Source: an uncultured delta proteobacterium
GTDB lineage: Bacteria > Myxococcota > Myxococcia > Myxococcales > Anaeromyxobacteraceae
Assembly: GCA_963766715.1 (NCBI GenBank)
Contig: CAVYBH010000011.1
Span: 64,001-128,000, forward strand
Direction: 5' to 3'
Length of the DNA stretch: 64,000 bases
Part shown: positions 1 through 64,000 of the stretch, one piece after another
Layout: each line of letters begins with the position of its first letter
How positions within the stretch are numbered: position 1 is the first letter of the stretch
The notes under the pieces: generated by a model
The model's database searches: none
Told to the model about the DNA's origin: nothing
What the model saw: the letters and a program-made list of their open reading frames with translations, nothing else
Translations under genes and position numbers: made by a program

Positions 1-936
1 TCCGGCGCGTGCCCCAGGCCACGGCCGAGAAGGTCCTCAAGCACTTCGCCGAGATCCTCGACGTGCTGGTCTTCACCGGCCACAAGAACCTCCTCACCGC
101 CCGCCTCCACATCGAGGCCGTGCAGGAGTCCTACCGCGAGGTCCAGGAGAAGAACCGGCAGCTCGAGGGGGCCTACCAGGCGCTGAAGGAGCTCGACCGG
201 CTCAAGTCCAACTTCCTCGCCACCATGAGCCACGAGCTCCGCACCCCGCTCACCAGCGTCATCGGCTACTCGGAGATGATGCTGGAGGGGCTGGGCGGCC
301 CGCTCACCGCCGAGCAGCGCGAGTACCTCCAGATCATCATGGACAAGGGGGAGAGCCTGCTCGGGCTCATCACCTCCATCCTCGACATCTCCAAGATCGA
401 GGCCGGCCGCGTGAAGCTGGTGGTCTCGGACGTGGACGTGAACACCATCATGCGGGACGCGGTCGCCACCGTGACCCCGCACGCGCGGAAGAAGGGGCTG
501 CGGGTGGCCTGGCAGCCGGCCCAGATGCCCCGGGTCCAGTGCGATCGCGAGAAGATCCGCCAGTCGCTCATCAACCTGGTGTCGAACGCGGTCAAGTTCA
601 CCCCCTCCGGCGGCGCGGTGAACGTGCAGGCCCGCGCCGACGGCGACGACCGGGTGGCCATCCAGGTGGTGGACTCCGGCATCGGCATCGCGCCGCAGAA
701 CCTGGCGCGCGTCTTCGACGTCTTCTTCCAGGTGGACGGCTCGACGACCCGCGAGTTCGGCGGCGCCGGCCTCGGCCTGGCCATCGTGAAGAGCTACGTG
801 GAGGCCCACGCCGGCGACGTCAGGGTCGAGTCGGCGCCCGGAGCAGGGCACGACCTTCACCATCTCGCTCCCGGTGATGGCGTCCGGACCGGCGGCCCTG
901 GCCGTGCGGGCCACCCCGACGGCCGCGGCGGGTTAG
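1..936 (+). CDS. Sensor histidine kinase (HisKA + HATPase), 5'-truncated by window edge; indel near 845
   Basis: H-box FLATMSHELRTPL, N-box NLVSNAVKFT, DSGIGI and GAGLGLAIVK; after a frame change GTTFTISLP continues to TAG at 934-936. Confidence 0.9.
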
Positions 937-942
937 CTCCGC

Positions 943-1930
943 GTGGCGCGCCCGGGCGAGTTCCAGCTCATCGAGCGGTTCACCCGGGGCTTCCGCGCCG
1001 GAGAGGGCGTGCAGGTCGGCATCGGCGACGACGCGGCCGTGCTGCGGCCGCCCGCCGGGCACGACCTGGTGGCCACGGTGGACGCGGTGGTGGAGGGCGT
1101 CCACTTCGGGAGCGGCTTCTCTCCCGAGGACGTCGGGTGGAAGTCACTCGCCGTGAATCTCTCCGACCTGGCCGCCATGGGAGCGAGGCCCCTCTGGGCG
1201 CTCGTGGCGCTGGCCACGCCCCGCGGCACGGACCCGCGCTGGCTCGCCCGGGTCGGGCGGGGGATCGCCCGCTGTGCCCGCGCGCACGGCACGAGCGTGG
1301 TCGGGGGGAACGTCACGGCCGCCGACCAGGTCTCGGTGACGGTGACGGTGGTGGGCGCGGTCCGGCGCGGCCGCGCGCTGCTCCGGACGGGCGCCCGCGC
1401 CGGGCGACCTGATCCTGGTGAGCGGGAGCCTGGGCGACGCGGCCCTGGGGCTCGAGTCCGGCGCCCCGGCGGCGCTCCGGGCGCGGCAGAGGCGCCCCAC
1501 GCCGAGGCTCGCGCTCGGCCGGGCGGCGGCCGGCATCGCGCACGCGGCCATCGACGTCTCCGACGGGCTGATCCAGGACCTGGGGCACCTCTGCGAGTCC
1601 TCCGGCGTCGGGGCGCGCGTGGACCTCGAGCGGCTGCCGCTCTCCCGGGGCTACCGGGCCCTCACCGCGGGCCGGGCGGATCCCCACGAGGAGGCACTCG
1701 CCGGCGGGGAGGACTACGAGCTGGTGCTCGCGGTGCCGCCGTCCCGGCTCCCGGCCATGCGAGCGGCGGCCCGCCGCACCCGCACGCCGGTGGCGGTGAT
1801 CGGCGAGATCGAGTCGAGGACCGGGATCCGGGTGGTGAAAGGTGGGGGCGGCCTTCATCGGCTGCGCCGGGCCGGCCACGATCACCTCCGTTCCGGACCC
1901 GTTATTGGACCGGGGCGCCGCAGGGCGTAG
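943..1930 (+). CDS. thiL: Thiamine-monophosphate kinase; indel near 1400
   Basis: [34 protein letters not shown] in the first frame; [23 protein letters not shown] in the second frame. Confidence 0.93.
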
Positions 1931-1967
1931 GATCCCGGGGTCCCCGGAATCCGCCAGAGGAGTGCCC

Positions 1968-3368
1968 GTGTCGAGGAGCCTGCGCCAGGACCGCCCATCG
2001 AACCGCCCGCCGGCGCGCGGACAGGACACGCCCCCCCACCTCGTGGCGCTGCGCGGCCGTCCGCCCGACCGGGACCTGCGCGCGCCGTCCCCGCCCCCGG
2101 GGCGCAGCGTGTCGCTCCAGACCAAGCTCCTCCTCTCCTACGTCAGCCTGGGGGTCTTCCTCCTCTTCGCCACGCCGATCGTGAAGGGCCGGCTCCTGCC
2201 CGACCGCCCGATCGTGGCGGACGCGGTGCTGGTGGCGCTCACGCTGGTGGCGGGCTACGCGCTCTCCACCGCCGTGCTCCGCGTCTCCCGGCTGGCCCGC
2301 CTCAAGTTCTCGGCGGTGGAGATCAGCGGCGGCGACCTCTCGAAGAGCGTGGTCTCCGAGGAGCAGCGCGGCTTCCACGACGAGGTCGACGACCTCACCG
2401 GCTCGATCCGCACCATGCAGGAGAACCTGCGCGACCTCGTCTCGCGCATCCAGCGCACCGCCCAGTCGGTGGCCGAGAGCGCCAACGAGCTGCAGACCTC
2501 CGCCGAGGAGGTGAACGCCTCCACCGACGAGGTGGCGAGCTCGATGGCCAAGATCGCCCAGGGCGCCGAGGAGCAGTCCGGCCTGGTGGAGCGGACCTCG
2601 AAGGTCATCGGCGACATCGCCGCCTCCATCGAGCGCACCGCCCGCAGCGCCGAGGAGGCCGCCAAGGCCAGCGCCGACACCTCCTCCGGCGCCACCCAGT
2701 CGGGCGAGGCGGCGCGGCTGGCCGCCGAGAAGGTGAAGAAGGTCTTCGCCCGGATCGAGGTGGCGAGCGAGCAGGTCTTCGCCTTCGGCGAGCGGACCCG
2801 CGAGATCACCCAGATCGTGGAGGTGATCACCAGCATCTCCCAGCAGACCAACCTGCTCGCCCTGAACGCCACCATCGAGGCGGCCCGCGCCGGGGAGTAC
2901 GGGCGCGGCTTCGCGGTGGTGGCCGAGGAGGTCCGCAAGCTGGCCGAGAGCGCCGGGCGCTCCGCCGAGCAGATCTCGGCGGTGGCCGCCGACGTCTCCG
3001 CGCGGGCCTCCGGCGTCGTCCAGGCCATGCGGGCCTCGGTGGCCGAGCTGGGCGAGGGGCGCGAGGACCTGAACGCCATCATGCGCTCGCTCGACGGCAT
3101 CGCCGGCGTCGCCGCGGCCGGTGCGGACAAGGTCCGCGTCATCTCCGAGTCGGCGCGGGACCAGCTCCAGGGCTCGGCCGACATGGTCCGCGCGATGGAC
3201 GACATCTCCGACGTGGCCACCGGCAACGCCACCTCCACCGAGGAGGTCCGCAAGGTGATCGTCGAGCAGACCGCCTCGGTCTCCCAGATGGCGAGCGCCG
3301 CCCAGGAGCTCCTCAACCTCTCCCTCGAGCTGCAGAGCGTCGTCTCGCGGTTCCGCCTCGACCGGTAG
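1968..3368 (+). CDS. Methyl-accepting chemotaxis protein (DifA-like: 2 TM, HAMP, MA domain, no large periplasmic domain)
   Basis: [35 protein letters not shown] hairpin tip; two closely spaced hydrophobic segments; AGAGGAG RBS before GTG 1968. Confidence 0.92.
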
Positions 3369-3371
3369 GCC

Positions 3372-3810
3372 GTGGACGCCGACCCGCGCCACGTCCTCAT
3401 CCGCGCCGGGGGCGAGCGATTCGCCCTCCCGCTGGAGAGCGTGACCGTGGTCGTCCCTCCCGCGCCCCCCTTCGCCCACGTGCCGCGCACCGGGCCGCCG
3501 GTCCTGGGGGCCATGAGCCTGCGGGGGCGGGTGGTCGCGGTGGTGGAGCTGGCGCCCCTGCTGGGCCTGGCCGGGGCGCGCGCCCGGCGACGGGGGCGGG
3601 CAGGTGCTCGTGCTCGACCGGGAGCGGCGGGCGCTCGGCTTCCTCGTCGACGGGGTGCTGGGCGTCGAGCCGGTGGACCCGCCCGACCGGCCCGGCGATG
3701 GACTTCCGGTGAAGGGGCTCTCCACGGTCCGGGGATTCCCGGTGGCGGTCCTCGACCCCGACGCGCTGGCCGCGGCGGCCCAGCGGCTCTTCCGGGGCCG
3801 GTCCGGGTAG
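3372..3810 (+). CDS. cheW: CheW coupling protein (DifC-like); indel near 3580
   Basis: ERFALPLESV, VPRTGPPVLGAMSLRGRVVAVVEL, then LGFLVDGVLGV in the next frame; position between MCP and CheY. Confidence 0.85.
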
Positions 3811-3911
3811 GGCGGCGACCCACCCGACGCTTCCTTCCGCCGGGCCGGTGCGGGTGGTAGCGTGGGGACCTGGAATCCCGCATCCAAACCCCGCGGGACT
3901 CGGATCCTCCC

Positions 3912-4280
3912 ATGCCGAAGAGAGTCCTCATCGTCGACGACGCGGTCTTCATGCGGAACATGATCCGCGACATCTTCGCCAGCGCGGGCTTCGAGGTCGT
4001 CGGCGAGGCCGCCAACGGCCTGGAGGCGGTGGAGAAGTTCCGCGAGCTCCGCCCCGACCTCACCACGATGGACATCGTCATGCCCTTCAAGAGCGGCATC
4101 GAGGCCACCCGGGAGATCGTGAAGGTCGACCCGCGCGCGGTGGTGGTCATGTGCAGCGCGCTCGGGCAGGAGGCGCTGGTGATGGAGGCCATCGAGGCGG
4201 GGGCCAGCGACTTCATCGTGAAGCCGTTCAAGTCCGAGGACGTCGTCTCCGTCGTGAAGAAGGTCCTGGGCGAGGCCTGA
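3912..4280 (+). CDS. cheY: Single-domain response regulator CheY (DifD-like)
   Basis: VLIVDDAVFMR, TMDIVMP, VMCSALGQ, FIVKPF. Confidence 0.95.
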   Translation: MPKRVLIVDDAVFMRNMIRDIFASAGFEVVGEAANGLEAVEKFRELRPDLTTMDIVMPFKSGIEATREIVKVDPRAVVVMCSALGQEALVMEAIEAGASDFIVKPFKSEDVVSVVKKVLGEA

Positions 4281-4303
4281 TCGGCGGCCGGGAGAGACCC
4301 ACG

Positions 4304-6316
4304 GTGAACTGGGACCTCTCGAGATACCTGGCGCTCTTCGTCTCCGAGTCGAAGGAGCACCTGGACGCGCTGGCGCAGGGGCTGGTGCGGCTGGAGCGCG
4401 CCGGCGCCGGCGGCGAGGACCCGGCCCCCCTCGTCGACGAGCTCTTCCGGCACGCACACAGCGTGAAGGGCATGGCGGCGGCCATGCAGCAGGAGGGCAT
4501 CGCCCACGTGGCCCACCGGGCCGAGGACGTGATCGGGGTGCTGCGGGCGCAGGGAGGCGTCCCCGGCCCCGACGTGGTGGACGTCCTGCTCGCCGCCACC
4601 GACGCCATCACCGCGATGGTGGAGCAGGCCGCCACCGGCACGACCCCGGCCGCCGACGAGGCCGTCTCCGCCCGCCTCGACGCGCAGGCGAGCCGCCTGA
4701 GGGGCATCGCTCCCGCCGAGCCGGCTTCCCCCGGCGCGGCGGGCGAGGCGCAGGCGAGCGCCGCGGACGCGGACGAGCCGCTCCTGGGCGAGGCGGCGCC
4801 CGCGCCCGCCCGGACCGCTGCGCCGCCGGCGCCCCCGCCTCCCGCCCCGCCGTCCGGGCGACGCCTCCGGATCGAGGTGGAGGTGTCGGCGTCGAGCCCG
4901 GTCCCCGCCATCCGCGGCTTCCTGGTGCTGAAGCGGCTCGGGGACACGGCCCGGATCGCCTCGTCGAGCCCGACCGTCGACGAGCTCCGCGCCGGCCGGA
5001 TGCCCGATCGGCGGCTCACCGCCGAGATCGAGACCTCGTCGACCCCGGAGGAGATCACCCGCACCCTCGAGCAGATCGCCGACCTGGCCCGGGTCGAGGT
5101 GCGCGAGGCGACCCCGGTCGCGCCGTCCGCGCCGGCGCCTCCCGAGCCGCCCGCCGAGCCGCCCCGCACGGTCCGGGTGCGCGCCGAGATGCTCGACGAC
5201 TTCCTCGACGTGGCCGGCGAGCTCCTCCTCGCCACGGCCCGGCTGCGGGAGGCCGGTCGCGCCATCCCGGAACCGCAGCGGCGCGAGCACGACGAGGGGG
5301 TGGACCGGCTCCAGGCCATCGCCAAGGACCTCCACCGGAAGGTGATGTCGGCCCGGATGACGCCGCTCACCGCCCTCTCGGCGCGGCTCCCGCGAGCCGC
5401 CCGCGACCTGGCGCGCCGCACCGGGAAGCAGGTCGACGTGGTGGTGACCGGCGCCGAGATCGAGGTGGACCGGGCGCTGCTCGACGAGATCGGCGATCCG
5501 CTGCTGCACCTGCTCCGGAACGCGGTGGACCACGGCATCGAGACCGCGGCCCAGCGCATCGCCTCCGGGAAGCGCCCCACCGGCCGCATCGAGGTGTCGG
5601 CGCGGCGCGATCGCGACCGGGTCATCCTCGAGGTCTCCGACGACGGCCGGGGCATGGACGCCGCGGCGCTGCGCCGGGCGGCGGTGGCGAACGGGGCCAT
5701 CGCGGCCGAGGCCGCCGCGAACCTCCCCGACGCCGACGTCCTCCTGCTCGCCTGCCTGCCCGGGGTGTCCACGGCCAGCCAGGTGACCGAGGTCTCCGGG
5801 CGCGGCGTGGGGATGGACGCGGTGAAGCGCAGCGCCGAGGCGCTGGGCGGCACCCTCTCCATCGAGAGCCAGCCCGGCAAGGGCACGAGGTTCACCCTGA
5901 GGCTCCCCCTCACGGTGGCCATGCAGCCGGTGCTCCTCGTCCGGGTGGGCACCGAGATCCTGGCCATCCCGGTCTCCAAGGTCCACGGGGCCGCCGAGGC
6001 CCGGCTGGAGCTCCTGGAGCGCGCCGGCGGGGCCCCCCAGCTCGCCTTCGGAGGCGGCCACGTGCCGGTGCACGACCTGGGCGTCCTGCTGGGCACCGGC
6101 CCGGCGCCGGGGGGCGGACGCCGCTCCGTGGTCGTCACGGATAGTGACACGGGCAGGGTGGGCCTGGCGGTCGACCAGCTGCTCGGGCAGCAGGAGGCGG
6201 TGCTGAAGCCGCTCCACGGCCCGCTCTCGCTGGTGCCCGGCCTCTCGGCGGTGACCGTCCTCGGGAACGGGCGCCCGGTCTTCGTGCTGGACGTCCCCCG
6301 GCTGGTGGCCGCATGA
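4304..6316 (+). CDS. cheA: Chemotaxis histidine kinase CheA (DifE-like)
   Basis: Hpt LFRHAHSVKGMAA, HLLRNAVDHGIE, SDDGRGMD, SGRGVGMDAV, C-terminal CheW domain. Confidence 0.95.
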   Translation: MNWDLSRYLALFVSESKEHLDALAQGLVRLERAGAGGEDPAPLVDELFRHAHSVKGMAAAMQQEGIAHVAHRAEDVIGVLRAQGGVPGPDVVDVLLAATDAITAMVEQAATGTTPAADEAVSARLDAQASRLRGIAPAEPASPGAAGEAQASAADADEPLLGEAAPAPARTAAPPAPPPPAPPSGRRLRIEVEVSASSPVPAIRGFLVLKRLGDTARIASSSPTVDELRAGRMPDRRLTAEIETSSTPEEITRTLEQIADLARVEVREATPVAPSAPAPPEPPAEPPRTVRVRAEMLDDFLDVAGELLLATARLREAGRAIPEPQRREHDEGVDRLQAIAKDLHRKVMSARMTPLTALSARLPRAARDLARRTGKQVDVVVTGAEIEVDRALLDEIGDPLLHLLRNAVDHGIETAAQRIASGKRPTGRIEVSARRDRDRVILEVSDDGRGMDAAALRRAAVANGAIAAEAAANLPDADVLLLACLPGVSTASQVTEVSGRGVGMDAVKRSAEALGGTLSIESQPGKGTRFTLRLPLTVAMQPVLLVRVGTEILAIPVSKVHGAAEARLELLERAGGAPQLAFGGGHVPVHDLGVLLGTGPAPGGGRRSVVVTDSDTGRVGLAVDQLLGQQEAVLKPLHGPLSLVPGLSAVTVLGNGRPVFVLDVPRLVAA

Positions 6317-6903
6317 GCGCCGCCGATCCGCGCCACGCGGCGGCCCTCGAGGCGCTCTGCGAGCTGGCCGCCGAGGGCGGGCGGGAGGCCGCCCGCACCG
6401 TCGGGAAGCTGGTGGGACGCACCGCCAGCATCGGGGAGGTGCAGCTGGTGATCGGTCCCGATCCGGCCGGCGTGGCGCGGCTGGTGGGGCGCCCCGACCT
6501 GGAGCTGGTGGCCGTCGCCATGGAGCTGCAGGACCCGGTGGGCGGCCGGCTCGTCCTCCTGGTGGCGGCCGACGAGGCGGAGCGGGTCTCGCAGACGCTC
6601 GTGCCCGACGCCGCCGCCGGCTCCCTCGACGCGGTGGGGGAGAGCGCGCTCGTCGAGGTGGGGAACATCGCGGGATCGGCCTTCGTGTCGGCGCTGGCCC
6701 GGAAGCTCCACCTGCGCCAGCTGCACGGCGTGCCCCGCCTGACGCGGGGCAACCCGCGGGAGTGCCTGGACGTCCTGGCCCCGGGCGCGTCCGGCCCGGC
6801 ACTGGGGGTGCGATTCGGGTGCCCGGAGGCGAGCGGGACCTTACTCCTCCTCCCGGACCCGGCCCGGCTCGACCGGCTCGCCGCAGCCCTGGAGGCAAGC
6901 TGA
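6313..6903 (+). CDS. cheC: CheC-like phosphatase (DifG-like), divergent
   Basis: [10 protein letters not shown] (ExxN) motif; ATGA overlap with cheA. Confidence 0.8.
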
Positions 6904-7646
6904 TGGACGAGAAGGCGCTGCGGCAGCTGCTGGCCCGCCTCCGGCGGGGCGACGCCGGCGTCGACGAGGTGGTGGGCGCGCTCAAGGGCGCGCCCTTCGA
7001 GGACCTGGGCGGCTTCGCCACCCTCGACCACCACCGGACGCTGCGCGTGGGGATGCCCGAGGTGGTGCTCGCCGAGCGCAAGACCGCGGCGCAGGTCGCG
7101 GCCATCGCCCGCAAGCTCGCGGCGCGGGGCCCGCTCCTCGTCACCCGGCTCGACCCCGACAAGGCCGGACCGGCGCGCCGCGCCGTCCGCGGGTCCCGCT
7201 ACGACCCGGTCTCCCGCACGCTGTCCCGGGGGCGCATGGACCTGCCGGTGCGCGGACCGGTGGCGGTCTGCTGCGCCGGCACGAGCGACATCCCGGTGTG
7301 CGAGGAGGCGGTCGTCACGCTCGACGTGATGGGCGTCGACGCCATCCGGGTCTACGACGTCGGCGTGGCCGGCCTGCACCGGCTGCTCGCCCGCCGCGGC
7401 GACCTGGACCGGGCGGTGGCGGTGATCGTGGCGGCCGGCATGGAGGGGGCGCTCCCCAGCGTGGTGGGCGGCCTGGTGGGCAAGCCGGTGGTGGGGCTCC
7501 CGACCTCGGTCGGGTACGGGGCCAGCCTGGGCGGCCTGGCGCCGCTCTTCACCATGCTCAACTCCTGCGCGCCGAACGTGTCGGTCGTGAACGTCGACAA
7601 CGGCTTCGGCGCCGGGTTCGTGGCCGGGCTCATCGCCCGGCAGTGA
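6903..7646 (+). CDS. larB: Nickel-pincer cofactor biosynthesis protein LarB (AIR carboxylase-like)
   Basis: [82 protein letters not shown]. Confidence 0.93.
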
Positions 7647-7657
7647 AGGCGGAGGGG

Positions 7658-8830
7658 ATGGCGAAGATCCTGCTGCTCGAGCCGGTCGGCGGAATCGCCG
7701 GGGACATGTTCCTCGCGGCGGCCCTCGACCTGGGCGTGGACCGGGCCGCGCTCGACGGCGCGCTCGCCACGCTCGGCGTCCCGGGCTTCCGGCTGCTCGC
7801 CACCCGGGCCGAGTCGGGCGGGGTGCGGGGAACGCACGTCGACGTGCTGGTGCCGGAGGGAGAGACCCGGGCGCGCCACCTCCCGGAGATCCTCGCCCTC
7901 GTCGACGGGAGCGGCCTGTCCCCGCGGTCGCGCGCCGCCGCCCGTGCGGTCTTCGAGCGGATCGGCCGCGCCGAGGCCCGGGTCCACGGCGTCCCCGTCG
8001 AGGAGGTCCACTTCCACGAGGTGGGCGCGCTCGACTCGATCGTCGACGTCTGCGGCGCCGCGGCGGCGATGGAGCTCCTGGGCTGGCCCCGGGTGCTCTG
8101 CGCGCCGCCCGAGCTGGGCCAGGGCTTCGTCTCCACCGCCCACGGGCGCCTGCCCGTGCCGCCGCCGGCGGTGCTCGAGATCCTGAAGGGGATCCCGGTG
8201 CGGCCGGGCGGTCCGCCCGGGGAGGCGGTGACCCCGACCGGCGCCGCGCTCCTCGCCGAGCTGGCGCAGGTGGCCGATCCGGCCACGTTCCCGGCGTTCG
8301 CGCCGGAGCGGATCGGCTACGGCGTGGGAACCGCGCGCTGGCCCGACCGGCCCAACGTGCTGCGCATGACGCTCGGGCGGGAGCTGGCCGGCGGCGCGCT
8401 CTACGTGCTCGAGGCGAACCTCGACGACTGTCCGGGCCAGCTCGTCGCCCGGGCCATCGAGGCCGCGCTGGCCGCCGGGGCGCTCGACGCCTGGGCCGCC
8501 CCGCTCACCATGAAGAAGGGGCGCCCCGGGCTGCTCCTCGGCGCGCTGGCGACCGCCGACCGGCGCGACGCGGTGGCGAGGGTCCTGCTCGACGAGACCA
8601 CCACGCTCGGCGTCCGCTTCCACGCCGTCGACCGCATCGAGCTCGACCGCGAGCTCGTCCCGGTCGCGACGCCCTACGGCGAGGTGCGCGTGAAGGTGGC
8701 GCGCCGCGGCGAGGCCACGGTGGGGGCGCACCCGGAGTACGAGGACTGCCTGGCCCGGGCGCGCGAGCACGGCGTCCCGGTCAAGGAAGTGCTGGCGGCT
8801 GCCGCGGCCGCCTTCCGAGGGGGCCGGTGA
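7658..8830 (+). CDS. larC: Nickel-pincer cofactor nickel-insertion protein LarC
   Basis: [17 protein letters not shown]...[58 protein letters not shown]. Confidence 0.93.
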
Positions 8831-10652
8831 CGGAGCCGGTCGCCGCCGCGCTCGAGGGCTCGCCGCTGCCGGCGGCGGTGGTCGAGCGGGGTCTGGTCGC
8901 CTGGGCCAATCCGGCCTTCGGCCGCGCGGTGGGCCTGGACGCGGCGCGCTGCGCGGGCCGGGAGCTGGCCGGGCTCCTGCCGCCCGGCATGGACGTCCGG
9001 GGGCGCCGGGACGGCGACGGCCCGTGGCTCGCGATCCTCGAGGAGGCGGCGCCGGTCGCGGGGCCCGGCACGACCCGGGCGCTGCTCGACCTCTCCCGGG
9101 AGCTGGCCCAGGCGCACGCCCGCGAGGACGTGGCCGCGGCGCTCGCCCGCGCCCTCTCGTCGCTCTTCCCGGGGCGGTCCCACTGCATCCGGCTCGTCGA
9201 TCCGAAGACGCTGGCCCCGGTGGCCATGCTCGGCAGCGCTCCGGCCGCCCCTCCACGGCCCTCCGCCCATCGCCCTGCGCCGCGCGGCGGTGCGCCACGC
9301 CGGCCTCTCGGAGGCGGCGCTCGAGTCGGGCGGCCTCCGGCTGGTCGACGTCGACGTCCCGGTCTGCGAGAGGTGCGTCCGGGCGGTCGCCGTCCCGCTC
9401 GCCGTGGGGAGCCAGCTCTTCGGCGTGGTGAGCCTCGAGTACCCCCCCGGCGCGCCGGGCGATCCCTCCGTCGACGAGCCGCTGCTGCTCCAGGTCGCGA
9501 ACCCCGCCGCCCTCGGCGTCCGGAACCTCCGCTCGGTCGAGGAGCTCACCTTCCTCAAGACCTATCTCGAGGAGCTGCTCGAGAACGCCAACGCCCTCAT
9601 CGTGGTCACCAACCGCCAGCACCAGGTGCTGGTGTTCAACCGGGCCATCGCCCGGCTCACCGGCTTCACCGCCGACGGCGCCCTCGGCGCCGACCTGCTC
9701 TCCCTGCTCCCGGCCGCGGAGCGGGAGCGGACGCGGGCGGTGCTGGAGCGCAGCATCGCCGGAGAGGCGGTCACCGGCTTCGAGACCCGGCTCACGCTGC
9801 AGGCCGGCGGCGAGGCACTGGTGGCCTTCCACACCGCGCCCATCGTGGGGCACGGCGGCGACGTCGAGGGCGTCATCGCCATCGGCCAGGACCTCACCGC
9901 GCTCCGCGCCATGGAGCGGCGCGCCGAGCACTTCCAGCGGCTGGCCGCCTTCGGCCGGCTGGCGGCCGGCATCGTCCACGAGCTCAACAACCCGCTGGTG
10001 GCCGTGGTCACCTACTCCGACCACCTGCTGGAGCGGCGCCGGGGCACCGGCCTCGACCCGGGCGACGCCGAGAAGCTGCGCCGGATCCGGGACGCCGGGG
10101 AGCGGATCCAGAAGCTGGCGCGCGACCTGATCACCTACGCTCGCCCGTCGGACGACCGGCCCGAGTCGCTCGACCTGGGGTCGCTCCTCGACCAGGTGGC
10201 CCGCATGTGCGACCCGGCGCTGCGCGACGCGAAGGCCCGGGTGCGCCTCGAGCTCGAGCCCGCGCCCCGGATCCTGGGCGGTCGGGCCGGGCTGCTCCAG
10301 GTCTTCGTGAACCTGGTCACCAACGCGGCGCACGCGCTGCCGCCCGGAGGGCGGGACGGTCACCCTCGGTCTCAGCGCACGCGGCGACGAGGTGGTGGCG
10401 CGCATCTCCGACGACGGGCGCGGCATGCCGCCCGACGTGCGGGCCCGGATCTTCGAGCCCTTCTTCAGCACCAAGGAGGGTGGGCGAGGGGTGGGGCTGG
10501 GGCTCTCCATCGTCCAGGGAATCGTGGCGCGCCACGGCGGCACCATCGAGGTGGACAGCGAGCCCGGCAAGGGCACGACCTTCACCGTGACGCTGCCGGT
10601 GCGGGGCCCCGACGCCTGGCCCGATCAGCGGACGAGCGACAGCACGCCGTAG
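8827..10652 (+). CDS. PAS/GAF sensor histidine kinase; indels near 9255 and 10350
   Basis: PAS segment [14 protein letters not shown]-box [43 protein letters not shown] across three frames; GTGA overlap with larC. Confidence 0.85.
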
Positions 10653-12305
10653 CCCTCGAACTCGGGCAGCACCGCGGCGACCTCGCCTGCCGAGGGGACG
10701 AGCGCCAGCTTCTCGTCCTGCCCGTCGGGGCCGCGGAAGCGGGCCCGCCGCGCCGACCCGGCCACGTCCGTCGAGAGCACCACCGTGGCCCCGCGCACCG
10801 TCCCGGCCGACAGGGACGACACGTGGACGTCGAGCCGCCCGGTGGGGCGCCAGGCGGAGACCGAGAGCGCGGACGGGGAGTAGACCTGGACGGCGCGCCT
10901 GCCCGGGCCCGAGCAGGGCGGCGAGCCCCCGCTCCAGCGGCTCCGCCGAGGGCGCGCCCGCGAGCGGGCCCGCCGACGGAGGCGGGACGAGGGGAGGCAG
11001 GGCCACGAGCGCCCCCTCGCCGGCCTTCGTCGCCCTGGCCTTGCCGACCTTGGCCTCGGGCAGGAAGGGCGGCAGGAGCCGGCCGCCCGGGCCGGCCGCC
11101 CGCGCCTCGCCGAGGACGAGCACGCGACCGCCCGCCTCGAGGAAGCGGGTCACGGCGGTGGCCTCGACCGGGGTGATGCCGGTGGCCTGGGGGAGGACGA
11201 GCACCGCCCCGGGAGGAAGGGGGCTCCCGCCGGTGGCCACGTCCCACTGGACGTGAAGGCGGCCGAGGGCCTCGCCGACCTCCTCGACCTCCAGCCGGTG
11301 GAGCCCGGAGGACCAGAGGTCGGCCTCCGGCGAGTAGAAGACCAGGCACTCGGCCACGGCGCTCTCGAAGGGGCGGCCGTCCCGCCGCCGGGCGTGCTCG
11401 GCGAGCAGCTTTCGCGTGGGGGCCACGGCGGCGGCCCGCTCGCCCTCCTCGAGACCCACCGCCACGCCCGAGGCGGCCAGCGCCGCGGCGTACCGGGCCG
11501 CCTGCGCGGCCGTCGCGTCGGCGGGGAGCTGTGCGGCGACCGGGCGGCGGCCGATGGCGGCTCGCCACAGCCGGGCCTCCGCGACGCCGGTGTGATGCGG
11601 CAGGGGGCTGAGCGGAAGGACGGCCGCGTCCAGGAACCGGGCGGCCTGGAACTGGGCCGGCCCGACCTGCTCGAAGCGGCCGGCGATGGAGAAGGCGCGC
11701 CCGGCGTCGCGGGCGGCGTCGCGCAGGGGCAGGGCGTAGGCCGCGACCGCGGCGGGGAGCGAGTCGAGCCGGAAGCGCCAGAAGTCCCGGCCGAAGTGGA
11801 GCTTGCGGAAGCTCACCGCGCCCGAGGCGGAGGCCAGCTCGTCGGCGGCGATGCGGCGGTAGTCGAAGGGCTCGAGCTGATCGCCGTACTCCCGCCGGAG
11901 CTCGGACTGGAAGGCCGCCTGGCAGGCGTCGGAGAACCCGGCCCCGAAGAGCCCCAGCCCGAGGACCAGGTCGGGGCGGTCGAGCAGCACGCCGGCGTAT
12001 CCGGCCTCCAGCAGGGAGCGGCAGGTGGCGACGACCCGGGCCCGGTGGGGGGCGCTGTTCAGGCAGGCCCGCTCGTGCCCCACCGTCCCGGAGACCCGGC
12101 CGTCGGCCCCCCGGCAGGCCTCCTGCTGATCGGCCGCCCGGCCGGCGGCGACCCGCGCGAGCGCGGCCGGGGCGAGCCGCGCCGAGCTGGGCTCGGCCGG
12201 GTCGACCACCAGGGGAGCGCCCTGGGTCCGGGCGGCGAGCGCCTCGGCCTCCGGAATGGGGTCCCCCGGGCGGATCCGGAAGGGGGCAAAGGGGAGTGAA
12301 AGCAC
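10625..12305 (-). CDS. Uncharacterised protein, possibly degenerate glycoside-hydrolase-like barrel plus GATase-like trimerisation domain; indel near 10890
   Basis: Long ORF with coding-like composition; ACLNSAPHR...GYAGVLLD...SDACQAAF...RREYG and VLVLPQ...[12 protein letters not shown] patterns. Confidence 0.55.
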
Positions 12306-12481
12306 GGACCGGGGACCGTACACCGCGCCCGGAGCGGTGGGCAACCGGCGCCTTGCGGGGCCGGGGCCGGTTCAGTAGTATCCCGCGCCTCCCGACGGGT
12401 TTCGGGGCCTTTCCGCGTCGCGCAAGCGCGCGCCGCACCCTGCTCGCACGCTTCGCAAACCAGAGAAATCGAGTTCCCGAC

Positions 12482-14946
<2,465 letters not shown>

Positions 14947-14950
<4 letters not shown>

Positions 14951-15657
14951 GCGAGCGCGCCGGGAACCCCGCCGAGAGCCTCCGTGCCCTCCTCGGCGGG
15001 GCCCAGGGCGCGCTGAAGATCTTCCCGCTCCCGGAGGTGGTCGTCTTCCCGGGGGCGCCCGCGCCCTTCCACGTCTTCGAGCCCCGCTACCGGGCCATGG
15101 CCGCCGACGCCCTCCACGGCGACCGGCTGCTGGCCGTGGCCACGCTCCGCTCCCCGGAGCAGGGCTCACCTGGAGCGGGCTCCGGTCTTCCCCGTCGCCG
15201 GGGCCGGCTTCATCGAGGCCGACGAGGCGCTCGCCGACGGCCGCTTCAACATCCTGCTCCGGGGCGTGGCCCGGGTGCGGCTGCTCGAGGAGCTCACCGG
15301 GACCGGCAAGCCCTACCGGGAGTTCCGGGTCGAGATCCTCGACGACGTGTATCCGCCGGGGGGCCCGCCGCCCTGGCCGGCGAGGTCACCACGCTGGAGC
15401 GCTTCGTGCTCGAGCTGGCCCGGCGCTCGCCCGAGGACAGCGGCACGCGCGACCTGGCCGAGGCCGTGGCCCGGATGCGGGTTCCGGGGCGGGTCTGCGA
15501 CGCGGTGGCGGCGGCGCTGGTCTCCGACACGGCGTCGAGGATCGCGCTCCTCGAGGAGCCGGACGTGTCCCGGCGGCTCGCCCGCCTGGTGCAGGAGATG
15601 GCCTCGCTGCTCGTCCAGCTGCCCGCGCCGGACGGCATGCCGGTGCCCAGCGCCTGA
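14947..15657 (+). CDS. Lon substrate-binding (Lon N-terminal) domain protein; indels near 15165 and 15365
   Basis: IFPLPEVVVFPG...FHVFEPRYRAM, DGRFNILLRGVARVRL; ATGA overlap with hppA. Confidence 0.82.
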
Positions 15658-15674
15658 CCCGCGGCCGGGCCGCC

Positions 15675-16985
15675 TCACTCCCGGCCGGCGCGTCCGATGC
15701 CGTGGTAGGTGAAGCCGAGCGCGCGGACCTTCCTCGGGTCCCAGACGTTCCGCCCGTCGAAGAGCACCGGCTGCTTCATGGTGCGCTTCAGGAGCTCGAA
15801 GTCGGGCTGGCGGAACTCGTTCCACTCGGTGACCAGGAAGAGCGCGTCGGCGCCGGCGGCGGCGGCGTACGGGTCGGGGGCGAAGTCCACGCGGCCCCCG
15901 AAGATCCGGGCCGCCACCTCGGTCGCCACCGGGTCGTGGGCGCGGACCCTGCGCGCCGTTGCCGATGAGCCCCTCGATGACGGTGATGGCGGGCGCCTCG
16001 CGCATGTCGTCGGTCTTGGGCTTGAAGGCGAGGCCCCAGACGCCGACGGTGAGCCCCTGCAGCGAGCCGAAGTGCTTGAGGGCCTTCTCGACGAGCGTCC
16101 GCTTCTGCCGCTCGTTCACCCGCTCCACCGAGCGGAGCAGGTCGAAGTCGAGCCCCACGCCGCGGGCCATGGTCATGAGGGCGCGGACGTCCTTGGGGAA
16201 GCAGGAGCCGCCGAAGCCGGCGCCGGGGAAGAGGAACGGGTAGCCGATGCGCTTGTCCGAGCCCATGCCGCGGCGGACGTGGTCCACGTCGGCGCCCAGC
16301 CGCTCGCAGAGGCCGGCGATGTCGTTCATGAAGGAGATGCGGGTGGCGAGCATCGAGTTGGCGGCGTACTTGGTCAGCTCGGCGGAGCGCGGGTCCATGA
16401 AGAGGATGGGCTGCTCGGTGCGGACGAAGGGGGCGTAGAGCTCGGCCATCACGCGCGCGGGCCCGCTCGGACGAGACGCCGATCACGATGCGGTCGGGGC
16501 GCATGAAGTCGTCGATGGCCGCCCCCTCCTTGAGGAACTCGGGGTTGGAGACGACGTCGAAGGGCGCCTTCGCGACCTTGCCGACCGACCTCGGCGACCT
16601 TGTCGGCGCTCCCCACCGGGACCGTGCTCTTGTTGACGATGACGGTGTAGCGGCCGATGTGGCGGCCGATCTCCTCGGCGGCCGCCAGCACGTAGGAGAG
16701 GTCGGCCTCGCCGGTCTCGCCCGGCGGGGTGCCCACCGCGATGAAGGCCACGTCGACGTCGCGGACCGCGTCGGCGGTGGAGGTGGTGAAGTCGAGCCGC
16801 CCGTCCGCGACGTTGCGCTTCACCAGCTCCTCGAGGCCCGGCTCGTAGATGGGGATCCCGCCGGCGCGGAGCATGGCGATCTTGCGCGCGTCGGTGTCCA
16901 CGCAGGTGACGCGGTGGCCGGTCTCGGCGAGGCAGGTGCCGGTGACGAGGCCGACGTAGCCGGTGCCGATGACGGCGATCTTCAC
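15675..16985 (-). CDS. ugd: UDP-glucose/GDP-mannose 6-dehydrogenase; several indels
   Basis: [72 protein letters not shown]. Confidence 0.93.
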
Positions 16986-17031
16986 GATGGGAGCTCCTTC
17001 CTCTCGAGGCGTCCGGCGACGGCGAAATCTA

Positions 17032-17827
17032 TCACCGAACCGGCGGGCGCAAGGCCCGGAGGAGCCGGTACACGGCCAGGATCTGGGCGGTGCGCAGCCG
17101 CTTGCGGAGCCGCAGCCAGCGCCCGTCCGGGGCGTGGCGGAGGAAGACCTGCCAGTCCTCCGCGAACTGGGCCTCGAAGGAGGAGCCGCTCTTCGAGGCG
17201 ACGTGCCAGCGGAAGGCGGCGAGCGTCCGGGTCAGGTAGAGGGGTGGCGCCACCGCGGCGAAGCGCAGCCAGAGGTCGTAGTCGAAGGTGTAGCGCAGCG
17301 ACGGGTCGAGCAGGCCGACCCGCTCCTGGAGCGAGCGGCGCCAGAAGACGGTCATCTGGCTCACGTAGTTCTCGACGAGGAGCCGGTCGATCCGGTGGCG
17401 GCGGGCGCGGAGGTCCTTGTAGGCCGGCGACGGGCGCCGGATGATCCGGTCGTCCTCGTCGACGATGTCGCACCGTCCGTGGAGCCAGAGCGCGGACGGG
17501 GCCGCGCGGAAGGCCTCCACCGCGGCCTGGACGGCCCCGGGCCGGAGCAGGTCGTCCGAGTTCACCCAGCCCACGATCTCGCCCCGGGCGCGGCGGAGCG
17601 CGCGGTTCACCGCGTCGGCCTGCCCGGCGTCGGGCTCGACCACGAGCGAGATCCGGTCGCGGTAGCGCTCCAGGATCTCCGAGCGTCCCGTCGCGTGCTC
17701 CCGCCGTCCTGGACCAGGTACTCGAGGTCGAAGTCCCCCGCTGGGAGAGGACGCTCTCGAGCGTCCTCTCCACGAAGGCGCCCTGGTCGAGCGACGGGGT
17801 GACGATGGAGACGAGCGGACGGCTCAC
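17032..17827 (-). CDS. Glycosyltransferase family 2; indels near 17690-17740
   Basis: [49 protein letters not shown]. Confidence 0.88.
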
Positions 17828-18243
17828 GGCCTCGGTCCGGGCCCCGGCCTCGGGCGCCGGCGCCGCGCCGCCGCGCGCGTGCGCGCGCGCGCCTCCAGCT
17901 CGGCCCGGAGCGCGGCGCACTCCTGCGCCAGGCGGCGGATGCGCGCCGCGTTCTGCGAGCCGGCCACGGTGTTCACGAGCACGTTCACGGCGAGGTAGAG
18001 GACGGCGGCGCCGAAGAGGGCGTTGGAGGGGAGCTGGAAGCCCACGCAGGCGGGCCGCCCTCGACCAGGATGCCGGGGAAGATCGCCACCAGCGTGGCGA
18101 CCAGGGTCGTCACCACCCAGACCAGGCTGTCCCGGAGCGAGAGGCGCTGGGTGCGCACGAGCCGCAGCACCCAGAGCAGGAAGACCGCCAGGACGGCGAT
18201 GGAGATGAGCCTGGAGCTCGACGGGGATGAGGTCGCTCGTCAC
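17824..18243 (-). CDS. Small membrane protein, DUF2304-like; indels
   Basis: Hydrophobic segments LRLVRTQRLSLRDSLVW, IFPG, GFQLPSNALF and C-terminal IRRLAQECA; typical partner of the upstream GT2. Confidence 0.7.
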   Translation of the reverse strand: MTSDLIPVELQAHLHRRPGGLPALGAAARAHPAPLAPGQPGLGGDDPGRHAGGDLPRHPGRGRPACVGFQLPSNALFGAAVLYLAVNVLVNTVAGSQNAARIRRLAQECAALRAELEARARTRAAARRRRPRPGPGPRP

Positions 18244-18959
18244 GCGGCGTCCTCCGGGGCCGGGCGGCGGGTGGGGAGGAGCACGAGCGCCAGCGAGACC
18301 TTGACGAGGTAGTAGAAGGAGCGCCAGGCCCGATGGAGCTCTCGCCGTGGAGCCGCTCGGTCATGCGGACCGGGACCTCGCCACGCGGAGGCCGGCCCGG
18401 GCGGCGACCGCGATGGACTCGGGCTCCGGGTAGTCGGGCGGGTAGCTGCGGGCGAAGAGCTCGATGGCGCGGCGGCCGGCGGCGCGGAAGCCGGAGGTGG
18501 GGTCGGTGACCCGCGCGCCGCAGCGGAGCCGGAGCATCCAGGAGAGGTAGCGGATGCCGGCGCGGCGCGACCACGTGGAGCGGAAGGCGCCCGCGACGCG
18601 GGGGCCGGCGAAGCGGGAGCCGACCGCCAGGTCGGCCCGGCCGGAGGCCACCGCCTCGACGAGCGCGGGCAGGAAGGTGGCGTCGTGCTGGCCGTCGCCG
18701 TCGACCTGGACGGCGACGTCGTAGCCGTGGTCCCGGGCCCACCGGTAGCCGGCCTGGACGGCGCCGCCGATGCCCAGGTTCACCGGGAGGGAGAGGACGG
18801 TGACGCCGAGCGCCGCGGGCCACCGCGGCGGTGCCGTCGGTGGAGCCGTCGTCGACCACGCAGACGTCCACGGCCGGGGCGGACGCGGCGGAGCCCGGCC
18901 ACCACGGCGGGCAGGCTCCGCTCCTCGTTGAAGGCGGGGACGATGGCGAGGACGCGCAC
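18240..18959 (-). CDS. Polyprenol-phosphate glycosyltransferase-like GT2; indels
   Basis: VRVLAIVPAFNEE, VVDDGSTDGT, NLGIGGAVQAGY, QVDGDGQH, GSRF, DPTSGFRA, YPPDYPEPE. Confidence 0.88.
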
Positions 18960-19005
18960 GGAACGCCCATTACACCACGGGCCGGGGCCGGCGTCGCGTC
19001 CGCGT

Positions 19006-19939
19006 CTACCGGGGGAGGACGCACCAGCCGCGCGGCCGCCTCGGCGCCGCGCAGGTGGGAGAGCCGGGAGGGGTCGCGGGCCGAGCGCACCACCGCCTCC
19101 ACCGCGGCGCGCTCCGGCGCGGAGAGGGAGGGGCAGAGCGTCCGGGCCGCGCCGGCCACCTCCGGGAAGTGCAGCGGCGAGGAGCGAGAGCGACCCGTGG
19201 AGCGCCCGGGAGAGCCCCAGCGGCGGCGGCCCGAGCGACCACGTACGGGGAATCGAGGGGCGGGTCGAGCCGGAGGAGCTCGCGCAGGTCCACGAAGGTG
19301 ACGAGCGGCGCGTAGAGCCCCTGCTCGGCCTGCTCGGCGACCGTGGCGAGCAGCATGTCCTCGGGCGAGGGGCGCAGGATCACGGGCCGAGCGCGGGCAG
19401 CGGCGTGCCGCGCGCGAAGAGCTCGGGGTCGGGCGGGGCGCCCTGCCAGAGCCCCTCCTGGATGGTGAAGCGGACCCGGTCGTCGCTGAAGGCGGCGCCG
19501 CGGCCGCCGGCGGTCGACTGCCCTCGAGCTGGAAGCCGGCGCCCTTCGCCGCCTCGGCGAAGCGGGCGCCGTCCTCGCCGCGGACGGCGAGCCGGAGGTC
19601 GCCGAGCGGCCGGAAGGCGAGGTGCGGGTAGAGCCAGTCGACCGCGGCGAGCCCGCCCAGCACCACCACCGGGACCTGGCTCGCCTTGAGCGCGCCCCGC
19701 AGGGTCATCACCCGGTAGACGTTGTCGTTCACCACGCCCTGGTAGAGGGCGAGCAGCTTCTCGCGGAACTGGGCGGGGACGCCCGGCGCCGAGCGGCGCG
19801 GGTCTCCAGGTGGTAGCTGGCGATGGGGGCGAGCCCGTTCGCCTCGAGCACCTCGGCGAGCAGGGCCAGGTCCGCCGGCGGGAGCGCGGCGGGCGGGCTC
19901 GAAGGCGGAGAGGGCGCGGATGGCGTCGGAGAGGGGCAC
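19006..19939 (-). CDS. Uncharacterised nucleotidyltransferase-family protein; several indels
   Basis: VVVLGGLAAVDWLYPHLAFRPLGDLRLAV resembles the LKG...YP....R..xDxDxxV signature, with the second Asp replaced. Confidence 0.6.
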
Positions 19940-19948
19940 CCGGTGATT

Positions 19949-21465
19949 CTAGTCGGGCCGCCGCTCCATCACCGCGATGAGCGAGAGGGGAGGGAAGGGG
20001 AGGAAGCGGTCGACGACCCGGGAGATGGGGGTGATCCAGTCGACGATGCGGATCTGGAGGAGCCCGAAGCTCTTCTTGCGGAGCACCCGGCCGTTCAGGA
20101 ACCAGGGCAGCGAGGAGACCCGGTTGAAGCGGACGATCTGCGTCACCGTCGAGCCCGGCCTCGGCGGCGACCCGGCGCAGGCGTGGCCTCGGTGTAGCGC
20201 CGCTTGTGGCCGAGCACCTCGTCGAGCGTGCCGAAGTTCCACGGGCCGCTGGGGACGAGCACGATGGCCCGCCCGCCCGCGGCCAGCACGGAGCGGATGT
20301 TGCGCAGCGCCCCCACGTCGTCGTCGACGTGCTCGATGACGTTCAGGCAGACCACCGAGTCGAAGCCGCCCGCCAGCTGCGGGATAGGAGGCGAGGTCGG
20401 TGACGTCGGTGTAGCGCGCCGCCAGGTAGGGCCGGTCGGTGGTGAGGTTCTCGAGCGTCTTCACGTAGAGCGGGTTCACGTCGCTCGCCACGTAGACGTC
20501 GCGGGGGACGAGCCGCCGGGTCAGGTTCCCGGTTCCCGAGCCGATCTCCAGCAGCCGGGACCCCAGGAACGGGCGGATCACGTCGGCCATCCAGCCGTTG
20601 AACCGCTCGGCCCGGGCCAGCCGCCCGAGCATCTGCGAGCCGTGCTCGTCGCGGACGTAGACGTCGTCGCCGAGCGAGAAGCGGAGGATGGCGAGCGAGC
20701 GCCTGGAACCCGTCCCGCCAGCCGATCTTCTTGCCCTCCTGGTAGGTGCGCCCCGAGTAGCTGATGGGCACCTCGAAGATCCGGGCCTCCCGCTTGGCGA
20801 GCTTGATGGTGAGCTCCGGCTCCAGCCGGAAGTCGTTGGAGACGATGGGGATCGAGCGCAGGAGGTCGGTGCGGACCGCCTTGTAGCAGGTCTCCATGTC
20901 GGTGAGGTTCAGGTTGGTGGCCAGGTTGGTGAGGAAGGTGAGGAGCTTGTTGCCGATCTGGTGGCGGAAGAGCAGCACCCGCCGGGCCTCGCCGCCGGCG
21001 AAGCGGCTGCCGAAGACCGCGTCGGCCTTCTCGCGCACGAAGACCTCGACGATGCGCAGGATGTCCTTGGGGTGGTACTCGAGGTCGGCGTCGTGGATCA
21101 CCGAGTACTCGCCGTCGGCGAGCGCGAGCGCGGTCCGGACGGCGGTGCCCTTGCCGCCGTTCCGCTCGTGGCGGAGGAAGATCCAGTCGGTCTTGCCGTG
21201 GCGCCCGCGGCCCAGCTCGACGGCGGGGACCGGCGCCGGTCCCGTCCCGCGGCGCGGCGGGCGGAGGCGGGGCGAGCGCGATCCCGCGCTCGGCCGCGAA
21301 GGCGGCGAGCGCGCCGGGCGTCCCGTCCCGGGACGAGTCGTCCACGACGACCACCTGGACGCGCTCGAGGTGCGGGCTCGACTCCAGGACCGCGAGCCGC
21401 GCCAGCGACGCCGCCACCAGGTGCTGCTCGTTGTAGACCGGGACGAGGACGGAGAGGGAGGACAT
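19949..21465 (-). CDS. Bifunctional GT2 / class I SAM-dependent methyltransferase; indels
   Basis: LSVLVPVYNE, NGGKGTAVR, IHDADLEYHP, LTDMETCYK, EPELTIK, GKKIGWRDG; then LLEIGSGTGNL, CLNVIEHVDDD, GHKRRY. Confidence 0.88.
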
Positions 21466-21552
21466 GGAGCCCCCTTTCTAGCGCAGGTCGGCGGGCCGGA
21501 GCGAGAATGGTCACCTCGCCGCACGCGGTCCGCGCCGCGTAGAATGCGCGCC

Positions 21553-22658
21553 GTGCGCATCGCGCTCTCCCTCCTCTCGCTCCGCCCCGGCCAGGTCGGG
21601 GGCGCCGAGACCTACGTGCGGGCCCTGGTGCGCCACCTGCCGGAGGTGGCCGGGGGGGACGAGCTGCTCCTCGTCCTCGACCGGGACCTCGACCGGGAGA
21701 TCGAGGGGCGCGGGTGGACCAAGGTGGTGATGCCCTACGGCGCCCGCGAGCTGGTGGCGCGGCGCATCGCCGAGGCCTACACGCCGTGGCGGGACCGGGC
21801 GGCGCGAGCGGATCCTCGCGGCGGCCCGCCCCGACGTCACCCTCTTCCCGCAGCAGTCGATCTTCCCGCACCGGGCGCCCGGGCGCGGCGGTGCTCACGG
21901 CCGTGGACGTGCAGCACCTCGTCCTGCCCGGGCACTTCGGCCTCTTCGACCGGACCTTTCGACCGAGGGTCTATCCGCGCAGCATGGAGCGGGCCGACCG
22001 GGTCATCGCCATCAGCGAGTTCACGCTGCGGACGCTCGAGGAGCGCTGCGCGCTCCCGGCCGGGAAGGGCGTCGTCATCCCGCTCGGCGTGGAGCCGGGC
22101 GCGGCGGCGCGAGCCGGGCCGCTGCCCGCCGGGCTCGAGCCGGGCGCGTTCCTCTACTGCCCGGCGGCGACCTGGCCGCACAAGGGGCACGACCGGCTGC
22201 TTCGCGACCTTCGCGGCGCTCCGGCGGGCGGGGCGGCTCAGCGAGCGGCTCGTCCTCACCGGGCAGCGGACGCCGCTCTGGGAGCGGGAGCTCCTGCCGC
22301 TGGCCCGGGACCTGGGGATCGAGCGGCGACGTCGTCCACCTGGGGTTCGTCCCGCGCGACGAGGTCGATGCCCTCCTCGCCGGCGCCCGGGCGGTCGTCT
22401 TCCCGACCCGCTTCGAGGGCTTCGGGCTCCCCGTGGTCGAGGCCGCCGCGGCCGGGGCCCGCATCGTCGCCTCCCGGCTCGACGTCTTCGACGAGATCGG
22501 CCTGCCCCGCGCGAACCAGGTGGACTTCGAGGATCCCGAGGAGGTGCTGGCGGCGCTCGAGCCCCGGCGCCGACGCGGCTTCTGCGCGAGCCGTCCCTGG
22601 CCGGAGGTGGCGCGGCGGACCATGGAGGTGCTGCGCGGCGCGCCGCCGGAGCCCGTGA
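21553..22658 (+). CDS. Glycosyltransferase family 4; several indels
   Basis: MRIAL...GGAETY, ADRVIAISEFT, PAATWPHKGH, FPTRFEGFGLPVVEA. Confidence 0.85.
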
Positions 22659-23797
22659 GGCGGAACCTCCCGCGGCGCGGGGGCGGTCGCCGCGGCTCGC
22701 CGCGCTCGCCGGGGCCTGCTGCTCGGCGGGCTGACGGCGGTTGCCTACCGCGGGGATCCGCGTGGAGCTCTTCGTGCCGGGGTCGCTCCACCCGCACCCG
22801 CCGGAGCTGGCCGGGGCTCCGACGCGGCAGGGCCCGGGCTACGACGGGCAGTTCTTCGCCGCGCTGGCGGTCGACCCGCTGCTCCTCCGGCCGGAGACGG
22901 TCGGCTTCCTCGACCTGCCGCCCTACCGGGCCGGGCGGGTCGGGCTTGCCGCTGGCGGCGTGGGTCCTGGCCCGGGACGGCGCCCGGCGGCGCTCCTCGT
23001 CTACCTGGCCCTCAGCGCGCATCCTCGGGCTCCTCGGGGTCTGGGTCGCGGCTCGCTGAGCTAGAAGATGGGCGCTCCCCTGGGGCGCGCTCCCTCGCGC
23101 TCTCCGCCGGCCTGGTGGCGTCCTGATGCGGGCGCTGCCGGACGCCGCGGCAGCCTCCCTGCTCCTCCTCGCCTCTGGTGGGAATCCCGGGGTCGACGGG
23201 CGCCACCGGCCTCCTGGCCGCCGCATCGCTTGTCCGGGAGACGAGCCCCTCATCGCGGCGGTCGCGCTGGGGCTGGTCAGGTGGCGGCGAAGACGACGAC
23301 GAGGATGCCTTCCGAGCGGCCGCGATCCCGGCGGCGCTCGCGACGGGGTGGCGGGCCTGGGTGCTCACCCGGCCTGGCTTCCAGGGCATCGGGGTACCCG
23401 AGGTCGGGCGCGCCTCGCCTGGGCTCCCGCGAAGGCCGCGCCGCCTGGACGCTCGACTCAATCGCCGAGGCGCTGGCGCTCGCCGCCTGGTGCTGGCCGC
23501 GGCTACCTGCTCCTGCTGCTCCCGCGCTGGCGCTCCTGGAGCCCGGCGGCCTGGAGCTACGCCGGATTCGTCCTCCTCCTGATCGTGGCGGGCGAGCGGG
23601 TCTACGCCGACCGGTGGGCCTACGCGCGGGTCAGCTGCGCCCTCCCCATGCTCGCCGTGCCGCTCGCCGGGGAAGGGGGCCGGCCAATCGTCGCGCGCCT
23701 GCTCCGCGCGGTGCCGTTGGCCTACGCGGCCGCGGGCGCGGTCACCATCCTCTTCGCGACGCGCGTCCCGGCGCTGGCCCGGCTCATCGCCCCGTGA
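22655..23797 (+). CDS. Multi-TM membrane protein with GYDGQF motif (putative surface glycopolymer-formation/GT-C-like); heavily frameshifted
   Basis: GPGYDGQFFAALAVDPLL...LDLPPYRAGR followed by hydrophobic segments in alternating frames. Confidence 0.55.
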
Positions 23798-25121
23798 TCG
23801 CCGTGGCCCGGCCGGGCGAGGACCTCCTCGACGGCCGCCAGGTAGGCGCGCGCCGTGCTCGCCAGTCATACCGCTCGACGACGCGCTCTGCGGCGGCGCG
23901 GGCGGCGGCCCTCGCCTCCGCCTCGTGCTCGAGCACCCAGGCCAGGTGATCGGCCAGCACCCGCGCGTCGTCGGGATCGAAGACCCGGTAGGCGCCGCCC
24001 AGCGCGCGATCCTGCTCGAGGAGCGGCGGGATCGACGAGACGATCGGCCGGGCACCCGGCCAGGGTCGCCTCCAGGCTGGGCAGGCCGAATCCCTCGTAC
24101 CGGGTGGGGAACAGGTAGGCCGTGGCGAGGTGGAAGAGCCCCTCCAGCTCGTCGTTCCGGACGTACCCGAGCGGAAGGACGTCGCGGCCGACGACCAGGC
24201 CGCCATCGTGCATCGCGGATCGCAGGGTCTCGACGTAGGACCTGTTGAACCCGGGGGGCGCGCCGTCGGCCAGCTCGGTCGCGTTCGGTCCGACGAACAC
24301 CACGGGGAGGTCGACCCCGCGCCGGCGCAGCTCGGCCAGCGCCTGCACCACCACCAGGGGGTTCTTGTGCGGGGTGACCATCCTGTCACCAGCGCGAAAC
24401 GCTCCGGCAGCCCGCGTTCCCGGCGAAGGGCGGCGAGCGCATCCGGCGCCGGCGCCGGGCGCCCGGTGGTGACGCCCAGCTGGACCGGGAAGGTCTTGCC
24501 GGCGTGCTCGGGGTAGAAGCGGCGCAGCTCGTCGGCCATGGCCTCGCCGTACACGAGGAGCCGGTCGGAGCGCTCGAGCCAGCTCCGCAACGCCTTCTCG
24601 TGGATCCGGCGACGGAGGCTTCCCTCGGGGAGGAAGTACTTGAAGTTGAAGTCGGACGGGGAGGAGAGCACCGCGCAGTGGAGCGGCGGGGCCTGGAGCC
24701 AGAACGGATAGGTGAAGAGCATGGCGTCGAAGCGCCGGCTGGCGAGGGAGATGAGGGCCCGCCGGTCCCCCAGGGCGGCCCGCATCGAGGTCGGCCCGAA
24801 CTTCCAGAGGGTCCGGGCGGCGACGTAGCCGGGGATGCGGGTGAAGGACAGGCCGGGCAAGCCCTGGGCGTGCGCGAGCGGGTCGACGGCCCGGCTGATC
24901 GCATTCCCCTCGCCCATCCACTCCACGTGAAGCCGGGGGCCGGTGAGCGCGGCGGGCCACTCGACCCGCTGGTGTGCCGAGTTGTAGCGGGACAGGAGCA
25001 GGGTCACGTCCCAGTCCTGGGCCTCGGGGATCTCGAGCAGCGCGGTGGCGAGCCCCTGGAGCACGCGCTCGACGCCGCCGGCGCTCATGGTGAACTCGAC
25101 GATGGCGAGGCGCTTCCGCAT
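23784..25121 (-). CDS. Glycosyltransferase family 4; indels, 3' end approximate
   Basis: AGGVERV, PHKNPLVVVQA, LGYVRNDELEGL, FPTRYEGFGLPSLEA. Confidence 0.85.
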   Translation of the reverse strand: MRKRLAIVEFTMSAGGVERVLQGLATALLEIPEAQDWDVTLLLSRYNSAHQRVEWPAALTGPRLHVEWMGEGNAISRAVDPLAHAQGLPGLSFTRIPGYVAARTLWKFGPTSMRAALGDRRALISLASRRFDAMLFTYPFWLQAPPLHCAVLSSPSDFNFKYFLPEGSLRRRIHEKALRSWLERSDRLLVYGEAMADELRRFYPEHAGKTFPVQLGVTTGRPAPAPDALAALRRERGLPERFALVTGWSPRTRTPWWWCRRWPSCAGAGSTSPWCSSDRTRPSWPTARPPGSTGPTSRPCDPRCTMAAWSSAATSFRSGTSGTTSWRGSSTSPRPTCSPPGTRDSACPAWRRPWPGARPIVSSIPPLLEQDRALGGAYRVFDPDDARVLADHLAWVLEHEAEARAAARAAAERVVERYDWRARRAPTWRPSRRSSPGRATAITGR

Positions 25122-25150
25122 CCGGACCTTCCGTATACTATGACGACTTC

Positions 25151-26392
25151 ATGGATGGGGACGTCGCCTCGAGGCCGGCCTGGACCTACGACGTGGTCGG
25201 CTATCACGGCGGCGACTTCGGTCTCGCAGTCGCGGCGGCGCAGACCCTGACGGCGCTCCGCGGCAGCGGTCGCCCGGTCCGCCCCGTCGCGCTCGAGTCC
25301 CGGCCCCCGCCGCGACTGCGGGACCGGCTCTCCCTCGCCCTGCGCCCGCGGCCAGCCGGCTCCGACCGGACCGTCGCGCTCTTCCAGGTGAATCCCCTCG
25401 AGATCGCGCAGCACGCATTCCAGTGGCAGGCGGACGTCGGGCCCGGCGCCCGGAACGTCTGCGTCCCGTTCTGGGAGCTGCCGGTGGTCCCGAGGAGCTG
25501 GGAGGCCATCCTGTCCGGAATGGACGCCATCCTCGCGCCGACCCGCTTCATCCAGGAGGCGTGCGCGCGGGTCGTCGGGGCCGACCGCGTCCTCCACTAC
25601 CCGCAGTCCGTCACGCTCCCGCCCGGGATCGGGCCGGACCGGTCGGCCTGTGGCCTGTCTCCCACGGCCACCGTCTTCCTGGTGTCCTTCGACGTGGGGA
25701 GCGGCATCGACCGCAAGAACCCGTGGGCGGTGCTCGCGGCCTTCCGCCGCGCCTTCCCGGGCGCGGAGGACGTCCAGCTCGTCATCAAGACCCGGCCCTG
25801 GGACCAGGTGCGGGAGTTCGCCGACCAGCTCGAGCGGCTCCGGGACGAGACCGCCGGCGACCCCCGCGTCCGCATCGTGGAGCGGAGCCTCCCCTATGGC
25901 GACGTCATGCGGCTCTACGCGAGCTGCGACGTACTGGTCGCCCTGCACCGCTCGGAGGGGCTTGGCCTCCACCTCATGGAAGCGATGAGCCTGGGGAGGG
26001 CGGTTGTGGCGACCGACTGGTCGGGGAACGTCGACTTCATGACCGGGGCGAACTCCGTGCCGGTGCCCTTCGCGCTCGTCCCGGTCAATCCGCTGCATCC
26101 CCATTACCGGCTGGAGCGGTCGCGCCCCGGGCAGGTCTGGGCCGAGCCGGACGTGGACGCGGCGGCGCGTTCCTTGCGGCGCCTCTTCGACGAGCCCTCG
26201 CTGCGGGCGGAACTCGGCCGGCAGGCCGCGCGGGACATGGAGGCCCGGCGCGTCGACGGCGCCAGGGCGGCGACGTTTGCGACGCTCGAGGAGCGTCTCA
26301 CCCGTTCCCGGCCGCGGTCGCTCGGTCCCGCCGTCTGGCGAACCCGCTGGCGTCTCACCTTCCGGGGCTGGCGTGCGCTGGCCGGCCTGTAG
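25151..26392 (+). CDS. Glycosyltransferase family 4
   Basis: Intact ORF; FWELP, RKNPWAVLAAFRRAF, LHRSEGLGLHLMEAMSLG, ATDWSGNVDFM, WAEPD. Confidence 0.9.
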   Translation: MDGDVASRPAWTYDVVGYHGGDFGLAVAAAQTLTALRGSGRPVRPVALESRPPPRLRDRLSLALRPRPAGSDRTVALFQVNPLEIAQHAFQWQADVGPGARNVCVPFWELPVVPRSWEAILSGMDAILAPTRFIQEACARVVGADRVLHYPQSVTLPPGIGPDRSACGLSPTATVFLVSFDVGSGIDRKNPWAVLAAFRRAFPGAEDVQLVIKTRPWDQVREFADQLERLRDETAGDPRVRIVERSLPYGDVMRLYASCDVLVALHRSEGLGLHLMEAMSLGRAVVATDWSGNVDFMTGANSVPVPFALVPVNPLHPHYRLERSRPGQVWAEPDVDAAARSLRRLFDEPSLRAELGRQAARDMEARRVDGARAATFATLEERLTRSRPRSLGPAVWRTRWRLTFRGWRALAGL

Positions 26393-26404
26393 TGCCGGCT
26401 CGCC

Positions 26405-27763
26405 TCACGCCGGAGCGGCCCGGTTCCGCACCAGCCGCCAGGCCAGCAGTGGCACGATCCACCCGGCCAGGGCGAACGATGGGACCGTGAGCGCGAGGAG
26501 CGCGCCCTGGATGCCGTACCGGCTCCCCAGGTACCAGGTGAGCGCCACGGTGACGGGCCCCTGGACCAGGACCACGGCCACCTGCGGCCAGATACAATCC
26601 ATGATGGTGAGCAGCTCGAAGAAGCTGCTGCCCACACGGCGATGAGGATCAGCGCCGACAGCGTGAGCCAGGTCCAGGTGTCGTACTGGAAGTCGGTCCG
26701 GCGCAGCCAGACCCGGACGAGCCAGTTCCCGGCGGCCAGCAGGACGAGGCCCCGCCGCCGCGGCCAGCCCATCCGCAGGCGGACCAGGTGCCGGAACGAC
26801 CGCCGGAGCCACTCCGGCTCGCCGCGCTCGAAGGACTCGCGGAAGGTCGGCGCGACCGACGCCGTGCTGGCCGTGATGAGGACGACGCGAGAAGGTGTAG
26901 AGCCGGATCAGGAGGTCGTAGTCGGCGACCGTGTCCAGGCCGGCCCGGTGCGCCAGGATCGGGCGCTGCGTCTGGTTCACGAGAAGTGCGCCAAGCTGGA
27001 AGAGGTAGAGGGGGGCCGCGCTCGCCAGGAGCCTGCGCAGCGCGCCCCGGGACACGGCGCCCCAGCTCGGCCGCATCCAGGGGAAGACCCGCCAGGCGAG
27101 CCATGCCAGGGCGGCCAGCCCGGCGACGACGGTGGCCGTGCCCGTGGCTGCCCACCACCGCGGCGAAGGGCGCCCGGTGCGGGTCGCGACGAGGAGGAGG
27201 GCGAGCGACAGGAGCGCGCCCCCCATGCGTGAAGGCGGAACCGACGTAGGCGCGCTGGTAGCCGGCGTAGGCCTGGCTCACGAGGGCCAACGGCAGGGCG
27301 AGCGCGGCGAGCGCGAGCGCCACGCCGAACCCGGCCGACGCGCCGATCGAGGTCATCGAGGCCGGGACGTCGAAGAAGCGTCCCCAGGGAACGACGGGCG
27401 CGAGCAGGCCCACGACCGCGACGCGCGAGCACGGCCACGGCAGAGGAGCGCGAAGAAGGCGGTCGAGAAGTAGGCCCGGGCCGCCTCGTGGTCGTCGCGC
27501 CCGTGCGCCTCGGAGACGGCGATGACGAGCCCCTGGACCAGGCCGGGATCGAGCAGCGCGACCCAGGCGGCCACCGACCCCGCCACGGCCCACAGGCCGT
27601 AGGCTTCCTTGCCCAGGTAGGCGAGGGAGATGGGGACGGACGCCAGCCCCACCAGCGCGGAGACCCCCATGGCGGCCACGCCGGCCGCCGAGCTGAGGAA
27701 GATGCGCCGGTACCGCTCGCGGGACCGCCCTTCGGGCGTGGCGGTGTCGACGGGCGGAGCCAT
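26405..27763 (-). CDS. Wzx/MATE-type oligosaccharide flippase; indels
   Basis: SVPISLAYLGKEAYGLW...LLDPGL N-terminal flippase pattern; many TM segments; YGIQGALLA near the C-terminus. Confidence 0.78.
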
Positions 27764-27850
27764 CCAGGGTCGGGCCGGAGTGTACGGTGTGGGGGAACGA
27801 GCCGCAAACGTGCAGAATCGGGCGCCTCCCTTGCTAGAGTCGCGTCGGTC

Positions 27851-28798
27851 ATGCCTCGCGCACTCGTCACCGGAATCGCCGGCCAGGACGGCTGGTACCT
27901 CGCGAAGCTCCTCCTCGGGAAGGGCTACGAGGTGGTGGGCTGCGGCCGCCCCGGCTCCCTCCTCGGCCCCCGCGGCGCGCCGCTCCGTGAACTGGGCGTG
28001 AAGCTGGTGGAGCTGGATCTCCTCGATCGCTACCAGACCCTCCGCAGCGTGGCGGAGGTGGGGCCGGACGAGATCTACAACATGGCCGGCCACTCCTTCG
28101 TGCCCCAGTCCTGGGAGGATCCGGCCACCGCCATCCGCATCACCTCCTGGCCGGTCATCCACCTCATGGACGCCGTGCGCGAGGTCTCGCCGCACAGCCG
28201 CTTCTACCAGTCGAGCACCTCCGAGATCTTCGGCCTCACCGAGACCTCGCCCCAGACCGAGGCCACCCCGGTGGCGCCCGCCAACCCGTACGCGGCCGCC
28301 AAGGTCTTCGCCCACCAGCTGGTGGCGCTCTACCGGGCCCACTACGGCCTCTTCGCGTGCTCGGGCATCCTCTACAACCACGAGTCGCCGCGCCGGCCGC
28401 CGCAGTTCGTGACCGCCAAGGTGTGCCACGCCGCCCGGGCCATCCGGGCCGGCCGCCAGCGCGAGCTGTGGCTCGGCGACCTCGACGTCACCCGCGACTG
28501 GGGCTTCGCCGGCGACTCGGTCGACGCCATGTGGCGCATGCTCCAGCAGGAGCGGCCGCAGGACTACATCATCGGCACCGGCGTCCCCCACACCGTGCGC
28601 GAGCTCTGCGAGGCGGCGTTCCGGCGCGTCGGGCTCGACTACCGCGAGCACGTCCGGCAGGACCCGGCCTTCATGCGCCCGGGCCAGCCCTCCCGGCTGC
28701 TCGCCGACCCGTCGAGGGCGCGGCGCGAGCTGGGGTGGTCGGCGACCACCCGCTTCGACGATCTCGTGGCGATGATGGTCGACGCCGCGCCGGCCTGA
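27851..28798 (+). CDS. gmd: GDP-mannose 4,6-dehydratase
   Basis: ALVTGIAGQDGWYLA, PDEIYNMAGHSFV, FYQSSTSEIFG, PYAAAK, GILYNHESPRR, RDWGFAGD. Confidence 0.93.
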   Translation: MPRALVTGIAGQDGWYLAKLLLGKGYEVVGCGRPGSLLGPRGAPLRELGVKLVELDLLDRYQTLRSVAEVGPDEIYNMAGHSFVPQSWEDPATAIRITSWPVIHLMDAVREVSPHSRFYQSSTSEIFGLTETSPQTEATPVAPANPYAAAKVFAHQLVALYRAHYGLFACSGILYNHESPRRPPQFVTAKVCHAARAIRAGRQRELWLGDLDVTRDWGFAGDSVDAMWRMLQQERPQDYIIGTGVPHTVRELCEAAFRRVGLDYREHVRQDPAFMRPGQPSRLLADPSRARRELGWSATTRFDDLVAMMVDAAPA

Positions 28799-28813
28799 GC
28801 CGGCGGATCCGCG

Positions 28814-29251
28814 CTACCCGCCGGCCTTGATGGTCACGAACCAGGCGGTGCCGCCCCGCTCGGGCGTCACCTGCTGCACGATGCGCTTGCCGGACCCGAC
28901 GGTGACCCGGGACTGGGTCCGGGACGAGGGCGCGCTCACCTCGAAGGTGGACGAGCCCGCGCGCGAGTCGACGAGCGTCACCGTCACCGCGTCGCCGCCG
29001 GGAATCGACACCGACACCGGCTTGCGCGCCAGCATCGACGCCTGGATCTCGCCGGCCTGCTCCCATCGGACGTAGGCGGTGGCCGAGAGCTGGGCCTTCA
29101 AATCTTCGAGGCCGGGAGGCACGCCGGCCGGTCCCTGCCGCGATCCCTGGATCATCCGGATGCGCACCGGGACGGGCGCATCGGCCGCCCGGGCGGGCGC
29201 CGAGGCCAGGAGGATCACCGCCACCCACGCCGCCGTCCACGCGCTCCGCAT
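28814..29251 (-). CDS. Hypothetical exported protein
   Basis: Signal peptide ending APARA-A; directly downstream of the anti-sigma gene. Confidence 0.7.
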   Translation of the reverse strand: MRSAWTAAWVAVILLASAPARAADAPVPVRIRMIQGSRQGPAGVPPGLEDLKAQLSATAYVRWEQAGEIQASMLARKPVSVSIPGGDAVTVTLVDSRAGSSTFEVSAPSSRTQSRVTVGSGKRIVQQVTPERGGTAWFVTIKAGG

Positions 29252-29261
29252 GCACCCTCCG

Positions 29262-29747
29262 TCAAGTCCCGTCCGAGGCCTCGCCCACCAGGATGACCGG
29301 GCCGTCGCTCGTCTCGAGGACCACGGCCGCCAGGTCCTCGGAGGTCACCTCGACCGCCAGCTCCGACGGCCCCGGACCCATCGTGCGCCCAATGTACAGG
29401 TAGAGGGCGAGGGCAGCCAGCGCCGGCGCGAGGGCCGAGACCGCCGCCAGGACGCGGTGGCGCCGGAGGAAGGTCCGCAGCCGTTCGAGCCCCCCCGCGG
29501 GGGCCTCGCCGCGCCAGGCCGAGGCCGGGATGCGGGCCAGGACGCCGTCGGCGAAGTCGGTGAAGTCCCGCCGGGAGGCCTCGAGGAGCAGGCCGTCCTC
29601 GATGATGCCCGCGACGGCCGCCTGGTCGGCCTGGCGCGCCCGGCAGGTCTCGCAGGTCGAGAGGTGGGCCGTGAGGAGCGCCTCCTCGGTCGGGTCGAGC
29701 TCTCCCGGGCGGGACCCGAGGAGCGGAGCGGCGCCGGCGCACTTCAC
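29262..29747 (-). CDS. Zinc-finger (zf-HC2) membrane anti-sigma factor
   Basis: HLSTCETC (HxxxCxxC), one TM segment; GTGA overlap with the sigma gene. Confidence 0.85.
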   Translation of the reverse strand: MKCAGAAPLLGSRPGELDPTEEALLTAHLSTCETCRARQADQAAVAGIIEDGLLLEASRRDFTDFADGVLARIPASAWRGEAPAGGLERLRTFLRRHRVLAAVSALAPALAALALYLYIGRTMGPGPSELAVEVTSEDLAAVVLETSDGPVILVGEASDGT

Positions 29748-30385
29748 GAGCGATCCTCCGAGCCGGGGGCGTCGATCCCGGCGTAGCCGGCCAGCAGGAC
29801 CTGCATCTTCTTGCGCGCGTGGAAGAGCCGGCTCATCACCGTGCCCCGGGGGATCCCGAGCCGCTCGGCCAGCTCCTCGTAGGAGAGGCCGTCCATCTCG
29901 CGGAGCACGAGGATGGCCCGGTGGACGTCGGGAAGCTGCTGCAGCGCGTCGGCGAGGCATCCGGAGAGCTCTCGCCGCAGCACCGTCTCCTGGGGATCGG
30001 TCCCGAGCGCGGTCGCGAGCACGCCCGGCGCCGCCTCCCGGAGCACCGCCTCCGGCACGTCGGCCACGTCGTTCCGCCTGGACGGGCGTTCCTTGCGGAG
30101 CACGTCGATGGCGACCCGGGCGGTGATGCGGTGGATCCAGGTCGAGAAGGAGGCCTCGTCCCGGAACTCCGCCAGGTGCTGGTGGACGCGCACGAAGGCC
30201 TCCTGGGAGACGTCCCAGGCCAGGTCGCGGTCCTTCACGATTCCGAGTGCCACGGCGTAGACCCTTCGCTGGTGACGGACGACGAGCTCCCGGAACGCCT
30301 CCGGGTCGCCGCCCCTGGCTCTGTCCACCAGTTCGAGATCGGAGAGAGCCATGGGAAGGGACGGGGCCGCGGCGGGGAAATTCAC
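29744..30385 (-). CDS. ECF (RpoE-like) RNA polymerase sigma factor; start may be ATG at 30353
   Basis: DPEAFRELV, DVSQEAFVR, FSTWIHRI, LREMDGLSYEELA, GTVMSRLFHARKK. Confidence 0.93.
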   Translation of the reverse strand: MNFPAAAPSLPMALSDLELVDRARGGDPEAFRELVVRHQRRVYAVALGIVKDRDLAWDVSQEAFVRVHQHLAEFRDEASFSTWIHRITARVAIDVLRKERPSRRNDVADVPEAVLREAAPGVLATALGTDPQETVLRRELSGCLADALQQLPDVHRAILVLREMDGLSYEELAERLGIPRGTVMSRLFHARKKMQVLLAGYAGIDAPGSEDRS

Positions 30386-30498
30386 CGCAGTCCGGGAAAC
30401 CTACCACACCCACCTGGGTATCCTCGCCGCTTGTGCCTCGGACGGGGTACGCGTAATTTCGCGGATTTCGCGCCCCCTCTTCTCTGTTCCCGAGACAC

Positions 30499-33400
30499 GT
30501 GCAAGGGCCGTACTCCGATATCTCCCGCGTCCTCGACGGCGCCCGGCGCCGCCGGCGCTCGGTCGTGACCGTCACCGCCCTCGGCTGGGGGGGCGCTGCC
30601 GTGGCCATCGGCTTGCTCGCCGGGGCCGTGGGGCTGGGAGTCGGGCCGGGTGGGATGGCCAGGTGGCTCCGCCCCGCCTCGCTGGTCGTCGGAGCGATCT
30701 CCGCGCTCGCGGCCGTCGGCTGGGCGGCGTGGTCGCTCTGGCGCACGGCATGGGGCGCGCGCGAGGTGGTGGCCACGGTCGCCGGCGGGGACGAGTCGCT
30801 GCGCTCGGCGCTGCTCTCCGCCGTCGAGCTCGAGCAGGACCGCGCCGGCGCTCGACGCCCGCGGCCTCTCGACGGCCCTGGCCGACGAGCACATCGCCCG
30901 CACCGGGGAGCGGGCGCGGGCGGTCGACCTCTCCCGGGCGGTTCCCGACCGGCCTGCCCGCCGGGCCGGGCTGGCCCTCGTCGGCGCGCTCGCCGCCTGG
31001 GGAGTCGCGTCGCTCCTGCTGGGCCCGAACCTGGGGCGCGGGTGGTCCCGGCTGGTCGCCGGCGTCGCCCAGGCCGCCGGGCCGCCCCGGGCCGAGCCCA
31101 TCACCGGCGACGTCGAGATCACCTACCTCTACCCGGCCCACACCGGCCGCCCCGAGCGGAAGGTCCCCGGGAGCGACGGGGCGATCCAGGCGCCGCGCGG
31201 GACCGAGGTGCGCCTCTCCACCCGCTCCGATCGCCCGGTGAAGGGGGCGCGGATCGCCATCGAGGGGCAGGGCCCGGACGCCCGCCGCGCGGTGGAGCTC
31301 CTCGTGAAGGACCGGCGCGAGCTGTCCGGCTCGTTCCTGGTCGAGGAGCCGGGCTCCTACCGGTTCCAGTTCACCGACGGCAAGGAGGTGACCGTCACCG
31401 GGCCGCCCATCCCGGTGGCCGTCGAGGCCGACGCCTTCCCGGAGGTGCGCATCGCCGTGCCCGCCGGCGAGGTGGAGGTGGCGGCCGACGCCCGGGTCCA
31501 CGTCGAGTGGACCGCCTCGGACGACTACGGGCTGGGGGCGCTCACCCTCGTCCTGAAGCCGCCCGCGGGCGACGAGGAGCGGCGCCCGCTGCGTTCGCTC
31601 GCTCCCGCGCGCCGCGACGCCGGGATCCTTCGAGCTCGACCTCGCGCCCATGCGGCTGGCCGAGGGGGAACGGCTCCTCTACTGGCTGGAGGTCGTGGAC
31701 AACGACACCGTGTCCGGCCCCAAGCGGGCGGCCTCGGCGACCCGGGCGGTGAAGATTCACAGCGAGGCCGAGCACCACCAGCGCATGCTGGCCGAGGCCC
31801 GCCGTCACTGGGAGGAGATGGTGAAGCTGCTCGGCGACCGCCTGGAGCAGCTCCCCCGGGGACAGCCGCCGGAGGTGGCGCGCGTGCAGAAGGGGCTCGC
31901 CCTCGACGGCCGGACCCGGCAGCTGCACGAGCGGCTGCGCGACGCCGCGCAGGCCCTGCGGAAGGAGAAGGCGGCGCCCCGGGATCTCGCCTCCGCGCTC
32001 GCCAACGTGGCCCAGGGGATCCGCGCCCGGGAGATGATGGCCACCTCCGCGCGGCAGACCCTCTCCCGCCAGCTGCAGTTCGGCAGCCCGGGCGACCTGG
32101 TCTCCACCCGGAGGGTGGACGACCTCGACGACGCGCTCGACCGGGAGCTGGAGAAGGACGTGCTGTACCTGGAGTCGCTCTTCGACAAGCAGCGGGCCGA
32201 GGACCTGGTCCGCATGGCGAAGGACCTGGCCTCCCGCCGCCGGGAGCTGGCGTCGCTGCTCGAGAAGTACCGGCAGGCGCCGACCGAGCAGGCGAAGAAG
32301 GAGCTGCTCGCCGAGGTGGCCCGGCTGCGCGGGCGGATGCAGGAGATGCTCCGGCAGATGTCCGAGCTGGCCCGCGGGGTCTCCGACTCGCACATGAACG
32401 CCGAGGCCGTGGCCGAGGTCGCGAAGGGCAAGGACCTCGACTCGGGCATGAAGCGCGTCGAGGAGATGCTGGCCCGGGGGGACGTCGACGAGGCCATGCG
32501 CGAGCTCGACGCGATGGGGAGCGCGCTGCAGGACATGCTCTCCTCGCTGGAGCGGACGGCCGGGAGCCCGGACGAGCGCACCGCGGCGCTCTCGCGCCAG
32601 GTCCGGGAGTTCCAGCGCGGGCTGGAGTCGGTCGAGCGGGAGCAGCAGGCGGTGGCCCAGGAGACCGAGAAGCTGCGGGGCGAGCAGCGCCGGGCCGGCC
32701 AGGAGCGGCTGCGCCGGGCCGAGCCCGCCATCCGGCACGTCGAGGAGCTGGCCCGCAAGGCGCAGGAGGAGCTCCGCCAGTCGCGCGCCGGCACCACGCC
32801 GCGCTCGGAGGACGACTTCGCCCAGGCCCACGACCGGCTCGACGACCTGCGGCGCGCGCTGGCCGGGCGCGACGTCGACGCCGCGCTCGACGCCTCGAAG
32901 CGGGCCCTTCCGCCGCTCTCGCGCCTGGCCACGGGGCTCGACGACGAGGCCCTCATGGCCGAGCGGTTCGCCCAGCTGCGCAAGCGGGATCCGGGCGAGC
33001 TCCGGGAGGCGGCGCGCCACGCCCGCGACGCGGTGCCCCCGGCGCGCCAGGCGCGGGAGGAGCTGGAGAAGCTCTTCCCCGAGGCGAGCACCCCGCTGCC
33101 GCAGGGATCGCAGCAGAAGCTCGATCGGCTGGCCCGGGAGCAGCAGGGGCTCGAGCAGAAGGCCGGGCGGCTGCAGCAGGAGCTGGAGGCGCTCTCCCAG
33201 GAGGCGCCCGTCTTCCCGCCCCAGGCCATGCAGGACCTGGGCGAGGGCCGGGCCCACATGCAGTCGGCCGCGGCCGAGCTCGGGCAGAAGAGCGCGCAGC
33301 GGGGGCTGGGGCACCAGCGCGAGGCGCTCGGGGCGCTCGAGCGGCTGCGAAAGGGGCTCGAGCAGATGGCCAAGGGCGGCGGGAAGGGGGAGGGGGGCGG

Positions 33401-33608
33401 CTTCCCGTTCCCCTTCGCCGAGGCCGGCACGCCCCGGCACGACGGTCCCGAGGGCGATCCGTCGCGGGAGAAGGTGGAGATCCCGCAGGCCGACGCCTCG
33501 AAGGCGCGCGAGGAGTTCCGCCGCGACCTGCTCGAGGCCATGAAGCAAGGCACGCCCGAGCCGTACCAGGGCGAGGTGAAGCGCTACTACGAGGAGCTCG
33601 TGAAGTGA
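30499..33608 (+). CDS. Large membrane-anchored DUF4175-like protein (TM, beta-sandwich region, long coiled coil); indels near 30845 and 31625
   Basis: N-terminal TMs, YLYPAHTG, WTASDDYGL, DNDTVSGPK, heptad-rich helical region, C-terminal PEPYQGEVKRYYEELVK. Confidence 0.72.
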
Positions 33609-35164
33609 CCGCCCTGGCCCCCCTGCTCGCGCTGGCGCTCGTCGCCGCTCCCGGCGCCGGCGCCCCCCCGCCGGACGTCCGCAGCGCCGTGCGCACGGCC
33701 GTGGAGAAGCTCGGCGACGAGGACGTGGAGGGAGCCCGCGCGGCCATCGCCCCCTTCCAGGACCTGGCGTCCTCCGATCCGTCGGTGGCCTTCGCGGTGG
33801 GCGTGCTGCGCTTCCACGAGCAGCGCTACGACGAGTCGGTCGCCCTGCTCGAGCGGGCGGGCGCCGGCGGCCCGGGGCGAGACTGGCTCGCGCAGGCGCG
33901 CGCGGCCCGCGACACCACCCGGGGGTACGTGAGGGCGGAGAGCGAGCACTTCGTGGTGAGCCACCCGAAGGGGAAGGAGGAGGTGCTCGTCCCCTACCTG
34001 CTCGAGGCGCTCGAGGCCCAGCGCAGCGCGCTGCTCCAGGACTTCGGGCAGGTCCCGCCGGGCAAGGTGGTGGTCGAGGTGGTGGAGGACACGCGGCAGC
34101 TGGCGCGGCTGTCGACCCTCACCGAGAAGGAGATCCAGGCCACCGGCACCATCGCCATCTGCAAGTTCGACAAGATGATGCTGACCTCGCCGAAGGCGCT
34201 GGTCTACGGGTACGACTGGCTCGACACCGCGGCCCACGAGTACGTCCACCACGTGGTCACCCGCATGACCGCGAACGAGACCCCAATCTGGCTGCACGAG
34301 GGGATCGCGCGCTGGTACGAGACGCGCTGGCGCGGCCCCGGCGGCGACATCCTCTCCCCCTGGTCGGCCGCCCGGCTCCGCGACGCGGCCCGCGAGGGGA
34401 AGCTCGTCACCTTCGCCCAGATGCACCCGTCGATGGCCAAGCTCCCGTCGCAGGAGGCGGCGGCGCTGGCCTTCGCCGAGGTGGCCGTGGCGGTGGAGAC
34501 GATGCGGAAGAAGGGGGGTCCCGACGCCGTCCGCCGGGTGCTCGAGGGCGTGGCCCGCGGCGCGACCGCCGAGGACGCCGTGGCCGCCGCGCTGGGGATG
34601 CCGTTCCCGGCCTTCGAGCGGGAGTGGAAGCGCTGGATGGCGGAGCGGCCGCTGCCCGCCGGCGGCGAGACCCACATGCGCCGCCTCCAGTTCAAGGGCG
34701 GGCCGGGCACGCTCGCCGAGTGGTCCGAGATCGCCGACGAGAAGGGTCGCGGCCACGCCCGGCTGGGCGAGATCTTCCGGGAGCGCGGGCGCTGGGAGCC
34801 GGCCCGGCAGGAGTATGCACGCGCGGTGAAGCACGGCGGGAGCCGGTCGCCGCTCCTGGCCGGACGCTACGCGCAGGCCTCGCTCATGACCGGCCACGCC
34901 GAGGAGGCCGAGAAGGTGCTGGCCGGGGCGCTGGCGGCCCACCCCGAGGCCGGCACCCTGCACGTGCAGCTGGGGCGGGTGCGGCTCCTGCGCCAGGACT
35001 GGGCCGGGGCCCGCGCGAGCTTCCTCCTCGCCAACCGCACCGACCCCTTCGACCCGGAGATCCACGCCGGCCTGGCGCGCGCCGCCGAGGCCGCGGGCGA
35101 CGAGAAGACCGCCTCGCGCGAGAAGCGCTTCGCGGCCATACTGATCGGCGGGTCGCATCCGTGA
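33605..35164 (+). CDS. Exported clan MA zinc-metallopeptidase-like protein with TPR repeats
   Basis: Signal peptide, AHEYVHH (HExxH), PIWLHEGIA, C-terminal TPR-like helices. Confidence 0.82.
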   Translation: MTALAPLLALALVAAPGAGAPPPDVRSAVRTAVEKLGDEDVEGARAAIAPFQDLASSDPSVAFAVGVLRFHEQRYDESVALLERAGAGGPGRDWLAQARAARDTTRGYVRAESEHFVVSHPKGKEEVLVPYLLEALEAQRSALLQDFGQVPPGKVVVEVVEDTRQLARLSTLTEKEIQATGTIAICKFDKMMLTSPKALVYGYDWLDTAAHEYVHHVVTRMTANETPIWLHEGIARWYETRWRGPGGDILSPWSAARLRDAAREGKLVTFAQMHPSMAKLPSQEAAALAFAEVAVAVETMRKKGGPDAVRRVLEGVARGATAEDAVAAALGMPFPAFEREWKRWMAERPLPAGGETHMRRLQFKGGPGTLAEWSEIADEKGRGHARLGEIFRERGRWEPARQEYARAVKHGGSRSPLLAGRYAQASLMTGHAEEAEKVLAGALAAHPEAGTLHVQLGRVRLLRQDWAGARASFLLANRTDPFDPEIHAGLARAAEAAGDEKTASREKRFAAILIGGSHP

Positions 35165-35187
35165 CCGGCGCGAGGAGCGAGGAGCAC

Positions 35188-36207
35188 ATGGACGAGCGTG
35201 AGACGCAGGCCCCGGCGGAGCGGGAGGCCGACCTGGCCGCCGTGGGGGAGCTGGCCGAGGCGCGCCGCACCCTGCTCGGCGAGATCGAGAAGCGGATCGT
35301 CGGCCAGAAGGGCGTGGTCGAGCACCTGCTCGTCGCCCTCTTCGCCCGGGGCCACACCCTCTTCGTCGGGGTCCCCGGCCTCGCCAAGACGCTGCTCATC
35401 TCGACCGTGGCCGAGGCCCTCGACCTCTCCTTCAACCGGATCCAGTTCACGCCGGACCTGATGCCCTCCGACATCACCGGCACCGACGTGCTGGAGGAGG
35501 ACCACACCACCGGCAAGCGGGCCTTCCGCTTCGTGCCCGGGCCGATCTTCGCGAACCTGGTGCTCGCCGACGAGATCAACCGCACGCCGCCGAAGACCCA
35601 GGCGGCGCTGCTCCAGGCCATGCAGGAGTACCGGGTCACCGCCGGCGGCCGGACCTACCCGCTCGACCTGCCGTTCCTGGTCTTCGCGACGCAGAACCCG
35701 ATCGAGCAGGAGGGGACCTACCCGCTCCCCGAGGCCCAGCTCGACCGCTTCATGTTCTACGTGGACGTGGACTACCCGTCGGCGGACGAGGAGGTGCAGA
35801 TCGTCCGCTCCACCACCACGTCGTCGCGCGCGTCGCTGCGGCGGGTGCTCTCGCCCGCGCGCATCCGGCAGCTCCAGGAGCTCGTGCTCCGCGTGCCGGC
35901 CGCCGATCACGTGGTGCGCTACGCGGTCGACCTGGTCCGCAGCACCCGGCCCAAGGAGCCGGGCGCGCCCGACTTCGTCCGCGACTACGTGGCCTGGGGC
36001 GCCGGCCCGCGCGCCAGCCAGTACCTGATCCTGGGCGCGAAGAGCCGCGCCGTCCTCGACGGGCGCGTGGCGGCCTCCGAGGAGGACGTCCGCGCGCTGG
36101 CGCGCCCGGTGCTCGTCCACCGGGTCATCGCCAGCTTCCGGGCCGAGAGCGACGGGGTGTCGAGCCGGGACGTGGTGGACCGCCTGCTCGAGAAGGTCAG
36201 ACCCTGA
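35188..36207 (+). CDS. moxR: MoxR-family AAA+ ATPase
   Basis: GVPGLAKT, RIQFTPDLMPSDITG, LADEINRTPPKTQAALL, ATQNPIEQEGTYPLPEAQLDRF. Confidence 0.95.
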   Translation: MDERETQAPAEREADLAAVGELAEARRTLLGEIEKRIVGQKGVVEHLLVALFARGHTLFVGVPGLAKTLLISTVAEALDLSFNRIQFTPDLMPSDITGTDVLEEDHTTGKRAFRFVPGPIFANLVLADEINRTPPKTQAALLQAMQEYRVTAGGRTYPLDLPFLVFATQNPIEQEGTYPLPEAQLDRFMFYVDVDYPSADEEVQIVRSTTTSSRASLRRVLSPARIRQLQELVLRVPAADHVVRYAVDLVRSTRPKEPGAPDFVRDYVAWGAGPRASQYLILGAKSRAVLDGRVAASEEDVRALARPVLVHRVIASFRAESDGVSSRDVVDRLLEKVRP

Positions 36208-36208
36208 C

Positions 36209-37115
36209 GTGACCGAGGCGGGCAAGCGGCTGCTCGACCCCGAGGTGCTGGCGAGGCTCGCCGGCCTGCGGCTGCGCGTGCGCGCCACCGCCGAGGGCGT
36301 CCTCTCCGGCCTGCACCGCAGCCCCCACCACGGCCAGTCGGTGGAGTTCAGCGAGCACAAGGAGTACGCCCCCGGGGACGAGCTGCGCCACGTCGACTGG
36401 AAGGCCTGGGGGAAGTTCGACAAGTACTACGTGAAGCGCTTCGAGCAGGAGACCAACCTGCGCGCCTGGCTGGTGGTCGACGCGTCCGGCTCGATGGGCT
36501 ACCGCGGCGCCGAGGGGCGGCTCACCAAGCTGGGCTACGCGAGCACGCTGGCGGGCACGCTGGCGCACCTCCTGGTCCGGCAGCAGGACGCGGTCGGCCT
36601 GGCGGTCTTCTCCGGGACGGTCACGAACGCGCTGTCGCCGCGCGCCGAGCCCTCGCAGGTGAACGCCATCCTGGAGACGCTCGACGGCGCTCCAGCCCGG
36701 GGGGGAGACCCGGCTCGAGTCGGCGATCGAGTTCCTCGCCGAGCGGGCCCGCCGCCGCTCCGCGGTCCTGGTCTTCTCCGACCTCCTCGACCGGGACGAG
36801 CGGATGCTCCGGATGGTCGCCGACCTGCGCCGCCGCAGGCACGAGGTGACGATCTTCCACCTCCTCGACCCGGCCGAGATCGACTTCCCCTTCGACGACC
36901 CGACCCTCTTCCTCTCCATGGAGGACTCGCGCTCCGTGGAGGCCCGCGGGCGCGACGTGCGCCGCGGCTACCTGGAGGTCCTGGGGAAGTGGATGGAGTC
37001 GGTGCGCCGGACCTGCGGGGAGAGCGACGTCGAGTACGTGCTCGTCCGCACCGACCAGCCGCTCGACGAGGTGCTCGTCCCCTTCCTCGCGCGGCGGGAG
37101 CGGAGCGCCGCTTGA
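36209..37115 (+). CDS. DUF58 / vWA-like protein; indel near 36690
   Basis: GLHRSPHHGQSVEFSEHKEYAPGDELRHVDWK, VKRFEQETNL, VDASGSM. Confidence 0.9.
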
Positions 37116-39246
37116 GCCTGTCGTTCCTCCACCCGGCGCTCCTCTGGGGGCTGGCCGCGGCGGCCATCCCGCTCGCCATCCACCTCTTCTACCGGCGGCG
37201 GCCGCGCGCGGTCCCCTTCCCGGCCATCGACTTCGTGATGCAGGCCCGCCGCGAGACCGAGCGGAGGCTCAAGCTGCGGCGGGTCCTGCTCTTCGTGTCC
37301 CGCACCGCGCTGCTCGCGGCCGCGGCGCTCGCCATCGCGCGCCCCCGCCTGTCCACGCCCGAGGCCCGGGCGGCCCAGGGTCCGGCAGGCCCGTCGGCGA
37401 CGGCCATCGTCCTCGACACGTCCGCCTCCATGGGCTACCGGGTGGGCGGGCGAACGCTCCTCGAGCGGGCCCGGGAGGACGCCCTAGGACGCGCTCGGGG
37501 CCCTCGGCCCGGACGAGCGCGCCACCGTGGTCGTGTGCGGAGGGGAGGGCGCGCCGCAGGCCGACCCGCCCACCTTCGATCGGGTCGAGCTGCGCCGGCG
37601 CATCGCCGAGGCGGAGCAGACCTGGCTGCATGCCGACCTCACCACCTGCGTGGGAGCGGCCCTGCGCGCCCTCGGGGATCCGGCCGCGGCCGGGGTGTCC
37701 CGCCGGCGGCTGCTGGTGGCGACCGACCTGACGGCCAGCGCCTGGCGGCTCGACGCCCCGGCGCCGGTGGTGCCCACGCCCGCGGGTCCGGTGCGCCCCG
37801 AGGTGACCCTGCTCGACGCCGCCCGCGGGGAGCGGATGCCGAACCGATGGGTCGCCTCGCTGGCCGCGGAGCCGGAGCCCGCGGCGGGCTCCCACGGCTA
37901 CCGGATCACCGCGACGGTGAGCGGCCAGGAGGCGGAGGCGGCCAGCGACGTTCCCCTGACGCTGCGCGTGGGCTCGGGGGATCGCGCCGCGCTGCGGTCG
38001 CTGCTCGACCTGCCGGCGTCCGGCAGCGTGAAGAAGGTGCTGGCCCACGACTTCGCCTCGGGCGGGCCGGCCGTCGTCACCGTGGCGCTGCCCGAGGACG
38101 CGCTGCCCGAGGACGACGCCCTCTCGCTCGCCCTCGACGTCCCCCGGGAGGTCAAGGCACTGGTGGTGAACGGCGCGCCCTCGGCCGTCCGCCACCGCGA
38201 CGCCGCCTACTTCCTCGAGGCGGCGCTCGCCGGCGCCTCCTCCCCGGTGCGTCCCACCGTGGTGGACCCCGAGGGCTTCGCGAAGGCGCGCCTCTCCGAC
38301 TACGACGTGGTCCTGCTCCTCGACGTGCGCTCCCCGGGCGCCAAGGGCGCCGAGCTGGCCAGCTTCGTGGAGGGCGGCGGAGGGCTCTTCGTCGCCATGG
38401 GCGACGACGTCGACCCGGACCGCTACGAGGCCGAGATGAAGGGGCTCCTGCCCGCGCCCCTGCACGTGGTGAAGACCGCGGCGGAGCGGGGCGCTCCCGG
38501 GGCGGCCGAGAAGGCGGCCCGGCTCGCCGAGATCGACTGGGACCACCCGGTCCTCCGGGTCTTCACGGGTCCAGGCGCGGGAAGGGCTCGAGTCGATGCG
38601 GACCTACCGGTACATGCTCCTCAAGCCGGACCGGAAGGACGGCGGGGTGCGCGTGATGGCCCGGTACGACGACGGGGCGCCGGCGCTCGTCGCGGCGCAG
38701 CGCGGACGCGGCCGGGTGGTGCTCTACGCCTCCACCCTGGACCCGGAGTGGTCCGACTGGACCATCCGGACCAGCTTCCTCCCGGCCATGCAGCGGATCG
38801 CCGCCTGGCTCGCCGGTGCGCTCGAGGCCACGCGCGAGCCTCCCGGCATCGTGGGCGCTCCGCGGCCCGTCGCCGCACCACCGGGCCTCCAGGTCGTGGC
38901 GCTCGTCGGGCCGGACGGCCGGGAGCGGCGCGGGCTGCCGGGGAAGGACGGGGTGCAGGTCGCCACGCCCGACCGGCCCGGGCTCTGGCAGGTCAAGGTC
39001 CGGGACCCGTCGACCGGGGGAGAGAAGCTCGACCCGGCGCTCGCCTTCGCGGTCTGGCCGGATCCGCGCGAGTCGGACACCCGGCGGCTCGAGCCCTCCG
39101 AGCTCACCGCCTGGTTCGGCGGCGAGGCCCACGCCCGCGTCTCCGCCGACGGGCGGGCGCCGGAGGATCGGCAGCTGCCGCTGTGGTCCTGGCTCCTGCT
39201 CCTCGCCATCGCGGCGTTCCTCGCCGAAGGCTTGCTCCTGGCCTGA
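37112..39246 (+). CDS. BatA-domain / vWA membrane protein with GATase-like segment; indels near 37485 and 38575
   Basis: SFLHPALLWGLAAAAIPLAIHLF N-terminus, LDTSASM MIDAS-like motif, FVEGGGGLFV, C-terminal ESD...LWSWLLLLAIAAFLAE. Confidence 0.82.
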
Positions 39247-39269
39247 CCCGCCGCCATATTGGCGCGGCC

Positions 39270-40365
39270 ATGCCCTCCCGACTCGATGCGGACTGCGCCG
39301 GCCTCTTCTGCGTCGGCTTCGAGGGGACGTCGCCGTCCCCGGAGGTCCTGGAGCTCGTCCGGCGGGGCGTCTACGGCGTCATCCTCTTCGCCCGGAACGT
39401 CGAGAGCGCCGAGCAGGTGGCCGAGCTCTCGGCCGCCCTGAAGCGGGCCGCGGGGCGCCCGCTCCTCGTCAGCGTCGACCAGGAGGGCGGGAGGGTGGCG
39501 CGGCTGCGGGCCCGCCACGGCTTCACCGAGCTGCCCCCGATGCGCGCGCTCGGCCAGGCTCGGGGACGAGGCCACCGCCTTCGAGGTGGGCGCGCTCCTG
39601 GGCCGGGAGCTGCGGGCGGTGGGGATCGACCAGGACTACGCGCCCGTGGTCGACGTCGACACGAACCCCACGAACCCGGTCATCGGCGACCGATCGCTGG
39701 GGCGCGACCCGGCGCTGGTCGGGCGGCTCGGCGCCGCCCTCGCCCGCGGCATCCAGTCGAGCGGGGTGGCCGCCTGCGCCAAGCATTTCCCCGGCCACGG
39801 GGACACGAGCCAGGACTCGCACACCGGCCTGCCGCGCCTGCCGCACCCGCTCGCGCGGCTCGAGGCGGTGGAGCTCCCGCCCTTCCGCGCGCTGGCCGCG
39901 GCGGGGGTCGCGTCCGTCATGACCGCCCACGTGGTGTTCGAGGCGCTCGACCCCGCGCACCCCGCCACCCTGTCCGCCCCGGTCATGCGGCTCCTGCGCA
40001 CCTGGTGCGGGTTCGACGGGGCGGCCCTCTCCGACGACCTGGAGATGGCGGCGGTCGCCGCCCACTACCCGCTCGAGGTGGCGGTCCCGGGCGCGCTGGG
40101 GGCGGGCGTCGACGGGATGCTCGTCTGCCACCGGCCCGACGTCCAGCATCGCGCCATCGACCTGGCCCGCCAGGCGGTCGAGCGCGGCGCGGTGTCGCCC
40201 GGGCGACTCGCCGAGGCCCGCGCCCGGATCGGGCGGCTCCTCGGGTGGGCGGCCCCGCCACCCGATCGGGCGCTGGTCCGGCCCGGGCTCCGCCTGCCGG
40301 AGGCGCTCGCGCTGGCGGCCCGGCTCCCGTCCCTCGAGGCGGGGCGGGACCCCACGGCGGCCTGA
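39270..40365 (+). CDS. nagZ: Beta-N-acetylhexosaminidase (GH3); indel near 39560
   Basis: GVILFARN, VDQEGGRVARL, NPVIGDRS, KHFPGHGDTSQDSH, SDDLEM. Confidence 0.92.
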
Positions 40366-40449
40366 AATCCGGCGCGCGGTCGTCCCCCGTTCCTCTTCGC
40401 GCAACCCTGTGTTAGACCACAGGATTCGTCCATTCGACCGGAGGTTCCG

Positions 40450-41667
40450 ATGCGCGCAGTCCGTGCCGTGGCACTCCTCGCAGCGTCCCTCGCCGTGGTC
40501 TCCTGCCAGAGCAAGAAGCCGGAAGGCGAGGCCCCCGCGAAGCCCGCGGCGGCGCCCGCTCCCGCCGGGGACCGGATCCTGGTGGGTCACGTCGGCTCGA
40601 TGACCGGCTCGGAGGCCACCTTCGGCCAGTCCACCGACAACGGCATCAAGCTCGCCATCGAGCAGTGGAACGCCAAGGGCGGGGTGAAGGGAAAGACCCT
40701 CTCCCTGCGGACCTACGACAGCCAGGGCAAGCCGGAGGAGGCCGCCGTCGCCGCCACGCGACTCATCGTGAACGACAAGGTCAACCTGCTCCTCGGCGAG
40801 GTGGCGTCCTCCCGCTCGCTCGCCATGGCGCCGGTGGCCGACGCGAACGGCACGCCGATGATCACGCCGTCCTCGACCAACCCGAGGGTCACGAAGGACA
40901 AGGACAAGGTGCGGCCCTACGTCTTCCGCGTCTGCTTCATCGATCCCTTCCAGGGGACGGTGATGGCCAAGTTCGCGCGGGACCGGCTCAAGATCGACCG
41001 CGTCGCCATCCTCCGCGACGTGGGCAACGACTACTCGATGGGGCTCGCCGACTACTTCCTCGCCAAGTTCAAGGAGCTCGGCGGCACGGTGGTCGACGAC
41101 CAGAGCTACAAGGCCGGCGACCAGGACTTCAAGGCCCAGCTCACGGCCATCAAGAACAAGAACCCCCAGGCCATCTACGTGCCCGGCTACTACACCGACG
41201 TGGCGCTCATCGCCCGCCAGGCCCGCGAGCTGGGCATGAAGCAGCCGCTCCTCGGCGGCGACGGCTGGGACTCCTCGAAGCTCTACGAGATCGGCGGCAA
41301 GGCCATCGAGGGCTCCTTCTACTCGAACCACTACTCGCCCGACGACCCGAGCCCGCGCATCCAGGAGTTCGTGAAGGCCTACCAGGCCCGCTTCGGCGCG
41401 GTGCCGGACGGCCTGGCCGCGCAGGGCTACGACGCGGCCATGGTGGGGTTCGACGCGATGAACCGGGCGGCGGACGGGTCGGGCGCCGCGGTGCGGGACG
41501 CCATCGCGGCCACCAAGGACTATCCGGGCGTCACCGGGATCATCACCATCGACGCGAACCACGACGCGGTGAAGCCGGCGGTGGTGCTCGAGGTGAAGGA
41601 CGGGAAGTCGGTCTTCGTCACCATCGGTCGCCCCCTGACGACGCTCGTCACCGGGCCCCGCGATTGA
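40450..41667 (+). CDS. livK: Branched-chain amino acid ABC transporter substrate-binding lipoprotein (C-terminus possibly shifted by an indel)
   Basis: Lipobox VVSC, SMTGSEATFG, GEVASSRS, YVFRVCFIDPFQG, GGDGWDS. Confidence 0.9.
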   Translation: MRAVRAVALLAASLAVVSCQSKKPEGEAPAKPAAAPAPAGDRILVGHVGSMTGSEATFGQSTDNGIKLAIEQWNAKGGVKGKTLSLRTYDSQGKPEEAAVAATRLIVNDKVNLLLGEVASSRSLAMAPVADANGTPMITPSSTNPRVTKDKDKVRPYVFRVCFIDPFQGTVMAKFARDRLKIDRVAILRDVGNDYSMGLADYFLAKFKELGGTVVDDQSYKAGDQDFKAQLTAIKNKNPQAIYVPGYYTDVALIARQARELGMKQPLLGGDGWDSSKLYEIGGKAIEGSFYSNHYSPDDPSPRIQEFVKAYQARFGAVPDGLAAQGYDAAMVGFDAMNRAADGSGAAVRDAIAATKDYPGVTGIITIDANHDAVKPAVVLEVKDGKSVFVTIGRPLTTLVTGPRD

Positions 41668-42675
41668 CCGAGTTCCTCCAGCACGTCGTCAACGGGGTCT
41701 CCCTCGGGACCATCTACGCCCTCATCGCGCTGGGCTACACGATGGTCTACGGGGTGCTGAAGCTCATCAACTTCGCCCACGGTGACGTGTACATGGCGGC
41801 GGCCTTCGCCGGCTTCTACATCGCCACCGCCCTCGACGTCCGCACCCATCCCACGCTCGGCAAGGCGGTGGCCGTCTTCCTGGGGTCGATGGCCTTCGCC
41901 GCGGCGCTCGGGTGGGCCATCGAGCGCTTCGCCTACCGGCCGCTCCGCAACCGGCCCCGCCTCGCGACGCTCATCACCGCCATCGGCGTCTCGTTCCTCC
42001 TGGAGTTCGGGTTCCAGCTCCCCAGCCTGCAGGCCCAGGGGACGGACCTTCGAGGAGCTCCTGCGCGGCTGGGGGTGGACCGTTCCGGGCTGGCTCGACG
42101 CGCTCGTCGCCCACCTGCCGGCGACCTTCCCGCCCGGACCCACGCCGCGCTTCTTCCCCGAGCCCTTCGTCCGGGTGGACTGGACGATCCTGGGCGGGGT
42201 CCACGTCTCGAACTACGACGTGGTCTCCTTCCTGGTGGCGGTGGCCTTCATGCTCGGGCTGCAGTGGATCGTCTACCGGACCCGGTTCGGCATGGCGATG
42301 CGCGCGGTCTCCTTCGATCCCAAGGTCGCGGGGCTCATGGGCATCCCGGTGAACCGGGTCATCTCGGTGACCTTCGTGCTCGGCAGCGTGCTGGCGGCCG
42401 TGGCCGCCCTGCTCGTGGCCGGCTCCCGGCCGCGCATCGACCCGATCATGGGGCTCATGCCCGGCCTGAAGGCCTTCGTGGCGGCCGTCTTCGGCGGGAT
42501 CGGCAACGTGCCTGGCGCCATGCTGGGCGGCATCCTGCTCGGGCTCGCCGAGGAGATGGTGGCCGGGTACAGCGTCTCCTCCTTCCGCGACGGCATCGCC
42601 TTCGCCATCCTGATCCTGGTCCTGCTCGTCCGCCCCGAGGGGCTGCTCGGGCGGATCACCGTGGAGAAGGTGTGA
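41664..42675 (+). CDS. livH: Branched-chain amino acid ABC permease; indel near 42040
   Basis: NGVSLGTIYALIALGYTMVYGVLKLINFAHGD, GLKAFVAAVFGGIG, RPEGLLG. Confidence 0.9.
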
Positions 42676-43661
42676 TGGGGCGCGCCCGGCTCGTCCTGCG
42701 CTCGCTGGCGCCCTTCCTGGTGGCGCTGCCGCTCCTCTGGCTCCTGCAGGGACGGATGCCGGACGACTACTCCATCCTGTTCATCTCCGTCGCGGTGAAC
42801 GTGATCCTGGCGGTGTCGCTCAACGTGGTGAACGGCTTCACCGGCCAGTTCTCCATCGGTCACGCCGCCTTCATGGCGGTGGGCGCCTACACCGCCGCGC
42901 TCGTCACCACCGGCATGGAGACCTTCCAGATCGCCGGGCTTCCGCTGGTCGCCTCCGACGCGGTGGTCTTCTTCGTGGCCATCCTGGCCGCGATGGCGAT
43001 GTCGTCGGTCGCCGGGCTGGTCGTGGGCATCCCCTCGCTGCGCCTCCGGGGCGACTACCTGGCCATCGTGACGCTCGGCTTCGGCGAGATCATCCGCGTG
43101 GTCATCGAGAACACCCGGGTGCTGGGGCAGGCCACCGGCATCTCCGGGCTCCCGCGCTACACCAACGTCCTCTGGGCGGGCATGGCGGTGGTGGCCACCG
43201 TGGTCATGGCGCGGCGGCTGCTCCTCTCCACGCAGGGCCGGGCGCTGCTCGCCATCCGCGAGGACGAGGTGGCGGCCGAGGCCATGGGCGTCGACACGGT
43301 GGGCTGGAAGGTGCGGGCCTTCGTGATCTCCGCGGCCTTCGCCGGCCTGGCCGGCGTGCTCCTCGTCCACCGGATCCAGCTCGTCACCCCGCGCATGTTC
43401 ACCTTCGTGAAGTCGATGGAGGTGGTGGTGATGGTGGTCCTCGGCGGGATGGGCTCCATCACCGGCTCCATCATCGCGGCGACCGTGCTCACCGTGGCGC
43501 TCGAGTGGCTGCGCGGCCTCGATCAGTACCGGATGGTGATCTACTCGATGCTCCTCATCGTCCTCATGCTGACGCGCCCCTCCGGGCTCTTCGGCACGAA
43601 GGAGATCTGGGACGCCGCACCGCGCTGGATGCGGCGTCGCGCCGGCGGGGGCACGCCGTGA
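42675..43661 (+). CDS. livM: Branched-chain amino acid ABC permease
   Basis: GFTGQFSIGHAAFMAVGAY, LRLRGDYLAIVTLGFGEI, AIREDEVAAEAMG, VVLGGMGS. Confidence 0.92.
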   Translation: MGRARLVLRSLAPFLVALPLLWLLQGRMPDDYSILFISVAVNVILAVSLNVVNGFTGQFSIGHAAFMAVGAYTAALVTTGMETFQIAGLPLVASDAVVFFVAILAAMAMSSVAGLVVGIPSLRLRGDYLAIVTLGFGEIIRVVIENTRVLGQATGISGLPRYTNVLWAGMAVVATVVMARRLLLSTQGRALLAIREDEVAAEAMGVDTVGWKVRAFVISAAFAGLAGVLLVHRIQLVTPRMFTFVKSMEVVVMVVLGGMGSITGSIIAATVLTVALEWLRGLDQYRMVIYSMLLIVLMLTRPSGLFGTKEIWDAAPRWMRRRAGGGTP

Positions 43662-44480
43662 GCGAGGCGGGCGCGCCGGTCCTGGAGGCCCGCGGGGTGG
43701 TCATGCGGTTCGGGGGGCTCACCGCCCTCTCCGGATTCGACCTGGTGCTGCGGACCGGGGAGCTGGTCGGGCTCATCGGCCCGAACGGCGCCGGGAAGAC
43801 CACCGCCTTCAACGCGCTCACCGGCGTCTACGCGCCCAGCCAGGGAGAGGTCCAGGTCGCCGGGACGCGGGTGAACGGCATGCGTCCCCACCAGATTCTG
43901 CGACCTGGGGGTGGCCCGCACCTTCCAGAACGTGCGCCTCTTCCGGGAGCTCTCTGCCTTCGACAACGTGCGCATCGCCTGCCACGCCGGGTCGCGGAGC
44001 GGGTTCACCTCGGCCTGGCTGCTCACGCCCCGCCACGACGAGGAGGAGGAGCGGATCCGCCACCGCGCCGACGAGTTCCTGGCGGTGATGGATCTCTCGC
44101 ACCGCAAGGACGAGCTGGCGCGCAACCTGCCCTACGGCGAGCAGCGGCGTCTCGAGATCGCCCGCGCGCTCGCCACCGGCCCGAAGGTCCTCTGCCTCGA
44201 CGAGCCCGGCGCCGGGATGAACGCCTCGGAGAAGGTGGCCCTCATGGCCCTCATCCGGCGCATCCGCGACCAGTTCTAGCTCGCCATCCTGGTCATCGAG
44301 CACGACATGCGGCTCGTCATGGGGGTCTCCGAGCGGGTCATGGTGCTCGACCACGGCGTGACCATCGCCCACGGGCGTCCCGAGGAGGTGAGGCGGGATC
44401 CCAAGGTGATCGAGGCCTACCTGGGCGACGGCAAGCTGAAGCTCCGCCCGCCGCGGCGGGCCGGGGGAGGGGAGGCGTGA
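43658..44480 (+). CDS. livG: Branched-chain amino acid ABC ATP-binding protein; indel near 43900 and in-frame TAG at 44277-44279
   Basis: FGGLTAL, GPNGAGKTT, ARTFQNVRLF, LPYGEQRRLEIARAL, LDEP; frame continues past TAG as LAILVIEHDM...VIEAYLG. Confidence 0.9.
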
Positions 44481-45193
44481 GCGAGCCGCTCCTCTCGCTG
44501 CGCGACCTCGTCGTGCACTACGGCGTGATCCGGGCCCTCTCCGGGATCTCGCTCGAGGTGCCGAAGGGGCAGATCGTCGCGCTCATCGGCGCGAACGGCG
44601 CCGGGAAGAGCACGACGCTCCGGGCCATCTCGGGGCTCGTGCGCCCCACGTCGGGCTCGGTCGACTTCCAGGGCGCCTCGCTCGCGGGGCTGCCGTCCCA
44701 CGAGATCGTGGCGCGGGGAGTGGCCCAGGCGCCGGAGGGGCGCGGGATCTTCCTCAACCTCAGCGTGAAGGAGAACCTCGAGCTGGGCGCGTACCTGCGC
44801 CGGGACCGCGCCGCCATCGCGGCCGACCGCGAGCGGGCCTACTCGCTCTTCCCCATCCTGAAGGAGCGGCGCGACCAGGTGTCCGGCACGCTCTCGGGGG
44901 GCGAGCAGCAGATGCTGGCGGTGGCCCGGGCGCTCATGAGCCGCCCCACCCTGCTCCTGCTCGACGAGCCGTCGCTCGGGCTCGCGCCGCAGGTGGTCGA
45001 CCGGATCTTCCAGGTGATCCAGGAGATCAACGAGGCCGGGGTGTCGCTCCTCCTGGTCGAGCAGAACGCCAACATGGCGCTGCAGGTCGCCCACCACGCC
45101 TACGTGCTCGAGACCGGATCGATCGTCATGCAGGGAAGCGGGCGGGAGCTGCTGGAGAGCCCGGAGGTCCGCAAGGCCTACCTGGGGGAGTGA
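44477..45193 (+). CDS. livF: Branched-chain amino acid ABC ATP-binding protein
   Basis: GANGAGKST, PEGRGIF, LSGGEQQMLA, LDEPSLGLAP, VEQNA, VRKAYLG. Confidence 0.93.
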   Translation: MSEPLLSLRDLVVHYGVIRALSGISLEVPKGQIVALIGANGAGKSTTLRAISGLVRPTSGSVDFQGASLAGLPSHEIVARGVAQAPEGRGIFLNLSVKENLELGAYLRRDRAAIAADRERAYSLFPILKERRDQVSGTLSGGEQQMLAVARALMSRPTLLLLDEPSLGLAPQVVDRIFQVIQEINEAGVSLLLVEQNANMALQVAHHAYVLETGSIVMQGSGRELLESPEVRKAYLGE

Positions 45194-45196
45194 CGG

Positions 45197-45850
45197 TCAC
45201 CCGCGCGTCGTCTGGCGGGCGCGGAGGGCGACCACGCGATCCTTCAGGAACTCGAGCCGGAGCTCGCGCTCGACCACGAAGTCGGTCGGCGTGACGCCGG
45301 CGGCCACCAGGATGTCGCGCTGGGCCGGGGTGAGCTCGAGGGTCCTCGAGGCCGCGTAGGTCCAGGCATCTCCGGTCGAGCCGCCGCCGTCCCGTCCCAG
45401 CAGCGCGATCACCTCGGCCTTCGTCATCCCCAGGCGAAGCCCGCCGCCGGTGGCCTCCGGCAGCGACTTCACCGGCCTGCAGGTGGGGCGCCCGGCCTCG
45501 GGGATGGAACGGCCCGGGACGTACTCGAGGTGCGCCGCCGCCGCCGCGAGCTCGAAGCGCCGGAGGACCACGAGCCCCTCTCCCGACCCGAAGCCCAGGC
45601 CGAGCCGCGCACCGGACGGTCCGGCCCAGCAGAGGTAGGGGGCCTTCGTGCCCGGGAGCCAGTCCTTGCGATCCACCTGGCCCAGGCGGCGCGTCGCCAT
45701 CTCGAGCGTGGCCTCCTCGAGGCGGAGGCCGGCAATCGACATGTGGCGCTCGAGCAGCTCGAAGAGCGCCTCCTCGTCGATCGGCTGCGCCCGGGCCACC
45801 GGTGCGAGGCACGCGGCCAGGGCGGCGGCGGCGGCGAGGCGGCGGATCAC
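45197..45850 (-). CDS. Hypothetical exported protein (the frame is also open upstream to GTG 45970)
   Basis: GAGAGGAAGG RBS, signal peptide MIRRLAAAAALAACLAPVARA, GLRLGMTKAEVIALLG motif. Confidence 0.6.
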   Translation of the reverse strand: MIRRLAAAAALAACLAPVARAQPIDEEALFELLERHMSIAGLRLEEATLEMATRRLGQVDRKDWLPGTKAPYLCWAGPSGARLGLGFGSGEGLVVLRRFELAAAAAHLEYVPGRSIPEAGRPTCRPVKSLPEATGGGLRLGMTKAEVIALLGRDGGGSTGDAWTYAASRTLELTPAQRDILVAAGVTPTDFVVERELRLEFLKDRVVALRARQTTRG

Positions 45851-46017
45851 GCGGCCCTTCCTCTCGCGCCGCTCGTGACGCCCGGAGAGGCCGTACACCT
45901 GCGCCGCGATCGCCCCGGCGGCGAGGAGACCGAAGAACCCGAGGAAGAGCGCGACGACGAGGCGGCCCACGTCCCGGATCTTTACCCGGGAGGCCGCCGA
46001 TTCGCCTCCGGCCCCCG

Positions 46018-47254
46018 TCACCCGTTCGAGGCGCGGATCTCCGCCAGGCGCCGCCGCCTCGCCGGGCCGACCGCGAGCTGGCCGGCCGCGACGGCCAGGC
46101 CGGCGACCAGGCAGGTTCCCCAGACCCCCGTCGGACCGAAGCGGCCGAGCCCCCAGGCGCCCAGCGCCGGCGCGGCGAACGCCGCCACGGCCCAGGAGAG
46201 CGAGTAGGCGCCCTGGTAGCGGCCGCGCAGCGCGGCCGGCGACAGCTCCGACGGGATGGTGGACACGACCGGCAGGTAGGCGATCTCGCCCACCGTCCAG
46301 ACCAGGATCCCAATCGCGTACCAGCCCACCGAGTGGTGCAGGGCGTTCATCCCGAAGCCGAGCCCGATGAGGGCCGCCCCGGCCGCCATGGCGTGGGCGG
46401 GGTCGCGGGAGCCGATCCAGCGCGCCGCCAGCGGCTGCAGGAAGACGATGATCCCGCCGTTCAACGCCATGAGGAGCCCGAACCCCGCCGGGGAGACGCC
46501 GTGCTGGGCCATGTCCACCGGCAGCGTGAGCTGGAACTGGAAGAAGATGGTGGCGACGGCGAGGTGGAGCAGGAGGAAGGGCAGGAAGACCCGGTCGCGC
46601 AGCGGCACGACGAGCCCGGCCACGACCTGCCGGACCGTCTCCGGATGGGACGGGCGGGCGGGTCTCCGCGACGAAGCGCCAGACCACCCAGGCGAAGACC
46701 AGGCTGGTGAGCCCGTCGCCGACGAAGAGCAGGGTGTAGCTCAGCGACGCGATGAACCCCGCCAGCACGAGCCCGATGGCGACGCCCAGGTTCACCGCCC
46801 AGTAGAGGAGCCCGAAGGCGCGCACCCGGTCCTCCGGGGGGACCACGTCGCCGATCACCGCGTGGGAGGCGGGCCGGTAGACCTCCCCCACGAACCCCAC
46901 CGCGAAGACCAGCGGCGCCAGCGCCGCGGGCGACCGCACGAGCCCGAGCGCGATGGTGAAGGCGGCGCCCCCGACGAGGGAGCCGAGCAGCGCGGCCCTG
47001 CGTCCGATGCGGTCGGCGACCACGCCCGCGACCGGCCCCGCCCCGATGGCGCCCAGGCCCCAGAGCGAGACCAGCCCGCCCGCCTCCGCGACCGACAGGC
47101 CCCGCTCGCCGGTGAGGTAGAGGGACAGGAAGGGCACCACGAAGCTGCCGATCCGGTTCACGAGCAGCCCCACCCAGAGCGCCCAGTAGGCGCGCGGAAG
47201 GCCGCCGAGGAGCTGGCGGCGCGTGTCGCGCAGGGACTGGAGGGAGAAGGACAC
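46018..47254 (-). CDS. MFS transporter; indel near 46630
   Basis: GLLVNRIGSFVVPFLSLYL, motif A GVVADRIGRR, RVRAFGLLYWAVNLG, LRGRYQG. Confidence 0.9.
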
Positions 47255-47283
47255 GGCGGCACATTCTACTTCCGAAACGACGA

Positions 47284-47305
47284 CGGCCGCCCCGAGGGGC
47301 GGCCG
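47284..47305 (-). terminator. Probable intrinsic terminator downstream of glnA
   Basis: 9-bp GC stem CGGCCGCCC/GGGCGGCCG with a 4-nt loop, followed on the minus strand by TCGTCGTTT; ~25 nt after the glnA stop. Confidence 0.6.
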
Positions 47306-47331
47306 CCTGGGACTCGCGATGCGACGATTGC

Positions 47332-48756
<1,425 letters not shown>

Positions 48757-48803
48757 TGCGGAGTGGTCTCCTGATGGGGCGGAGGGTGGACGAGGCCCGG
48801 AGT

Positions 48804-48819
48804 AGCACGGCGTGTGCCA
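48804..48819 (-). promoter_or_regulatory. Sigma-54 (-24/-12) promoter of glnA
   Basis: Minus strand TGGCACACGCCGTGCT with exact GG-N10-GC spacing, ~50 nt upstream of the glnA start. Confidence 0.8.
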
Positions 48820-48869
48820 CCCGGATCTACTCCAATCGACCCGAGGATCGGAGGTGGCTTTCGTGGGGC

Positions 48870-48886
48870 TGCCCGATAAACAGGCA
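48870..48886. promoter_or_regulatory. Putative NtrC-type enhancer site
   Basis: TGCCCGATAAACAGGCA, a 17-bp TGC-N11-GCA dyad upstream of the sigma-54 promoter; similar to the site at 58384. Confidence 0.6.
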
Positions 48887-49030
48887 ATGACTGCACGGGA
48901 ACCGGGCTCCCCGGCGGGCCGCGGCGCCCGAATGCCCCCATCGGGGGGTCCGTGCTTCCCGGGACGCCCGGCGCCGTGCCGAGCGTGAGTCGCGGCAGTA
49001 GGTAGGCACGCCCGCGCCCGAGCAATCGGG

Positions 49031-49057
49031 TGTCTCATTCTGCAAACCCGGCGTGTC
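49031..49057 (+). promoter_or_regulatory. Putative ECF-sigma autoregulatory promoter, copy 1
   Basis: TGTCTCAT-N13-CGTGTC, 18 nt upstream of the sigma start; same motif and spacing at 53659 and 55326. Confidence 0.72.
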
Positions 49058-49075
49058 ACGAGGACAGGAGGCGTT

Positions 49076-49624
49076 TTGGAAGACCCGAGGAGCCAGGTGA
49101 GCCGGCTCTACAGGGAGCTTGGCCCGGTGGTGTACCGCCGGTGCCTTCGACTGCTCGGCGACCGGGCAGCGGCCGAGGACGCCACGCAGGAGGTCTTCGT
49201 GAAGCTGCTGCGCGACATGGGTCGGCTCCAGGATCGGGAAACCGTGCTCCCCTGGATCTTCCGGGTGGCGACGAACCACTGCCTGAACGTCCGTCGGGAC
49301 GCGCGAGGGCGCGGGCAGGACGGGCTCGCCGAGGACCTCGAGGTCCTGCCCGACACCCGCGGCGACGGTCCGGAGGCCTACCCGGATCGAGCGCTGGCGC
49401 AGTCGGTGCTGGCTCGCTTCGACGCCGAGACCCAGGCCGTGGCCGTGGGCGTCTTCGTGGACGGGATGGAGCACGAGGAGGTCGCGGCGGTCCTCGGCAT
49501 CTCCCGGCGCACGGTCTCGCGGAAGCTCTCGAGGTTCCTCGAGAACGCGCGAAAGTACCTGGCCCGGACCGACGCGGGACGGACGGAGCGGGCGAAGGAG
49601 CCGGACGAGGCGGTGCTGCCGTGA
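49076..49624 (+). CDS. ECF RNA polymerase sigma factor
   Basis: [58 protein letters not shown] before TTG. Confidence 0.92.
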
Positions 49625-50361
49625 CCCGCTGCGCGTCCGAGCTGGCCCTCGAGCGCCACCTGCTCGATCCCCGGCATTCCCGGATCGACCTGCACCTCCG
49701 ATCCTGCCCGGCGTGCCGGGCCCGCCTCGCCCGGATGGAGCGGGAGGGCGAGGGGTTCCACCGGTACGTCCACCCGCGCACCATCGACCGGATCCTGGCG
49801 GCGCAGGCGGCCCGCAAGCCCGCGTGGCGGAGATGGGCCACCTTGCTGCTGCCGGCCGGGGGGCTCGCCGCGGCGGCGACGGCCGCGCTTCTCCTCGTCT
49901 CCCCGATCCCGCCCGCCGGCTACACGGGCGAGAAGGGAACGCCGCTGGCGATGCGGGTCTGGGTCGGGGACGCCGACGGCGCCCGCGAGGTGTCCGACGG
50001 TGGCGCGGTTCCGCTGGGTTCCCGCCTGCGGTTCCGGGTCGCGGCCGGTCGCCCCTGCCGGCTCTGGCTCGTCTCGGCGGATGCCCAGGGAGACGTCTCC
50101 CGGCTCTACCCGGCGCAGGGAGATGCCGCGGTCGTGCAGGGAGGCGCCACGCTGCCGGGCGGGGTCGCGCTCGACGACGTGGCCGGGCCCGAGCGGCTCT
50201 TCGCAATCTGCAGCCCGGACCCCGTTCCCCTCGAGAAGGTCGAGCAGGCGATCCGGCGCGCCGCCCCGGGCGGTGCCGAGGCGATCCGGCGCCCGGTGCG
50301 GCTCGACGGCCTCCCCTCCGGGACCACCCAGGCCACGCTCCTCGTCGAGAAGGTCCCTTGA
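49621..50361 (+). CDS. Anti-sigma factor: zinc-binding N-terminus, one TM, extracytoplasmic DUF4384-like domain
   Basis: HLRSCPAC (HxxxCxxC), TM LLLPAGGLAAAATAALLLV, GSRLRFRV...DAQGDVSRLYP...LDDVAGPERLFAI; GTGA overlap with the sigma gene. Confidence 0.8.
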   Translation: MTRCASELALERHLLDPRHSRIDLHLRSCPACRARLARMEREGEGFHRYVHPRTIDRILAAQAARKPAWRRWATLLLPAGGLAAAATAALLLVSPIPPAGYTGEKGTPLAMRVWVGDADGAREVSDGGAVPLGSRLRFRVAAGRPCRLWLVSADAQGDVSRLYPAQGDAAVVQGGATLPGGVALDDVAGPERLFAICSPDPVPLEKVEQAIRRAAPGGAEAIRRPVRLDGLPSGTTQATLLVEKVP

Positions 50362-51872
50362 GCCGGAGGAGCACGCTCGCCGCGCTGCTGCTCGTGGCCG
50401 CCCTCGCGCCGGCCCCGGCCGCCGCGGCGGCGCGCTTCGCCATCGTCGTCGGCAACGACGCCGGGACGACCGGACGCCCGCGGCTGTACTTCGCCGAGAA
50501 GGACGCCGACCGCGTCCGCGCCGCGCTCCTGGAGCTCGGCGACTTCTCCGACGATCGCGTCGTCGTGCTCAAGGGCCGGAGCGCCTCGGCGTTCCGGGAG
50601 GCCTTCGCCGCCACCGACGCGCGCATGCAGCTGGCTCGCCGCTCGGGGGAGCGCACGCTCCTCGTCGTCTACTTCTCCGGTCACGCCGGCTCGGTGGGGC
50701 TCGAGCTCGGGAACGACACGCTCTCGTACGACGAGCTGCGCAAGCTCACCGCCGCCTCCCAGGCCGACACCAAGGTCGTCGTCCTGGACGCATGCGAGTC
50801 GGGCGGCCTCACCCAGGTGAAGAGCGCCAGGCCGCTGTCCGCCGTCGACTTCGCCCTGCCCAACGACGAGAGCGCCCGGGGGACGGCCTTCATCACCTCG
50901 GCCGCGGTGGGAGAGGCGGCCCAGGAGTCGGCGGCCCTGGGCGGCAGCTTCTTCACCCATCACCTCGACGTGGGGCTGCGCGGGGCGGCCGACGCCGACG
51001 GGGACGGCCAGGTCACGCTGGCCGAGGCCTTCCGCTACACCTCGGCCCGCACGGTGGCCCAGACGGCCGGGACGCAGAGCGGCATCCAGCACCCCACCTA
51101 CGAGTTCCGCATGTCCGGCCGAGGCGACGTGGTCCTCGCCGACCTGCGCAAGGCCGAGTCGAAGCTGGTCCTCCCCGCCGATCCCGGGTCGACCTACTTC
51201 CTTCGCGGCCCGAAGGGCGTGCTCACCGAGGTTCCGGCCCAGGCGGCGCCGCTCGCGCTGGCCCTTCCGGCGGGGCGGTACGCGGTGGAACGGCGCTCCC
51301 CGGACGGGCGCGCGACGGGCGAGGTCACGCTGGAGAAGGGCGCGACCCGCGACCTCCCGCTCCTCTCGCCCACCCGGTACGAGGTGGCGCGCGCCAAGGG
51401 AGGGCCCAAGCCGAACCTGGCCTTCGTCGAGGGCGGGGTGGCCTGGTTCGACATGAAGGGGCTGGGCGTCGCACCGACGGTCCGGGCCGGCGTCCGCAAG
51501 GAGTTCGGGCCGGTCGGGCTCCGGGTCGCCTTCGACTGGGCCGGAAAGAACGTCTCGGGGGGCACGCTCGACTACCAGTTCCAGTACTTCGGCGGCTCGG
51601 TGGCGCTGCTCTGGCCGCTCACCGAGAGCGCCTTCTTCCTGGAGCTCGGGCCCCAGGTCACCGGCGGGTTCGCCAACCAGACGTTCCCGTCGAGCCCGTC
51701 CTTCTCCTCGGGCATCTTCGGCGCGGGTGCGGCGCTGATGGCCTCGATTCCCCTCGGCCCGGTGCGCCTCGGCCTCGACGTCAGCGCGGCCGCCCAGCTC
51801 TACAAGCTGAACGACAAGACCGTCGTCCGGCCGGGCGGCTCGGCCGGCCTGCTCCTGCTCTTCGGGTTCTAG
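50358..51872 (+). CDS. Exported caspase-like (peptidase C14) protein with putative C-terminal outer-membrane beta-barrel
   Basis: Signal peptide, RFAIVVGN, YFSGHA (His), VLDACESG (Cys), AQES...GSFFT; C-terminal amphipathic beta-strands ending ...LLLLFGF. Confidence 0.85.
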   Translation: MSRRSTLAALLLVAALAPAPAAAAARFAIVVGNDAGTTGRPRLYFAEKDADRVRAALLELGDFSDDRVVVLKGRSASAFREAFAATDARMQLARRSGERTLLVVYFSGHAGSVGLELGNDTLSYDELRKLTAASQADTKVVVLDACESGGLTQVKSARPLSAVDFALPNDESARGTAFITSAAVGEAAQESAALGGSFFTHHLDVGLRGAADADGDGQVTLAEAFRYTSARTVAQTAGTQSGIQHPTYEFRMSGRGDVVLADLRKAESKLVLPADPGSTYFLRGPKGVLTEVPAQAAPLALALPAGRYAVERRSPDGRATGEVTLEKGATRDLPLLSPTRYEVARAKGGPKPNLAFVEGGVAWFDMKGLGVAPTVRAGVRKEFGPVGLRVAFDWAGKNVSGGTLDYQFQYFGGSVALLWPLTESAFFLELGPQVTGGFANQTFPSSPSFSSGIFGAGAALMASIPLGPVRLGLDVSAAAQLYKLNDKTVVRPGGSAGLLLLFGF

Positions 51873-51873
51873 G

Positions 51874-53647
51874 ATGCGCAAGCTCCCCCACGCCCTCGTC
51901 GCCCTCCTCGCCCTGTCGGCGCTGGCGTCCACGGCCTGCAGCAAGACGCTCGTCGACGAGGACGGGGCGAACCTCGTCCCCGTCGCCTGCAACTGCCTGG
52001 CGCCCGCGGGCGGGAGCCCGGTGTGCAACCCCGACGGCAGCTGCGACTACGTCTGCCAGGGCGACCTCCTCAAGTGCGGGGGCGGGTGCGTGACCTGCTC
52101 CGCTCCGGCCAACGCCAGCCCGGCCTGCGTGCAGGCCACCTGCGGCTTCACCTGCAACGCGCCGGCGCGGCTCTGCGAGGGCGCAGCGGCCACCTGCCAG
52201 GTGGAGAGCGACCTCTCCTGCGGCGCCAGCTGCGCGCCATGCCCCGGTCCGTCCACCGGCCCGGGGCGTGGGGTCTGCCAGCCCGGTCCGTCCGTGGGGA
52301 CCGGCACCTGCTCCGTCGCCTGCGACGCGGGCACCCACGGCTGTGGCGGCTCCTGCTTCGCCGACGACGACGCGGCCCACTGCGGCGCGACCTGCCAGGT
52401 GTGCACCGCGCCGGTGAACGCCTCCCCAATCTGCGCCGCCGGCGGCTGCGCGTTCGCCTGCAACCCGGGCTGGATGCGCTGCGGCGACGGATGCTGCCTC
52501 GCCTCCTCGGTCGCCGCGGGCGGCCAGTTCGGCTGCGCCCTCCTCGACGACGGCCGCGTCCGGTGCTGGGGCGCCAACGACCGCGGCCAGCTGGGAGACG
52601 GATCGACGACCTTCCGCCCGGTCCCGGTCGACGTGACGGGGCTCCCGGCGGCGCCGTCCCGCGCCGTCGCGGTCGCCGCGGGCTGGGCCCACGCCTGCGC
52701 CGTGATCGCGCCGGGCGGCCAGGTCTAGTGCTGGGGCGACAACACCACGGGTGAACTGGGCGCGGGCGCCCCGGGCAGCTTCAGCCCCACGGCGATCCCG
52801 GTCGCCGGGATCGCCGGCGTGCCCGCCCCGGCCTCCTCCGTCGTCGCCGCCGCTGATCGCCGCCGGTGGAGGCGTGGCCGGGACGCCCGCCGCCGCCTTC
52901 GGGCACACCTGTGCGGTCGGCTCGGGCGGCCTCGCCTGCTGGGGCGCCAACGGGTCCGGGCAGCTCGGAGACGGGACCACCACGCAGAGCAGCAGCCCGC
53001 GAGTCGTGTCGGGGCTCGGCGTCGTCACCTCCGTGACGGCCGGCGAGCAGCACACCTGCGCCGTGTCCGGCGGCGCCCTGCGCTGCTGGGGCGCGAACGG
53101 CGCGGGGCAGCTCGGCGACGGCAGCTCGACCTCGAGGACCACGCCGGTGGCGGTGAGCACCGCGGCGTTCCCCGCCGGGGCCACGGCCAGCCTCGCCGCC
53201 GCGGGCCGGACCTCCTCCTGCGCCATCGTCGGGACGCCGGCCGCGCTCTTCTGCTGGGGCGACAACGGGGAGGGACAGGTGACCGGCAACGCGCCGCCTC
53301 CCGCCACCCAGCCCACGCCGCTCGCGCCCGCGCTCGGCGGCAGCTTCGTCCCGACGTTCGTCGCGGCGGGCCGGGCCCACGTCTGCGCGCTCAAGCCCGA
53401 GATGAAGTGCTTCGGCGCCAACGGGCAGAGCCAGCTGACCGGGCCGCCCGCGGCGGTGGGCAAGGTGGACGTGACGCTCACCGGAGGCAGCGGCATCGCG
53501 CTCACCGTGGCCGCCGGCGGCGACCACACCTGCGCGCTCCTCACCGACGGCTCCGTGCAGTGCTGGGGCGCGAACGACCGGGGCCAGACCGGCACGGGCC
53601 TTCCGGCCGCGTCGGTCGTCACGCCCGCGTTCGTGTCCGGACGCTGA
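51874..53647 (+). CDS. Lipoprotein with Cys-rich region and RCC1-like repeats; in-frame TAG at 52726-52728 and indel near 52850
   Basis: Lipobox STAC; repeated CxAPxNASPxC Cys-rich units; [48 protein letters not shown] repeats. Confidence 0.82.
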
Positions 53648-53658
53648 TCCAAACCATC

Positions 53659-53685
53659 TGTCCCGTGCCGCGGAGTCGCCGTGTC
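53659..53685 (+). promoter_or_regulatory. Putative ECF-sigma promoter, copy 2
   Basis: TGTCCCGT-N13-CGTGTC in the intergenic gap before ATG 53733. Confidence 0.72.
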
Positions 53686-53732
53686 TTCCCGTCAGACAGC
53701 GGGCGGGCACTTCTCCAGCGACGGAGCGGCAC

Positions 53733-55298
53733 ATGGACAGCGCGAAGCGGAACCTGGCGGTCGGCGTGGCGATGGCAGTCTTCCTCGTGGCCTGCGGGGG
53801 CACGACCGGCGGGTCGTCCGCCGGAGGTGCCGTGCGGCCCGACCGGCCCCACCGGACCCACCGGGCCCACCGGACCGACCGGGCCCACCGGGCCGACCGG
53901 ATCCACCGGTCCCACCGGACCGACCGGGTCCGACGGGCCCCACCGGGTTCGCCGTCACGGCCGCCGCACGCGGCGCCATCACGGGCCTCTCGCCCCTGAC
54001 GGTGAATGGCGTCCGCTTCGACACCTCCGGGGCCGAGGTCCGCGTCGAGGGGGAGATCCGGGGCGAGGCCGAGCTGCGCAAGGGGCAGGTGGTCCACGTC
54101 CGGGGCGAGATCCACGGCCGCGACGGCCGCGCGGCCACCATCTCCTTCGACGACGACCTGCGCGGGAAGGTGGACGACCGCGGCGGCAGCCGCATGCACG
54201 TGGGCGGACACGAGATCGAGATCGAGGACGCGACGGAGTTCGAGGACGAGACCCGCCGGGAGGACTCGATCCAGCCCGGCGAGCGCGTCCGGGTCTCCGG
54301 GCACCGGACGTCGTCCGGCGCCATCCGCGCCACCCGCATCGAGAAGGAGGCGGGCAGCCAGGAGGACTTCGAGGTGAAGGGCTACGTGGCGAGCCTGGCC
54401 GCCGCCGCCGTTCCGCCGTCCTTCGCGCTCCGCATGACTCCCGCCGGCGCCGACGTCTACCAGGTGACGCTCGCTGCCGGCGCGACGCTCCCCGCCGGCG
54501 TGAAGGACGGCTCCTTCGTCGAGGTGAGGTCGGCGGCGAGGCCGGTGGCCGGCGCGCTGATCGCCACCGCCGTCGCGCTCGAGGACGCGAGCACCGGCGC
54601 GGAGAACGACGAGGCCGAGGTCGAGGGGATCGTCACCTCCGGCGACTCGACCGCCTTCTCCATCGGCGCCCAGCCGGTCACGACGTCGGCCGCGACGCGC
54701 TGGGAGAACGGGCTGCCCGAGGATCTCCTCCCCGGGGCGAAGGTCGAGGCGGAGGGGACGCTCGACGCCCAGGGCGTGCTCGTCGGCGACGAAGGTCTCC
54801 TTCCGGGAGAACGTCCGGCTGCAGGGAGCCCCCGCGGGCGCGGTCGGGACGGCGCCCGGCGTCGGCACCTTCCAGGTCCTGGGCCTCACGGTCCGGGTGG
54901 ACGGGCTCACGGAGTGGAAGTCGTCGGGCAAGGGCGGCGGCATCTCCCTGTCGAACCTGGGCACGTCCCCGGTCCAGGTCCGGGGCTACCGCGCCCGGAA
55001 CGGAACCGACGTCATCGCCACCCGGGTCGAGTCGCGGAGCGACGTCCGGATCATCCTCCAGGGCCCGGTGTCCTCGAAGGACGCCGCGGCGGGCACGCTG
55101 GCCATCCTGGGTCTCACCGTCCGGTCGAGCGGCGGCACGGAGTTCCGCGACGCGACCGACGGCGCCCTCTCCGCCTCGGCCTTCTTCGACGCGGTGACGG
55201 TGGACGGGACGGTCGTGAAGGCGCGCGGCAGGGACGCCACCGCCCTCTCCGGGACCACGCTCGCCGCCGAGGAAGTGGAGATCGAGGGCAGCCGCTGA
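53733..55298 (+). CDS. DUF5666-like repeat lipoprotein with collagen-like linker; indels near 53833, 53929 and 54785
   Basis: Lipobox LVAC; repeated small beta domains ([16 protein letters not shown]...IRATRIE, EVEGIVT...KVEAEG, LQGPV). Confidence 0.75.
53836..53944 (+). repeat. 9-bp tandem repeat encoding about 12 Gly-Pro-Thr triplets (one Gly-Ser-Thr)
   Basis: GGN CCN ACN units with synonymous third-position variation. Confidence 0.9.
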
Positions 55299-55325
55299 GG
55301 AAATCGGGCGAGGCGGGATCTCTCG

Positions 55326-55352
55326 TGTCCCGTCCCGCCCGCCCTCCGTGTC
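55326..55352 (+). promoter_or_regulatory. Putative ECF-sigma promoter, copy 3
   Basis: TGTCCCGT-N13-CGTGTC in the intergenic gap before ATG 55395. Confidence 0.72.
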
Positions 55353-55394
55353 AAGGACCGTAGAGCCTCGAGGAATCCATCCAGGAGAGTCGCC

Positions 55395-56864
55395 ATGACC
55401 CGTTTCCACCGCCGCCGCCCGCTCGCCTCAGCCAGATTCGCCCCCCCCCTGGCTGCGGCCCTCCTTCTCGCCGCCTGCGGAGGGTCGACCTCGACTCCCG
55501 CCGGTGGCGGGGGAGGGGGCGGCGGCGGTGGAGTCACCGCGGCGGCGACCAGCAAGGGCGTGGTCACGGCCACCGGGAACCTCACGGTGAACGGCATCCG
55601 CTTCGACACCTCGACGGCGCAGATCCGCATCGACGACAACCCGGGGCGCCCCGAGTCGGAGCTCAAGGTCGGGATGGTCGTGAAGGTGAAGGGGTCGAAG
55701 GACGACGCGGCGGGCACGGGAAAGGCCACGGAGGTCGAGGCCCACCACGTGGTCCGAGGCAAAGTGGACGACAAGGGAGGCGGCATCCTCCGCGTCGGCG
55801 GCCACGAGGTGGAGATCGAGCACGGCACCGAGTTCGAGAACCACGCCTCCGGCCTCGACTCGATCTCGGTGGGCGAGCGGGTCCGCGTGCACGGCCACCC
55901 GACGGCCACGGGCCACATCCGCGCCACCCGCGTCGAGAAGGAGGCCGGAACCTCGGAGGACTTCGAGGTGAAGGGCTTCGTGTCCGACCTCGCGGCCGCC
56001 GCTGGCACCTTCACCCTCCAGGTCTCGCCCGACGCAGCCTCGAGCTACGCCGTGACCATGGCCTCCGGCGTCGCCGTCCCGGCCGCCGTCGTGAACGGCT
56101 CCTACGTCGAGGTCCGCGCGGCCTCTGCGCCGGTGGCCGGGGCGCTCACCGCCACCGCGGTCGTCCTCGAGGACGCCAGCCTCGGCGCCGCCCAGGCCGA
56201 GGTCGAGGTGGAGGGGCTGGTGACCAGCGGATCCTCCGCCCAGTTCGTGGTCGAGGGGCAGACCGTCGCCACCTCGGGCACCACCCGCTGGGAAAACGGG
56301 CTGCCGGCCGACCTCGCTCCAGGAGTGAAGGTGGAGGCCGAGGGCAGGCTCGACGCCGCCGGCGTCCTCCAGGCCACCAAGGTCTCCTTCCGCGCCAACG
56401 TCCGCCTGCAGGGGCCGGTCTCGAACGTGGACGTGGCGAGCGGCAGCTTCCAGGTCCTCGGGCTCACCGTGCGCACCGACCCGTGGACCGAGTGGAAGTC
56501 CTCGGGCGGCGGCGGGTCGCTCGGCCTGGCCACCCTCGGCTCCGGCCCGGTCGAGGTCCGCGGCGTTCCCGGGCAGGCCGGCGAGATCCTCGCGACGCGC
56601 GTGGAGGCCACGAACGACTCCCGCCTCTACCTCCAGGGACCGGTGACGTCGAAGGACGCCGCGGCCGGTACGCTCGTCATCCTGGGAATCACCGTCCAGA
56701 CCGGCTCGTCGACCGAGTTCAGCGGCATCGCCGGGCCGTCGACGAGCTCCGCATTCTTCGCGGAGGTGGTCGCGGGCAAGACGGTGGTCAAGGTGCGCAG
56801 CCGCGATCCGCTGTCCGGGACCACGCTCACCGCGGATCAGGCAGAGGTCGAAGGGAGCCGATGA
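55395..56864 (+). CDS. DUF5666-like repeat lipoprotein, paralogue of the preceding gene, with a poly-Gly linker
   Basis: Intact ORF; lipobox LAAC; collinear with the upstream gene ([57 protein letters not shown]-terminal EGSR). Confidence 0.8.
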   Translation: MTRFHRRRPLASARFAPPLAAALLLAACGGSTSTPAGGGGGGGGGGVTAAATSKGVVTATGNLTVNGIRFDTSTAQIRIDDNPGRPESELKVGMVVKVKGSKDDAAGTGKATEVEAHHVVRGKVDDKGGGILRVGGHEVEIEHGTEFENHASGLDSISVGERVRVHGHPTATGHIRATRVEKEAGTSEDFEVKGFVSDLAAAAGTFTLQVSPDAASSYAVTMASGVAVPAAVVNGSYVEVRAASAPVAGALTATAVVLEDASLGAAQAEVEVEGLVTSGSSAQFVVEGQTVATSGTTRWENGLPADLAPGVKVEAEGRLDAAGVLQATKVSFRANVRLQGPVSNVDVASGSFQVLGLTVRTDPWTEWKSSGGGGSLGLATLGSGPVEVRGVPGQAGEILATRVEATNDSRLYLQGPVTSKDAAAGTLVILGITVQTGSSTEFSGIAGPSTSSAFFAEVVAGKTVVKVRSRDPLSGTTLTADQAEVEGSR

Positions 56865-56878
56865 TCGGCTCCCTCGGG

Positions 56879-56912
56879 CGCGTCCCCGGATACCCCTCCC
56901 TCCGGGGACGCG
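56879..56912. terminator. Hairpin between convergent genes, probable bidirectional terminator
   Basis: Perfect 12-bp inverted repeat CGCGTCCCCGGA / TCCGGGGACGCG with a 10-nt loop; no clear U-tract. Confidence 0.6.
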
Positions 56913-56918
56913 TCAGCT

Positions 56919-58373
56919 TCACTCCTTCGGCTTCAGGCCCAGCGCCCGCATCCGCTCCCGCAGCGTGTTGCGGTTCATGCCCAGCAGCTCGGCCGCCTTG
57001 AGCTGGTTCCCGTGGGTGCGGGCCATGGCGGAGGCGATGAGCGGGGCCTCCAAGGCGGCGAGCGCCGCCTGGTAGCGTCCGCCGTCCGGCTCCGGGCCGT
57101 CGAGGAATCCATCCACGAATCCGGTGAGCCCCTTCTCCCGCGCGGCGCCGGCCGGCAGCAGCGGGGCCAGGTCCCGGGCGGTGATGCGGTTGCCGGGCAG
57201 GGAGAGCAGCACCCGCTGGATCACGTTCTGGAGCTCGCGGACGTTGCCGGGCCAGGAGTGCGCGAGGAGCAGCGGCTCGGCGTCGCGCGCGAGGGTGACC
57301 GGTCGGCCGCGAAGCTGCTCGCCGTACTTGGCGGCGAAGTGCCGGGCGAGCAGGATCACGTCGTGGTCCCGCTCCCGCAGGGGAGGCAGGCGGATGGGAA
57401 CCACGGCCAGCCGGTAGAAGAGATCGCGGCGGAAGCGCCCCTCCTCCACCGAGCGCCCCAGGTCGGCATTGGTCGCGGCCACGATGCGGACGTCCACCGG
57501 GAGGGGGCGCGATCCGCCCACCCGGTCGATCTCCCGCTCCTGCAGGACGCGAAGCAGCTTGGCCTGGAGCTCGACGGGCATCTCGCCGATCTCGTCGAGG
57601 AAGAGCGTGCCGCCGCTCGCCAGCTCGAACTTGCCGGGGCGACGCTCGGCGGCGCCGGTGAACGCGCCGCGCTCGTGGCCGTAGAGCTCGCTCTCCATGA
57701 GGTCGCGCGGGATGGCGGCCATGTTCACGGTGATGAACGGGCCCCGGGCGCGGGGGGAGTTGGCGTGGACGGCGCGGGCCACGAGCTCCTTGCCGGTCCC
57801 GCTCTCGCCCATCAGCGTGACCGTCATCTCCGTGCGGGCCACGCGGCCGATCTCCTTGAAGACCTCCACCATCGCGGGCGAACGGCCGATGAGGGAGTCG
57901 ATCGGGGCTCCGTCGCGCTTCCGATCCGGCTCGGGGCTCCGTGCCGGGGCGCGCTCCGAGCGCTCGTCGGCCTCGATCTCCGGGCCGATGGCGAGGTCGC
58001 GGACGATTCGCTCGACGCGCGCCAGGTCGAAGGGCTTGCCCAGGTAGTCGGCGGCGCCGCGCTTCATGGCCTCGACCGCCGACCGCATGGTGTCCTCGGC
58101 GGTCATCACCACCACGAAGGGCGAGTCGGGGCGGCCGGCCAGCTCCCCGAGCAGGGTGAAGCCGTCGTCTCCGGGGAGGCGGACGTCGAGCAGCACGAGC
58201 CCGATGCCGCCGTGGCGGCCGGTGCCGTGCCTCCCGAGCTCGACGCGCGCCTCCTCGGCGCTGCCGGCCTCGAGGTGGGGGGCGCCGACCCGCTCGCAGG
58301 TGCGGGCCAGGACGAAACGGACGGAGGGCTCGTCGTCGACGATCAGGACCTTGCGCATCGCCGTCTCGTCCAT
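56919..58373 (-). CDS. ntrC: Sigma-54-dependent response regulator, NtrC-like
   Basis: Receiver [45 protein letters not shown], Fis-type HTH; downstream of glnB and the kinase. Confidence 0.88.
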
Positions 58374-58383
58374 GCACCTCTTA

Positions 58384-58400
58384 TGCCCGAACCGCGGGCA
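58384..58400. promoter_or_regulatory. Palindrome TGCCCG-N5-CGGGCA, putative NtrC-type site
   Basis: TGCCCGAACCGCGGGCA in the ntrB-ntrC gap, 10 nt from the ntrC start. Confidence 0.55.
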
Positions 58401-58439
58401 CCCGGCATGACGAGAAGCGGGCAGACCCGACAGGCCGGC

Positions 58440-59498
58440 TCAGGTGGCGGACAGGGGCAGGTAGAGGGTCGCCTCGGCCCCCCCGCCCGATCGGTTGCGG
58501 ACCTCGATCCGGCCGCCGTGCGCCTCGACGATCCGGCGCGAGACCGCCAGCCCAAGCCCCGTTCCCTGGGCCTTCGACGTGGCGAAGGGCGTGAAGAGGC
58601 GGGGAAGCATCGACTCGGGGATGCCGGGACCGTTGTCGAGCACCGCCACCCGCGCGAGCGGCACCGTCCGCCCGCTCGCCTGGCGCAGCCGCACCGACGC
58701 CACGCCCGTCTCCATGAGGACCTGGGCCCCCTGGGTATCCCGCACCGCTTCCACGGCGTTCCGGAGGATGTTCAGGACCACCTGGGTGAGCTTCTCCTGG
58801 TCGCCCTGGATCGGGGGCAGCGAGGGGTCGAAGCGCTGCGTGAACGCGATCCGGTCGCCGCCGGGAAGCCCCTTCGCGATCACCAGCACGTCCCGCATCA
58901 CGCCGTGGACGTTCACCGGCCCGGACTGGAGCGTGGCCGGCCGGGCCAGGTCGAGCAGCTCGCGGACGAGCCCGTCGACCCGCCGCGCCTCCCGGGCGAT
59001 GACGAGGGCGTACTCGCGCGCCGTGCCCTCGGCCTCCCGGGCGAGCAGCTCGGCCGAGCCCTGCAACCCCGCGAGGGGATTCTTGATCTCGTGAGCGAGG
59101 CCCGCGGCCAGGGCCTCGAAGTCGAGGTGGCGCTCGCCGTTCCGGCGGGCCCGCACCAGGATGACGGTGCCGACGCACGAGGCGCCCTCGAAGAGCGGGG
59201 AGACCTCGACGCTCAGGGGAACCGAGGCGTCTCGAGGGCTCGGGAAGTCGCCGCCGGTGGCCTCCTGAGCGCGCCGGACCCGGTCGGCCAGCGCCTCGAG
59301 CGGGGCGCCGCCCGGGAGGGCGCGGACCGGCAGCCCGACGGCCCGTTCCCGGCTTCGGTCGAAGAGCTCCTCGGCGGCCGGGTTGAGGTGCACGACGCCA
59401 CCGTCCAGCCCGACCAGAAGGACCGGATCTCCGATGGAATCGAGTGCACCGCGCGCCAGGGCCGCCGGGAGCGGCGGTGCCTTGCTGGCTCGGGACAC
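58440..59498 (-). CDS. ntrB: PAS sensor histidine kinase, NtrB-like
   Basis: PAS LNPAAEELF, AGLAHEIKNPLAGLQG, DPSLPPI, LNILRNA, DNGPGIP, GTGLGL. Confidence 0.88.
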   Translation of the reverse strand: MSRASKAPPLPAALARGALDSIGDPVLLVGLDGGVVHLNPAAEELFDRSRERAVGLPVRALPGGAPLEALADRVRRAQEATGGDFPSPRDASVPLSVEVSPLFEGASCVGTVILVRARRNGERHLDFEALAAGLAHEIKNPLAGLQGSAELLAREAEGTAREYALVIAREARRVDGLVRELLDLARPATLQSGPVNVHGVMRDVLVIAKGLPGGDRIAFTQRFDPSLPPIQGDQEKLTQVVLNILRNAVEAVRDTQGAQVLMETGVASVRLRQASGRTVPLARVAVLDNGPGIPESMLPRLFTPFATSKAQGTGLGLAVSRRIVEAHGGRIEVRNRSGGGAEATLYLPLSAT

Positions 59499-59528
59499 GG
59501 GGCCCCCTGGTTGCCGGACGGCCGGCGA

Positions 59529-59928
<400 letters not shown>

Positions 59929-60188
59929 GCGCCGGGGACCGCCCGGCTCGGCGTGGATGCCCTCACTTCGGTTGCCCGGTTCCCGGGCTGTCATCTGCTC
60001 GATTTCCGGACAGCTGGTACGGCCCTGCGACAATGGATCGAATCGGTGCCTGCCGTCTTCTGCCCAAGTGTGGAGTCCCCGGGGCGATCGCGTCGGGCAC
60101 GAGGGAGAAGGCTGCAACGGGCGGGCCACGAGACGACGCCCCGGATTCCCCGGCCCCCTCCGGGAGGCTGCGGTAGATTTCCGACTGG

Positions 60189-61268
60189 ATGGAATGGGTG
60201 CTCGCCCTCGTCGCCGCCGCGGCACTCCTCGCCGCGATGTCCTTCGCGCATCACGCCTTCTGGACGGGCCGCCTCAGGCAGCCCATCCAGGACGACGGGA
60301 TCGTCCGGGCCGAGACCCGGGACGGCTGGAGGCTCGCCCTCGGCATGAGGCTGCCCCGGGGGCCGGAGCTCCGCCCGCCGGTCCTGCTCGTCCACGGGCT
60401 CTCCGCCAACCGCTGGACCATGGACGCCGGCGTGGAGAGCTTCTCGCTCGCCGCGCACCTGGCCCGCGCGGGCTTCCGCACCTTCTCGCTCGACCTGCGC
60501 GGTCACGGGGACTCGCGCCACCCGCCGCGCCGCGCCCAGGACTGGAGCTTCGACCAGTACGTCGAGGAAGACGTGCCCGCCGCGCTCGAGGCCATCCGCC
60601 GCGACACGGGGGACGAGCAGGTGCTCTGGGTGGGGCACAGCCTGGGCGCCGTGACAGGGCTCGTCTCCTGCCAGCTCCACCCCGAGCGCATCGCCGGCAT
60701 CGTGGCCATCGCCGGCCCGATGAGCTTCGACGTGGACGGCCTGGTGGCCCGCTACCTCGGATGGGGGTTCCTCGTCGACGGCCGGTTCAACCGGACGCTG
60801 GCCCGCATGCTCGCGCCCTACGCGGGGCTCACCCACCCGGCCGCCGGCGAGCTCGCCATCAACGGGCGCAACGTGGACCGCCCCGTCCTCCAGCGGCTGC
60901 TCGCCAACGGGATCGAGGACGTGCCCGAGCAGGTGTTCTTCCAGCTCGCCGACTGGGTGAAGCGCGACGCCTGCCGCTCGGCCGACCGATCCCGGGACTA
61001 CCGGGCCGGCCTGGCCGGCTGCCGGCAGCCCGCGCTCTTCCTGGCCGCGCCGAGGGACCACCTGGCGCCCCCGGAGGTGGTGCGGCGCAGCTTCGACCTG
61101 TGGGGCGGCGAGAAGACCTTCGTCGAGTTCGGCAGCGACGGCGGCTACTCCGCCGACTACGGGCACACCGACCTGCTCGTCGGGAAGCGGGCGCCGCAGG
61201 AGGTCTTCCCGGTGGTGACCGAGTGGCTGGTGGCGCGGGCGCACCCGGCGCCGGGCGGCCGCCCGTGA
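60189..61268 (+). CDS. Alpha/beta-fold hydrolase with N-terminal anchor
   Basis: VLLVHGL, DLRGHGDS, nucleophile elbow GHSLG, DYGHTDL. Confidence 0.88.
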   Translation: MEWVLALVAAAALLAAMSFAHHAFWTGRLRQPIQDDGIVRAETRDGWRLALGMRLPRGPELRPPVLLVHGLSANRWTMDAGVESFSLAAHLARAGFRTFSLDLRGHGDSRHPPRRAQDWSFDQYVEEDVPAALEAIRRDTGDEQVLWVGHSLGAVTGLVSCQLHPERIAGIVAIAGPMSFDVDGLVARYLGWGFLVDGRFNRTLARMLAPYAGLTHPAAGELAINGRNVDRPVLQRLLANGIEDVPEQVFFQLADWVKRDACRSADRSRDYRAGLAGCRQPALFLAAPRDHLAPPEVVRRSFDLWGGEKTFVEFGSDGGYSADYGHTDLLVGKRAPQEVFPVVTEWLVARAHPAPGGRP

Positions 61269-61774
61269 CGCCGCTCCTGCTCGCGGCGCTGCTCGCGGCG
61301 AAGCCGCTCGTGTGTCCGCCGGGCGCCCTGCCGGCCGGACAGCCGCCGCCCTTCGGGAACGCCCAGTGGTGCGAGGGACCCGACGCGAGCGGCGCCAGAA
61401 AGCGGCAGGGGCCGGGGCGCGACTTCTACGACGTCGACCTCGTTCACGTGGAGTCAACCTGGCGCGACGGCCGGCTCGACGGCCCGTGGGTCCAGTTCCA
61501 TCGCGACGGCCGGAAGGCCGCCGAGGGGCGCTACCGGGCCGGCGAGAAGCACGGACCGTGGACCTACTGGTTCGAGGGCGGCCAGGTGTCGGAGGAGGTC
61601 GCCTTCGACATGGGGCGCCGCCACGGACGCTTCGTGCAGTGGTGGCCCGGGGGGAAGAAGCGCGCCGAGGGGAGCTTCTGCTTCGGCCTGCAGTGCGGCC
61701 GCTGGACGACGTGGGGCGAGGACGGAACGGAGCTCGGGACCATCGTCTACGAGCAGATCCGCGCCACGCCGTGA
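61265..61774 (+). CDS. Exported MORN-variant repeat protein (YwqK-like fold)
   Basis: Signal-like N-terminus; repeats GRLDGPWVQFHRDG, GEKHGPWTYWFEGG, GRRHGRFVQWWPGG. Confidence 0.75.
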   Translation: MTPLLLAALLAAKPLVCPPGALPAGQPPPFGNAQWCEGPDASGARKRQGPGRDFYDVDLVHVESTWRDGRLDGPWVQFHRDGRKAAEGRYRAGEKHGPWTYWFEGGQVSEEVAFDMGRRHGRFVQWWPGGKKRAEGSFCFGLQCGRWTTWGEDGTELGTIVYEQIRATP

Positions 61775-61790
61775 GGCCGCGCGGGGGAGG

Positions 61791-62321
61791 CTAGCTGGCG
61801 CGCGGCGTCTTGCGCGCGCGCTCGGCCTCGATGAGCTGGTCGAAGGCCTTCGACGGCACCGGGACGGCCGTGAACACCGCCACCAGGTCGGGCCCGATGG
61901 GGAGCGTCGACTCGATGCCGGGCTTCACCCACACGCGCCCGGACCGGACGAGCGCGAGCTCCGGGATCTGGACGGCGTAGTTCACGCACACGCTGCCCGA
62001 GGCCTCGCGGGAGGTCGACACCCGGAGCACCATCCGGACGGAGGCAGGGTCGCTGGGATCGCGAACCACGACCGAGGCCTGCTTGCCCTCGGGGCTCACG
62101 ATCCGGCTCTTCGCCAGGGTGGCGCCTTCCTCGCTGCGGATCTCGAAGGAGACGAACTCCCCGATGGAGCCATCCTTGGCGGAGGCCTCGACCGCCTGGG
62201 CCGTCCGGACCCGCACGATTCCCTCGGCGGAGACGGCCCCCACGAGGAAGGCGGAGAACAGGATGGAGGCGGCGCGGAGGGTCTTCAAAGGGGGGCTCCC
62301 GAAGGAGCGGTGATAACCCAC
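61791..62321 (-). CDS. Hypothetical exported/membrane-anchored protein; start uncertain
   Basis: Coding-like ORF with an N-terminal hydrophobic segment; no recognised motif. Confidence 0.55.
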   Translation of the reverse strand: MGYHRSFGSPPLKTLRAASILFSAFLVGAVSAEGIVRVRTAQAVEASAKDGSIGEFVSFEIRSEEGATLAKSRIVSPEGKQASVVVRDPSDPASVRMVLRVSTSREASGSVCVNYAVQIPELALVRSGRVWVKPGIESTLPIGPDLVAVFTAVPVPSKAFDQLIEAERARKTPRAS

Positions 62322-62402
62322 CCGGGAGCTCCCGCACCAGGGTATCCGCCCGATAAACGGCCGAGGACCCCCGGATGTTCCCGGAAAACACCCCTTTGGG
62401 GT

Positions 62403-63886
62403 TCAGGCGGTGGTCCAGATATCCCCCATTTGGTGGGCCCGGCCGGTCTCCTCCAGCCACAGAAGGGTCGCGAGGCAGCTTCGCTCGGCCACGGGGAGGA
62501 GGTAAGGCGGGGTGTCGTCGTAGGCGCAGCGCGTCACGGCGGAGAGCGTCCCGCCCGGCGACAGCGCCGCTGCCACCTTCTCGGCCCGCATGCGCCGGTG
62601 CTCGAGGTACTCGTCGAGCTTGGCCGCAGCGGCCGGCGCCGGCGCCCCGTGGGCGGGATACAGGGCGCGCGCGGGGAGCGAGCGGAGCCGCTCGAGCGAG
62701 GCCAGGTACTGCCCCATGTTCCCCTCCGGCGGATCGATGACGATCGTGGAGAGGGTGCTCACCATGTCGCCGGCGAGGAGCGCCCCGGTGCGCTCGTCGA
62801 GGAAGCAGAGGTGCCCGGGTGCGTGACCCGGAGTGAACAGGGCCCGCCACCGGCCGTGCAGGAGCTCCCCGTCGGCGACCCCGGTCACCGGGATCCCCCG
62901 CGGCAGGCGCCCGGCGGTGAGCGGGTGGGCCCGGACCGGAGCCCCCGCGCGGCGAGCGGCGCCACGCCGCCGACGTGGTCGACGTGGTGGTGGGTGAGCC
63001 ACACCTCCCGGGCCGGGCGTCCCGCCGCGGCGAGGATCTCGAGAACCCAATCCAGCCGCGCCTGCTCGGCGGGCTCGGGAGAGCCCGGGGTCGACGACCG
63101 CCACGCCGCCGCCCGGCTCCAGGTCGACGAGCCAGCAGTTGGTGTGGGTGGCGGGCAGCAGGGTGGGCGTGCGCAGCGCGGCCATGACCACGCCACGCTG
63201 GAACTCGACGAGCAGGTCGGACGGGCGGATGGCGGAGCAGCTCGAGCGCGGCCGGCGGCGCCTCGCGCGCGATCGACGCGATGCCCCACCAGTTGGGCGG
63301 GTGGAGGAGCGCGTCGCCGCGCTCCCACGACTCGAGCGCGCGGCGGGCGAGGACGAACTCGCCGCCGGTGAGCTCCCCGGGCCACACCGAGGCCTCCTGG
63401 CCGGCCGGCTAGCCGGGCCAGGTAGAACCAGGCGTCGAAGCGGACCGGGAAGAAGGCCGGAGTCACCCAGCGGCCGGCCGGCGAGAGGAGCGCCGGGTCG
63501 AGCGCCAGCCCCTCCTGGAAGAGCAGGTCGGCGAAGCCGACGCGCCCGTCGAGGAGCGCGTGCCGGGCCTCGTCCCGCTGCGACGGCTGGAGCCGCTCCG
63601 CGCCGTGCGCGAGCAGCACGCCCGCCTCCTCGAAGAGCTCCCGGCAGGCCGCGGCCACGTGGGCGGCCTCGTCGCCGGAGAGCCCGGGCACCGGGACGCG
63701 CTGGTCGTCGTCGTCCACGCGCCCGCCGGGGAAGGCGTGGAAGCCGCCGGCGAAGCGGAGCCCCTCTCCGCGGCGGACCCAGAAGACCTCGCGCCCCTCC
63801 GGCCCGTCCCGCCAGAGGATCACCGCGGCCGCGGGGCGGGTGCGGGGCGGGGGAGGCACCGGCAGGCCGGGGATGGCCTCGCTCAT
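62403..63886 (-). CDS. NUDIX-like / metallo-beta-lactamase-fold fusion hydrolase; several indels
   Basis: RPAAAVIL...FPGGRVD...ACRELFEEAG, WVTP...RFDAWFY; then TPTLLPATHTN, THHHVDHVGG, TPGHAPGH, AGDMV, PAHG. Confidence 0.82.
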
Positions 63887-64000
63887 CCGATTCGCACCAG
63901 CTCGTCCTGCAGCTTCGAGAAGATGCGCGGCCCGCCCGGCGCGAGCACCACGTCGATCTCGAGCCGCACGCCCATGCCCTCCTCGGGCAGGTAGATGCCG
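63883..64000 (-). CDS. C-terminus of a probable M24 (Xaa-Pro) aminopeptidase, runs off the window
   Basis: GIYLPEEGMGVRLEIDV matches the (E)PGIY...GVRxE motif; ATGA overlap with the next gene. Confidence 0.7.
   Translation of the reverse strand, partial: GIYLPEEGMGVRLEIDVVLAPGGPRIFSKLQDELVRIG

Follow-up and report, generated by a model that had tools for sequence, protein, structure and literature searches.

A conserved operon of an ECF sigma factor, a zinc-finger anti-sigma factor and a caspase-like protease with a proposed role in signalling across the cell envelope

In Escherichia coli, the sigma-E anti-sigma factor RseA is cut by DegS (site 1) and then by the M50 protease RseP. In the FecA/FecR/FecI system, the genes of an outer-membrane protein, an inner-membrane regulator and an ECF sigma factor are clustered, and their products pass a signal across the envelope. 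Bacterial relatives of caspases are abundant, yet we know of almost no substrates or roles for them. In Myxococcus xanthus, the anti-sigma factor DdvA carries a periplasmic caspase-family CHAT domain, and self-cleavage is proposed to precede cleavage by RseP (available text of PMC11506125). In the craspase system, as described in the accessible part of bioRxiv 10.1101/2022.08.17.504292, Cas7-11 with Csx29 cleaves Csx30, which is bound to Csx31 and the ECF sigma factor RpoE, and some Csx30 proteins have a C-terminal DUF4384 domain. According to the portions of two further papers at hand, orthocaspases cut after positively charged residues (PMC6426788) and are accompanied by DUF4384 in cyanobacteria (PMC7475262).

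The window analyzed here comprises 64,000 nt of contig CAVYBH010000011.1 (assembly GCA_963766715.1), and coordinates are given as positions in this window. It contains an operon of four genes, all on the + strand, coding for an ECF sigma factor, an anti-sigma factor, a C14 caspase and an RCC1 lipoprotein, with two DUF5666 lipoprotein genes further downstream:

49031..49057, + strand, putative ECF-type promoter ahead of the sigma operon (TGTCTC-N15-CGTGTC)
49076..49624, + strand, ECF sigma factor, 182 aa, TTG start (Pfam Sigma70_r2 and r4; TIGR02937)
49621..50361, + strand, single-pass anti-sigma factor, 246 aa (Pfam; comparison of 120 homologues)
50358..51872, + strand, exported C14 caspase-like protease, 504 aa (Pfam, alignment, AlphaFold, Foldseek)
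51874..53647, + strand, Cys-rich RCC1 beta-propeller lipoprotein gene, interrupted (RCC1, RCC1_2 and RLD matches in both halves)
53659..53685, + strand, promoter motif, copy 2 (TGTCCC-N15-CGTGTC), 12 nt past the RCC1 stop
53733..55298, + strand, DUF5666 lipoprotein A, read in three frames (Pfam DUF5666, PF18914, 100 bits for the middle ORF)
53842..53946, + strand, tandem repeat with a 9-bp unit in 11.6 copies, coding for the Gly-Pro-Thr linker in DUF5666 lipoprotein A
55326..55352, + strand, promoter motif, copy 3 (TGTCCC-N15-CGTGTC), 42 nt upstream of the ATG of DUF5666 lipoprotein B
55395..56864, + strand, DUF5666 lipoprotein B, 489 aa, intact (Pfam DUF5666, 162 bits, five stretches)

We tentatively propose, giving the idea a little less than an even chance, that this is a conserved envelope-signalling operon, in which the zinc-finger anti-sigma would hold the ECF sigma factor and a caspase with a predicted tether to the outer membrane would cut the periplasmic part of the anti-sigma, releasing the sigma factor. 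Such a device would share with DdvS/DdvA, likewise from a myxobacterium, an ECF sigma factor, a single-pass anti-sigma of the CHCC/ZAS type, a periplasmic caspase-family His-Cys module, and a proposed caspase-type site-1 cut followed by RseP. In DdvA, however, a TPR-CHAT domain within the anti-sigma itself supplies the protease module and would act on itself in a dimer (available text of PMC11506125), while here the protease is a separate C14 protein with a predicted outer-membrane barrel; the 246-aa anti-sigma bears a DUF4384-like domain only, and a lipoprotein gene is added. The regulon also differs, consisting of defence systems for DdvS/DdvA (same text) and, by prediction, of lipoproteins here. 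With craspase, as far as its description is accessible, the common element would be a caspase-family protease that cuts a sigma-binding protein and thereby alters ECF-sigma activity; craspase, however, is cytoplasmic, RNA-guided and CRISPR-linked, whereas no Cas genes accompany the present unit and all but the sigma-binding part is predicted to be periplasmic. The RseA/DegS/RseP pathway offers a single-pass anti-sigma and a periplasmic site-1 cut followed by an M50 site-2 cut, which is the order proposed here, where M50 genes are present; DegS, in contrast, is a serine protease of the inner membrane that has a PDZ sensor and whose gene does not accompany that of the sigma factor, whereas the present cysteine protease would be a dedicated enzyme, is co-encoded and is predicted in the outer membrane. 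As in FecA/FecR/FecI, genes for an outer-membrane protein, an inner-membrane anti-sigma and an ECF sigma factor lie together, but the six products gave no Pfam match to a TonB-dependent transducer or a FecR domain, and the outer-membrane partner would be a small barrel carrying a protease. Lastly, the caspase shares with orthocaspases the C14 fold, the His-Cys dyad, an expected cleavage at Lys/Arg and an occasional association with DUF4384; in the consulted text of PMC6426788 and PMC7475262, no defined physiological substrate or sigma partner is given for the described orthocaspases, and a C-terminus made of a sandwich plus a barrel is not described.

The translational coupling noted in the initial annotation was recovered at each junction of the operon: GTGA at 49621-49624 combines the sigma stop with the anti-sigma GTG start, TTGA at 50358-50361 joins the anti-sigma stop to the TTG of the caspase, and a single base separates the caspase TAG (51870-51872) from the RCC1 ATG at 51874. 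Position 49031, taken in that annotation as the start of the locus, is where the promoter motif begins, but the sigma gene itself begins at TTG 49076. The successive compartments assigned there to the four products agreed with the predictions from Pfam, the AlphaFold model and Foldseek. Neither sigma-70 promoters nor terminators were found above chance in 48700-57100.

The sigma factor consists of regions 2 and 4 only (Sigma70_r2, 56.2 bits; r4_2, 26.7 bits) and matched TIGR02937 with 76.6 bits (cut-off 42.9), while no specific NCBIfam subgroup attained its cut-off. Its ribosome site is AGGAGG, and orthologues from the same genus start at the identical residue with a GTG codon. The anti-sigma has a cytoplasmic zinc motif (Cys4/His25-x3-Cys29-x2-Cys32) and a membrane helix at about 73-93; beyond the helix come a conserved Tyr101-x-Gly-x-Lys105-Gly106 and, in the periplasm, a DUF4384-like domain that contains Cys146 and Cys197. 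Among 120 homologues, all fairly close relatives with an identity of at least 43%, His25, Cys29, Cys32, Cys146, Cys197 and Gly106 were each invariant (120/120), Cys4 was kept in 109 (His in 10), and Lys105, just outside the membrane helix, in 118; the conservation of the Lys-Gly pair could be structural. The N-terminal zinc motif makes this protein a likely ZAS-type anti-sigma, and it is this motif and the gene overlap that point to binding and inhibition of the sigma factor. Pfam gave no zf-HC2 match at E <= 0.01 and NCBIfam gave no match at all for this protein; DUF4384 (PF14326) scored 24.6 bits, just below the Pfam gathering score of 27, and many close homologues either have PF14326 in their precomputed annotation or bear the NCBI name DUF4384.

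The third product was assigned to the bacterial C14 proteins on the basis of HMM, fold and His-Cys dyad, and its activity is predicted. Peptidase_C14 (PF00656) scored 35 bits (cut-off 21.4), and the best NCBIfam entry, 'caspase, EACC1-associated type', stayed below threshold (58 bits vs. 140). Behind a signal peptide, the AlphaFold model (pLDDT 80.8) showed a caspase fold (25-235), a beta-sandwich (259-332) and an 8-strand barrel (353-503; strands with pLDDT around 90), with a linker of about 20 residues leading from the caspase and sandwich domains to the barrel. In Foldseek searches, the caspase part retrieved caspases, MALT1, Yca1, gingipain and GSU0716 (PDB 3bij), while the barrel part retrieved OmpA, Ail, NspA and OmpX, with a TM-score of about 0.6 to the target. 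No Pfam barrel family matched this region. The C-terminal residue is Phe, and among 150 caspase representatives the last residue was F in 57, L in 32 and W in 17. The eight antiparallel strands and the terminal aromatic residue of the model suggest a barrel of the small outer-membrane type, for which a membrane location is predicted.

The catalytic residues were His109 (codon 50682-50684) and Cys146, whose codon, 50793-50795, is the one indicated in the initial annotation. Both occurred in all caspases of the 20 close loci, and across the 150 representatives the dyad His was found in 148 and the Cys in 150. Asp144, two residues before the catalytic Cys, was invariant (150/150); in Lys/Arg-specific metacaspases and MALT1, an Asp in this position lines the S1 pocket. 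Nine residues past the Cys, a Lys or Arg was likewise invariant (150/150; Lys155 here, codon 50820-50822), within a loop of pLDDT < 50; the Gly that follows in 148 of the 150 representatives is replaced by Ser in the caspase of the window. This invariance of dyad and Asp (148-150 of 150) argues for catalysis and against a protein that acts by binding, docking on DUF4384 so as to shield or hold the anti-sigma, as RseB does with RseA, with the lipoprotein modulating the contact. We consider such a non-proteolytic role very unlikely; the strict adjacency and translational coupling of the three genes would fit it, but it also faces the difficulty that an inner-membrane-proximal site would have to be reached from an outer-membrane tether. 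As to the connection between caspase and DUF4384, the domain was fused to the caspase in none of 17 longer close homologues, and a search for longer fused proteins with the DUF4384 domain of the anti-sigma gave none, which is weak evidence.

The three genes form a widely conserved unit. A survey of gene neighbourhoods, as had been suggested in the initial annotation, found the order sigma, anti-sigma and C14 caspase in 38 of 40 loci of relatives: all 20 close loci, with the same order and strand, and 18 of the 20 distant ones, where the caspase was 35-47% identical. A second triad is present in the same genome, on contig C2, and a profile of the caspase matched 2,684 cluster representatives at E <= 1e-30. 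The fourth gene, expected to vary, nearly always encoded a lipoprotein; its product was of the RCC1 type in 19 of the 20 closest loci and had other folds farther off. DUF5666 genes were found in 9/20 close and 0/20 distant loci. Literature searches gave no paper on a triad of sigma factor, DUF4384 anti-sigma and C14 caspase, consistent with the lack of functional characterization remarked on earlier.

In the RCC1 lipoprotein, the lipobox was read by eye. DUF5666 lipoprotein A is composed of a lipobox, a Gly-Pro-Thr linker and tandem small barrels. In lipoprotein B, a lipobox (LLAAC) and a linker rich in Gly precede a series of small OB-like beta-barrels (model pLDDT 81.6), for which Foldseek retrieved ribosomal S1, Unr cold-shock domains and CusF. 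The two are 57-58% identical, as expected for the paralogues they had been taken to be. RCC1 and DUF5666 proteins had no NCBIfam match.

The promoter motif reported to be shared by the sigma gene and the DUF5666 genes was present as TGTC[CT]C-N16-GTGTC at 49031, 53659 and 55326, and the -10 block of the sigma promoter ended 8 nt upstream of AGGAGG. The strict motif occurred three times in the 4.2 Mb genome, every time in this locus, compared with 0-3 copies per spacer length elsewhere. TGTCCC-N16/17-GTGTC lay ahead of the sigma gene in 17/20 close loci and ahead of DUF5666 genes in six cases; in the 323.5 kb of relatives' loci, 28 matches were counted, 17 before sigma genes, 6 before DUF5666 genes and 5 elsewhere. 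The spacer sequence between the conserved blocks was unrelated among relatives. Elsewhere the motif precedes YceI, DUF4382-like or cupredoxin-like genes. These sequence comparisons point to a sigma-type promoter common to the sigma and DUF5666 genes and kept across genera, from which autoregulation is predicted, and the sigma factor likely switches on the two neighbouring DUF5666 lipoprotein genes. A relaxed match on contig C2 (C2:10887, - strand), behind the RCC1 paralogue, was discarded as a chance occurrence; it faces a gene on the opposite strand.

A phage-sensing defence switch of the DdvS/DdvA kind, suggested by the union of a ZAS anti-sigma with a periplasmic caspase-family domain that the available description reports for DdvA in a myxobacterium, appears highly improbable for this locus. 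The predicted regulon consists of lipoproteins rather than of CBASS or CRISPR genes, the products gave no Pfam match to a TPR-CHAT domain, and a comparison of the six products with PADLOC defence families yielded one marginal match only (E 4e-4), on the helix-turn-helix of the sigma factor.

In the proposed signalling mechanism, the caspase domain would lie in the periplasm under the outer membrane, since small outer-membrane barrels have their two termini on the periplasmic side. The protease would be Lys/Arg-specific and would first cut itself at Lys155; the site-1 cut in the anti-sigma would come next, its most likely position being behind Lys105, just beyond the membrane, and an RseP-type M50 protease would complete the removal of the anti-sigma (the genome has five M50 matches, three of them strong). 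The freed sigma factor would transcribe its own operon and the two DUF5666 genes from the TGTCCC-N16-GTGTC promoters, and the variable lipoprotein, here an RCC1 propeller, would determine the stimulus of the unit; in the initial annotation it would sense a surface cue and activate the caspase. It is reasonable to suppose that the caspase cleaves the anti-sigma, yet the modelled geometry counts against a simple form of this idea: about 12 residues separate Lys105 from the inner membrane and the barrel linker spans about 20 residues, so that the cut would need a narrow periplasm or a released protease.

That same geometry favours substrates on the outer-membrane side. Caspase and lipoprotein could be effectors, the anti-sigma sensing a cue through its DUF4384 domain in another way and the sigma factor raising the amount of an outer-membrane-tethered protease whose substrates would be envelope proteins, among them perhaps the RCC1 and DUF5666 lipoproteins, released by it from their lipid anchors. 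This reading, which we regard as possible though doubtful, agrees with the position of the putatively autoregulated promoter ahead of all four genes and with the Lys/Arg-Gly found at the junction between linker and first domain of the DUF5666 proteins. The Gly of this junction was present in 25 of 25 alignment rows, but the basic residue was only partly conserved (20/25), and [KR]G[AVSL][IVL][TS] was present in 80 of 120 DUF5666 homologues. Speaking further against the effector reading, the triad is kept while its outputs vary, DUF5666 genes being restricted to part of the close loci and YceI, DUF4382-like or cupredoxin-like genes standing behind the motif elsewhere, and DUF4384 is linked to caspase-type proteases in the literature, as far as its text was available. 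Since both genes belong to the putatively autoregulated operon, caspase and lipoprotein would also be outputs under the signalling mechanism.

The protease gene overlaps the gene of its candidate substrate, a candidate cleavage site can be named, and the predicted read-out is a defined promoter before the DUF5666 genes. If the signalling mechanism is true, it would join DegS-type proteases, FecA-type receptors and self-cleaving anti-sigmas as a fourth way to fire an ECF sigma factor across the envelope, and it would relate this periplasmic system in its logic to craspase and DdvA. It is conceivable, with rather more against than for it, that an outer-membrane protease and an inner-membrane substrate constitute a proteolytic switch responding to the state of the envelope, or to a cue captured by an exchangeable lipoprotein, via a conserved Lys-Gly cut of the DUF4384 anti-sigma, and that this is a general four-gene device in thousands of bacteria; bacterial caspase relatives would thereby gain their first defined physiological substrate outside CRISPR systems.

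The genes, overlaps and shared motif of the initial annotation were confirmed, but the assembly holds RCC1 and DUF5666-A in broken form, which had gone unmentioned. RCC1 contains an in-frame TAG (52726-52728) and a +1 frameshift near 52840, and DUF5666-A is shifted near 53829-53835, 53932 and 54781-54783. RCC1 orthologues in two relatives' loci (L034 and L035) are single ORFs, 580 and 591 codons long, in which His or Trp stands in place of the TAG, and DUF5666-A orthologues are intact with the same GPT linker. One nonsense codon and four frameshifts inside 2.1 kb, none of them at a homopolymer run, could indicate true pseudogenes and a unit that is decaying in this strain, which we consider unlikely. 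The four shifts share one direction, and the extra base is absent at all four sites in contigs of related strains: a contig assembled from sequencing run X3 has one base fewer at 52840, relatives' contigs have one base (net) fewer at each DUF5666-A site, and a 99%-identical contig lacks the extra base at 54781, the only one of the five break sites with cover at 98% likeness. The same kind of split also affects other genes of the window (AIRS/AIRS_C, CheW and HisKA/HATPase_c), as well as the paralogues on contig C2. Programmed frameshifting or recoding was rejected, since the splits extend to unrelated genes of the window. Given intact genes in relatives and frameshifts in other genes of the window, assembly errors are the likely cause of the breaks in RCC1 and DUF5666-A.

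The region of the putative signalling module has a G+C content of about 73%, and six genes on the plus strand were picked out in it by codon-position G+C together with Pfam searches:

49076-49624, plus strand, ECF sigma factor (Sigma70_r2, 56 bits, and r4; TIGR02937 above its cut-off)
49621-50361, plus strand, 246-aa putative anti-sigma factor (weak DUF4384 match, 24.6 bits versus a cut-off of 27)
50358-51872, plus strand, 504-aa Peptidase_C14 protein, hereafter the caspase (Pfam)
51874-53647, plus strand, RCC1-repeat gene (Pfam)
53733-55298, plus strand, DUF5666-A (Pfam)
55395-56864, plus strand, DUF5666-B (Pfam)

The tight gene junctions described in the initial annotation were found as claimed: the sigma and anti-sigma genes overlap by GTGA at 49621-49624, the anti-sigma and caspase genes by TTGA at 50358-50361, and a single base separates the caspase stop codon (TAG, 51870-51872) from the ATG of the RCC1 gene at 51874. 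The left boundary was corrected: position 49031, given as the start, is the first base of a promoter motif, and the sigma gene begins at TTG 49076, a codon that is GTG at the same residue in five same-genus orthologues. The unit is flanked on the opposite strand by two genes that do not belong to it, both identified from their translations: one for glutamine synthetase upstream (47332-48750, minus strand) and one for an NtrC-like sigma-54 activator downstream (56919-58373, minus strand).

The genes described initially are real, but breaks in two of them had gone unreported. The RCC1 gene carries an in-frame TAG at 52726-52728 (GGQV-stop-CWGDN) and, near 52840, a shift of reading frame (1 to 2), and DUF5666-A is spread over three frames (lipobox in frame 0, Gly-Pro-Thr linker in 1, body in 2, C-terminus in 0); none of the break sites is a homopolymer. 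In the same assembly (4.2 Mb, 18 contigs, 84.6% complete), the anti-sigma and caspase paralogues of a second module copy, on contig C2, are likewise split, as are three unrelated genes within the window's first 11 kb:

937-2181 / 1346-1927, AIR-synthase-related gene (AIRS/AIRS_C)
3369-3857 / 3517-3807, cheW (CheW)
8831-11173 / 10311-10649, PAS histidine kinase gene (HisKA/HATPase_c)

Logan contigs of related strains have one base fewer at 52840, at 53829-53835 (net) and at 53932 (metagenome run X3), and at 54783 (runs X3 and X4); at 54781, the only one of the five break sites with near-identical cover, a 99%-identical contig also has one base fewer. The RCC1 gene of relatives is one uninterrupted ORF, 580 or 591 codons long, in which His or Trp stands in place of the TAG, and the orthologues of DUF5666-A are intact, with the same Gly-Pro-Thr linker. 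Since unrelated and C2 genes are also split, related contigs lack the extra bases and orthologues are intact, the breaks in both genes are very probably assembly errors, and real decay in this strain is an improbable explanation. The assembly seems to contain roughly one indel per few kb, and any pseudogene call in this genome therefore needs read support. Two stretches of the window hold ordinary cofactor genes that have nothing to do with the sigma/caspase module: an AIRS-family gene lies at 937-1927, and at 6255-8827 an AIR-carboxylase-like (LarB-type) domain precedes a gene for nickel insertion (LarC-type, 426 bits).

Of the 401 genomes sampled in the phylum, 324 had a caspase match at E ≤ 1e-10 (a tally that takes in G196, an unpublished genome); many of the matches were confined to the caspase domain. 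Run against 1.84 billion entries, the caspase profile retrieved 2,684 representatives at E ≤ 1e-30. Judged by the names that homologues carry, the clade of the window belongs to Anaeromyxobacteraceae. At the 20 loci where the caspase matched best over its full length (48-86% identity), the sigma, anti-sigma and caspase genes always lay in the same order and on the same strand (20/20); an RCC1 gene adjoined this triad in 19 of them (in 18 it lay downstream, and in one it diverged from the sigma gene, which is the arrangement of the C2 copy), and DUF5666 genes occurred in nine. When 20 more distant loci (caspase 35-47% identity) were searched with local HMMs, sigma, DUF4384 domain and caspase were found together in 18, the full triad not being found in L070 and L073, and 12 matched the barrel HMM. 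Neither an RCC1 gene next to the triad nor DUF5666 was found at any of these 20 loci, the one RCC1 match lying at the edge of L063. The gene directly after the caspase started with a lipoprotein signal, read by eye, in 16 of the 20, and the families at this position include a beta-helix, a Kelch propeller, a weak ZU5-like domain and a MopE-like motif, many having no Pfam match. Since the triad is kept while the next gene is a lipoprotein of varied family, the core of the module is the triad, with an exchangeable lipoprotein in fourth position; co-occurrence in other genomes and a variable fourth gene, both anticipated earlier, held across the close and distant loci taken together.

The second module copy (C2:10859-15333) comprises sigma at 12617-13090, anti-sigma at 13102-13829 and a caspase at 13844-15333 that is about 70% identical and frameshifted; its RCC1 gene is divergent on the minus strand, and it has no DUF5666 gene. 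Two further sigma genes of this genome, on contig C8 (615972-616448 and 597480-597951, both minus strand), are 72-73% identical to that of the window; in tblastn and HMM searches neither had a DUF4384 anti-sigma or a caspase gene beside it.

The motif said to be shared by the sigma gene and the two DUF5666 genes (TGTC[CT]C, 16 bases, GTGTC) was recovered in all three upstream regions. Strict copies in this genome are these three only, and each other spacing of the two blocks that was tried gave 0-3 matches, so that the placement of the motif counts, not its number. A slightly relaxed form had 28 matches in the 323.5 kb (both strands) of the 20 close loci: 17 lay 47-225 nt before the sigma gene (17/20 loci, none being found there in L048, L052 and L053), six preceded DUF5666 genes (in six of the nine loci with such a gene) and five lay elsewhere, four of these before exported-protein or lipoprotein genes. 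These four genes encode YceI (64 bits), two DUF4382-like proteins (17.7 and 18.8 bits versus a cut-off of 25) and a cupredoxin-like protein (21.5 bits versus 27). The RCC1 gene, which in this clade begins one base past the caspase stop, has no copy of the motif before it. The blocks are constant across genera and the spacers differ, which amounts to a phylogenetic footprint. Judged from sequence, the motif is predicted to be an autoregulated ECF promoter, with the two DUF5666 genes as extra targets here. A variant, TGGCCC-N16-GTGTT, precedes the C2 sigma gene at C2:12490.

The aligned anti-sigma factors (alignment A2) have a cytoplasmic part with Cys4 and a His25-x3-Cys29-x2-Cys32 motif, a single hydrophobic helix at about 73-93, the conserved segment Pro-Pro-x-Asp-Tyr101-x-Gly103-x-Lys105-Gly106 and a predicted periplasmic domain in which two cysteines, 146 and 197, are invariant. 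Among 120 homologues from a profile search, His25, Cys29, Cys32, Gly103, Gly106, Cys146 and Cys197 were each present in 120/120, and Lys105 in 118, the exceptions being one Arg and one Met.

The caspase carries a signal peptide, an EF-hand-like DADGDG loop and invariant His109 and Cys146 (alignment A1), the codon of this catalytic Cys lying at 50793-50795, where the initial annotation had placed it. In its AlphaFold model (pLDDT 80.8), residues 25-235 form a caspase fold, 259-332 a beta-sandwich and 353-503 eight long strands that end in a C-terminal Phe. Foldseek matched the caspase fold to caspases, MALT1, yeast metacaspase, Geobacter GSU0716 and gingipain, and residues 353-503 to OmpA, Ail, NspA and OmpX. 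Both termini of small outer-membrane barrels face the periplasm, and the protease domain is therefore predicted from the model to hang beneath the outer membrane. Among 150 cluster representatives the catalytic His was conserved in 148 and the Cys in 150, as was an Asp two residues before it (150/150); in Lys/Arg-specific metacaspases and MALT1 the corresponding Asp is part of the S1 pocket. Nine residues past the Cys, Lys (145) or Arg (5) is followed by Gly (148), in a loop with pLDDT below 50, where self-processing usually occurs in this clan; the caspase of the window has Ser instead of Gly (Lys155-Ser156, 50820-50825), which could be a real substitution or a further assembly error.

The reading that we tentatively favour is that the caspase would make the site-1 cut in the anti-sigma factor. 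It is suggested by the strictness of the triad and its overlapping genes while outputs vary, by an enzyme that is catalytically intact by sequence and expected to cut after Lys/Arg, as stated for orthocaspases in PMC6426788, and by the near-invariant Lys-Gly just outside the anti-sigma membrane helix, matched by the Lys-Gly in the flexible caspase loop. Some Csx30 proteins, which are substrates of a caspase-like protein (Csx29) that controls an ECF sigma factor, are described as ending in DUF4384 (10.1101/2022.08.17.504292), a domain frequently fused to protease domains (same source; also PMC7475262); this points the same way, as do the DdvA precedent (PMC11506125) and the M50 site-2 proteases encoded in this genome. 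Against a site-1 cut stand the position of the Lys-Gly near the inner membrane, whereas the enzyme is predicted to be tied to the outer one, the fact that no DUF4384 fusions were found among close homologues, and the prediction that caspase and lipoprotein are among the outputs that depend on the sigma factor. The main rival, which we consider less likely, takes the caspase and the lipoprotein as effectors processing envelope lipoproteins; a hint in its favour is the Lys/Arg-Gly, conserved in part, with which the first domain of DUF5666 proteins begins. At this linker/first-barrel boundary, Lys or Arg occurs in 20/25 and Gly in 25/25 rows of the DUF5666 alignment A3 (Lys53-Gly54 in DUF5666-B, region 55551-55556), and 80 of 120 DUF5666 homologues match the motif.

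No paper on the triad was found in full-text literature searches, and caspase, C14 and RCC1 are not mentioned in the main text of the ECF re-classification paper, a supplement of which, in the part covered, names DUF4384 only for ECF25 anti-sigmas. The caspase/anti-sigma interpretation is partly supported; it would amount to a variant of ECF anti-sigma control by regulated proteolysis, one undescribed in print as far as searched, and it can be tested directly.

The model of DUF5666-B suggests several small OB-like barrels in a row, preceded by a disordered linker with a lipid anchor. In DUF5666-A, the linker that joins the lipid anchor to the first domain is a collagen-like Gly-Pro-Thr stretch encoded by a 9-bp tandem repeat (53842-53946, 11.6 copies), and its length varies among orthologues; paralogue B has a poly-Gly run instead. 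The Lys/Arg-Gly of the DUF5666 proteins resembles the Lys-Gly sites in the anti-sigma factor and the caspase.

Its variability makes the fourth-gene lipoprotein a candidate sensor. Those of five distant loci (L056, L060, L063, L065 and L066) open with a common 'IGxxGGTL...V..P.GAL' segment, which gave weak ZU5-domain matches (19 bits, under the cut-off) and could serve these lipoproteins for docking or self-cleavage.

Follow-up and report, generated by a model that had tools for sequence, protein, structure and literature searches.

The two promoter boxes recognized by ECF41 sigma factors are separated by 16 nucleotides (n16). Their sequences are given as TGTCACA and CGTC in a source that also gives an extended -10 element GCGTGTC for ECF51 and a -35 element TGTCCCTTT for ECF250, and places EF-hand domains in the neighbourhood of ECF216 subgroup 2, whose promoter is reported as not conserved (PMC7826278). 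The combination of a zinc site and a single helix in the anti-sigma factor is common also in other groups, such as ECF25 and ECF276. The protein QDE78790.1 is listed as ECF216 (PMC8999054). Operons with a sigma-70 factor and a metacaspase were noted in 2012 in Myxococcus xanthus, Anaeromyxobacter, Haliangium, Sorangium, Ralstonia and Fibrobacter (Asplund-Samuelsson et al., PMC3501461). In M. xanthus, the ECF sigma factor DdvS is paired with a zinc-binding membrane anti-sigma factor, DdvA; four local promoters of this system were found by a motif scan, and a caspase-like site-1 cut of DdvA that precedes RseP has been proposed (PMC11506125, PMC6061681). In the type III-E system Csx29/Csx30/RpoE, a caspase-like protease cuts a sigma-binding protein, and some Csx30 C-termini are DUF4384 (bioRxiv 10.1101/2022.08.17.504292).

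The locus analyzed here lies in a window of 64,000 nucleotides (positions 64,001 to 128,000 of contig CAVYBH010000011.1, assembly GCA_963766715.1, from an uncultured delta proteobacterium of the Anaeromyxobacteraceae), from whose first letter all coordinates are counted. The glnA gene is divergent from a four-gene operon, which is followed by two DUF5666 genes and then by the convergent genes ntrC, ntrB and glnB. The features are as follows.

49031..49057, + strand: putative promoter copy 1 (-35 TGTCTCA, extended -10 CG-TGTC; 23.8 bits; predicted start 49066), heading the sigma operon
49076..49624, + strand: ECF sigma factor, 182 aa, with sigma2 and sigma4 only; helix SRRTVSRKL
49621..50361, + strand: putative anti-sigma factor, 246 aa, with HxxxCxxC (H25, C29, C32), a hydrophobic helix at 75-93, K105-G106, and DUF4384 below the Pfam cut-off
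50358..51872, + strand: caspase-like protease (Peptidase_C14), 504 aa, with a predicted signal peptide, His109/Cys146 dyad, EF-hand-like loop, K155, K347-G348 and a barrel-like C-terminal region
51874..53647, + strand: predicted lipoprotein, rich in Cys and with RCC1 repeats, broken by a TAG at 52726 and a change of frame
53659..53685, + strand: putative promoter copy 2 (23.9 bits; predicted start 53694), heading DUF5666 gene 1
53733..55298, + strand: DUF5666 predicted lipoprotein 1, frameshifted in the assembly
55326..55352, + strand: putative promoter copy 3 (23.6 bits; predicted start 55362), heading DUF5666 gene 2
55395..56864, + strand: DUF5666 predicted lipoprotein 2, 489 aa, with five DUF5666 matches

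The sigma factor matches PF04542 and PF08281 above their cut-offs and TIGR02937 with 76.6 bits, and has no sigma3. An earlier, sequence-only reading of this DNA had described it as lacking the ECF41 C-terminal extension and having a separate anti-sigma factor, which is confirmed: an anti-sigma-like gene follows directly and overlaps the sigma gene. The frameshift of DUF5666 gene 1 and the interruption of the RCC1 gene had been missed in that reading. Indels occur at the breaks of DUF5666 gene 1 in a related contig that is about 95% alike, and many other genes of the source genome are frameshifted, so that an assembly error is likely for those breaks.

With high confidence, we read the three motifs as -35/-10 promoters for the ECF sigma factor whose gene starts at 49076; its regulon would be small and local, made up of its own four-gene operon and the two DUF5666 genes. 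A putative ECF promoter and regulon had been proposed in the sequence-only reading, and the proposal is now supported by footprinting, by a start-site signature and by covariation of sigma factor and motif. All three copies of TGTCYCRT-N13-CGTGTC are on the + strand at 49031, 53659 and 55326, with 0 matches in 100 shuffles. A scan of the 4.2-Mb genome, suggested earlier as a check, returned these three as its only exact matches, and the same pair of boxes at spacers of 5-24 other than 13 gave zero matches across the genome. The half-sites occur 79 and 1891 times genome-wide, which gives an expectation of 0.018 pairs at one spacing, a figure that, taken alone, overstates the significance because the pattern was read off the same three sites. 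The copies end 18, 47 and 42 nt before start codons (copies 1, 2 and 3), as the claimed range of 18-47 nt requires, and the ribosome-binding site claimed at each start is clear for copy 1 (AGGAGG) and copy 3 (AGGAG) but weaker for copy 2 (GGAG). A scan of 48700-57000 revealed no sigma70 consensus promoters and no terminator calls near the internal motif copies.

With a pattern derived after the fact and two DUF5666 genes that are paralogues, the set might have arisen by chance and shared ancestry, with copies 2 and 3 as duplicates and copy 1 as a coincidence. An old duplication, as surmised in the sequence-only reading, is indeed probable (the proteins are 57% identical), but ancestry does not fully explain the boxes: the flanks of copies 2 and 3 agree at 8/25, 6/13 and 2/18 positions, which is chance level, whereas the boxes agree at 14/14, and shared ancestry therefore does not explain these two copies away. 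Both DUF5666 lineages are present in the same-genus genomes G008 and G009, and copy 3, whose box is unchanged in the related contigs compared, is found in G008 too. A metagenome-wide motif scan could be cited on the side of chance, since only 2 of the 119 matches listed precede module genes in the right place, so that at this scale most matches to the pattern by itself are background; among the matches listed, two other protein matches are unrelated kinase/regulator genes. Against this stands conservation of the motif across genera, and footprinting largely refutes chance and ancestry as an explanation, leaving it scarcely credible.

Conservation upstream of orthologues, also put forward earlier as a check, is evident in the same-genus set of 13 genomes: nine have a sigma orthologue, and in 9/9 the motif stands about 19 nt before it. 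The spacer is N14 in seven and N13 in two of these genomes, and neither the spacers nor the upstream DNA are conserved. The fixed N13 spacing and the CGTGTC box, which had been taken as defining the motif, thus hold for the three copies in the window but relax in relatives to a spacer of 13 or 14 and a first base of C, G or A. Because that base varies, the -10 core is GTGTC, and the refined consensus, as aligned, is TGTCYCRY-N13/14-VGTGTC, or TGTCCCR-n16/17-TGTC in the standard register. The motif also precedes 10 of the 11 locus-linked DUF5666 genes that have upstream DNA, the sole exception being the second copy in G009, which overlaps the first; upstream of three distant DUF5666 homologues outside the locus it was not found. 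G008 carries all three copies, two of them with AGTGTC. A stricter pattern matches 8/9 genus genomes with the sigma factor and 0/4 genomes in which the sigma query found none.

The closest named relatives are Anaeromyxobacteraceae/Myxococcales records, and within the bacterial family Anaeromyxobacteraceae the sigma family is present in 59 of the 92 genomes searched. When a matrix is trained on 22 sites in relatives, the window sites rank 1-3 genome-wide (23.6-23.9 bits; next 19.8). The ranking is not fully independent, since the pattern used to select the training sites came from the window itself; nor are the relatives independent. Among 20 held-out family loci (one of which, L189, is on the same contig as locus L094), nine have a site of 13 bits or more no farther than 200 nt from the sigma gene, compared with 2/80 wrong-spacer controls, and 14 reach at least 9 bits, compared with 5/80; of these 14 sites, 11 are at -43 to -50. 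Six of the 20 sigma genes have no site directly upstream; for three of these, a site lies ahead of the preceding gene. Two further avenues were set aside: a relaxed pattern matched all 92 family genomes and was too noisy for use, and a sigma54 reading of TGGCAC variants in relatives was rejected by eye on one example (L089), in which GC is absent at -12.

A second line of evidence concerns the transcription start. Downstream of the box, a pyrimidine-purine (YR) step occupies +9/+10 in 27/27 target-gene sites, compared with 3-17 of the 27 at other offset pairs and 21 for the pair that shares +9. The sites, which represent roughly a dozen lineages, were chosen by their boxes only and not by the YR step. 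This suggests that the YR signature marks the transcription start, which would fall 9 or 10 bases past the box and not, as had been predicted, a few nt after CGTGTC; for the window, we infer starts at 49066, 53694 and 55362. At two loci an ATG without an evident ribosome site lies 8 and 10 nt past the box, as in leaderless transcripts. In this arrangement sigma4 would read TGTCYCR and sigma2 would read (C/G/A)G-TGTC, across 16-17 nt.

A residue-base code for ECF sigma factors has been published (Todor et al. 2020, PMC7776599), and in the part of that work considered here it appears to fit the window motif only partly. Arg176 with G-35 fits, and the equivalent of Asn84 allows TG at -13/-12 (0.185, second of 16), but the motif has C at -31 (0.18), whereas the Ser that takes the place of Arg171 favours G there (0.55); the Arg at the Ser172 position is unselective (PMC7776599). 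A quick tree of 108 sigma factors splits clade A, with the helix RRTV[SA]R[KR], from its sister clade B, with the helix RRTVINR. Under a strict pattern, motif A is found in 23/32 clade-A loci; the other nine sigma genes lack it directly upstream, three of them having one-base variants. Clade B has a different motif, YTGCACAC-N13-SGGGTY, in 39/47 loci, with the geometry of motif A. Counted over whole loci, motif A (N13/14) gives 25 matches among 22 loci of clade A and none among 45 of clade B, and motif B gives 39 matches in clade B and 1 in clade A. The covariation is essentially one evolutionary contrast, and coding constraint confounds part of it because in 32/39 cases the clade-B motif straddles the ribosome site and start codon of the sigma gene; for the same reason the clade-B promoter is not simply autoregulatory in those 32 cases. 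The motif is free-standing in the other 7/39, as are internal intergenic copies of it in L102 and L108. The two clade-specific motifs form a natural test pair for the residue-base code.

This contrast also bears on a different reading of the motif, in which some other transcription factor would bind it as an operator, a direct repeat of TGTC with a spacing of about two helical turns, which may be tied to the flanking NtrBC/glnA nitrogen genes. In favour of this, the two boxes share TGTC, many family members have the module between glnA and ntrC, and copy 1 is preceded at 120-160 nt by NtrC-like boxes. In clade B, however, the TGTC repeat is lost while the geometry is kept; the spacer tolerates 13 or 14 nt, the YR signature points to a start site, and the motif persists in loci away from glnA. 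Moreover, the NtrC-like boxes and a sigma54 motif are separate conserved elements that face glnA, with a stretch of variable length between them and copy 1, so that the conserved glnA/ntrC position does not imply nitrogen control. An operator is thus very unlikely, and the motif is better read as an ECF promoter.

Which sigma factor reads this promoter is a further matter. Of the 24 ECF-like loci in the genome, several of them frameshifted and none evidently encoding a full-length ECF41-like protein, only that of the window sigma has a strong upstream site. Three paralogues (73%, 72% and frameshifted, and 63% identical to the window sigma) have near-identical sigma2/sigma4 residues (PRTVSRK, RRTVSRR), and because they share these recognition residues cross-talk is likely; assignment to the window sigma is a matter of position and orthology, not of unique fit. 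It could be argued from this that a paralogue elsewhere in the genome reads the promoter mainly or equally, and that the regulon belongs to the family as a whole. In favour of this, the paralogue at C2:12617 has a variant upstream site, TGGCCCGT-N13-GGTGTT, of 11.2 bits. The C8 paralogues, one of them at C8:616448, have no adjacent anti-sigma match and no upstream site. On the other hand, the best three sites are all in the locus of the window sigma itself, and G008 has all three copies though it has no other full-length sigma match at E<=1e-20. We therefore regard predominant or equal reading by a paralogue as improbable and retain the window sigma as the principal reader.

The regulon looks local, comprising the sigma factor, the zinc anti-sigma/DUF4384 protein, the exported caspase, the RCC1 lipoprotein and the two DUF5666 lipoproteins, as predicted from the sites. 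No conserved targets outside the locus were established among the candidate sites examined. Distal sites at C2:229666, C13:222417, C14:22004 and C16:29813 score 15.6-19 bits and also fit the stricter pattern, and were not accepted as members; scores of 15-23 bits occur at wrong spacers too, and the C13:222417 site, followed across 12 orthologues, is strong in the source genome, partial in one and absent in 11. A site in G003 before the orthologue of the window gene at 61791-62321 was likewise rejected, being partial in G002 and missing from the window and four further loci. Downstream targets are variable in other genera, most of them being predicted lipoproteins or exported proteins.

The second and third genes of the operon suggest how the sigma factor might be controlled. 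Modelled as a complex, the sigma factor and the first 70 residues of the putative anti-sigma factor score 0.70, compared with 0.01 for the best control, with contact agreement of at least 88% and partner pLDDT of at least 81; this mark is reached by 51/78 solved pairs and 2/108 mismatched pairs, and the score may owe part of its height to likeness to solved sigma/anti-sigma complexes. H25, C29 and C32 of the anti-sigma factor are invariant in 69 homologues, there is one hydrophobic segment, and Lys105-Gly106 lies just past the membrane helix. Among 55 caspases, the catalytic His109 and Cys146 are invariant, as are Lys155, which follows the catalytic Cys, and Lys347-Gly348, which comes ahead of the barrel-like part. 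The C-terminal region of the caspase is predicted to resemble an outer-membrane beta-barrel (feature search 0.93, and a terminal Phe). Its EF-hand-like loop is recognized by pattern, with no Pfam EF-hand match at E<=0.1, and its profile found no solved relative. The Lys-Gly pair of the anti-sigma factor is kept in 54/54 loci that have a caspase and in 2/9 without one, the nine caspase-less loci representing about four lineages, with five loci at contig ends set aside. Orthocaspases are reported to cleave after basic residues (PMC6426788).

A scheme in keeping with these observations would be the following. At rest, the membrane anti-sigma factor would hold the sigma factor through its zinc-binding N-terminus. 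The likeliest trigger, by analogy with DdvA and in our estimate an evenly balanced proposal, would be a site-1 cut by the exported caspase at Lys105-Gly106, just outside the membrane. An RseP-type protease would then complete cleavage of the anti-sigma factor, and the freed sigma factor would amplify its own expression. The signal might, as a guess, be a stimulus at the cell surface that either the RCC1 lipoprotein or the caspase senses. More tentatively still, and at slightly less than even probability, the locus could encode a trans-envelope switch with the motif as its output, in which a caspase anchored in the outer membrane cuts itself at Lys-Gly/Ser and then cuts the anti-sigma factor at a like site, freeing the sigma factor. 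Sister clades would wire one and the same promoter architecture differently, with positive autoregulation in the clade of the window and, in Archangium-like genomes, a promoter lying across the sigma start codon, from which inhibitor and protease would be produced but no further sigma factor.

Autoregulated ECF promoters are ordinary; what the window motif adds is a definition of the sequence recognized, and of the genes controlled, by a sigma family found in 59 of 92 family genomes, for which the best-fitting published group, ECF216 subgroup 2, is listed without a conserved promoter (PMC7826278). The promoter would also serve as a direct reporter for the role of exported bacterial caspases, in particular the need for the caspase and the Lys-Gly site in activation, and thus as a handle on a possible caspase-gated switch. 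A literature search, with Datasets S1/S2 of Todor et al. (aligned sigmas, promoters) and subscription M. xanthus ECF papers outside its scope, found no paper giving this promoter or mechanism; Tables S2/S3 of Todor et al., within the part of that source considered, list no deltaproteobacterial level (PMC7776599).

Compared with the systems described at the outset, the window motif resembles that of ECF41 in its box register, the TGTC start of its -35 element and the small autoregulated regulon (PMC7826278), and its extended -10 element equals the CGTGTC -10 of ECF51 (PMC7826278). Membership in ECF41 is ruled out: the sigma factor has 182 aa without a SnoaL-like domain or extension, the anti-sigma factor is encoded by a separate gene, and the consensus is TGTCYCR for the -35 and VG-TGTC for the -10 element. 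DdvS/DdvA is likewise a myxobacterial ECF system with a zinc-binding membrane anti-sigma factor, local promoters found by motif and a caspase-like cut; its promoter, however, is GTAA-n16-CGT, its protease is a TPR-CHAT domain within the anti-sigma factor, and its targets are CBASS/CRISPR genes (PMC11506125, PMC6061681). In the window the protease is a separate C14 protein with a barrel-like tail, and the anti-sigma factor, of 246 aa with DUF4384, goes with a different motif, which places the system outside DdvS/DdvA. Csx29/Csx30/RpoE is cytoplasmic, RNA-triggered and CRISPR-linked, unlike the window system (bioRxiv 10.1101/2022.08.17.504292), and the genes annotated in the surroundings of the window locus include no CRISPR genes. 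The operons noted in 2012 share with the window the presence of sigma factor and metacaspase in one operon, and the same taxa; the part of that paper considered here gives the operon pattern only, without anti-sigma factor, promoter, regulon or mechanism (PMC3501461). In the portion of the supplement of Casas-Pastor et al. 2021 that was searched, caspases are named 0 times (PMC7826278). Compared by description only, the window system fits the published account of ECF216 subgroup 2 (PMC7826278), whose taxon, Myxococcales, is also that of the sigma locus. Its restriction to the locus corresponds to what Todor et al. call a 'local regulator' (PMC7776599), and in its workings it is like any autoregulated ECF/anti-sigma pair.

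Across window positions 47332-59867, the ECF module stands between glnB-ntrB-ntrC and glnA, on the strand opposite to both, and the same arrangement of glnB-ntrB-ntrC, ECF module and glnA recurs in several genera (loci L031-L036 and L039-L041). Near a paralogous sigma/anti-sigma locus (L046-L050, contig C2 of the window's genome, G000) there are likewise genes for P-II and a histidine kinase. Frame changes seem to break up genes at 42000-47300 and 60000-64000 of the window, branched-chain amino acid ABC and MFS genes among them, as would fit an assembly prone to indels.

The relatives that carry a single DUF5666 gene combine a leader and N-terminus of the gene-1 type (L064-L067) with a body that is 72-81% identical to gene 2 (L064-L067, and L068-L070 for the body). 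This gene-1-type front joined to a gene-2-like body suggests that the single copies arose by deletion through recombination between tandem DUF5666 genes.

The putative ECF promoter motif also precedes homologous membrane proteins in two genomes (L174 in G002, L052 in G004), the C-terminus of which we labelled by eye as IPT/TIG-like; the G000 homologue, near an orphan sigma gene on contig C8, lacks a motif site. At L192, L195 and L203, the family sigma is preceded by another, distinct ECF-like sigma gene, and the motif stands before that gene, some 730-770 nt upstream. Region C8:590000-642000 of G000 holds two orphan paralogues of the module's sigma along with group-3-like sigma genes; it also has several weak sites for the motif, and frameshifts affect many surface-protein and multicopper-oxidase-like genes there.

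In the sister sigma clade B, the family promoter motif overlaps both the ribosome site and the start codon of the sigma gene itself at 32 of 39 loci (among L100-L142, Archangium/Myxococcaceae-like), so that a transcript initiated there would not include the start of the sigma gene; negative-feedback wiring is possible.

Upstream of glnA, an alignment of 12 sequences revealed the following conserved window elements:

48804-48819, minus strand: motif TGGCAC-N5-GTGCT
48870-48886 and 48892-48908: two tandem palindromes

By their general consensus, we take the first to be a sigma54-type motif for glnA, and the palindromes are presumably NtrC-like.
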